Positions 1 to 64,000 of a stretch of 64,000 nucleotides of DNA are shown here, piece after piece. The DNA comes from Pristiophorus japonicus. Lineage: Eukaryota. Numbering within the stretch: the first letter of the stretch is position 1; every line of letters starts with the position of its first letter. The notes under the pieces are model-generated. The model was not told where the DNA came from, made no database searches, and was given only the letters and a program-made list of their open reading frames with translations. Location: the NCBI RefSeq assembly GCF_044704955.1, contig NC_091995.1:4898001-4962000 (forward strand), written 5' to 3'. The translations under genes and the position numbers were made by a program.

Positions 1-188
1 CTCTCCCTCCTCCCCTTCCCCCTGCTCTCTCCCCCCCATCCCTCTCTCCCGCTCCCCCCCACACTCTCTCTCCCCTCCCCCCATTCTTTCTCCACCTCCC
101 CCGCTCGCTCTTCCCCCGCTGTGACAGAGACTGATGCCCATCAGTTTGCAGCTGGTAAGAGGCAGGGTGAAATTATGGGATGGGCCTG

Positions 189-739
189 TTAGTGACCTTT
201 AACCCCGCAGATTGTCAGCGGTTCGGAGTTTTTCCCGCCATCATTCAATCCCGGATTGAAGAAGGGAAAGATTCTCTCAGTGAAAGTGTGGGTGAAAGTG
301 TGGAGATGGGACATGTTGTCCGCATTGTAAAATGACACCTGTCCGCCCTCATAGTCCAGGTACACCCCGATCTTCCGGGGCTCCACACTCAGGGTGAGGG
401 GGGTCAGTGAGGGGGAGGTGCTGGCAACATAGTCACTTCCGACATTCAGTCTCACAATCCAGTATCCGGTCTCTGGGCTCCTGGTGAATATCCCTTTCCT
501 CCCGCCATACTCTCGGGTCACTCCCATAAACCACCGAGTCTTATTCCCCACGTCCACCTCCCAGTAATGTCTCCCTGATGTGAATCCCTCCGATCCCAGG
601 ACACAGAGCCAGACATCAAACCTCTCCGGGGTGTCAGGGAGCCGCTGCCGTTTGTCCCCGAGCCTCACACGGGTCCGGTCCTCAGACAGGATGAGCCGGG
701 GATTCGCTGTTTTCGGATCCAGAGTCAGAGAGGCTGGAG
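189..739 (-). CDS. TRIM-A terminal PRY/SPRY (B30.2) exon
   Basis: ORF 189..668 extended to the acceptor ttcccccag at 740. LDP.TA, GRHYWEV and IGVYLDY motifs; TAA at 189-191. Confidence 0.93.
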
Positions 740-3700
740 CTGGGGGAAAGTTAAAGTAACACAGTCAGTGATTTAGTTTCTTGCTGTGATTTATTTAAAC
801 GCTTTCCCTTTTAAAGTGCCCACTCGGGCTCTGGGTTGTGATCATGGAAACTCCTGCCGCTCCAAGGTTTACGCCCCGGGGGTCGATTGAAGTCAATTTC
901 GGGCCTGAATCAGCGCAGTCAGCGCCTGGAGATAAAGACCCGAAAACCACTGGAGACACTGAGAGAGGGTAGAGAGAGATCGGGGGTGGGCGGGAGGAGG
1001 GGGAGAGAGACTGGCGGGACAGTGTGAGTGGGGTCTGGGGAGGGGAGAGAGAGAGCGGTGGGGTTGGGTTGCGGGGAGACTGAGGTTTAAGCAGCTGTTT
1101 CCAAAGGCCGCAAGGAAAGTAGTGTTGTAAATAAAATATTTCACAGGTAAGACAGAGTCCAGTATAAGGAATGCGATAGAAATAAACACACTGCAATTAC
1201 ATCTGAAGGAGAAACTTACATTTCTAATGTTCCTGACAAATACCTCAAAGCACTTCCCACAATGTATTACTTCCCATACTCTCCGCATAAAGTAGTTGGG
1301 AGTGATTTACGTCTCACAATCGCCCGGATTTACACCGTAAACGGAGCAGTAACGAGACAAAAACCACCCGCAGTGCTTCCCACCTGGTTCCCACCAAGGC
1401 CCGCCGGGAGATTATGCCGCAGCCGTGAAATAGGAATCCAGCGCTCCCGCACTAAACATGGGGGAAGCCTCATTAGTTTATGCAAACCGGATCCCATAAT
1501 GTACATGTGACCCCAATGCAATCTTGGTCTTCCATTGGACGGTGCGTGAGCTGTGCAAGTCCCACCCAGTGGAACAGTCTGTAGAATGGCCCAACCTGTG
1601 GTCCTTAAAGGGACCGCTGGAACCCCCACAGGGAATGATGCAAGGAGTTAGCTCCGTCCGGTGTCCTGGACAATATTTATCCATCAACCAACATCATGAA
1701 AACAGGCTATCTGGTCATTATCACGTTGCTGCTTGTGGGAGCTTGCTGTGCATAAACTGGTTGTGGCGTTTCCTACATTACAACAGTGACTACAGTTTAA
1801 AAACTCTTCATTGTCTGTAAAGATCTTTGGAACATCTTGAGGTCGTGAAAGGTCGGATATAAAAACACTTCTTTCTATTTATTCTCTGTGTAACAGTTTC
1901 TCTGTGGCCGGGAGGTGCATGAATTGTCCTGCCCGCTGCTGGCTGCCCCTCGGCTTTGCCCCTCCGCCCCACAACCCCCATCATCCTACCTCCTCCCCCC
2001 CGGATATATTTTCCCGCCATTCTCTGAGTTTGAGACTATCGCTACTTTGTTGTAGACTCTGTGACCTGTGACTGTGTTAAACCTCTGGATGTTTATCTTC
2101 TCTCTGCTGTTTAGGATCTTGAATACTTCAGTAAGATCACCCCAAGCCCTCCCTTATCCAGTGCAAAGACTCCTGACTTCCAGACTAGATACAGACATCA
2201 TTGATCATTTAATCCGGGTCTGAGAGCCGGTTTAGGCCCTTCTCATCTGGATTTATAAATCATGAAAAGGAATACAGGAGATTTACCGGGGTTAATGGCG
2301 TCTATCATTTCTCTCCACGCTGTGTACTGTAAAGGGCCGTTGAACTTTCCGACAGACAGGGCGCCATCTACTACTGACAGCACGGGATAGTCCTCACTAA
2401 TCCTGTAAATATTATGCAGTTGATGTTATAAATTGACCATAAACACTTTACCAAACTGCAGAGATTGTGTAAAGAGCATGTCCTACCTCCCCATCCAACA
2501 AGCTTCCTCCTGAAATAAATAAAACACGAACAATGAGGAGGACAGTAATAGACTTCAGGAGGACACAGACAGGCTGGTGAAATGAGCAGACACAGGGCGG
2601 ATACAATTTAACACAGAGAAGTGTGAAGTGAAGCATTTTGGAAGGAAGAATGAGGGGAGGCATTGTAAACTAAATGGTAAAATTTTAAATGGGGTGCAGG
2701 AACAGAGAGACCTGGGGGAATCACATTTACAAACTTGATGGAGCGTGGTGATTATTTTTAACAGTGAATCATCGAATCATAGAAATGTACAGCACGCCAG
2801 GAGGCCATTCAGCCCATCGTGTCCGTGCCGGCCGACAAAGCGTATCCAGCCTAATGTCACGTTCCAGTTCTTGGTACGTAGGTTTAAAGGTTACGCCTCT
2901 TCACATATATATTCAAGTATTTTTAAATGTGGTGCGGGATTCTGCCTCTACCACCCTTTCAGACCATGAGCTCCAGATCCCCGCCACCCTCTGGGTGAAA
3001 CATTATCCCCTCAAATTCCCTCTAAACCCTGAGAAATTGCTTTAAATCCATGTCCCCTGATTGTTGACCCCTCTGCTAAGGGAAATAGGCCTTTCCTATC
3101 CACTCTTTCTCGGCTCCTCATAATTCGAAACACCTCAATATGGTCTCCCCTCAGCCTCCTCTGTTCCAAAGTAAACAATCCAATCTTTCCTCGTAGCTAA
3201 AATTCTCCAGTCCAGGCAACATCCTTGCAAATCTCCTCTGTACCCTCTCTAGTGCAATCACACCTTTCCTGTAATGTGGTGACCAGAACTACACGCAGTA
3301 CTCTAGCTGTGGCTTAACTAGTGCTTTATACAGTTCAAGCGTAATCTCCCTGCTCTTGTATTCAATGCCTCGGTGAATGAAGACAAGTATTCCGTATGCC
3401 TTCTTAACCACCTTATCTACCTGTGATGTTACCTTCAGGGATCTGTGGACACGCACTCCAAGGTCCCTCTGTTCCACAATGACTTGTGATGATCAGGAAT
3501 GCACAATGACAGCGTGGAGGAAGCAGATTCCATGGTAATTTTAAAAAGGGAATTGGAAATACACTTGAAAAGGAAATAAATTCAGGGCTATGGGGAAAGA
3601 GGAGTGGGATTAATTGGATTGCTCTTTCAAAGAGCCACACAGACATGATGGGCCATTTGTGCTGTAGGATTCTATGATTGTAAGTAGTTGAACATTCCGA

Positions 3701-4995
3701 TTCATGTGTCAGATACTGGAACTCAACATCAGTGCCACTCACACACAGTGACTGTCACACCCACCGTACCACACACACCACACACTCACAACATGGAACT
3801 GTAACTGGATTGCAATGAGAGTTCTGGGAGATATTAAACTATGGGGCAGCACAGAAATAATTATAAGCAAAGTATTAATATCACAGCAACCCATTCCCAT
3901 GATTTTACAGACAGTGTGGGAGTAGGATCTTTCCGTGTCGATAGCAGAACCGCCCACGAATAGACAAAACAATCGGTTTAAATCAGTTTTGAAATGTTCA
4001 GTAAATGCTGCATTTATTTCAGTTATCATCAGTTATTTTGTGACTGTGTGAAGTTTCACTGAATTGACCCACAATATAATCATCACCTTCAGCAATGTCA
4101 GTCCGTCTTTTTGCTCCATCTGTTTCTGCAACTTTGAGAGCTCCTCCTGAATAGAACTTAAATTCTCTTGAATCTGTCGAAGATTTTCCTCCATTGTTTC
4201 TAGAATCTTCCCCTCTTGTTCCCTGAGATCTCGGATTAAACGCTGCTCTTTCTCAGTGAGAATCTGGTGCATTTTAGTGAACTCGAATGTGATGCGGGTC
4301 TGCAGACTGCTCGACTGTTCCTACCAAATGAAATGTGAAACATAATTAATGTCCCGCGATAGAGGGAACAAAACTAACCGAGATCCCAGAAAATCAGCTC
4401 AGGGAGACCTTACCCTAACTCCGGAAATCTGCTGTTTCTGTTTTAATTCCGTTTCTAGAGCCGCCGATTTCTTCTCTGTGACAGAATCTAAGGAAGATTT
4501 CAGCCGATCCTGGGATTGGGAGAGAAAATCACGGAGTAAACGTGTTAGACCATGAAAATATGATAAACTAATCAGGTGATCCAATCTGTTCCCTTTTACC
4601 TTGTAAAATTCAACAGCTTCTTTAATGGGCATGAAGCGGTGCTCTCTGTGTTCCCGCGCAACAACACACATCACGCAGATCAATTTCCTGTCAGTTTCAC
4701 AAAACAGCTTCAGTTCTTCCTGATGTTCCTCACAGTGAAGTTTACTTTCTGTCTCTTTCGGATTCGGGGTTAATTTTCGAGCTTTCTCGGCCAGATTCGC
4801 TGCCATCCGATTTACCCTGAGCTTTCTTTCCGGAAACTCCTCTCTACATTCCGGGCAGGAGTTTGTCTCCTTCTTTTCCCAACACTGTGTGATACAGGCG
4901 CGGCAGAAGTTATGCCCACACTCCAGTAAAACCGGATCGGTGAAGAAATCCAGACAAATGGGACAAATTGCCTCCTCAGCCAAACTCGCGGCCAT
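189..4995 (-). CDS. TRIM-A: intact tripartite-motif E3 ligase (RING/B-box/coiled-coil/PRY-SPRY), TRIM39/TRIM27/A33-like; exons 4995-4600, 4509-4414, 4320-4087, 2509-2487, 2402-2287, 739-189; 471 aa
   Basis: Exon 1 encodes [34 protein letters not shown] (C3HC4 RING) and [15 protein letters not shown] (B-box). All introns are GT..AG. Exon sizes 396/96/234/23/116/551 sum to 1416 nt with no stop seen before the terminal TAA. The last exon encodes [16 protein letters not shown]...GRHYWEV...GVYLDYEGG (B30.2). Confidence 0.92.
1640..1875 (+). mobile_element. Deu-domain SINE fragment (SacSINE1/AmnSINE-like) with L2-type tail
   Basis: ...ggtcattatcacgttgctgcttgtgggagcttgctgtgca...tttcctacattacaacagtgactaca...gtcgtgaaagg..tataaa, recognised from memory as DeuSINE core plus tail. 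Confidence 0.6.
2767..3480 (-). mobile_element. CR1 LINE 3' fragment in TRIM-A intron 3, flanked by + strand CR1 pieces (2530-2745, 3500-3680)
   Basis: ORF 3289..3477 [28 protein letters not shown]...[10 protein letters not shown] (CR1 ORF2 C-terminus); tail of (attctatg)-type repeats. Confidence 0.85.
4600..4995 (-). CDS. TRIM-A exon 1 (RING + B-box)
   Basis: ATG at 4995 in aacATGg context; RING and B-box cysteine/histidine pattern; donor AAG|gtaaaa at 4599. Confidence 0.93.
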
Positions 4996-5219
4996 GTTTT
5001 CTCTCAGCACTTCCTGATTCAATCCGCTCTCAGTTACAGTGTTTACTGAGCTGCCGAACACCCTCAGTTCAGCGATTTCCCGAAGAAGTTCACTGCAATA
5101 CTCAGGGAATTATTATTATACTCTCGTGTATGTCCCGTCGACTTTTACACGGGGAGACAAAACTTCGAGCAGACTGAAGGACAAACAGGGTTAGAGCACG
5201 GAGGGGACGAACTGAACCC

Positions 5220-5300
5220 CGGCCGGGAAGGTGAAAGTCCCTGGGGTATTGGCAGTGGGAGGAGGGAGGGAGAGAGGGGGGAGGAGGCGGGGATTGGCGG
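5220..5300 (-). promoter_or_regulatory. Candidate TRIM-A proximal promoter with overlapping kappaB-like/IRF-like motif, GC box and CCAAT
   Basis: gaaggtgaaagtccc at 5227-5241 (revcomp GGGACTTTCA), gaggcggg and gattgg at ~5283-5297; ~230-300 bp upstream of the ATG. Motif match only. Confidence 0.35.
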
Positions 5301-5802
5301 GGCTCCAGATTCCAGTGCACTTTGCTCCGGACCGAACTCACTGCCGACTGCACACCCTCTGGTGAAACTCGGTGTGAGATAAACAGAATCGTGTTAACGA
5401 TCGCAGCCGCTCACCCTAAAACACAAAGTGTCCTCAATGTCAAGGAGCTGTCTGGAAACCATGACCAGTGTCAGTGCTTCCTGATTGAAACTGCTGGAGT
5501 CATGTTTCTGTGGGTGGATCCAGACCCGGTTCCCAGTCACAGATCACTCTGAGTCCCTGGAAGTGCTGCTCACATCTGGATGAAATAGAATCGCATTTAC
5601 AAAGTCTGTGTCGTTTCGGGATGAGCACCGCGTTATACTGGGAGTCAGCGGTCATTTTACTGAGGCTGGGAAGCGGGAGAGGGGAAATGAGGAAGGCAGT
5701 GGAGAGATGAATGCTGATTTGGAAGACAGCGTTTTATTTTATAGATTTTGTATGCAGTGTTATGATGCAAAATGTTCCATCCCTGTCGTCATATCCAACA
5801 TT

Positions 5803-6880
5803 GGGGGGGATTTTAGTCTTTACCATCCGGCATTAGGCATCACATGGGCGGGGAAATGAAAATCACGCCGGTAACAGAACCCACAATACATTTCTACTGC
5901 ACTCAATGGAAGGAAAGTCAGGCGGGTTCTGTGATCAGTGTACGATCCTCTGTGTCCCATGTTCCTTCCTGTGCTGTGTCCAAGTGACCCTCTCCCGATC
6001 ACAGCCCACTCCCTCCTAACCAATTCCCCTCCCCTCGGAGCTAGCTGAGAATGTACAGCAGGTTTCTGCAGCTCGGCAGTTACATTTCATTCTCGCTTGC
6101 CAGAGAGGAGCGAGCAGGCAGCTTCACCGGGATAGCAGGCTCCGTGGTGCTGGGGACCATTGACTGACACATGTCACTCTGTGGGCTCCACATCTCATTT
6201 CGGTGATGTACCGCACCCACTCCCTCAATATCCAGCTGGTGTGTGACCATACTCAGCACATCATGCAGGTCAGTGCTCAGTATCCTGGCAGTAGCCATGT
6301 TGCCTTCATTCTGCGGCAGCCCGCTGTACCTTCAGCATTTGAGCCACCACAACAAACCAGAGGGTGGCTACTGGGCGACAAGGGCTATCCACTGCCCACC
6401 TGGCTCATGACTCTGCTACGCTACACGTGGGCATGGACAGTGTGCATATAATGAGGGCCATGCCGCCACATGGAATCTGATAGAGCAGACCACTGGCATC
6501 CTTAATCAATGCTTCAGCTGCCTGGACCGCTCTGGAGGAGCCCTGCAGTACTCACCAGAGCGGGTCTCAAGATTCACCACGGTCTTCTGCATGCTCCATA
6601 TCCTTGCCATCATGAGGGCACAGCCCTTACCACCAGACATATGGTGACCAGCTGAGGAGGAGGAGGAATAGGTGTTGATGATAGTAAAAGAGGAGGGGAG
6701 GAAGCTGAAGAGGAGGAAGTGGAAGGGAGGAGGGAACCCAGCCAGACCCTTTCTGCCCGGGATGTCCGTGATCCAATCATCCGACTGCGGTACCAGTTAA
6801 TGCAACCCCAATGCCCCATTCAACAATAGTCCCACACCTTACCTCCCCTCTGTTACTGACCATTACAGCGTCCTCTTGAC
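5803..6880 (+). mobile_element. Degenerate PIF/Harbinger DNA transposon (HARBI1-like DDE transposase relic)
   Basis: ORF 6203..6451 HSLNIQLVCD...YPGSSH.AFILRQ...GWLLGDKGYPL..WLMT is the Harbinger nuclease signature; followed by stops/frameshifts and an acidic tail. Boundaries approximate. Confidence 0.8.
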
Positions 6881-6889
6881 CACAATCTC

Positions 6890-7290
6890 TCTCAGGTCAC
6901 CTCTCAGTCTTCACTTTTCCAGAGAAAAGAGCTACAGCCTGTTTCATCTTTCCTGATAGGTAAAACCTCTCAGATCTGGATAAATCTTTGTTGCTATTTC
7001 TCCAGGGCCTCTGTATCCTTTGTATAATATGGCAACCAGAACTGTGTCCATTGCACAGCAAGTGTGGTCTAACCAAGCTTCTATACAAGTGTACATAACT
7101 TCTCCACTTTTCAATTCTATTCCTCTAGAAATGAACCCGAGTGTTTGCATTTTGTTAACTTGTGTTGCTACTTTTAATGATTTGTGAATCTGTAGCCCTA
7201 GATCCCTTTGCTCCCCAAACCCATTTAGACTATTATTTCCCCAGGAGTCTGTGGCCTCCTTATTCATCCTACCATTTGTCTCTTCTCTCC
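6890..7290 (-). mobile_element. CR1 LINE fragment
   Basis: EQRDLGLQIHKSLKVATQV...SRGIELKS, YRSLVRPHL. Confidence 0.8.
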
Positions 7291-7621
7291 CCGTCCTTCC
7301 CCCAGCCCTACAGAGGTCCTTGCTGATCATTCAGTTCCCAGTTCCTCTGCACAGTGTGCACCCGAAATGCTCACCTGTCCATTATATAATATAATACTGA
7401 TTATATCTGCATACACCTCTGCACCATTGTTGCTGAATGATCACAATTTTTTATATACAGAAAACCTCTGCATTTTTGTTGCATGTCCTGCTTCTATTTC
7501 GAACTACTGGCGAGAGGATCCCCCAGAAATTGCAGCTCAAGTTTCTATCGCTCCCAGGAAACCAGACTGGACGGGGGGGTGAAATTGGTCTTTGGGCGGA
7601 AGCACAAATCAGGCAATCATG

Positions 7622-8102
7622 AGTAACCAGCGCTTCGACTTCCTGCTTCAGAGTTGTTGTCTGGCATATCTGTTTTTTTTCTTTTCATTTGTGTTATATG
7701 AATTGTTAGATTAATGGGAGTAATAAAGATGCTGAGACCACTCTAAACTCATGTGATCGATGGTGAATGCATTTTCATTAAGAACAAAAAAACTCAATGC
7801 AGGAATTCTGGAGTGAAATTGGTCTCGGGCACTAACGCAAAATTTCTAGAAAATGGACAGGTGCGGTGCCCATTTTCTAGAAATTTTGCGTTAGTGCCCG
7901 AGACCAATTTCACTCCAGAATTCCTGCATTGAGTTTTTTTGTTCTTAATGAAAATGCATTCACCATCGATCACATGAGTTTAGAGTGGTCTCAGCATCTT
8001 TATTACTCCCATTAATCTAACAATTCATATAACACAAATGAAAATAAAAAAAAGTTATGCCAGACAACAACTCTGAAGCAGGAAGTCGAAGCGCTGGTTA
8101 CT
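7622..8102. repeat. ~480-bp near-perfect inverted repeat (arms 7622-7856 and 7870-8102, 13-nt spacer)
   Basis: agtaaccagcgcttcgacttcctg...aatttctagaaaatgg [acaggtgcggtgc] ccattttctagaaatt...caggaagtcgaagcgctggttact; the only clear differences are around a T/A run. Confidence 0.97.
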
Positions 8103-9260
8103 GGTCTATCACTGACTGCATTGCTATTCACTACAATATCACAGTGAACATTTAGAAGCACAGTCCCAATGGATGGGTTTCTTCTGTTTAAATTGCAGAA
8201 CTGACAAGCACTGGGTGATTGTTTCTGTGTTCTACCAAGTGATCTAAGTCTGTAAAGCACTTCCTAAGGTTGTGAAATGCGCTATATAAATGGAAGTTGC
8301 ATTTTTTTATTGTCGTGGCCACTAACTTTATTAATGTGAGACAGTTGCTAGAATACAATAGGATGATAATCTTGTCAGTAAATTATCGAGTTACATAAAA
8401 CTTCAGAGAGCCTGCATTACCTCCTGTTCTCATCAGCTGCCCGATAAACAGACTGTCACTCACACTGACTGTTCTGTGCTTAATAGATTGGCATGTGGTA
8501 GCAAGATCAATCATATCAAAGTGATTTCAAAACTATCAACGCCTCGATATCCTCACTGCGACAATGACAGGAACAAATTAGATCTGGAAAGTTATATTTC
8601 TGTGTAGTTATGGACATTGACAGGAAGTTAGTCCCACTGACACTTGGAAACATACATTGGAACTAAAATAAGTTTCCAAGATCATTACAAATGATGGAGG
8701 CCATTCTGCCCATCTTGAGGCATCAGAGAGATCTTCACATCATCCCATTGTCCCATTGACTTGTTTCTTTAATGATTCCAGGGTTTGACAAGATTATCAT
8801 CACTCTATCTGGAATTTCATTCCACATTGTGATGACTCTGGGGTGGGGGTGGGGAGGAGATTTTGAAGCCTCCCACTGCTGCAAACAAGGTGGCAGTGCC
8901 ATAAAAATGTACTGACCACTGGTGGCCCCTGTGATCCTGATCCACTACAAGGAGCCCTGCGGCCCCCCGGTCTCCTGCGGTTCTCAAGCAGAATGATGTG
9001 TGCAAAATATTGCAGGTTTCTGAAGGCAGTGGTTCATCCAAGGAACCCTGTATTTGTTATATTGGGAGAGCTGAAATTACAGCTGACTACTTGAGGTGCT
9101 GTTTTAGAAAGTGGTTTTGTTGCAGAAATAAGTTTAATTCCACTCAGCGCCATTTGTAACCCTGATACATTGCAACTACTTAAAGATCGTCTTTGATATG
9201 ATTTGTTCATTGTATATCACATGAGTTATAAATCAGAACATAGGAACCTATGAGTTTTAC

Positions 9261-9491
9261 CAGGGTTAATAGTGAAGATTATTTCTCTCCACAGTGTGCA
9301 CTGTAAAGGGCCGTTGAATTTTTCCACGGACACGGCAGCATCTGATAATGTCAGTATAGTCCTCGCCAGTCCTGCAAATATCAAACAATCGATTATAAAT
9401 TGACCATAATCACTTTTTTCAGCTATTTTACCAAACTGTGCAGAGTTTCAGTAAAGAGCAAGTTCTACCTCATCTTCTGACAAGCTTCCTC
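9261..9491 (-). pseudogene. TRIM-B relic: exon 4 (9491-9469, 23 nt) and frameshifted exon 5 (9371-9261, 111 nt); intron-3 homology continues to ~11513
   Basis: ttcag|gaggaagcttgtcagaagatgag|gtag matches the TRIM-A 23-nt exon. The exon-5 homolog is 5 nt shorter than the 116-nt TRIM-A exon. 10235-10380 and 11475-11513 match TRIM-A intron 3. Confidence 0.8.
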
Positions 9492-9639
9492 CTGAAATAT
9501 TAGGAAAATACAAATCTGAGTTGCCAGAGACTGAGCATCTATATCCGGACAGCAGAAATACACCCAAGTGCCGATCATTCCGCATTCTCACTGCTGCCGA
9601 CACACAGATAGAAAGATATAATAAAAGCGAGATCGAAAC

Positions 9640-10140
9640 ACAGGAGAAAGTGCAACACAGATTTACACGAATGATACCAGAACTCAGTGGCTACAGCCAT
9701 CAGCAAAGTTTACAACAGGCTGGGGCACTTTTCTCGAGATAAGAGAAGATGGAGAAGTGTCCCGATGGAGATTTTTAAAGTTATTATGGATTTCGATTGG
9801 GTAGATGCAGAAAAGATGTTTCCACTTGTGGGAGAGTCAAAACCTGGGGGCCATAAATATAAAGTAGTCACTAATAAATCCAAAAGGGAATTCAGGAGAA
9901 ATCACTTTACTCAGAGAGTGGTGAGAATGTGGAACTCGCTGCCACAGAGAGTAGTTGAGGCGAATAGCATCGATGTATTTAAGGGGAAGCTAGATAATTA
10001 CATGCTGGAGAAAGGGACAGAAGGATATATTGATCGGGTGAGCTGTAGTAAGGTGGGAGGAGGTTCGTGTGGAGCAAAAATACCGACATAGATCTGTTGG
10101 ATCCAATGGCCTGTCCCTGTGCTGTAAAATCTACGTAATT
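9640..10140 (+). mobile_element. CR1 LINE 3' fragment
   Basis: EKVQHRFTRMIPEL; GHKYKV...FRRNHFTQRVVRMWNSLP...FKGKLD. Confidence 0.85.
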
Positions 10141-10424
10141 CTCTGTTGAATATATTTGAAAAACGGACAGTAGATATTACACCCAGAGTATTTCAAGCAG
10201 CTAATAGAAAAAGGATATAGTTGAAAATGGGAGTTGTGTCAGATACTGGAAACCAACATCAGCCCCACTCACAGACACAGTGCCTCTCACACCCACCGTG
10301 CCACACACACGCAACATGGAACTGGAACAGGATTGCAATGGGACTTTCAGGAGAATATTAAAGTTGGGCACCACAGAAATAATTACAAGCCGAGTGTCTA
10401 GATCAGGGCAACTCATTCCCCGGG

Positions 10425-11407
10425 CCATTCATTAATCGTGGGCCACCCCCACCCTGCGAGAGGACACCACCACAGGTCGGGAGTATAAAAGAGCAGCGCG
10501 GGCCCTGAAACATCATGGGCCACCCTGACCTGCGAGAGGACACCACCGCAGGTCGGGAGAATAAAAGAGCAGCGCAGGCCCTGAAACATCATGGGCCACC
10601 CTGACCTGCGAGAGGACACCACCGCAGGTCGGGAGAATAAAAGAGCAGTGCGGGTCCTGAAACATCATGGGCCACCCCAACCTGCGAGAGGACACCACCG
10701 CAATTCGGGAGAATAAAAGAGCAGCGCGGGCCCTGAAACATCATGGGCCAAGCCAACCTGCGAGAGGACACCACCGCAATTCGGGAGGATAAAGAGCATA
10801 CCACTGCAGCTTCCAGCGTGAGCTGCTTCAAGAGTGTGACAGCTTCGAGGTGGGCAACTGGATGACGTCATCAAAACCCACTTCGTGCTTTGGTCATGGT
10901 TTGGAGCGTGGGCAGAAACATCAGCGGGGTCCAGGTACAGTGGAGGAGCGGGAAGGTCGAGGCGGAGGAGAGGTGAGAGATCGTCGCAGTGGAGCGGCGA
11001 GAGATCGTTGCGGAGGAGCGGTGAATGTTTGTGGCAGTGGAACGGCGAGAGATCGTTGCGGAGCTGCGGCGAATGAGGGTATGGGGTCCAGAAGAGCCGA
11101 GGGCCCAGGGGCAGCACAGGTCAGCCCACACTGCGGTATGTGAGCGCACTGGGTCCGTGCAGCAGAGCAGGTCTCCAGCCGTCCTGGTTAACCCTTGCCA
11201 CTGGATAAAGGCCGAGCTCTGTCAAGCCCCGTGTGGTGGCTGATGTGCGACGGTCACCACACGTTAAAACAATCCAGGCTCAGGCATCTTCCACCCTTCA
11301 ATTGGAGTTCAGGACTGGAATATTAGGTCCTTCATTGAAACATCTGTCAACCCATGTGGGAGCAAGTCCTCCTGGTTCCAGGGGCCGCCGATGATGATGA
11401 TGAAGAC
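10425..11407 (+). mobile_element. Non-autonomous RTE-derived retroelement with 5' tandem repeats and (TGA)n tail
   Basis: Its 11100-11300 block recurs at 12310-12495 directly fused to RTE ORF C-terminal sequence. Ends in gatgatgatga; imperfect TSD cattccc(c)ggg at 10414 and 11408. Confidence 0.6.
10440..10800 (+). repeat. 76-bp tandem repeat, ~4.7 copies
   Basis: Unit gggccaccctgacctgcgagaggacaccaccgcaggtcgggagaataaaagagcagcgcgggccctgaaacatcat. Confidence 0.92.
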
Positions 11408-11589
11408 CATTCCCGGGGAGGTTGCGGGTATTCCCGGGATTCTGTAGATATTGTGGGAGGCCGATTAGTTCGGTGACAATCGCAGATCCGCCCCGGAATA
11501 GACAAAACAATCTGTGAGCCTCCTGTGAAGCGCCTGGGGACCTTTTACTGCGTTAAAGGCGCTATATAAACACAGGTTGTTGTTGTCCC

Positions 11590-12230
11590 GCTCCCCGCCA
11601 ATCACAGCACACACCCCGCGACCGCTCACAGGGGCAAAGATTGCCGGCCGTTAAACATTAAATATTTAAACCCAACCGGCAAGTTCCGAGCGCGAGCCTC
11701 TTTCAACCGAAATCATGGCCGGAAACCCCGCCTCCCGGCGGCGCTGATTGGCCAATGGCGGCACGGTGAAGAGCTCTACGGGAAGCCGATTGGCCAGCAT
11801 GACTGTCACTCAGAGTGAGGGAGGCGGGTTTCCAGGGCGGGGCTCTGCTGGGGGAAGCGGATTGGCCAGAGCGCCTATCACTCAGAGCGAGGTAGGCGAG
11901 TTTCCGGGGCGGGCCCGGGCCTCAGTGGGAGTCGGACTGGAAGCTCGGGCAGTGTGTTTGGGCCGAGCATCAGTGCCACAGCGCTGGGCCCTTGTCTCGG
12001 CGAGTTAGAGCCGGTGGGAGCGGCTCACGGCGGTCGCCGCCTGCTTTTATACTCGGCGGCGGGGGGGGTTTATTTCACACTTTGGATTCTTCTTGTTATT
12101 ATTCACCCGGGGGGAGCCAGGGCGTCATGGCAACGGGTTTGGTGAGCGAGGTGGACAGTCGCTTCATCCCCGGGAACCTGCTGAGCGGTGGCTGCGGTAA
12201 GGACAGTATTTAAACAGTGTGCAAGTTCCA
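11590..12230. promoter_or_regulatory. CpG-island promoter with several CCAAT boxes, GC boxes and ETS-like motifs
   Basis: CpG-rich; gattggccaat ~11746, gattggcc ~11788 and ~11860 within a duplicated ~72-bp module ending gtttcc.gggcggg; ccggaa ~11720. Confidence 0.7.
12127..12196 (+). CDS. Putative first coding exon (MATGLVSEVDSRFIPGNLLSGGC), phase-1 donor
   Basis: Strong Kozak gtcATGg at 12127 inside the CpG island; donor G|gtaagg at 12197. No homology recognised. Confidence 0.4.
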
Positions 12231-12309
12231 GGTTACCATAATCCAGGCCGCTGATTGGAGGTGGGCAGGTACAGCAGGAGCGACGAGAGATTGCAGAGAG
12301 ATGTGATCG

Positions 12310-25170: not shown

Positions 25171-28100
25171 AAGGGGCGGGGCTTCAGGCCGGCCCACGAC
25201 ATTCATGACCTCACAATGACTTGACCCCGCACGGATAGGGTCAGGAGCAGAGGTCAGGGATCAGTTGTTAGAAAATGTAATTTCTAAGTAATGCCTTGTA
25301 AAATCCCAATGAGACTGTAAATACAACCGATACAAATATAAAATGTGAGGAGACTTAAATAAAAAGTAAAAGCCGACAGCAACTCCATCCCAGCCCTTTC
25401 TCATCACTGCCCCGCTCCTTTGTATTAAAAAGCAGGTATAAGTTGTGCTCTGAAAATGAGCACATTCCTCAGGTATTCAGCACCACGCACCATTGGTGAT
25501 GAGAAACACACAAACTATCTCTTTTCAAAAAGAGGGGAGTTTGTAAATCTTCGGTTTAAAAGGCTACAGGTCATTGTAGTGCCGCTTTCAGCCAGGAGAT
25601 GGTGATGGCGAGCTGTACAAAGCTCTGTAAAGTTTTACAGTGCAATATCACCACCTGCTGGAGTAAATCAGTACTGCGGACATACCAAGAAATGTAGAAA
25701 CATTCGGCTAACTTAACAATTCAGGTCAGATCTTTCTGCAGAACTGAAAGATAATTGGATCAGAAAGAAGGACGTAAACTAAACAGGGGCCTAGAAAGCT
25801 GTGATTAAAGCCCCTGAGTACATAACCTGAGCTGACATTCCAGTGCAACACTGAAACAATCAGAAGGAAGGAGCTTGCATTCATATCAGTCCTTCAGGAT
25901 CTCAAGACATCCCAAAACACGTCACAGCGCAGTGAAGTGCAGTCACTGTTATTTAGAGGCACCATCTTTAGGTTGAGTTGTTGGAGACCCTGTTTGCCTG
26001 TTCAACTGGATGTTAAAGATCAGGAGACACTATTCAAATAAGGGCAGGCAGTTTACCCATGTCTCGGCCAACATTCCTTCTGCAATCAGTTGATGGATCT
26101 GGGGGAGTTGGCCAATGGAACTTGCCCTTATTTACAAAGCTGACATGGTAATTTGGTGGGTTTTTCAGTGAATGGTCTAAAAGTTTACAGCTGGATCTCG
26201 GTAATCTACAAGAAAGTTGGCAGTCAGGCTGGGTTTAAATAAAACGAATAAATAGGATAAGTAGTTGTTATCTGGATGGCCAGTACCAGATGGAATTACT
26301 GTTCATGTATTGAGGTCAATTCAGGACACCAGGGGAATGAGTTTCATGTCTGAGACCAGCAGTGTCAGGTTGCCAACACTCGATTTCAAGGAAATGCATT
26401 TTGCATTTAAATAGGAAACATCTTGTGTGCAGACACTGAGACTTGATTATGGAATCAAAATAAACCAAAGGCTAAAAAACTCAGTGTCAGTGTAAGTATG
26501 GGGTCCTGGATTATCTACCCATTTCCACTCTATTGGGGGTCCCCTCCATCATAGCATACGGTCGAGGTTCCATTATAGTTTATTTCGAGAGAGAGAGAGA
26601 TGATTGTGACGTCTCTCTGTGCTGATTAGATCAGTTGTTACTATTTGATTACAGTTTAGAGTTTAGAATTCCCCGTGTGTGGCCCTGATGGCTCAGTGGG
26701 TAAATGCTCAGCTTGGTGTGTGTGGTACTGAGCTGTGCAGAGCTGGGAGGGTCCCAGCCTGTACTGAATTAACTGGTCTCCCACAGAGCAGTGGTGGGGA
26801 TACTACGGTTGTTAGAGGGGAGCGAGTTCCACATTCTCATCACTCACTGGGTAAAGGAGTTTCTCCTGAATTCCCTATTGGATTTATTGGTGACTATCTT
26901 ATATTTATGGCCCCTAACCCTGATCTCCCCCGCAAGTGGAAATATCTCCTATACGTCCACCCTAACCTTTTATGATTTTAAAGACCTCTATCAGGTCACC
27001 CCTCCCTCAGCCTTCTCCTTTCTAGATAAAAGAGCCCAAGGCCGGGGACTATCCAGTGACTCCTCCTGCAGGCTGTGGCCATCAGGTGAGGACACAACTG
27101 AGCTCAGCCCTGCTGTTCCCGAGCCTCCAGTTAGTGCCTTCAGGAGGAGAGGCGGGGAAAGTGAGGTTGAGGGACTTCTACAAAGAAAGCCACAGTATAA
27201 ACAGGCTTTGTACAGGCTGTGCTGGTGCTCTGCTTACTGTGCCACAGTGTACGCTGCACTCCACACATGGGGATCTCCCAGTCTGAGCTGTGCTGCCCTC
27301 TAAGCTGGACTGAAATCTCCCTTACAGTCTCCAATGCATTTACAAAGTGTTGTTCTCCGGCAGTTTTAGAAACTACATTTCCTGATTCACCTAGGAGTCA
27401 GGAATGAAAATATTATCAGGAAACTGTGATTATACAGACCAGCTCTCTGGTATTTTTTATTTGCTTTACTCTCTTTCTTTAAACAGGTAAATGGTAAGGA
27501 TTTGAAACCCTGCTCCCACTATTGGATCACACTTTGTTTTCGCCCATTTACTGAATGTCGCGGTTCATTGTGTCTCCTTTTTACACATCAATTACTTTCA
27601 TCATAATTGATGTAAATATTGTAAAACAATTTTCTCAATTAAAGTAAACTCGAAATCTATTACCTGACTTCGATAATTGTAATCACCCTGTACATCAATA
27701 AAGAGCCTGTTTTAATCTCCCTCTGGCGTTGTCTGAAGGTTGGTTGAGGTAACACGAATTTTAAAAGAAAGCCATTAGATCAGAGATGTATCTCACACGC
27801 ATTTTAAAAGACAGATGAATTCATGTGAACTTCAGAGCAAGGCAAAAACTATTCGTCACCCTGTTTTATGAGGTTACTGACTTTCCCAGGTACACAGATG
27901 GTGCCCACATTGCTGGGTAAACCCGTACATTTTACCCCCTCGACACAAAGCGTTTACATTCGCTGAATGATCAGATTGTGTATGACAACATGCAAAGGCT
28001 CCATCCAAGACGCCATCGAATTTCAAGACCCAAATGTTTCCCAGATTTATCTCAAAATTATATACAATTGGTGAAAGTATGTTCCAGCTTACAATGAAGT

Positions 28101-28330
28101 AGATTTTAATCTTTCTCGCCGGGGTATTGTGTTGCTTGTTAAAACGCACAATGAAAAATGTGATACAGAGGATCGTAGGTTGATAACAGAAACCGCCTGA
28201 TTTCATCCCATTCATTTCAGTTGAAATGAATTTGTGTTCTGTTACCGGGGTGTGATCCGCTGAGCAGATTTTTCTTTCTGCTCCCCGCTCAGGTGACCCG
28301 GAATATCGGATGGTAAAGACGACAATCATT

Positions 28331-28821
28331 CCAATGTTGGATATGATGACTCAAGTGGAACATTTTGCATGATGGCATTGCATTAAAAATCTATGCAAAA
28401 GATTAATTTATTTCAAATCAGCATCGGTCTCTCCTCTGTCCCCCTCCTTTCGCCCCGCCCTTCCCCCACGCTCAGCACAATACCCATTTGTCTCAGTCTG
28501 ATCCAAGATGCAAAGTGCAACGTCATAGACAGTGAATTTAACACTATTTCATCGAGATGTGAGCAGCACTTCCAGGGATTCAAAAAATGATCTGTGACCG
28601 GGAACCGGGTCTGGATCCACCCACAGAAACATGAGTCCAGCAGTTTCAATCAGGAAGTACTGACACTGGTCATGTCTTCCAGACAGCTCCTTGACATTGA
28701 GGGCACTTTGTGTTTTAGGGTGAACGGCTGCAATCATTAACACGATTCAGTTTATGGATCTCTATCTCACACCGTGTGTCACCAGACCGTTTGTAGTCAG
28801 TAGCGAGTTGGGTCTGGAGCA
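28331..28821 (+). repeat. Inverted duplicate of 5323-5804, containing a decayed TRIM 5'-UTR/start-codon segment
   Basis: gatgtgagcagcacttccaggga...cagcagtttcaatcaggaag..ATGTCTTCCAGACAGC matches the reverse complement of 5340-5590 and the TRIM-C 5' region (49976-50115). Confidence 0.88.
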
Positions 28822-29282
28822 GTGTTGGGCAACATACGTCCCGCGGGCCATATTTTTTTTTTTTATTTCAAAATATACTTTATTCATAAAAAGAATCTGT
28901 ACAGTACATTCAATGGCATTTCATTACATTTCGCTGCGGTCAGCAATCCCATACAATACATCTGGGTGCTGACGGCAGTTCCGTTCGTTACATTTCTCGT
29001 TTTTCTGTTCAACTGCGATTCAGTACAATAAACAGGGTACATTGTGGTACATTTACACAAATTACATTTCATGTGTTACAATACAGAGCCTGGAATGGGT
29101 GACGGTACATTTACATTTTTTCTTTTCAAACTTGCATTTCATAACACACCTTGCATTGTACATGGCACTACATTGATGTTTACAGGTTTGGTGCTCTATG
29201 TACACAAAGTGTAAATTACAAATACAGCCCGAGGGAGTTTGGTGCTGATTTCTGCCCCCGGGTTTTCCGTGGCGGAAGGGTT

Positions 29283-32200
29283 TTAGACTGTGGCCCTTCC
29301 CCACCATGCCTTTGCGGCGACTACACCAATTTTCAGTGCGTCCCTCAGCACGTATTCCTGGATCTTGGATTGCGCCAGTCTGCAACATGCGGACGTGGTC
29401 ATCTCCTTGTTCTGGAAGACCAGCAAGTTTCGGCAAGACCAAAGAGCGTCTTTGACCGAGTTGATGGCCCTCCAGCAGCAGGTGATGTCTGTCTCGGTGT
29501 GTGTCCCTGGGAACAGCCCGTAGAGCACAGAGTCCTGTGTTACGGAGCTGCTTGGGATGAACCTCGACAGCAACCACTGCATCTCTTTCCAGACCTGCGT
29601 TGCAAAGGCGCAATCCTGAAGGAGATGGGTGACAGTCTCGTCCGCCCCGCAGCCGGCCCGGGGGCACCGTGCCGTGCTGCTGAGGCGTCGGCTGTGCATG
29701 AACACTCTGACGGGTAGGGCCCCCCTCACCGCCAACCAAGCTACATCTTGGTGCTTGTGTGTAAGCTTTGGCGATGAGACGTTCTGCCAAACAAGTTCGA
29801 CAGTCTGCTCAGGGAACCACCCGACAGGGTCCACCGTCTCCTTCTTTCGGAGGGCGTCCAGGACCTTACGTGCTGACCACTGTTTGATGGCCTTGTGGTC
29901 AAAGGGGTTTCTTTTGAAGAACTTTTCCACGAAGGACAGGTGGACAGGCATGGTCCAACTGGTGGGGGCGTTTCGCGGCAGCGTGGCCAGACCCATCCTT
30001 CTCAACAATGGGGACAGGTAGAACCTCAGCACGTAGTGACACTTGGTGTTTGCGTACTGGGGGGCTGTGCATAGCTTGATGCAGCCGCACACAAAGGTGG
30101 CCATCAGGATGAGGGCCACGTTCGGAACGTCCTTTCCTCCACTGTCCAGAGATTTGTACATCGTGTCTCTGCGGACACGGTCCATTTTGGATCTGCAGAC
30201 AAAGTGGAAGACGGCTCGGGTGACTGCCGCGGCGCAGGAGCGTGAGATGGGTCAGACCTGCGCCACGTACAACAACACCGAGAGCACCTCGCTCCTGATG
30301 ACCAGGTTCTTGCCTGTGATGGAAAGGGAGCGCTGCTCCCAAAATGACAGTTTCTGTCTGACCTTGGCAATGCGCTCGTCCCAGTTTTTGGCGCACGCCC
30401 CGTCCGCTCCGAACCATATTCCCAGCACCTTCAGGAAATCTGGCTTGACGGTGAAGGGAATGGAGGCTCGGTTGGTCCAGTGACCAAAGTGCATGGCCTC
30501 GCTTTTGGTGCGGTTGACCTTTGCTCCCGAGGCCAGTTCAAACTGGTCGCAGATTGCGAGCAATCTGCGGACCGACTGCGGGTCCGAGCAAAAGACGGCA
30601 ACGTCGTCCATGTACAGCGAGGTTTTGACCTGGGTGCCTCCGCTGCCTGGGATCGTCACCCCTCTGATGCCCGCATCCTTCCTGATGGACTCGGCAAAGG
30701 GCTCGATACAACACACAAACAAGACAGACGACAGAGGACAGCCTTGCCTGACTCCAGATCTGATTGGAAAGTTTTGAGTTTCCCACCCGTTGATTAGAAC
30801 TGCACTACTGATGTCTGTGTAGAGCAGTTTGACCCAATTTCGGATGCCCTCCCCGAACCCCATTTTGGAGAGCACGTCCATCAGGTACGTGTGCGATATC
30901 CTGTCAAAGGCTTTCTCCTGGTCTAAGCTGATTAAACAGGTGTTCACCCTCCTGTCCCGCACGTAGGCGATCATATCTCTGAGTAGCGCGAGGCTATCAG
31001 AGATCTTCCTGCCGGGGACAGCGCAGGTCTGGTCCGGGTGAATCACCAGCTCAAGAGCAGACTTGACCCTGTTGGCGATGACCTTTGACAGGATCTTGTA
31101 GTCCACATTGAGCAGCGAAATGGGCCGCCAGTTTTTGATTTCCTCCCTCTCCCCCTTCTGCTTGTAGATGAGGGTGATGATGCCTTTCCTCATCGATTCT
31201 GACATGCTGCCGGCCAGAAGCATACCTCCGTACACTTCCAGCAGGTCCGGGCCTATCCAGTCCCACAGAGCCGAGTACAACTCGACCGGTAAGCCATCGC
31301 TTCCGGGAGTTTTATTCATCTCGAAGGACCGGATGGCCTTTGTCAGCTCGTCCAGAGTTAGCGGGTGGTCCAGACTCTCTCGCTTGCCGTCGTTTAAGAC
31401 CTCCGAAATAGACGACAGGAAAGACTGGGAGGCCACGCGGTCTGTGGGCTTGACGTCGTACAGCCTGGCATAGAAGGATTCGCTGATCCTCTGCATGTCA
31501 GGCTGCGAAGACGTCACAGAACTGTCTTCTTCCTTTAGGCTGGTGATCACAGAGCTCCCCCTGTGTACCTTTTGGAAGAAGAAACGCGAACACGTCTCAT
31601 CCTGCTCGACGGAGCGGACTCTGGATCGGAAGATGATCTTGGAGGACTCCGAGGCAAAGAGCGAGGTTTGCTGGCCCTTCACCTCTTCGAGTTCCTCCGC
31701 GACATCGACCCCCATCGACTGCAGCAGGAGCAGGTTTTGCATATTTGTCTGGAGTCGGGACAATTCCCTCTGTCTCCCTCTCGCCTCCTGAACACCTTTG
31801 AGGATGAAGAACCTCTTGATGTTCGTCTTGATTGTTTCCCACCAGTGCATCGGGGAATCGCAGAGGGGTTTTACGGTTCTCCAACCGTTGTAATCCCTCT
31901 TGAGTTCCTCAATGTTTTCCGGAGTCAACAGTTTCACGTTCAGCTTCCATATCCCTCTGCCAACTTTCTGGTTGTCCTGCGTGTGACAGTCAGCCAGTAG
32001 GAGGCAGTGGTCAGAGAAGAACACCGGCGTGACGTCGGTGGATCTGACCTTGAGCGTGTGGGACACAAACAGGAAGTCTATTCTGGAACGGACGGACCCG
32101 TCTGGTCTCGACCAGGTGTATCTGCGCGGTGCTCCGTCTGCAGGGTTGCTGAAGACGTCGCACAGCTTGGCATCTTTTACCGCATCCATCAGGAGTTTGG

Positions 32201-32690
32201 ACGTGGTGTCCAGTTTGCTGTCGGCTCTGCTGGATCGTCCAGCCGCATCGATGATGCAGTTGAAGTCACCACCCAGAATGACAGGCCTGGACGTTGCCAG
32301 TAACAGTGGGAGCTGCTGGAAGAGGGCCAGCCTCTCGTTCTTCACAGCTGGAGCGTAAACATTAATTAACCTGAGAGGGGAGTTTTTGTACATTACATCT
32401 GCTACGAGGAGGCGGCCGCCCACCACCTCCTTAACTTCGGTGATGGTGAAGTGGCCTCCCCGCAGCAGAATGCCCAGGCCGGAAGCTCGGCTGTCGTTGC
32501 CCCCTGACCAAATGGATGGTCCATGGGTCCACCATCGTGACCACTGCCGGTAACTGCTGAAGTGCGGCAGACCGCACACCTGCAAGAAAAGCAGGTCCGC
32601 TTTGACCTTGGCGAGGTACCCCAAGGTGGAAACACATCGCGTAGTCGATTTCACGCTACGCACGTTAATACTAGCAATTTTTAAATCCAT
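29283..32690 (-). pseudogene. Tx1 ORF2 (endonuclease-reverse transcriptase) with one in-frame stop at 30252-30254
   Basis: ORFs 30252..32720 and 29283..30185 are in the same frame. Motifs: SINVRS, GGDFNC, SDHC, WRPISLLNVDYKIL, GVRQGCPLS, YMDD, CPRAGCGADETVTHLLQDC. Confidence 0.9.
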
Positions 32691-32710
32691 TTTTAAGCTA
32701 TGTTTTACAT

Positions 32711-34259
32711 TTACATACATTGCAGTTCAGATACATCGTTTTCAATTTCAGGTGAACCGTTTTCAATTGCCACATATTCTACAATGGCGATTTCCAGCAT
32801 GTGTAAGTTATTACTATTTACATCAAATTCAACATTTACTGCACCTGGGGTGGCGTGGTCATCGTCGTCCTCTGCTGTGGGGATGTTTTGACCAGGGGAC
32901 TGCTGCAGTTCTGCGATTAAGTCCTCAATGTTCTCTGCACTGTCCTCGCCTGGTGTTGGTGGTTCCCCCTTTTCCTCAGTCGCGGCGGTGTCGAGCTGGT
33001 GTGCGTCGACCGCTGCATCGCTCCCGGTGTTCCGGAGGTGGGGTGTGCTGGGCACTTCGCTGCTCCCGTTATCCCGGGGCTGGTCTGCGTTGGTTACTCC
33101 TTCGCTCCCGGTGTCCCGGAGCTCGTGTGCGCTGGGCCCTTTGTTGCTCTCAGGTTCCTGGGGCAGGGCTGTGTTGGTCGCTTCCCTGCTCCCGGTTTTC
33201 CGTGGCCGTGCGATGGCGCATTGCCTCTTCTTCAGGCGGTGGCACTTTTCCTCATCAGACAAGCTGCCGTCGCTGGTTTCTGCCGAGCTTGGTGGTCGCC
33301 TCTTGGCCTTGCGCCTTTTCCCTACTGTCTGCCATTCCGCTTCCTCGTCTGATGTCAGCTCGTCTCTGGGTTCGGTGCTCTGGGGGCGAGGTTCGCTGCT
33401 GGCTGCTGGTGGCTCGCAGCTCGCGCTAGCAGTGTTCTCTTCCTCGCCGTCTTGTCCCGAGTTCATGGTCGGGGGGAGGGTGTGGCTCTCCTCTGGCGCG
33501 TTGTGTCCGTCAGCTTCCTCCTCCTCTGGTGCAAAGTTCTTTGCTGCCTGCGCATAGCTGCGATTGCGTTTGGGGCAGTTTTTGTAAAGGTGCCCAGCCA
33601 GACCACAGAGGTTGCAGCACTTGGTCTCCTTGCAGTCCTTTGTCTGGTGGCCCTCGTTCTTGCAGTTTCGGCAGATGACCGTCTTGCAGCTTGCCGCCAC
33701 ATGGCCTGCCTTCCCGCAGGTGCGGCACACGTTGGGTTGGCCAGCGTACACCATGTAGCCCCGGCTTCCTCCGATGGAAAAGCTGGAGGGTGGGTGCAGG
33801 ATGGTTCCGCTGGCGTCCATCTTCAAGGTCCACCTGGATCTGGCGCTTGCTGGTCCATATTCCGTGCCCGTCTTTCAAGTCACTGCTGCTTCCTGCCCCA
33901 TCGACAAACCTGTTGAGGAAAGTCAGCACATCGATGACGGGGATGTGGGGGTCGTACATTTGCACTGTGATAGTGCGTCTTCGCTGCGACGGGAGGGTGA
34001 ACAGCGGCTCCCAAGTTAGCACTGAGCGCACCGGTTCACTCGCCTCCTTCAAACCCTTCAGGAACTTCAGGCAGAGGGTGACGGTTCTGAAGGTCACATC
34101 GAAGTAACCTCTCTTCGGGAGGTCCTGCAAGGCGAAGACGTCGGCGACTTTCATGCCACATGTTCCCAGCAGGATTTTCTTCACGAAAAGTTCCCGGTTG
34201 ATCATTGTCTGTCCTTTCACTTTCTTTACCGTCACTCGGATGGTGTTTCAGACCGCCAT
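32711..34259 (-). pseudogene. Tx1 ORF1 (gag-like zinc-knuckle protein), disrupted
   Basis: CRTCGKAGHVAASC, CRNCKNEGHQTKDC, CNLCGLAGHLYKNC. Frameshift near 33825 between ORFs 33510..34235 and 32711..33826; early TGA after the ATG at 34259. Confidence 0.85.
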
Positions 34260-34511
34260 CCGGGTTGCAGATTCCTCCTTTCGCTGTGAGTTTTGGCCGA
34301 AGCCTTCATTCTCTCGTCGCCCCAGTCCGGGGCACGGGCGGACCTCCTGGCCCGCCCCTTGACAGGCCCAAAGGCCCGTCGAATCGTCAGTCGACATGCA
34401 GATTTTGTCTCCTCTCTCCAATTGGCGCCTGGCTCAAGCCAAAGGCCAGAGCCAGCAAAACTGGAAAAACGAGTTTCTGCAGTCAGTCGATTTGCATATG
34501 AATGCCCAATC

Positions 34512-34553
34512 AACAGGTACTCCACTTGATCTTAGCCAAAAGGCCGAGAAGCG
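34512..34553 (-). ncRNA. RNU2: U2 snRNA 5' fragment (nt 3-44) forming the 5' end of the Tx1 element; not a U2 gene
   Basis: CGCTTCTCGGCCTTTTGGCTAAGATCAAGTGgAGTAcCTGTT versus vertebrate U2 CGCTTCTCGGCCTTTTGGCTAAGATCAAGTGTAGTATCTGTT (40/42). Confidence 0.92.
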
Positions 34554-35699
34554 GGCCATATCCCTCCCGCGAAGTCATTCGATCCGGCCCGCTGGACAAG
34601 TAGTACGCGAGCAGGAGCTCGAGCTGCACATTCGTCTATCCACTTTCACTTCTGATCGGTCAGAGACAGAACCGAACTGGAGCCGAGGAAAAGCCATAGT
34701 AATACTTATTTCAAATTAATAATTCGCAAAAGAGATTCTCCCTGAGCCAATCTGAAAAGGACCGTTCCGCGAGTCTGGGCCCCAATGGCGGATGGACGTA
34801 CCCAGTATGCACGGCGCAGTGGAATATGCCCTATCCATTTTAGAGTAGGGTCATGGCAGCTCATCGCCACAACTCATTTACCGCGCTGCACCTTTCCTCT
34901 CGCTGTATCCAGAGTACGACGGCAGGGGAGTTCTCATCTGGCACCAATTGGGACGGCATTAGTCATCTGTGCAGCGGGACATGAGGATGCCTGAGGTGGG
35001 GAATTGATGCTGACACAGGCTCTAAAGAGAAAACAGTTCTATTTCACAGCACTGAGTTACAGAGACCAGAAGATACCACAACATTTTCAACTTTTATCTT
35101 TGATCCATTTCTAAACAGTATCGAACACCCGTTTGTGTGTAAAATAGAACCTGACTACAATCTGAATTTATATTTATGCAACGTTTATGTTTGTGCAATA
35201 TTGGCTCCAATTGTTTTCACTCACTCCCTTTAAATTTACTGCCCGCCCGGCCGCGATTGGTGGAAGGTTGGTGGACGGCCCCCAACAACTCACCAAAACT
35301 TGTTAAGTGGCCCTCCAGCCCAAATAATGTCCCAGCCCTGTACCAGAGTGAGCTGTGAGCTGCAGGAACCCGGGGACCTTGCTGCCTGTAATATTGCTCC
35401 ACGGGCGGAAGGTGGCGCTACACCGCCGTGTCTCAGGTGGATTGCCGCTGTCCGGGTCACTCCAGCTGCTTTACCACCATGGCCATTGGCCACACTTCCC
35501 CAGGGGCCGCCAGCTCCACTCACTCTCGGAGGGAGACAGATGGAGCTTCCTTGAATGAACAATTGCTGAGTCTGTTCAGCGACCCGGCTGTGTGAGATTC
35601 AGAGTCTGAAATAGAAAAGCCCGCGTCCAGTGACAATGATCTTGTCAATGGTGAGTTCTGAGCCCAACCTTATCAGATCTGTCTCATTTTAATCGGTGT

Positions 35700-35892
35700 T
35701 TAACTGCAGAGCAGAGGGGCGCTGCAGGGTGAGTGAAGGCGGCTGAAGAGCGGGAGGGTGGAGCTCGCGGAACGCCTCAGAGCCCCGGGAAAGACCGGCT
35801 TTAGAAAGGTGCAGAGCCTAAAACCATCGGTTGGGGTTCCGGGGGACACTCGGGGACATTTGCCGAGAGTCAGTCCGCCTCTGAGGGTAAGT
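35700..35892 (+). promoter_or_regulatory. GC/CpG-rich candidate promoter and non-coding first exon, possibly of TRIM-C
   Basis: CpG-rich block ending in donor gagg|gtaagt at 35887; the TRIM-C first coding exon has an upstream acceptor ttcatgcag at ~49984. Confidence 0.35.
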
Positions 35893-36714
35893 CCGCGGGC
35901 CGGATGAACCTGTTCCAGGGTCTGATCCCACACCCCTGCTATAAACAGATGTTTCCCCTCACCATCCAGATGCTGTCACTTTTTCCCATTTGCTCCTCAC
36001 AGCAGCGCACATCTGGGGCATTAACAGAAACCTCAGTGGCAGTAATTTACTGACTGCATTCAATCTAGTCTCCTCCTACAATACTAAGCTCTCTTTAAAT
36101 AGTAGATATTATCACACAGATCAGAGGTTTACAGATTGAAATGACTGGTATATTTAGCTGAAATTAAACAGTGGTGTGAGACACTCAAATTTGGCAAAGT
36201 CTAACGGAGTGATTTATGTAAAAATAGTTGCCACGCTAAAGTTACCAGCGGCTCAGTTGACCCTGGTGAGATTATCTGGAGATGCAGTATATAAACCAGT
36301 GGAATTTAGCCTCAAATCCCTGGGCTGGGACCTCCCACCCTCCCTCTGGCAATTAATGGGCAGGGCTGGGGGGAGTGAGTGGGAATTTGGGTCTGGGCGC
36401 AGTCCATCTATTTCACCGGCCATTGGATTTCCTACCACACACGGACAGGGCTATTGAAATGAAATTGAAAGGTCAGAGTTACTCCAGTTTTAAATACAAA
36501 AACAAAATACTGCTGATGCTGGAAATCTGAAATATCAGAAAATACTGGAAACACTCAACAGGTCAGGCGGCATCTATGGAGGCACAGAGTTAATGTTTTG
36601 GGTCAATAACCTTTCAAATATTGGGACTCGGTCTCTACTGAAAAGTGACTGCCGTGCAGCATAAACCTTATTTGCTTTCCTGGATATGTCCTGGCATCGG
36701 CGATGTTATTTGCG

Positions 36715-38990
36715 GGGAGGGGCAGTGAACGTGAAAGGGAGGGGGCAATGATCGGGAGAGGGAGGAGGCAGTGATCGGCAGAGGGAGGGGGCAGTGATAG
36801 GGAGAGGGAGGGGGCAGTGATTGGGAGAGGGAGGGGGCAGTAATGAGGAGAGTGAGGGGGCAGCGATGGGGAGAGGGAGGGGGCAGTGATCGGGAGAGGG
36901 CAGTGATCGGGAGAGGGAGAGGCAGTGATCGGGAGAGGGAGGGCGCAGTGATCTGGAGAGGGGTGGCAGTGATGGGGAGAGGGAGGAGGCAGTGATGGGG
37001 AGAAGGAGGGGGCAGCGATCGGGAGAGGGAGGAGCAGTGATGGGGAGAGTGAGGGCGCAGTGATGGGGAGAGGGAGGGGCAGTGATGGGGAGAGGGAGGG
37101 GCAGTGATCGGGAGAGGGAGGGGGCAGTGATGGGGAAAGGGAGGGAGCAGTGATGGGGAGAGGGAGGGGGCAGTAATGAGGAGAGTGAGGGGGCAGCGAT
37201 GGGGAGAGGGAGGGGCAGTGATCGGGAGAGGGCAATGATCGGGAGAGGGAGGGCGCAGTGATCTGGAGAGGGGTGGCAGTGATGGGGAGAGGGAGGAGGC
37301 AGTGATGGGGAGAGGGAGGGGCAGTGATCGGGAGAGGCAGTGATCGGGAGAGGGAGGGCGCAGTGATCTGGAGAGGGGTGGCAGTGATGGGGAGAGGGAG
37401 GAGGCAGTGATGGGGAGAAGGAGGGGGCAGCGATCGGGAGAGGGAGGAGCAGTGATGGGGAGAGTGAGGGCGCAGTGATGGGGAGAGGGAGGGGCAGTGA
37501 TGGGGAGAGGGAGGGGCAGTGATCGGGAGAGGGAGGGGGCAGTGATGGGGAAAGGGAGGGAGCAGTGATGGGGAGAGGGAGGGGGCAGTAATGAGGAGAG
37601 TGAGGGGGCAGCGATGGGGAGAGGGAGGGGCAGTGATCGGGAGAGGGCAATGATCGGGAGAGGGAGGGCGCAGTGATCTGGAGAGGGGTGGCAGTGATGG
37701 GGAGAGGGAGGAGGCAGTGATGGGGAGAGGGAGGGGCAGTGATCGGGAGAGGCAGTGATCGGGAGAGGGAGGGCGCAGTGATCTGGAGAGGGGTGGCAGT
37801 GATGGGGAGAGGGAGGAGGCAGTGATGGGGAGAGGGAGGGGCAGTGATCGGGAGAGGGCAGTGATGGGGAGAGGGAGGAGGCAGTGATGGGGAGAAGGAG
37901 GGGGCAGCGATCGGGAGAGGGAGGAGCAGTGATGGGGAGAGGGAGGGGCAGTGATCGGGAGAGGGCAGTGATCGGGAGAGGGAGGGGCAGTGATCTGGAG
38001 AGGGAGGGGGCAGTGATAGGGGGAGGGAGGGGGCAGTGATGGGGAGAGGGAGGGGGCAGTGATCTGAAGAGGCAGGGGGCTGTGATTGGGAGAGGGATAG
38101 CAGTGATCGGGATAGGGAGGGGCAGTGATGGAAAGAGGGAGGGGACAGTGATGGGGAGAGCGAGAGGGCAGTGATGGAGAGAGGGAGGGGCCAGTGATGG
38201 GGGAGAGGGAGGGGCAGTGATCTGGAGAGGGAGGGGCAGTGATGGGGAAAGGGAGGGAGCAGTGATGGGGAGAGGGAGGGGCAGTGATTGGGAGATGGAG
38301 GGGCAGCGATTGGGAGATGGAGGAGGCAGCGATTGGGAGAGGGAGGGGGGCAGTGATGGGGAGAGGGAGGGGGCAGTAATGGGGAGAGGGAGGGGGGCAG
38401 TAATGGGGAGAGGGAGGGGGCAGTGATGGGGAGAGGGAGGGGGCAGTAATGAGGAGAGGGAGGGGTACTGATGGGGAGACGGATGGGGCAGTAATGGGGA
38501 GAGGGAGGGGGCAGTGATGGGGAGAGGGAGGGGCAGAGATGGGGAGACGGAGGGGGCAGTAATGAGGAGAGGGAGGGGGCAGTGATGGGGAGACAGAGGG
38601 GGCAGTGATCGGGAGAGGGAGGGACAGTGATGGGGAGAGGGAGGGGCAGTGATGGGGAGAGGGAGGAGGCAGTGATGGGGAGATGGAGGGGGCAGTGATC
38701 GGGAGAGGGAGGGACAGTGATGGGGAGAGGGAGGGGCAGTGATGGGGAGAGGGAGGGGGCAGTGAAGGGGGAGACGGAGGGGGCAGTGATGGGGAGATGG
38801 AGGGGGAAGTGATGGGGAGAGGGAGGGGGCAGTGATGGGGAGAGGGAGGGGGCAGTGATGGGGAGAGGGAGGGGCAGTGATGGTGAGATGGAGGGGCAGT
38901 GATGGTGAGACGGAGGGGCAGTGATGGGGAGACGGAGGGGCAGTGATGGGGAGAGAGAGGAGGCAGCGATTGGGAGAGGGAGGGACAATC
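36715..38990 (+). repeat. G-rich minisatellite (~22-23-bp unit gggagagggagggggcagtgat) with higher-order repeats
   Basis: Direct inspection; the marker taatgaggagagtgag recurs at 36841, 37174 and 37589. Confidence 0.97.
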
Positions 38991-39119
38991 AGTGACAGCT
39001 CGAGCTGGGCTGGTCAGGGTTTTCCAGCCCTGCACTGATGCTGGAAGGAACACTCCTGCATTTACCGATTGCACATACAGGTCGTTATTTGTTCGAAAAG
39101 CCTCATGATCCATATCGGT

Positions 39120-42100
39120 CTCCCTCTGAGGTAACCATCATCACAGAAGCCAGTCTTCAGCTAATTTGATTCACTCCACATGATATTAAGAAACGGCTGA
39201 ATGCACTGGATACAGAAAAGGCTATGGGCTCCCACAACATCCTTTCTGCCGTGCTGAGGACTTGTGCTCCAGAACCTCTAGCTGAGCTGCATCAGTACAG
39301 CTACAACACTGGCATCTATCCGACAATGTGGAAAATTGGCCTGGTATGTCCTGTCCAAAAAAGCAGGACAAATCCAATCCGGCCAATTACCGGCCCATCA
39401 GTCTACTCTCAATTATCAGCAAAGTGATGTAAGGTGTCATCAACAGTGCTATCCAGTGACACTTGCTCACCAATAACTTGCTCACTGATGCCCAGTTTGG
39501 GTTCCGCCAGGACCACTCGACTCCAGACTTCATTACAGCCTTGGTCCAAACATGGACAAAAGAGCTGAATTCCAGAGGTAAGGTGAGAGTGACTGCCGTT
39601 GACATCAAGGCAGCATTTGACCAAGTGTGGCATCAAGGAGCCCTAGTAAAACTGGAGTCAATGGGAATCAGGGGGAAAACTTTCCACTGGCTGGAGTCAT
39701 ACCTAGCACAAAGGAAGATGGTAGTGGTGGTTGCAGGTCAATCATCACAGCCCCTGGACTTTGCTGCAGATGTTCCTCGGGGCAGTGTGCTAGGCTCAAC
39801 CATCTTCAGTTGCTTCATCAATGATCATCCTTCCATCATAAGGTCAGAAGTGGAGATGTTCGCTGATGATTGCATAGTGGCATTCACAACTGCTCAGATA
39901 AGAACATAACAAATAGGAGCAGGAGTAGGCCATTTGACACCTCGAGCCTGCTCCGCCATTTAATAAGATCATGGCTGATCTGATTTTGGGCTCAGCTCCA
40001 CTTCCCTGGCCACTCCCCATATCCCTTCACTCCCTCAGATAATGAAGTATTCCATTCCCGTATGCAGCAAGACCTGAACGACATTCAGGCTTGGGCTGAT
40101 GAGTAAAGCAAATTACAGGAGGACATCAATAAACTTGCAGAATTTGCTTTGAAATTGGCAAATGAAATTCAACCCAGATAAATGTAAGGTATTACATTTT
40201 GGTAGGAAGAATAGAAAGGTCACTTATTACTTGGAGGGTGCGAGTCTGGGTGAGGAAAGTGGAACAAAAGAATCTCGGAGTACAAATACACAAATTGCTA
40301 AAAGTTGTGACACAGGTTAGCAGGGCCATAAGAAAGCAAACCAAGCACTCGAGTTTTTTTCTAGAGGTATAGAATTGAAAAGAAGGGAAGTTATGCTGAA
40401 CCTGTATCGAACCTTGGTTAGACCACACGTAGAGTACTGTGTACAGGTCTGGTCGCCATATTATACAAAGGATAACAAGGCACTGGAGGGTGCAGAGAAG
40501 ATTTACAAGGATTATACCAGAAATGCGAGGATATACATATCAGGAAAGGATGAACAGGCTGGGTCTCTTTTCTCTTGAAGAAAGAAGGCTAATGGGCTTT
40601 CTAATAGAGGTCTTTAAAATTATGAAAGGTTTTGTTGGAGTGGATACAGGGAGAATATTTCCACTTTGGGGAAGAGCATAACTAGAGACCAGCAATATAA
40701 TATAGTCACCAAGAAATCCAATGGGGAATTCAGAAGAAAATTATTTCCCCAAAGAGTGGTGAGAATGTGGAACTCACTTCCATTGGGAATAATTGAAGTG
40801 AATACTATAAGGGGAGGTAGGACAAGCATATGAGGGAGAAGGGAATAGAGGGTTATGCTGATAGCCTTAGATGACCAAAGACGGGAGGAGGCTCGGGCGG
40901 AGCATAAACGCCCACATGGACTGGTTGGGTCGAAACGCCTGTTTCTATACCGTATATCATATGTAACCCTGTATAACATCCGCACCATACAAGTGTCAGA
41001 CAATGACTGCCTCCAACTAGCGAGCATCTAACCACTGCCCCTTGACATTCAATGGCATTACCATCGGCAAATCACCCACCATCAATAGCCTGGGAGTCAC
41101 CATTGACCAAAAACTTAACTGGACCAGCCACATAAATACTGTGGCTACAAGAGCAGGTTAGAGGCTGTATCTCGTGACGAGTGTCTCACCTTCTGACTCT
41201 CCAAAGTCTTTCCACCATCTACAAGGCACAAGTCAGGAGTGTGATAGAATACTCTCCACTTTCCTGGATGTGTGCAGATCCAACAACACTCAAGAAGCTC
41301 GACACCATCCAGGACAAAGCAGCCCGCTTGATCGGCACCCCACCCACCACCTTCAACATTCAGTCCCTCCACCGGCGCACCATGGCTGCAGTGTGTACCA
41401 TCTACAACAGGATGGGAAATTATTTGGGCTGGAGGGCCACTTAGTAAGTTGTGGTGAGCTGTTGAGGGCCGCCCCCCCCCCCCCCCCTCAATGTTCAACC
41501 AATCACGCGATCCCCGGCTCCTGCCGCTGGAAGAGATATTGCGCATGTGCGGCTGCATCGTGGCCGGGCGTGCAGCAAATTTAAAGGGACCGTGTGCAAA
41601 ATTAGAGGGAACATGGCATAACATGAACATTGCATGAACACAAACACGTATTGAATACTGCTTGTTAATGAATTAAAGATAAAAGTTGAAAGTGTTGTGG
41701 TATCTCCTGGTCTCTGTAACTCAGTGCTGTGAAATAGAACTGTTCCCTCTTTAGAGCCTGTGTCAGCATCAATTCCCCACCTCAGGCATCCTCATGTCCC
41801 GCTGCAAAGATGACTAATGCGGTCCCAATTGCTGCCAGATGAGAACTCCTCTGCCGTCGTACTCTGGATACCGGGAGAGGAAAGATGCAGCCCCGTCACT
41901 TTCTTCGATAAAAGATTTGCGGAGATGAGCAGCCATGACTCCACTCTAAATGGAATAGGGCATATTCCAGTAGGCAGTGCATTCTGGGTACGGACGTCCG
42001 CCATTTGGGCCGGAATTATGGAACGGATCTTTTTAAAATCGGACCAGGGAGAATCGCTTTTGCGAATTATTCATTTGAATCATGTATTACTATGTTTTTG

Positions 42101-42690
42101 CTTGGCTGCAGTTCCGTATGTATCTGACCCATGAGAAATGAATGTGACGAAATAAAAGCAGAACATGCTGAAAATCTCAGCATATGTGGAGAGAGAAACA
42201 TAGTTAACGTTTTAGGTCGATGGCCCTTCGTCAGACGAATGTGCAGCTCGAGCTCTGGCTCACGTTCTATTTCTGTCCCATCAAATAGGCCGGAGAGAAT
42301 GACTTGGCGGGCCGGATATGGCCAGCCCGCGGGCCATATTTTGCCCACCACTGATCGACACGATGCACTGCAGTAACTCGCCAAGGCTAGTTTGGCAGCA
42401 CCCCCCAAACACACGACCTCTACCACCAAGAAGGGCAAGGGCAGCAGGCGCTCCACGTTCTCCTCCAAGTCACACACCATCCTGACTTGGAAATATATCG
42501 GAGTTCCTTCATCGTCGCTGGGTCAAAATCCTGGAACTCCCTTCCCAACAGCACTGTGGGATTACCTGCACCACACGGACTGCAGCGCTTCAAAAAGGCG
42601 GCTCACCACCTCCTTCTCAAGGACAACTGGGGATGGGCAATAAATGCTGGCATTGCCAGCCACGCCCACATCCCATGAACGAATAAAAAA
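39120..42690 (+). mobile_element. Degenerate CR1-group/jockey-like LINE, interrupted by CR1 pieces (~39900-40035, 40105-40975) and the hAT copy
   Basis: QFGFRQDHSTPD...DIKAAFDQVWHQG...FADD; IYKAQVRSVIEYS; 3' tail ggatgggcaataaatgctggc...cccatgaacgaataaaaaa. Confidence 0.8.
41408..42352 (-). mobile_element. Second copy of the non-autonomous hAT-like element
   Basis: caggatgggaa...ttgcccaccactg termini; degenerate 8-bp TSD atctacaa/atcgacac; inverted homology to 34551-35340. Confidence 0.7.
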
Positions 42691-43593
42691 ACCTACTCTC
42701 TCAATATGTCCTGCCACCTTCAAAGATCTATGCACGTGAATCCCCAGATGCCTCTGTCCCTGCACACTCTTTAGAACTGTGCCACGTAGTCTATATTGCG
42801 TCTTTTTATCCCCTGTGCCAAAATGCATCAGCTCATACTTCTCTGTATTACATTCCATCTGCCACTTGTCTGCCCATTCTGCCAGTTTATGTCCTGTTGC
42901 AGTCGATTGGTATTATCCTCACTGTTGCCACACCTCCAAGTTTGGTATCATCAGCACATTTTGAAATTTTACTCCCTATTCCAATATCATAGTCATTTGT
43001 ATATATATCAAAATAAGCAGCGGTCCTAGCACTAATCCCTGAGGAACACCACTGAGCACCATAACTCCACTCTGAAAAACAACCATTCACCATGTCTCGC
43101 TGTTTCCATTCCTTGAGCCAATTTCTTGTTTGTCAAAAGCCTTCCTAAAATCCATATAGACAACATCCACTGCATTCCCTTCATCAACCCTCTCTGTTAC
43201 TTCATCAAAAAATCATTTGGATTAGTTAAACACGAATTGCCTTTTACAAATCCGTGCTGGCTCTCCTTAATTAACTTAAACCTATCCAAGTGCCTGCTAA
43301 TTTTTCCCTGATTATTGTTTTTAAAACCATAGCCACCACTGATGTAAAACTGACCGGCCTGTAGTTACTCGGAATGTCCTTACATCCTTTCTTGAACAAG
43401 GGTGTCATATTTGTCACTTTCCAATCCCCTGGCACCTTCCCCACAACTAGGGAAGATTGGAAGATTATGGCAAGCCCTTTCACTATCTCCACCCATAGAT
43501 AGATAGAAACATAGAAAATAGGTGCAGGAGTAGGCCATTCGGCCCTTCTAGCCTGCACCGCCATTCAATGAGTTCATGGCTGAACATTCAACT

Positions 43594-46500
43594 TCAGTAC
43601 CCCATTCCTGCTTTCTCGCCATACCCCTTGATCCCCCTAGCAGTAAGGACCTCATCTAACTCCTTTTTGAATATATTTAGTGAATTGGCCTCAACAACTT
43701 TCTGTGGTAGAGAATTCCACAGGTTCACCACTCTCTGGGTGAAGAAGTTCCTCCGCATCTCGGTCCTAAATGGCTTACCCCTTATCCTTAGACTGTGACC
43801 CCTGGTTCTGGACTTCCCCAACATTGGGAACATTCTTCCTGCATCTAACCTGTCTAACCCCGTCAGAATTTTATATGTTTCTATGAGGTCCCCTCTCATT
43901 CTTCTGAACTCCAGTGAATACAAGCCCAGTTGATCCAGTCTTTCTTGATAGGTCAGTCCCGCCATCCCGGGAATCAGTCTGGTGAACCTTCGCTGCACTC
44001 CCTCAATAGCAAGAATGTCCTTCCTCAGGTTAGGAGACCAAAACTGTACACAATACTCCAGGTGTGGCCTCACCAATGCCCTGTACAACTGTAGCAACAC
44101 CTCCCTGCCCCTGTACTCAAATCCCCTTGCTATGAAGGCCAACATGCCATTTGCTTTCTTAACCGCCTGCTGCACCTGCATGCCAACCTTCAATGACTGA
44201 TGTACCATGACACCCAGGTCTCTTTGCACCTCCCCTTTTCCTAATCTGTCACCATTCAGATAATAGTCTGTCTCTCTGTTTTTACCACCAAAGTGGATAA
44301 CCTCACATTTATCCACATTATACTTCATCTGCCATGCATTTGCCCACTCACCTAACCTATCCAAGTCGCTCTGCAGCCTCACAGCATCCTCCTCGCAGCT
44401 CACACTGCCACCCAACTTAGTGTCATCCGCAAATTTGGAGATACTACATTTAATTCCCTCATCTAAATCATTAATGTACAGTGTAAACAGCTGGGGCCCC
44501 AGCACAGAACCTTGCGGTACCCCACTAGTCACTGCCTGCCATTCTGAAAAGTACCCATTTACTCCTACTCTTTGCTTCCTGTCTGACAACCAGTTCTCAA
44601 TCCATGTCAGTACACTACCCCCAATCCCATGTGCTCTAACTTTGCACATCAATCTCTTGTGTGGGACCTTGTCGAACGCCTTCTGAAAGTCCAAATATAC
44701 CACATCAACTGGTTCTCCCTTATCCACTCTACTGGAAACATCCTCAAAAAATTCCAGAAGATTTGTCAAGCATGATTTCCCTTTCACAAATCCATGCTGA
44801 CTTGGACCTATCATGTCACCTCTTTCCAAATGCACTGCTATGACATCCTTAATAATTGATTCCATCATTTTACCCACTACCGATGTCAGGCTGACCGGTC
44901 TATAATTCCCTGTTTTCTCTCTCCCTCCTTTTTTAAAAAGTGGGGTTACATTGGCTACCCTCCACTCCATAGGAACTGATCCAGAGTCAATGGAATGTTG
45001 GAAAATGACTGTCAACGCATCCACTATTCCCAAGGCCACCTCCTTAAGTACTCTGGGATGCAGTCCATCAGGCCCTGGGGATTTATCGGCCTTCAATCCC
45101 ATCAATTTCCCCAACACAATTTCCCGGCTAATAAGGATTTCCCTCAGTTCCTCCTCCTTACTAGACCCCCCGACCCCTTTTATAACCGGAAGGTTGTTCG
45201 TGTCCTCCTTCGTGAATACCGAACCAAAGTACTTGTTCAATTGGTCCGCCATTTCTTTGTTCCCCGTTATGACTTCCCCTGATTCTGACTGCAGGGGACC
45301 TACATTTGTCTTTACTAACCTTTTTCTCTTTACATATCTATAGAAACTTTTGCAATCCGTCTTAATGTTCCCTGCAAGCTTCTTCTCATACTCCATTTTC
45401 CCTGCCCTAATCAAACCCTTTGTCCTCCTCTGCTGAGTTCTAAATTTCTCCCAGTCCCCAGGTTCGCTGCTATTTCTGGCCAATTTGTATGCCACTTCCT
45501 TGGCTTTAATACTATCCCTGATTTCCCTTGATAGCCACGGTTGAGCCACCTTCCCTTTTTTATTTCTATGCCAGACAGGAATGTACAATTGTTGTAGTTC
45601 ATCCATGCGGTCTCTAAATGTCTGCCATTGCCCATCCACAGTCAACCCCTTAAGTATCATTCGCCAATCCATCTCAGCCAATTCACGCCTCATACCTTCA
45701 AAGTTAGCCTTCTTTAAGTTCTGGACCATGGTCTCTGAATTAACTGTTTCATTCTCCATCCTAATGCAGAATTCCACCATATTATGGTCACTCTTCCCCA
45801 AGGGGCCTCGCACAACGAGATTGCTAATTAATCCTTTCTCATTACATAACACCCAGTCTAAGATGGCCTCCCCCCTAGTTGGTTCCTCGACATATTGGTC
45901 TAAAAAACCATCCCTTATGCACTCCAGAAAATCCTCCTCCACCGTATTGCTTCCAGTTTGGTTAGCCCAATCTATGTGCATATTAAAGTCACCCATTATA
46001 ACTGCTGCACCTTTATTGCACGCACCCCTAATTTCCTGTTTGATGCCCTCCCCAACATCACTACTACTGTTTGGAGGTCTGTACACAACTCCCACTAACG
46101 TTTTTTGCCCTTTGGTGTTCTGCAGCTCTACCCATATAGATTCCACATCATCCAAGCTAATGTCCTTCCTAACTATTGCCTTAATCTCCTCCTTAACCAG
46201 CAATGCTACCCCACCTCCTTTTCCTTTTATTCTATCCTTCCTGAATGTTGAATACCCCTGGATGTTGAGTTCCCAGCCCTGCTCATCCTGGAGCCACGTC
46301 TCCGTAATCCCAATCACATCATATTTGTTAACATCTATTTGCACAGTTAATTCATCCACCTTATTGCGGATACTCCTTGCATTAAGACACAAAGCCTTTA
46401 GGCTTGTTTTTTTAACACCCTCTGTCCTTTTAGAATTTTGCTGTACAATGGCCCTTTTTGTTCTTTGCCTTGGGTTTCTCTGCCCTCCACTTTTCCTCAT
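43594..46500 (-). CDS. CR1 ORF2p, APE endonuclease + reverse transcriptase, 968 aa, uninterrupted
   Basis: LNARSI, ITETWL, MGDFN, SDH, NYRPVSLTS, YLDFQKAFD, GVPQGSVLGP, FADD. Confidence 0.95.
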   Translation of the reverse strand: MRKSGGQRNPRQRTKRAIVQQNSKRTEGVKKTSLKALCLNARSIRNKVDELTVQIDVNKYDVIGITETWLQDEQGWELNIQGYSTFRKDRIKGKGGGVALLVKEEIKAIVRKDISLDDVESIWVELQNTKGQKTLVGVVYRPPNSSSDVGEGIKQEIRGACNKGAAVIMGDFNMHIDWANQTGSNTVEEDFLECIRDGFLDQYVEEPTRGEAILDWVLCNEKGLISNLVVRGPLGKSDHNMVEFCIRMENETVNSETMVQNLKKANFEGMRRELAEMDWRMILKGLTVDGQWQTFRDRMDELQQLYIPVWHRNKKGKVAQPWLSREIRDSIKAKEVAYKLARNSSEPGDWEKFRTQQRRTKGLIRAGKMEYEKKLAGNIKTDCKSFYRYVKRKRLVKTNVGPLQSESGEVITGNKEMADQLNKYFGSVFTKEDTNNLPVIKGVGGSSKEEELREILISREIVLGKLMGLKADKSPGPDGLHPRVLKEVALGIVDALTVIFQHSIDSGSVPMEWRVANVTPLFKKGGREKTGNYRPVSLTSVVGKMMESIIKDVIAVHLERGDMIGPSQHGFVKGKSCLTNLLEFFEDVSSRVDKGEPVDVVYLDFQKAFDKVPHKRLMCKVRAHGIGGSVLTWIENWLSDRKQRVGVNGYFSEWQAVTSGVPQGSVLGPQLFTLYINDLDEGIKCSISKFADDTKLGGSVSCEEDAVRLQSDLDRLGEWANAWQMKYNVDKCEVIHFGGKNRETDYYLNGDRLGKGEVQRDLGVMVHQSLKVGMQVQQAVKKANGMLAFIARGFEYRGREVLLQLYRALVRPHLEYCVQFWSPNLRKDILAIEGVQRRFTRLIPGMAGLTYQERLDQLGLYSLEFRRMRGDLIETYKILTGLDRLDAGRMFPMLGKSRTRGHSLRIRGKPFRTEMRRNFFTQRVVNLWNSLPQKVVEANSLNIFKKELDEVLTARGIKGYGEKAGMGY

Positions 46501-46562
46501 CTCCTTTCTGTCTTTTGTTTTTGCCTCTATCTCCCTGCATTGGTTCCCATCCCCCTGCCATA

Positions 46563-47510
46563 TTAGTTTAACTCCTCCCCAACAGCACTAGCAAACACTC
46601 CCCCGAGGACATTGGTTCCGATTCTGCCCAGGTGCAGACCGTCCGGATTGTACTGGTCCCACCTCCCCCAGAACCGGTTCCAATGCCCCAGGAATTTGAA
46701 TCCCTCCCTGCTGCACCATTGCTCAAGCCACGTATTCATCTGAGCTATCCTGCGATTCCTACTCTGACTAGCACGTGGCACTGGTAGCAATCCCGAGATT
46801 ACTACTTTTGAGGTCCTACTTTTTAATTTAGCTCCTAGCTCCTTAAATTCATTTCGTAGGAACTCATCCCTTTTTTTACCTATGTCATTGGTACCAACGT
46901 GCACCACGACAACTGGCTGTTCTCCCTCCCTTTTTAGAATGTCCTCCACCCGCTCCGAGACATCCTTGACCCTTGCACCAGGGAGGCAACATACCATCCT
47001 GGAGTCTCGGTTGCGGCCGCAGAAACGCCTATCTATTCCCCTTACAATTGAATCCCCTATCACTATCGCTCTTCCACTCTTTTTCCTGCCCTCCTGTGCA
47101 ACAGAGCCAGCCACGGTGCCATGAACTTGGCTGCTGCTGCCCTCCCCTGATGAGTCATCCCCCTCAACAGTACTCAAAGCGGTGTATCTGTTTTGCAGGG
47201 GGATGACCACAGGGGACCCCTGCACTACCTTCCTTGCACTACTCTTCCTGCTGGTCTTCCATTCCCTCGCTGGCTGTGGACCCTTCTCCTGCAGTAAGAC
47301 CAACTCGCTACACGTGATACTCACGTCATTCTCAGCATCGTGGATGCTCCAGAGTGAATCCACCTTCAGCTCCAACTCCGCAACGCGGACCGTCAGTAGC
47401 CGGAGGTGGACACACTTCCCGCACATGTAGTCGTCAGGGACACTGGTGTTGTCCCCGTGTTCCCACATGGTACAGGAGGAGCATATCACGTGACCGAGCT
47501 GTCCTGCCAT
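46563..47510 (-). CDS. CR1 ORF1p with N-terminal Cys cluster/leucine zipper and SGNH esterase domain, 315 aa
   Basis: CSSCTMW..CGKC; IGDSIVR, HVGTND, DGLHL (GDSL/SGNH blocks). Confidence 0.92.
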   Translation of the reverse strand: MAGQLGHVICSSCTMWEHGDNTSVPDDYMCGKCVHLRLLTVRVAELELKVDSLWSIHDAENDVSITCSELVLLQEKGPQPAREWKTSRKSSARKVVQGSPVVIPLQNRYTALSTVEGDDSSGEGSSSQVHGTVAGSVAQEGRKKSGRAIVIGDSIVRGIDRRFCGRNRDSRMVCCLPGARVKDVSERVEDILKREGEQPVVVVHVGTNDIGKKRDEFLRNEFKELGAKLKSRTSKVVISGLLPVPRASQSRNRRIAQMNTWLEQWCSREGFKFLGHWNRFWGRWDQYNPDGLHLGRIGTNVLGGVFASAVGEELN

Positions 47511-47696
47511 GACTTAACCCTTAGATACACTTAAATTGCCGACAACAATGTTAAAAGTTACTGACTAATAAAGAAAAAGAAAAACTACTCACCAATCAGC
47601 AGCCAATCACTTACCACGTTGGCTGTGACGTCACCTTTTGATTTCTTTCTACTTCTTTTTTGACTTCTCTCAGCTGGAGCTGCACCGGTACCCAGA

Positions 47697-47882
47697 CTGC
47701 TGAGCCTTTTATAGGCCGCTGCCTCTCTCAACTCCCGCCTCTCTCGACGCTCCCCGGACTGCTGAGCCTTTTATAGGCCGCTGCCTCTCTCAACTCCCGC
47801 CTCTCTCGACGCTCCCCGGACTGCTGAGCCTTTTATAAGCCGCTGCCTCTCTCGACTCCCGCCTCTCTCGATGCTCCCCGGA
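47697..47882 (-). repeat. Three 62-bp tandem units at the CR1 5' end
   Basis: ctgctgagccttttataggccgctgcctctctcaactcccgcctctctcgacgctccccgga starting at 47697, 47759 and 47821. Confidence 0.95.
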
Positions 47883-50099
47883 CTTCCCTTAGCAACCTGG
47901 GATGCAAGCAATCCGGACCAGGTGATTTATCTACTCTGAGCATATCCAGCCTTTTCAATACATCCTGCCGTACACCTTTCACCCCATCCATTACCTCTAC
48001 TATCTCCGCTTCTACCGATATTTTATCAGCATTCTCTTCCTTAGTAAACACCGATACAAAGTAATCATTAAGTATTTCAGGCTTGCCCTTCGCCTCTAAG
48101 CCTATATCACCTTCTTTGTCCCGAATAGGCCCCACCTCGCCTCTTAATAATCACATTATTTACATGCTGGTGGAAGATTTTTGAGTTCTCTTTTATTTTA
48201 ACCGCCATTCTATTCTGATATTCTCTCTTTGTCAGTCTTATTTCCCTCTTCACTTCACCTCTCAACGTATTGTACTTGGCCTGTATCTATGTAATTAGTT
48301 TTATTTAAACTTAAGACTCTAGTTTCGAACTTAGGCAAGTCACTTTCAATTACACTAATGTGTAATTCTGTCATATTATGGTCCCTCTGCCCTAGATAAT
48401 CCTTTACTGTGAGATTGCTAATTAACCCTGTCTCATTGCACTACAACATCTAAAATAGCCCGTTCCCTGGTTGGTTCCATGACGTATTGTTCTAGGAAAC
48501 TGTCCTGAATGCACTCCATGAACTCATCCTCCAGACTACCTTTGCCAATTTGATTTTTCCATTCTATAAGTTTAAATCCCCCACGATTATTGCATTACCT
48601 TTGTTACAAGCTCGAACTATTTCTTGATTAATATTCTGTCCAAAGATGTAGCTACTGTTAGGGGGCTTATATACTACTCATGCCAATGTTTTCTGCCCCT
48701 TATTATTCCTTAACTCCACCCATACTGAGCCAGGATGCTTTCTCTCTACTGGCCTTATGTCATCCTTTATTATCAGGGCTACTCCTTCCTTTTCCATTCT
48801 GCTTGTCTTTTTGAAACGTCAAGTACCCTGGAACATTTAGTTCCCAATCTTGGTCACCTTGCAACCTCATCTTTGTAATGAAATTAAATCAAACCATTTA
48901 CTTCTATTTCTGCCACTAGTTCGACTATCTTGTTACGAATGCTTCGTGCATCCAGCTAAAGAATCTTTCATTTTTTTACCATTATTCCCTGCTTTGACTT
49001 TATTCTATGCTGCACTGCTACAGTTAAACCCTCTGTCCCTTCCTATTGCACTCTGCTTATTTTTACCCAAATCGCTACACTGCTCTATTGCCTTAACATT
49101 TCTCTTTACATTTCCAATTTTTCCCTCACATGACCCTCCCCCCACTTTTTTTTATTTTAAAGCCCTATCTACAGCACGAGTTATTCGATTCACCAGGATG
49201 CTGGGCCCAGCCCGGTTTAAGTGGAGCCCATCCCGATGGTACAGCTCCCTTTTTCCCCAGTGCTGGGGCCAGTGCCCCATGAATTGAAACCCCTTCTTCT
49301 CACACCACTCTTTGAGCCATGCATTTAACTCAATGGTCTGCTTGATCCGATGCCATTTTACGCGTGGCTCAGGTATTAATCCAGAGATTATTACATTCGA
49401 GGTTCTGCTTATTAATTTAGATTCTAGCTCCTCAAACTCCCGCGGCAGAACTTCATTCTTAGTTCTATCTATTTCTTTGGTTCCTACGAAACCTGTGGAC
49501 CACGACAACTTGATCCTCCCCCTCCAACCCAAGTTCTTTTCCAGCCGCGAGAAGATACCCTTAAGCTGGGCAGGCAGCACAGCTTTCACAGATGAGGACA
49601 AATTTCTTCACTCAGAGAGTTCCGAATCTTTTGAAATCTCTACCCCAGAGGGCTGTAGATGCTGGTTATATTGAAGGCAGAGTTCGACAGATTTTTGGAT
49701 ACCAAGGGAATCAAGGTGTATGAGGATAGGGCGGGAAATTGTTATTGACATAGGAGATCAGCCATGATTTTATTGAATGGGGGAGCAGGCTCGAGGGGCT
49801 GCATTGCCCACTGCTGCTCCTATTTCTTATGTTCTTAGGATTTCTCCTCTCACCTCCTCCTTTTCCCTCTTCATTTCCTCAGCCTTAGTAAATGCCCATT
49901 TAACTCTGAGTCTGGTGCTGGGTGCACCCTGAAAAGTCCGAGACTGCTTTCTCTCTTCGTAAATTCAATCACTATTTCATGCAGATGTGAAGAGCGCTGC
50001 CAGAGATACAAGAGTGATGTCAGAGGGAGAACGGCCCCTGGAACCGCCCACAGGAACACGACACCAGCAGTTTGAATCAGGAAGCGCTGAAGCGGAATC

Positions 50100-52522
50100 A
50101 TGTCTTCCAGACAGCAAGCCCAGAGTTTGATCGAGGAGGCAATTTGTCCCATTTGTCTGGATTTCTTCACCGATCCGGTAATACTGGAGTGTGGGCACAA
50201 CTTCTGCCGCTCCTGTGTCACTCGGTGCTGGGCAAAGAAGAGGAGAATCTCCTGCCCGGAATGTAGAGCGGAGTTTTCGAAAAGAAACCTCAAGGCTAAT
50301 CGGGCCTTAGCGAGACTGGCTGAGAAAGTGCGAATATTAAACTTGAATCTGAAAGAGAAGGAACGTAAACTTCACTGTGAGGAACATCACGAAGAACTGA
50401 AGCTGTTTTGTGAAACTGACAAGAAACTGATCTGTTTGATCTGTAGAGATGCGCGGGAACACAGAGAGCACCGCTTCATGCCCATTAAAGAAGCTGTTGG
50501 AATCTACAAGGTAAAAGGGAACAGATTTGATCACCTGGTTATTTCAGCACATTTTCATGGTCTAACACTTTAATTCTGTGATTTTCTCTCCCAATCCCAG
50601 GATCGGCTGAAAACTTCCTTATATTCTCTCGCAGAGAAGAAATCGGCGGCTCTTGAAACGGAATTAAAACAGAAACAGCAGATTTCCGGAGTTAGGGTAA
50701 GGTCTCCCTGAGCTGATTTTCGGGGATCTCGGTTAGTTTTGTTCCCTCTATCGCGGGACATTAATTATGTTTCACATTTCATTTGGTAGGAACAGTCGAG
50801 CAGTCTGCAGACCCGCATCACATCCGAGTTCACTAAAATGCACCAGATTCTCACTGCGAAAGAGCAGCGTTTAATCCGAGATCTTAGGGAACAAGAGGGG
50901 AAGATTGTAGAAACAATGGAGAAAAACCTTCGAGAAATTCAAGAGAATTTAAATTCCATTCAGGAGAAGCTCTCAAAGTTACAGAAACAGATGGAGCAAA
51001 AAGACGGGCTGATATTTCTGAAGGTGAGGATTATATTGTGGGTCAGTTCAGTGAAACTTCACACAGTCACAAAATAACCGATGACAACTGCAATAAATGC
51101 AGCATTTGCTGAAAAATTCGGAACTGATTAAAACCGATTGTTTTGTCTCTGCCGGTGCGGTTCTGCTATCGGCACGGAAAGATACCAACCACTGCCACAC
51201 TATTTGTAGAATCATGGCAATGAGTTGCCATTGATATTTTGCTTATAATTATTTCCATGCTGCGCAAGTTTGATATTTTCCTGGAGCTCACATTGGAATC
51301 CAGTTACAGTTCCATGTTGTGAGTGTGAGTGTGTCTGGTACGGTGGGGGTGACAGCCACTGTGTGTTTGAGTGGCACTGAAGTTGAGTTCCAGTATCTGA
51401 CACACGAATCAGAATGTTCAACTACTTGCAATCATAGAATCCTACAGCACAGAAAGCGACGATTCAGCCATGGTGCCTGTGCTGGCTGTTTTAAAACAGC
51501 GATCAAATTAGTGCTTTCCCCCTGCTCTTTCTCCATAGCCTTGTTTTTATTCGTTTTCAAGTGTCTATTCTATTCCCTTTTGAAAGTTGCTGTTAAATGT
51601 GCTCCCACTCAATGAATGCATTGCAGATGATCCCAACTTATTGATTAAAAAAATTCCCTCTATTTTTCTGCCAATTGTCTTCAATCTGTGTCCTCTGACT
51701 GGGAACCTCCTGCCAGTGGAACAAGATTCTACTTATTTACTCTGTCAATACCACACCTAATTTTGAACACCTCTATTAAATATTCCCTTCATCCCCTCTG
51801 CTCGAAGGAGAACACTCCCAGCTTCTCCAGTCTTTCCACATAACTGAAGTCTCTCATCCCTGGTACATACTGGCAAATCTCATCTGCTCCTTCTTCAAGG
51901 CCTTGACATCCTCCCTAAAGTGTGGTGGCCAGAATTGGACATAATGCTCCAGCTGAGGCCTAACCAGTTATTTAGAAAGGTTTGGGATAATGTCCTTGCT
52001 TTTGCGCTCTACACCACCATTTACGAAGCCAAGGGTCCCCTGTTTTCTTTTAACAGCTTTATCAACTTTTCCTTCCCCCGTACACATTTCATTTTGTGAT
52101 CCGTCCGGTCCCTCTGTTCCTGAACCGCATTAACACTGTATGATTTAGTTTAGATTGCCTCTCCAAATTTTTCCTTCCAAATTGCATCACTTCAGAGATC
52201 CTACATTAAACTTTATCTGCCCTTTTCACCAGTCTGTCTATGTCCTCCTGGAGTTTGATGCTATCCTCCTCACTGTTTACTATATTTCCAAATTTTGTGC
52301 CATCTGTAAATTTTAAAATGGTAATCTCCAAACCAAAGACCAAGTCATTATTACATATCAAAAAGCACAGTTATATTCTCTTTCTTTCTGTGTCGGCAGC
52401 AGTGAGTATCACACATTTGTAACAATTTGTGTAAATTCTGCTGTCTGAATATGGACGGTCAGTCTCTGGTAACTTAGATTTGTGTTTTATTTCATTCAGG
52501 AGGAAGCTCGTCGGAAGAGGAG
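50100..52522 (+). CDS. TRIM-C: RING/B-box/coiled-coil exons 50100-50510, 50601-50696, 50790-51023, 52500-52522; exon 5 and B30.2 exon not found in the window
   Basis: [39 protein letters not shown]...[15 protein letters not shown]; 411/96/234/23-nt exons with GT-AG, open frame. Confidence 0.88.
51430..52365 (-). mobile_element. Degenerate CR1 3' fragment in TRIM-C intron 3
   Basis: atcatagaatc tail; ccagctgaggcctaaccag (LVRPQLE on the minus strand). Confidence 0.75.
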
Positions 52523-52627
52523 GTAAGACACGCTCTTTACTGAAACTACACAGTTTGGGAAAATAACTCAGCACAGCTTTTTGGTCAATTTATAACATCA
52601 ACTGTTTAATACTTGGGTGTATCTATT

Positions 52628-53117
52628 TGTAACACGAAAGTTCTGATTGGTCCCCTTGGAGGACAAGGCATGCCCAGCAGTTTCTCTGGAATGTGTAATT
52701 AGATCTTCCCCGCCTACTTAATCAGTGACTTTGCAAAGTGCAATTTGAACCCTTCTGACTGCTGACTCCAGACAGAACAGAGCTCACTTGGAGCAGAGAG
52801 GGCCCACCCTCGCAGGTAAAGACCTTCTCCCACCACCAAAATATGTTTGTGCCACTGCCGCCCAAGTTCCTGAACTCTGCCCTCCACCACACCCCCATGG
52901 ATGGGGCATTGTCTGTGGGTCACAGTTTGGTAACAGGTTTATTGTGTATGAAGTGAATAGTGACAGTGTTGTGACTTCTGGATTTCGTCCAGTCCAATGA
53001 TCTCACTTGCCACACACGCACCAGGCTTTCCAAAAATCAACCACGAGAAAATGACGTGGTGCGGGTGTAAAGTTGGATCACGTTCTCGCTCTCACTTCCC
53101 CCTTTAAACCGGTAACA
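52628..53117 (-). mobile_element. Possible solo LTR
   Basis: tgtaac...gtaaca termini and a minus-strand AATAAA at ~52938; TSD not convincing. Confidence 0.25.
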
Positions 53118-53149
53118 CGTTCTTCCACCGTACCCTCTGTGCTCTATGT

Positions 53150-54152
53150 ACACTTTATCCCCCACCCCCACCCCCTCCCCGTTCCTGATATCCACTCCCC
53201 TCCTGCTCTCTCTCCTTTTCCCTCTCCTCTCTCTCCCTTCCGCCTCCAATAACTTCGCTCTGGCCCTCCTCTCTCTCCCCCAANNNNNNNNNNNNNNNNN
53301 NNNNNNNNNNNNNNNNNNNNNNNNNNNNNNNNNNNNNNNNNNNNNNNNNNNNNNNNNNNNNNNNNNNNNNNNNNNNNNNNNNNNNNNNNNNNNNNNNNNN
53401 NNNNNNNNNNNNNNNNNNNNNNNNNNTCTCGCTCTCTCCCCGAGTCCCTCCATACTCCCCAGTCTCAAACTTTCCCTTACCCCGGTCTCTCTTTCTCCAG
53501 TCTCTCTCTCCCTCTCTCACCCCCTCCCCCCTCAGTCTATCTCTCCCCCTCCCATTTATTCTCTCCCACAGACTGTTTTACTCCAGTCTATCTCTCCACT
53601 GTCTCTTTCTACTCCAGTCTCTCTCTCTCCCTCTTTTTCCCTCTCCCCAGTATCTCTCTCTCTCAGCAGTCGCTCTGCCCCTGTCTATCTCTCCCTCTCT
53701 AATTCTTTCTCTCTCTGAACCTCTTTCACTCTCTTCCAAGTCTTTCTCTCCCCCTCTCTCCCCCAGTCTCTTTCTCCAGTCTCTCTCTCCCAATCTCTTT
53801 CTCTCACTCGCTCTCTCTCTCTCAGTCTCACTCTCCCCTGTCTTTCTCTCTCCACAGTCTCCCTCTCGCTCTCTCTCCCCCAGTCTTTCTCTCTCCACAG
53901 TCTCCCTCTCTCTCTCTCTTCCAGTCTCTCTCTCTCCCCAGTCTCTCTCTCCCCACTCTCTCCCAGTTTCTGTCTCTCCATGAGTCCCATTCCTTCTCTG
54001 CCCCAAGTCCCTCTCTCTTTCTCTTTCTCTGTGTTTCTCTCTCACTCAGCCTCGCCCTCTATCTCTCCCCGAGTCCCTCTCTCTATCTCTTCCCTCAGTC
54101 TCTGTCTATCCCCAGTCTCTCCCTCTCTCTCTTCCTCCCCAGCCTCTCGACC

Positions 54153-54212
<60 letters not shown>

Positions 54213-54929
54213 CTATTCCCTTTTCCTGCAGTCTCTCTCTTTCCTTCTCTCACCCAGTCTCAAATATTTTGGCTGTACCTGTAAATCAAATATAAATCAT
54301 ATGTAAAAATGGGGCACTAAAACCGACAATTTAAACAAATTAACTTTTAACAATAATGGTTCAAATTAAAATTGGATGCACATGGAAGGCCGCGAGCGTA
54401 CCGATGGACACCACGTGCTTCATCACCCGGGACACACTGGCTCGGATGTAACCGTGGAAGAGAGGCACGCAGTCGGGCTGAATGACCCTCCTCGACCTCC
54501 TGCTGACTGGACCGGTTGATGGCCACCTTGGCCATGCTCCCCCAGTCTCAACCTTTCCCTCTCTCCAGTCTCTCTTTCTCCAGTCTCCCTTTCTCCTTCT
54601 CTCACACACTCTTCTCCCCTTAGTCTATCTCTCCCCTCTGATTATTTCTCTCCCACAGACTTTCTCTCTCCAGTCTTTCTCTCCACACTATCTCTTTCTA
54701 CCCCAGTCTCTCTCTTCCAAGCTTCTCTCCCCCTCTTTCTCCCTCTCCCCAGTCTCGCTCACCCCAGTCTCTCCCTCTCCACACCAATCTCTTTTTCTCT
54801 CCCGTCTCTCTCTCCAGACTCTCTCTCCAGTCTCGCTCTCTCCAGTCACTCTCCCCCTCAGCCTATCTCTCCCTCTCTGATTCTTTCTCTCCCCCAGTCT
54901 CTCCTTCCACCTCTCTCACTCTCTCTTCC

Positions 54930-54964
<35 letters not shown>

Positions 54965-57900
54965 GTCTCTATTTCTCCAATGTCTCTTTCCAAGTCTCTT
55001 TATCTATCTCTCCCGCCGTCTCTCTCTATCCCCAGTCTCTCTCTCTCTCTCTCTTACCCAGTCTCTCTCTCTCTCCCCGAGTCCGTCTCCCTCTCTGTCC
55101 CCAGTCCATCTCTCTTTCTCTTTCATCCTGCTTCTTTCACTCACTCAGGCTCACCCTCTATCTCTCCCCGAGTCCCTCTACCTGTCTCTTTCTCCTTCGT
55201 CTCTCTCTCTCTATCCCCAGTCTATATTTCTCTCTTCCTCCCAAGTCTCTTCCTCTCGACCCAGTCACTCTCTCTCCCTTCCTCTCTCTCTCTATTCATT
55301 CTCTTTTTCTGTACACTCACTCTTTCACTCTCCCTCAGTCTCAATCATTCCCTTTCTCCAGTCTCTCTCTATTTCCCTCTTTCGCCCCCCTCAGTCTATC
55401 TCTTCCCCTCTGATTCTTTCTCTGCAACAGACTGTCTGTCTCGCCACACTTTCTTTTCTACCCCAGTCGCTCTCTTCCAAGTCTCTCTCTCACCCTTTCT
55501 CTCGTTCTCCCCAGTATTTCCCTCTCCCTAGTCTCCCCCTCCACCCCAGTCTCTTTCTCTCCAGTCTCTCTTTCTCCAGTCTCTCTCTCCAGTCTCGCTT
55601 TCTCCAGTCTTGCTCTCTCCTAGTCTATATCTCTCCCTCTTATTCTTTCTCTCCACCAGACACTCTCCACCAGTCTCTCTCCCTATCTCACTCTCCCTCT
55701 CTCTCCCCAGTCACTTTCTCCAGTCTCCTCTCTCTCCCAGTCTCTTTCTCTCTCTCTCTCCCTCCCAGTCTCTCTGTCTCTCTCTATCCATTCCTTTTTC
55801 CTGCAATCTCTCTATTTCCCTCTCTCCCCCAGTCTCAACCTTTCCCTCTCTCCAGTATTTCTTTCTCCAGTCTCTCTCTCCCTCTCCCCCCCTCCCCCCC
55901 TCCCCCCACCCCTAGTCTATATCTCCCCCTCAGATTATTTCTCTCCCACAGATGAGCTTTCTCCAATCTCTCTCTCCACACTGTCTCTTTCTACCCCCAT
56001 CTCTCTCTTTCCCTCTCTCTTCCAAGTCTCTCCCTCCCTCGCCCCAGTCTCTCCCTCTCCACCCCGATCTCTCTCTCTCTTGCTCCAGTCTGTCATTCTC
56101 CAATCTCTCTCTCCAGTCGTTCTGCCCCTCAGTCTATCTCTCCCTCTCTGATTGTTTCTCTCCCCCAGTCTCTCTCTCCACCTCTCTCACGATCTCTTCC
56201 AAGTCTCTCTCTATCCCCAGTCTCTCTTTTGCTAGTCTCTCTCCCAGTCTCTTTATCTCTCTCTCTCCCAGTCTCTCTCTCCCAGTCTCTCTCTCTCCCC
56301 AGTCTCTCTCTCTCTCCCTAGTCTTTCTTTCTCTCTCTCTCCCAGTCTCTCTCTCCCCAGTCCCTCTCTCTCTCTCTATCACTCTCTCCTCCAGTCTCTC
56401 TCCCCCCTAGTCTCTCTCTCCCAGTTTCTCTCTCTCTCCCCTAGTCCCTCTCCCTCTCTGTCCCCCAATCCATCTCGCTTTCTCTTTCTCCCTATTTCTC
56501 TTTCTCACTCAGCCTCGCCCTCTCCCTCTCTGTCCCACCTCAGTCGCTCTTTCGATCCAGTCTTTCTCTCTTTCACTCACTCTCTCTCTCTCTCTCTCTC
56601 TCTTTATCCATTCCCTTCTCCTGCAGTCTGTCTCTTTCCCTCTCTCCCCCAGTCTCCACCTTTCCCTCGCTCCAGTCTCTCTTTCTCCAGTCTGTCTCTC
56701 TCCCTCTCTCACCCCCTCTGCCCCCTCAGTCTGTCTCTCCCCCGCAGATTATTTCTCTCGCATAAACTGTCTCTCTCCAGTCTATGTCTCCACACTGTCT
56801 CTTTCTACCCCAGTCTCTCTCTTTCACTCTCTCTTCTGTCTCTCTCTCTCCCTCTTTCACCCTCTCCCCACTTTCTCCCTCTACACACCAATCTCTTTTT
56901 ATCTCCAGTCTTTCATTCTCCAGTTTCTCTCTCTCTCCAGTCGCTCTGTCCCTCAGTCTATCTCTCCCTCTCTGATTCGTTCTCTCCCCCAGTCTCTCTC
57001 TCTCCACCTCTCTCGCTCTCTCTTCAAAGTCTATCTCTCTCTCTCTCTCTCTCTCTCCCTCTCTCTCTCCAGTCTCTCTTTCTCCAATCCTTCTCTCTCT
57101 CCCAGTCTCCTTCACTCTCTCTCTCCCAGTCTCTCTCCCTCCCAGTTTCTCTCTCTCTCCCCGAGTCCTTCTCCCTCTCTGTCCCCCAGTCCATCTCTCT
57201 TTCTCTTTCTCCGTGTTTCTCTCTCTCACTCAGCCTCGCCCTCCATCTCTCCCCGAGTCCCTCTTTCTATCTCTCTCCTCAGTCTCTCTCTATCCCCAGT
57301 TACTCTCTCGCGCTTTTCCGTCCCAGTCTCTCCCCCTTGGCCCAATCTTTCTCCCAATCTCACTCTCTCTCTCTCTCTCTATCCATTCCCTTTTCTGCAG
57401 TCTCTCTCTTTCACTCTCTACTCCAGTCTCAACCTCTCCCTCTCTCCAGTCTCTATTTCTCCAGTCTCTCTCTCTCTCTCTCTCTCCCTCTCCCTCTCTC
57501 ACCCCATCTCTCCCCATCAGTCTATTTCTCCCCCTCCAATTCTTTCTCTTCCACAGACTGTCTCTCTCCAGTCTGTCTCTCCATTGTCTCTTTCGACTCC
57601 AGTCTCTCTCTATTCCTATTTCTCCCTCTCTCCAGTCTCTCTCTCTCACCAGTCTCTCGCTCTCCCCTGTCTTTCCCTCTACACCCCAATCTCTTGCTTT
57701 CTCCAGTCGCTCTGCCGTTCAGTCTCTCTCCCTCTCTGATTCTTTCTCTGCCCCAGTCTCTCTACCTCTCNNNNNNNNNNNNNNNNNNNNNNNNNNNNNN
57801 NNNNNNNNNNNNNNNNNNNNNNNNNNNNNNNNNNNNNNNNNNNNNNNNNNNNNNNNNNNNNNNNNNNNNNNNNNNNNNNNNNNNNNNNNNNNNNNNNNNN

Positions 57901-58521
57901 CCAGTCTCTCTTTTGCCAGTCTCTCTCACATCTCTTTCTCTCTCTCTCTCCCAGTCTCTCTCTCCCCAGTCTCTCTCTCTCTCTCACTCACTCTCTGACT
58001 CTCCCAGTCTCTCTCTTTCTCCCCTCAGTCTCTCTCTCCCAGTTTCTCTCCCTCGCCCTCTCTGTCCCCCAGTTCATCTCGCTTTCTCTTTCTCCCTGTT
58101 TCTCTCTCTCACTCAGCCTCGCGCTCTACCTCTCCCTGAGTCCCTCACTCGCATTCCTCAGACTCTCTCTATCCCCAGTCTTTCTCTCTATCACTCTCTC
58201 TCTCTTTATCTATCTATTCCCTTTTCCTGCAGTCTCTCTCTTTCCCTCTCTCCCCCAGTCTCAACCTTTCCCTCGCTCCAGTCTCTCTTTCTCCAGTCTC
58301 TCTCTCTCACCCTCCCTCCCCCCCACCCCGCCCGTTAGTCTACCTCTCCTCCTCCGATTCTTTCTCTCCCAGAGATTGTCTCTCGCCAGTCTTTATTTCC
58401 ACACTGTTTCCTTCTACCCAATCTCTCTCTTTCACTCTCTTCCAAGTCTCTCTCTCCCTCTCACCAGTCTCTCGCTCTCCACACCAATCTCTTTCTCTCT
58501 CCAGTCTCTCTTTCTTGAGTC

Positions 58522-58557
<36 letters not shown>

Positions 58558-59702
58558 GTCTCACTCTCTTCAGTCGCTCTTCCCCTCAGTCTATCTCTCT
58601 CTGATTATTTCTCTCCCCCAGTCTCTCTCTCTCTACCTCTCTCACTCTCTCTCTCCCAGTCTCTTTCACTCTCTCTTTCCCCTCTCTCTCTCTCTTTCTT
58701 ACCCAGTCTCTCTCTCTCCCCAAATCCGTCTCCCTCTCTGTCCCCAATCCCTCTGTATTTCTCTTTCACCCTGCTTCTTTTGCTCACTCAGCCTCGCCCT
58801 CTATCTCTCCCCGAGTCCCTTTCTCTATCTCTCTCTTCAGTCTCTCTCTCTCTATCCCCAGTCTGTCACTCTCTCTCTCTCTCTGTTCCACCCTAGTCTC
58901 TCTCAATCCAGTATTTCTCTCTCTCTCACTCTCTCGCTCTCTCTCTTTATCCATTCCCTTCTCCTGCAGTCTGTCTCTTTCCCTCTCCCCCAGTCTCAAC
59001 CTTTCCCTCTCTCCAGTCTCTCTCTCCCTCTCTCAAACCCTCCCCCTCTCCGTCTCTCTATCTCTCTCCTCAGTCTCTCTCTATCCCCAGTTTCCCTCTT
59101 TCTCTCTTCCTCCCCAATCGTTCCCCCTCGACCCAATCTTTCTTCCACTCTCACTCTCTATCCATTCCCTTTTCTGCAGTCTCTCTCTTTCGCTTTCTCC
59201 TCCAGTCTCAACCTCTCGCTCTCTCTTTCTCCAGTCTCCCTCGCTCTCCCTCTCTCACCCCCTCTTGCCCCCTCAGACTATTTCTCCCCCTCCAATTCTT
59301 TCTCTCCCACAGACTGTCTCTCTCCAGTCTATCTCTCCACTGTCTCTTTCTACTCCAGTCTCTCTCTCCCTCTTTCACCCTCTCTCCAGTCTCACTCTCT
59401 CACCAGTGTCTTGCTCCCCCCTGTCTTTCCCTCTACACCCCAATCTCTTGCTCTCTCCAGTTGCTCTGCCGCTCATTCTCTCTTCCTCTCTGATTCTTTC
59501 TCTGCCACAGTCTCTCCACCTCTCTCACTCTCTCTTCCAAGTCTCTCTCCCTCCCTCTCTCCCCAGTCTCTCTTTCTTCAATCTCTCTCTCTGTCTCTCT
59601 CTCCCATTCTCTTTCACTCTCTTTCTCCCAGTCTCTATCTCCAATCTCTCTCCTCATCTCTCTCCACAGTCTCTCTCCATAGTCGCTTTCTCTATCGCTC
59701 TC

Positions 59703-59733
<31 letters not shown>

Positions 59734-62700
59734 CCTCTCTCTCCCCCCAGTCTCTCTCTCTCTCCCCGAGTCCCTCTTGCTCTCTGTCCCCCAGTCCTCC
59801 TTTCTTTCTCTTTCTCCGTGTTTCTCTCACACACTCAGCCTCGCCCTCTATCTCCCCCGAGTCCCTCTCGCTATCTCTCTCCTCAGTCTCTCTCTATCCC
59901 CAGTTTCTCTCTCTCTCTTCCTCCCCAGTCTCTCCCCCTCGACCCAATCTTTCTCTCTCTCTCTCACTCTCTCTCTCGCTCTCTATCCATTCCCTTTTCT
60001 GCAGTTAATCCCTTTCCCTCTCTCCCCCAGTCTGAACCTTACCCTCTCTCCAGTCTCTCTCTCTCCCTCTCTCACCCCCTCTCCTCCCTCAGTCTATTTC
60101 TCCCCCTTCGATTCTTGATCTCCCACAGACTGTCTCTCTCCAGTCTTTCTCTCTGCACTGTCTCTTTCTACCCCAGTCTCTCTTTTTCACTCTTCCTCTC
60201 TTTCTCCCTCTCTTCAGACTCTCCCTATCCACCCCAATCTCTTTCTCGCTCCAGTCTCTCTTTCTCCAGTCTCTCTCTCTCCCTCCCCCACCCTCCCGCT
60301 CAGTCTATCTCTCCCCTTCCGATACTTTCTCTCCCACAGACTGTCTCTCTCCAGTCTGTCTCTCCACACTGTCTCTTTCTAACCCAATCTATCTCTTCCA
60401 AGTTTCTCTCTCCCTCTCCCCAGTCTCTCGCTCTCCCCAATCTCTCCCTCTCCACCCCAATCTCTTTCTCTCTCCAGTCTCTCTCTCTCTCCAGTCGCTC
60501 TGCCCCTCAGTCTATCGCGACCTCTCTGATTATTTATGTCCCTCAGTCCCTCTCTCTGTCTCTATGCATTCCCTCTTTCCTCCAGTCTCTCTCGCTCTCT
60601 CCTCCGGCTCTCACTCTCCCCAGTCTCTCTTCCTCCAGTCTATCTCTCTCTCCCAGTCTCTTTCTCACTTCCCAGTCTCCCTCTCTCCCCAATCGCCCTC
60701 TCACTCCCCAGTTTCTCTCCCCAGTCTCTCTCTCTCCCCCTCTCTCTCCCCAGTCACTCCCTCTCTCCTCCTCGCTCTCCAAACTCTTCTTCCACAGTCT
60801 CTCTCCCCCAGTCTCTCCCCCAGTCTCTTTATCTTCCTCCCCGGTCTCTCTCTCTCCCCCCTTTCAGTTTTCTTCCGTCTCTTCCCTCTCTCCCGCTCTC
60901 TCTCTTCCCCCAACCTACCTCTCTGATTCTTTCGCCCTCTCCTCAATCTCTCTCTCCCTTCTCTATTTCATCATTCTTCTCTCTCCCTCTTGCCTCCAGT
61001 CTCCCTCTCTCTCCCCAGTCTCCCTCTCTCCCCCCAGTCTCCCTCTCTCTCCCCAGTCTCCCTCTCTCTCCCCAGTCTCTCGCTCTCTCCCCAGTCTCCC
61101 TCTCTCTCTCCAGTCACTCCCTCTCGCCTCCTCTCTCTCCAAACTCTTCTTCCACAGTCTCTCTCCCCCAGTCTCTCTTTCTCCCTCTGCACAGTCTCTC
61201 CCTCTCCACAGTCCCTCCCTCTCCACAGTCTCTTACTCTCCAATCTCCAACTCCCCAGTCTCTCTCTCCCGTCTCTCTTCCCCCAGTCGCTCTCCCCCCA
61301 GTTTCTCTCCCCCAGTCTCTTGCCCCCCAATCTCTCGCCCCCAGACTCGCTTCCCTCCCAGTCTCTCTTGCCCCAGTCTCTCTTCCCCCCCAGTCTCTCT
61401 CCCCCCCCAGTGTCTCTCTTCCCTCCAGTGTCTCTCTCCCCAGTCTCCCTCTCTCCCCAGTCTCCCTCTCGCCCCAGTCTCCCTCTCTCTACCCAGTCTC
61501 CCTCTCTCTCCCCAGTCTCCCTCTCTCTCCCCAGTCTCCCTCACTCTCCCCAGTCTCCCTCTCTCGCCCCAGTCTCCCCCTCTCTCCCCAGTCTCCCCCT
61601 CTCTCCCTATCTCTCCCCAGTCTCTCTCTCTCGCCCCAGTTTCTCTCTCTCTCCCCAGTCTCTCTCTCTCTCCTCCTCTCTCTCCAAACTCTTCTTCCAC
61701 AGTCTCTCTCCGCCAGTCTCTTTATCTCCCTCCCCCGGTCTCTTTTTCTCCCCCCTTTCAGTTTTCTTCAGTCTCTTCCCTCTCTCCCGCTCTCTCTCTT
61801 CCCTCAATCTCCCTCTCTGATTCTCTCGCCCTCTCCTCAATCTCTCTCTCCCTCTCTCCCTTCTCTATTTCACCATTCCTCTCTCTCGCTCTTGCCCCCA
61901 GTCTCTCCCTCTCTCCCCCAGTCTCTCCCTCCCTATCCCCAGTCTCTCTCTCTCCCAGTCTCTCTCACTCTCCCAGTCTCTCTCACTCTCCCAGTCTCTC
62001 TCTCTCCCAGTCTCTCTCTCTCTCTCCCAGTTTCTCTCTCTCTCTCTCCCCAGTCTCTCGCTCTCCCCAGTCTCTCTCTCCCCAGTCTCTCTCTCCCCTG
62101 TCTCCCTCGCTCCAGTCTCTCTCTCCCAAAAGTGTCTCTCTCCCCAGTCTATCTCTCCACAATCTCTCTCTCTTCAGTCTCTCTCTTTCTCCCTCTCCAA
62201 AGTCTCTCCCTCTCCACAGTCTCTGACTCCCCAATCTCCAACTCCCCAGTCTCTCTCTCCCGTCTCTCTCTCTCCCCCAGTCTCTCTCCCATCAGTCTCT
62301 CTCCCCCCAGTCTCTCTCCCACCAGTCTCTCTCCCCCCAGACCCTCGCCCCGCAGTCTCTCGCCCCCAGTCTCTCTTCCCCCCAGTCTCTATCCCCCCCA
62401 GTCACTCTTCCCCCAGTCTCTCTTCCCCCAGTCTCTCTTCCCCCCGTCTCTCTCCCCCAGTCTCTCTCCCCACAGTCTCTCGCCTCCCAGTCTCTCTCTC
62501 CTCACTCTCTCTCTCCCCAGTCTCTCTCTCTCCCCAGTCTCTCTTTCTCCCCAGTGTCTCTCACTCCCCAGTCTCTCTTTCTCCCCAGTGTCTCTCGCTC
62601 CCAAGTCTCTCTCGCTCCCTAGTCTCTCTCGCTCCCCAGTCTCTCTTGCTCCTGTCTCACGTTCCCCAGTCTCTCACTTCGCAGTCTTTCTCTCTCCCTC

Positions 62701-63228
62701 TCCCGAGTCTCTCTCCCCCACTCCTGAATCTCTCTCATTTCTCTCTCTCACCCTCTCTCCAATCTCTATTGCTGCAACCTCCCTCTTTCCCCAATCTCTC
62801 CCTCTCTCCCACACTCTCTCTCCCCCTCTCCATTGTCTCTCTGTCTCCCTCTCCCCAGCCTCTCCCTCCCCTCCCCATTCTCTCCCTCTCCTAGTCAACT
62901 CTTACCCAGAATTTCTCTCACATAGTCTCTCTCTCCCAGTCTCACTCCCTCACCCCAGTCTCTACCTCTTAACCACCAGTCTCTCTCTCCCCTGTCTGTG
63001 TCTCCCTCTCCATAGTGTCTCTTTCTCCCCGGTCTCTCCCTCTCTCCCCCAGTCACTTTGTCTCCCTTTCTCCAGTCTGTCTTTCTCCAGTGTCTCTCTT
63101 TCCCTCTCTTCCTATCCCCCACTCTCTCTCTCTATCTCCCTCTTTCTCTCTCTCTCTCTCGCTCTCCACTCTCTCTTTCTCCAGTCTCTTTCGCTCCCGC
63201 TCTCCACCAGCCTCAAGCTCTCCGTCTC
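53150..63228 (+). repeat. ~10-kb polypyrimidine (TC-rich, ccagtctctctc) complex satellite with assembly gaps at 53284-53426 and 57771-57900
   Basis: Direct inspection; the motif ctcagcctcgccctc recurs at roughly 0.7-1.4-kb spacing. Confidence 0.95.
54264..54536 (-). mobile_element. Tx1 family B 3' fragment inserted in the TC satellite, TSD cccagtctcaa
   Basis: VIQPDCVPLFHGYIRASVSRVMKHVVSIGTLAAF; direct repeats at 54253-54263 and 54541-54551. Confidence 0.75.
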
Positions 63229-64000
63229 TCAGAATGGCAGGCAGTAACTAGTGGGGTATCACAAGGTTTAAGGCTGGGACCCCAGCTATTTACAATATAC
63301 ATTAATGATTTAGATGAAGGAATTGAATGTAATATCTCCGAGTTTGCAGATGACACTAAGCTGTGTGGCAGTGTGAGCTGTGAGGAGGATGCTCAGAGGC
63401 TGCAGGGTGACTTGGATAGGTTAGGTGAGTGGGCAAATGCATGGCAGATGCAGTATAATGTAGATAAATGTGAGGTTATCCACTTTGTTGGCAAAAAGAA
63501 GGCAGAATATTATCTGAATGCTGACAGATTAGGAAAAGGGAAGGTGCAATGAGACCTAGGTGGCATGGTTCATCAGTCATTAAAAGTTGGCATGCAGGTA
63601 CAGCAGGTGGTGAAGAAGGCAAATGACATGTTGGCCTTCATAGCGAGATGAATTGAGTATGGGAGCATGAAGGTCTTACTGCAGTTGTACAGGGCCTTGG
63701 TGAGGCCACACCTCGAATATGGTGTAGAGTTTTAGTCTCCTAATCTGAGGGAGTGCAGCGAAGTAGCGAACCAGACTGATTCCCGGGTTGGCAGGACTGA
63801 CATATGAAGACATTAGCTTAGATGGTGTGGAACCGGTATGGGTGGAGCTACGGAATACCAAAGGGCTGAAAAAGCTAGTGGGAGTTGTGTACAGACCACC
63901 AAACAGTAGTAGTGAGGTTGGGGACAGCATCAAACAAGAAATTATGGATGCGTGCAATAAAGGTACAGCAGTTATCATGGGCGACTTTAATCTACATATT
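63229..64000 (+). mobile_element. CR1 fragments: RT part (63229-63808) followed by endonuclease part (63809-64000)
   Basis: SEWQAVTSGVSQG...FADDTK, then DISLDGVEPVWVELRNTKG...YRPPNS...MGDFN. Confidence 0.88.

Follow-up and report, generated by a model that had tools for sequence, protein, structure and literature searches.

The U2-headed LINE in the window

The window, the whole stretch of 64,000 nucleotides from Pristiophorus japonicus that we analysed, holds on its minus strand a 5.7-kb Tx1-type LINE (28843-34561) with a U2 snRNA head, a poly(A) tail and an 11-bp TSD, inserted into a repeat that is not U2. The initial annotation had described a full-length Tx1 LINE with a U2 head outside any U2 gene, and this is borne out by direct reading and by cmscan, which gives a U2 match at 34381-34555 on the minus strand (47.2 bits, E 2.8e-6) with confident alignment limited to the first ~44 model positions. 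The head (34553-34512) corresponds to U2 nt 3-44 with 40/42 identity, and comparison with the U2 gene of the same genome returns the annotated value. The mismatches to U2 are T34G (34522) and T39C (34517); as had been stated, one lies within the branch-point pairing motif (nt 33-38) and the other just 3' of it.

Behind the head follow, all on the minus strand, the LINE's own 5' UTR (34398-34511), ORF1 (32711-34397) with two ZCCHC3-type RNA-binding domains and CCHC knuckles, ORF2 (29283-32720, start approximate) with AP endonuclease, reverse transcriptase (RT) and zf-RVT, a 3' UTR (28865-29282) with AATAAA at 28884-28879, and the poly(A) tail (28854-28864). The 5' UTR contains two putative elements, at element nt 46 and nt 59-66, which we take to be an ATTGG/CCAAT-type box and a perfect octamer. 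The copy is full length yet dead: ORF1 has a stop at codon 50 and a +1 frameshift at ~33832, and ORF2 a premature stop at 30252-30254. The two TSD copies are at 34551-34561 (5') and 28843-28853 (3'). The TSD had been placed wholly outside the U2 piece, which does not hold: 3 nt at its end (34553-34551) also belong to the head as U2 nt 3-5, a microhomology junction. In agreement with the annotation, there is no U2 sequence downstream of the poly(A).

The host repeat lies on the plus strand, with its terminal 23 bp (28820-28842, not U2) on one side of the LINE and the remainder (34562-35337) on the other; the remainder has 78-87% identity to an empty paralogue at 41410-42345. The host is an interspersed repeat that ends at 28820, and its empty paralogue also matches over 41638-42345; the annotated name hAT-like is an assumption from the terminal repeat, and Pfam finds no transposase in 11 flanking frames. 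The window copy has a segmental duplicate at G000:C19:4.726-4.736 Mb, to which it is 99.06% identical over 10 kb. A supposed second copy of the same family (21406-21524) has, as annotated, no U2 at the 3' flank, but with only 74.6% identity over 126 bp it is better described as a diverged relative. Taken alone, the window copy is an ordinary dead insertion.

The family in the U2 gene array

Across five stretches of the tandem U2 array a census counts 266 promoter-led units, of which 234 are U2, 15 LINE and 17 SINE. The LINE insertions are cut at U2 nt 37/38. Among the 18 array 3' junctions listed, 13 run into U2 nt 38/39 onward, four enter the head of a further LINE copy at nt 38 and one enters the SINE at the same offset. 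The window copy itself is off-site. In 13 of the 15 LINE-led units the element is joined seamlessly to the U2 upstream flank. The remaining two begin with U2 1-53 and 34 nt, followed by a full head that lies inside a TSD of U2 nt 38-53. These two insertions, together with the 56 exact genome matches that share the head, show that it travels with the element, as had been proposed. The same matches all carry the identical variant, which answers the suggested check on whether both substitutions are shared.

None of the 20 LINE copies in the array departs by more than 0.61% from one reference copy, and identical duplicated pairs exist among them. Both frames are open in 17/20 array copies versus 5/29 full-length copies off the array. 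Pfam detects PF03372, PF00078, PF13966 and PF00098 in a natural array copy, that is AP endonuclease and RT in ORF2 and CCHC in ORF1. A loss of U2 specificity, one of the options raised in the annotation, is at odds with the youngest, intact copies, which sit exactly at U2 nt 37/38. The idea that T34G and T39C block self-insertion was ruled out, since four array copies and one off-array insertion run into the variant head at nt 38.

Copies outside the array

In a genome word search, 42 of the 56 exact U2-head matches are outside the array, and so are 104/123 of the LINE 3' ends (~85%). The 3' ends were counted with two 3' words, as a single CpG site keeps the first from matching any array copy. 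That nearly all copies lie inside U2 genes, an outcome by which the annotation would have been refuted, is thus not the case. Off-array heads begin at U2 nt 1-24, of which 23/42 at nt 1-5, and none of the 42 carries the array upstream flank. Further, none of 67 distinct off-array flanks runs directly into U2 nt 39 onward. By eye these flanks are diverse, with the U2-headed SINE as a recurring neighbour (21/67). No off-target motif was seen in the TSD-bearing sites beyond an A-rich cut (20/32 ends, a count inflated by poly(A) ambiguity), and Rfam detects no further snRNA gene when applied to 19 loci off the array and to the 10 kb around four young copies.

The off-array copies form a single graded lineage that ends in the array state; scored over 143 backbone steps, they range from 0 to 1.0. 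Of the side variants 409/467 are singletons, and no pair shares more than five. In trees the youngest copies from outside the array branch off within the array copies. A crude ORF2 dN/dS, uncorrected for transition bias, is 0.14 for variants shared by at least three copies and 0.56 for private off-array variants, where values below 1 include unsampled masters. A stepwise history of the head, from wild type by T39C to T34G, was rejected: an old copy already has G34/C39, and heads with T34 are interspersed along the backbone as far as 0.70.

The partner SINE

The SINE is 345 bp long, ends in poly(A) and is present in thousands of copies; one 28-mer of it has 4,855 exact matches. It consists of U2 1-28, a piece resembling U1 nt 4-57 (81%, E 1e-10, in an older variant), U2 153-186 and a second U2-head piece before the poly(A), and thereby shows the SINEU traits of a length below 500 bp, a U1/U2-derived head, poly(A) and many copies. 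Its youngest copies are in the same U2 gene array as the LINE, where near-identical copies directly behind the U2 upstream flank fill the 17 SINE units. Among 47 near-full off-array copies 37 begin at U2 nt 1-5 and none carries the array flank. LINE and SINE share the U2 37/38 site and are frequent head-to-tail neighbours, and tandem SINE copies sandwich a TSD. In the array scans the LINE shows no match to the SINE tail, and the LINE octamer is absent from the SINE.

Putative promoter signals and an older subfamily

The octamer and ATTGG box are present in old and young LINE copies alike, and the same octamer is found at about -205 of U1 genes; judged from these motifs, they could form an internal promoter. 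Copies of an older subfamily, which differ from the array copy by about 10-12%, have in common an extension of ~63 nt ahead of U2 nt 1 that begins abruptly at one point; at least one earlier master therefore had its start elsewhere than at U2 +1. The extension has 20 exact matches, of which 19 lead into a U2 head and none stands in front of an intact U2 gene, and it aligns to the upstream region of neither U2 class. A PSE profile, built from only four snRNA promoters, gives P 0.32 for the array flank, P 0.54 for the other U2 class and a marginal P 0.055 for the extension. The profile fails on the other U2 class as well as on the array flank, and flank and extension are both no more than candidate promoters. 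The extension and the array flank end in the same five letters, and with the marginal PSE value this suggests that the extension may be the own flank of a lost U2 locus.

Relation to known elements

Keno reportedly goes back to Kojima and Fujiwara in 2004. It is a Tx1-clade AP-endonuclease LINE specific for U2 snRNA genes (PMC4494074; PMC4640811; PMC6136364), inserted 37 nt into U2 with a 3' flank from U2 nt 39 onward (PMC6136364). The present family has the same U2 site, AP endonuclease and RT, two ORFs and poly(A); by insertion site and domains it behaves as Keno. However, the share of 3' ends off the array contradicts the strict U2-only specificity of Keno, and its RNA would begin with U2 1-44 in a form that has two substitutions of its own. 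In a tree of 27 RTs the query groups with RTs of amphibians and with unnamed ones (94/90, not starred); a teleost clade stands apart, and it includes Takifugu BAD04856, which is 39% identical over ORF2. RT-region matches are named 'transposon TX1 uncharacterized 149 kDa protein' (50%, E 3e-92), an assignment to Tx1 by source names only.

Autonomous snRNA-headed LINEs, which the annotation had raised as one reading of this element, are already published: Kojima 2015 (PMC4494074) describes the crocodilian Tx1-Mar LINEs Tx1-11_Crp (U2 head), Tx1-2_Crp and Tx1-4_AMi (both U1 head). Like our family these are Tx1 LINEs outside U2 genes, and they co-cluster with Keno. With 85-87% identity to consensus they are old, and their preferred targets are a Mariner transposon (Mariner-N4_AMi) or LTR elements; in the parts of the paper considered no copies in U2 genes are described. 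In contrast, the present family is of recent age, still targets U2 exactly and, judged by eye from its flanks, shows no single alternative host. The same paper reports SINEU, U1/U2-headed SINEs, from crocodilians only; these resemble the partner SINE in their U1/U2-derived pieces, poly(A) and tandem copies with a TSD in between, but the near-identical copies behind the U2 flank in the array distinguish our SINE from SINEU as described there. Utopia uses the same U2 site, and some of its reptile and ant families show weak specificity with off-target copies (PMC4640811); it is however of another endonuclease class (RLE) and has one ORF.

A model for propagation and its alternatives

We consider the window LINE to be dead and inserted off-target, and to belong to a Keno-type Tx1 family whose intact, near-identical copies reside at U2 nt 37/38 and are likely read from the U2 promoter, with a probability of about 0.7. 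This agrees with the annotated option of a Keno element read from a U2 promoter and integrated off-target, except that off-target insertion is the rule. Judging from sequence, RNA of such masters would start with U2 nt 1-44, and with the head in the RNA scattered copies would carry the first ~44 bases of U2. The ORF2 endonuclease would nick U2 DNA at 37/38, and reverse transcription would prime on the poly(A). In a U2 gene the U2 head of the cDNA would then anneal to the homologous upstream target; we propose that this gives the seamless join to the promoter, so that a new copy can become a master. At most sites the endonuclease would cut non-U2 DNA and the head would be joined via 1-5 nt of microhomology, as in the window copy; without a U2 promoter such a copy would decay. 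The SINE would use the same enzyme and promoter slot.

R2 in 28S rDNA likewise relies on the target gene's promoter, and co-transcribed target sequence aids its 5' joining; unlike this LINE it is RLE-type, co-transcribed by Pol I and strictly specific.

An internal promoter, as in L1, could instead start transcription at or upstream of the head, which would then be a fixed 5' end, with the array copies as on-target insertions under concerted evolution. The octamer and box in old and young copies, the octamer upstream of U1 genes, the start of the older subfamily ahead of U2 +1 and the off-array copies with both frames open agree with this; further, L1 also gives a single-lineage ladder, and array uniformity could be due to concerted evolution, given the identical duplicated pairs. 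However, no side lineage of any size exists off the array, the youngest off-array copies fall within the array copies, and the SINE, though it lacks the octamer, likewise begins at U2 +1 and resides in the array; we regard this alternative as rather unlikely. It is still less probable that masters moved over time between U2 arrays and other transcribed sites, taking any upstream promoter by 5' transduction, with the array only as current host. The extension, which aligns upstream of neither U2 class, would fit, and such 5' extensions are described for SINEU-2 in Kojima 2015 (PMC4494074), but the extension may stem from a lost U2 locus. For young copies this explanation is compatible with transcription from the U2 promoter.

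That the head of this copy arose only once, when reverse transcription switched template from LINE RNA to U2 snRNA, is practically refuted. Such chimeras are known from human and crocodilian genomes (PMC4494074), but the junction at nt 44 and both non-U2 letters recur in all 56 exact copies. Moreover, a word from behind the head has 58 matches, 49 with the head directly upstream and nine behind a later insertion or a tandem joint at nt 38 or 53. Full-length copies lacking the head, which the annotation had named as the sign of such a switch, did not appear.

More tentatively, the U2 array may serve as a promoter bank: LINE and SINE would keep their sole active masters in U2 genes, the head would be the docking sequence that reconnects copies to the promoter, and off-target insertion would be steered to other snRNA and histone clusters. 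This idea, which we regard as somewhat doubtful, would if true account for the transcription of SINEU and capture a step between Keno and Tx1-Mar/SINEU.

What is new here is the array residence of probable masters for LINE and SINE alike. In Kojima 2015 (PMC4494074) the transcription of snRNA-headed retroelements was left as a question, since the promoter of an snRNA gene lies ahead of the transcribed part and does not pass into the copy; the near-identical LINE and SINEU-like copies directly behind the U2 upstream flank make this question testable. A U2-targeting Keno that inserts mostly elsewhere probably represents a step on the way to Tx1-Mar/SINEU as found in crocodilians, and its intact ORF2 may be a natural example of a relaxed AP endonuclease.

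The window copy of the LINE

Read on the minus strand from 34561 to 28843, the LINE consists of a TSD, a U2-like head, 5' UTR, ORF1, ORF2, 3' UTR, poly(A) and TSD. Rfam matches its 5' end to U2 with 47.2 bits (E 2.8e-6), confidently aligned over the first ~44 positions only. Compared with the genome's own U2 gene, the head covers nt 3-44 with 40/42 identical positions, bearing out the initial annotation; the differences are T34G and T39C, referred to as the variant head. The U2-headed LINE is real. The TSD had been placed outside the U2 piece, and this holds except for the final three letters of its upstream copy, which equal U2 nt 3-5, indicating that the head junction is a microhomology.

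The Pfam domains in ORF1 and ORF2 are those of an AP-endonuclease LINE. In this copy both frames are broken, and there are 125 differences over 5690 aligned bases, plus 7 indels, to an intact relative. The host repeat has an empty paralogue within the window, without any U2 piece. Further, the region 27097-37080 belongs to a segmental duplication, pairing with a locus ~199 kb distant on contig C19 (L080) at 99.06% identity over at least 10 kb.

Copies in the U2 array

In this genome of 5.9 Gb and 4318 contigs, U2 genes form a tandem array on C19 and on unplaced contigs, where the repeat unit is ~770 bp; a second class of U2 is found on C9. Five array stretches were read through: C4309, C1832, C1868, a 150-kb part of C19 and C1003 for 40,000 of its 40,788 bases. 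Here 266 units start with the sequence found upstream of U2, the array flank; 234 continue into U2, 15 into the LINE and 17 into a short element. At the C19 array edge, beside an assembly gap, 16/17 units are occupied.

Among the 18 LINE 3' junctions read, 13 lead into U2 nt 38/39 onward, four meet nt 38 of the head of another copy, and one meets the short element at this offset. This position agrees with the Keno insertion site as described in PMC6136364 and PMC4640811. The join between flank and head is seamless in 13 of the 15 LINE-led units (12 variant heads, one wild type). In the other two, a full head comes after U2 1-53 and 34 extra bases, which places it inside the target duplication; it therefore came with the RNA, which supports the earlier claim that the U2 sequence travelled with the element. 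These two units have a common junction and may represent one event. Twenty aligned array copies differ by at most 0.61% from one reference copy, and both frames are open in 17 of them.

At one locus, L061 (G000:C19:69625741-69625616), U2 nt 38-131, a second poly(A) and another head at nt 38 come after an array LINE, in that order; an array master may have given rise to this by 3' transduction, or else a deletion did. The second U2 class (L059, L187, L188; G000:C9:111.0-113.8 Mb) is ~96% identical to array U2 and has its own upstream region; at each of these loci a truncated LINE tail comes after the U2, and then U2 from nt 38 on. Older, more diverged LINE copies (82-94%) adjoin U2 nt 38 in the C9 cluster.

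Copies outside the array

The exact variant head has 56 matches in the genome, 14 in the array and 42 elsewhere, so the two substitutions are common to copies, a point the initial annotation had proposed to check; at up to two mismatches there are 122 matches (100 among the matches listed). All 42 off-array heads were read: their first base falls between U2 nt 1 and 24, in 23 cases within nt 1-5, and array flank lies upstream in 0/42. A 3' end is within reach in 32, with inversions among the rest, and TSDs of 10-32 bp are present in 20 of these 32.

Two 3' UTR words give 78 and 45 matches, and 104 of these 123 lie outside the array (19 inside). The off-array share of ~85% is only approximate, since searches with exact words find too few of the old copies and the assembly may have collapsed arrays. 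Together, 47 of the 104 outside matches and the 32 ends from heads provided 79 ends with 67 distinct flanks. None of the 67 continues directly as U2 nt 39 onward; 21 reach the short element within ~40 nt, 45 enter other DNA and the remaining one falls in a LINE head. A search word placed behind the head has 58 matches, with the head directly upstream in 49 and a later insertion or tandem joint before nine; the displaced head was looked for in all of these nine but the one on C14. Neither of the outcomes named earlier as contrary, full-length copies without the head and nearly all copies inside U2 genes, occurred.

Around nt 53, in the 5' end of the LINE itself, lies a second insertion hot spot (loci L106, L291, L238). 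At two duplicated loci on C9 (L148:1538-1927 and L149) the poly(A) of a truncated LINE copy leads into the start of an open frame, which we take to be histone H2B. Of 113 off-array LINE loci, four have a listed U1 or U5 gene within 10 kb and six have one within 50 kb, where a naive uniform null and partial gene lists (42 U1, 48 U5) give an expectation of 0.025 and 0.09. The four nearer loci are at G000:C9:167.4 and 168.4 Mb, C2321:271 kb and C1093:339 kb.

A single lineage with the array at its tip

Two trees, one of 49 and one of 62 full-length copies, were built without CpG columns, omitting the rearranged L084, L088 and L120 and ten copies without a 3' end. Both are ladders with the array cluster at the tip and the youngest off-array copies nested inside. 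Scores over 143 backbone steps rise by degrees from 0 to 1.0 among the copies, with 0.71 for the window copy. There are 467 variants that neither end of the ladder carries; 409 of them are singletons, and no pair of copies has more than five in common. Crude dN/dS, without transition correction, is 0.14 for ORF2 variants in at least three copies and 0.56, with 12 stops, for private off-array variants. Both frames are still open in 5/29 off-array copies. There is one LINE lineage, and it ends in the array.

Transcription and re-insertion

From these sequences we propose that the U2 promoter drives the array copies, with transcription beginning at +1. This would explain the limit of the heads at nt 1 and the fact that the array flank is never carried along. 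On re-insertion into U2 the head may supply 33-44 nt of homology; this would account for the seamless joins, the one wild-type head and the T34/C39 hybrid heads, nt 34 being upstream of the cut and nt 39 downstream. Outside U2 the head would be attached through microhomology, leaving the copy without a promoter.

Other results count against this proposal and favour a less likely reading, in which an internal or flanking promoter drives transcription. In the 5' UTR, an octamer (nt 59-66) and an ATTGG box (nt 46) may be promoter motifs. A PSE profile built from four snRNA promoters yielded no call on the array flank (P 0.32) and could not show it to be a promoter; it failed likewise on the second U2 class (P 0.54). 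In an older subfamily, U2 nt 1 is preceded by an extension of ~63 nt. Part of it is common to all 11 wild-type-head copies examined, of 21 among the matches listed, and to one of the nine hybrid-head copies among the matches listed, all nine of which were examined. Its start is sharp and common to L223:1471-1533 (minus) and 19 further loci (L221-L240), indicating that an older master started upstream of +1. A word from the extension has 20 matches; in 19 the head comes next, in no case an intact U2 gene, and the extension aligns to neither of the upstream flanks of the two U2 classes.

The LINE works like Keno but lacks its strict specificity, and its head resembles that of the crocodilian Tx1-Mar. 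According to Kojima 2015 (PMC4494074), Tx1 families with U1 or U2 heads cluster with Keno, SINEU is found in crocodilians only, and its transcription is an open question for which upstream promoters are suggested. Some Utopia families are weakly specific, according to Kojima & Jurka 2015 (PMC4640811). The value of the finding lies in the proposed array-resident masters of both LINE and SINE; the accessible portions of the literature searched, including PMC5786205 and PMC2684134 and few subscription journals, hold no account of such masters for an snRNA-headed LINE or SINE.

The partner SINE

The short element, a SINEU-like SINE of 345 bp, is composed of U2 1-28, a U1-like piece, U2 153-186, a second U2-head piece, a tail and poly(A). 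It occupies 17 units of the array (G000:C19:69.62-69.725 Mb, C4309, C1832, C1868; e.g. L071:3960-4304 minus), inserted at U2 nt 37/38. On C4309, C1832 and C1868 every copy matches the C19 reference at 100% identity, and all lie at 37/38. A 28-mer from it has 4,855 exact matches genome-wide. Of 47 near-full off-array copies, a sample drawn from LINE-locus neighbourhoods and biased accordingly, 37 start at nt 1-5, five are 98-99% identical to the array copy and none has array flank. At least one further U2-derived SINE family exists (L189, L196, L199, L200), with a diverged U2 body, a second head piece and a different tail; it is itself struck at nt 37/38.

Other features of the window

A second, unrelated LINE lies at 43594-47513 on the minus strand, with a GDSL-esterase ORF1 and an endonuclease/RT ORF2; we assume it to be CR1/L2-like. 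The window also contains a diverged 5S rRNA-like copy (16419-16534 minus, 58 bits), a long palindrome with 96% self-complementarity (7622-8102) and two long low-complexity tandem repeat tracts (36715-38987 and 53427-63230).
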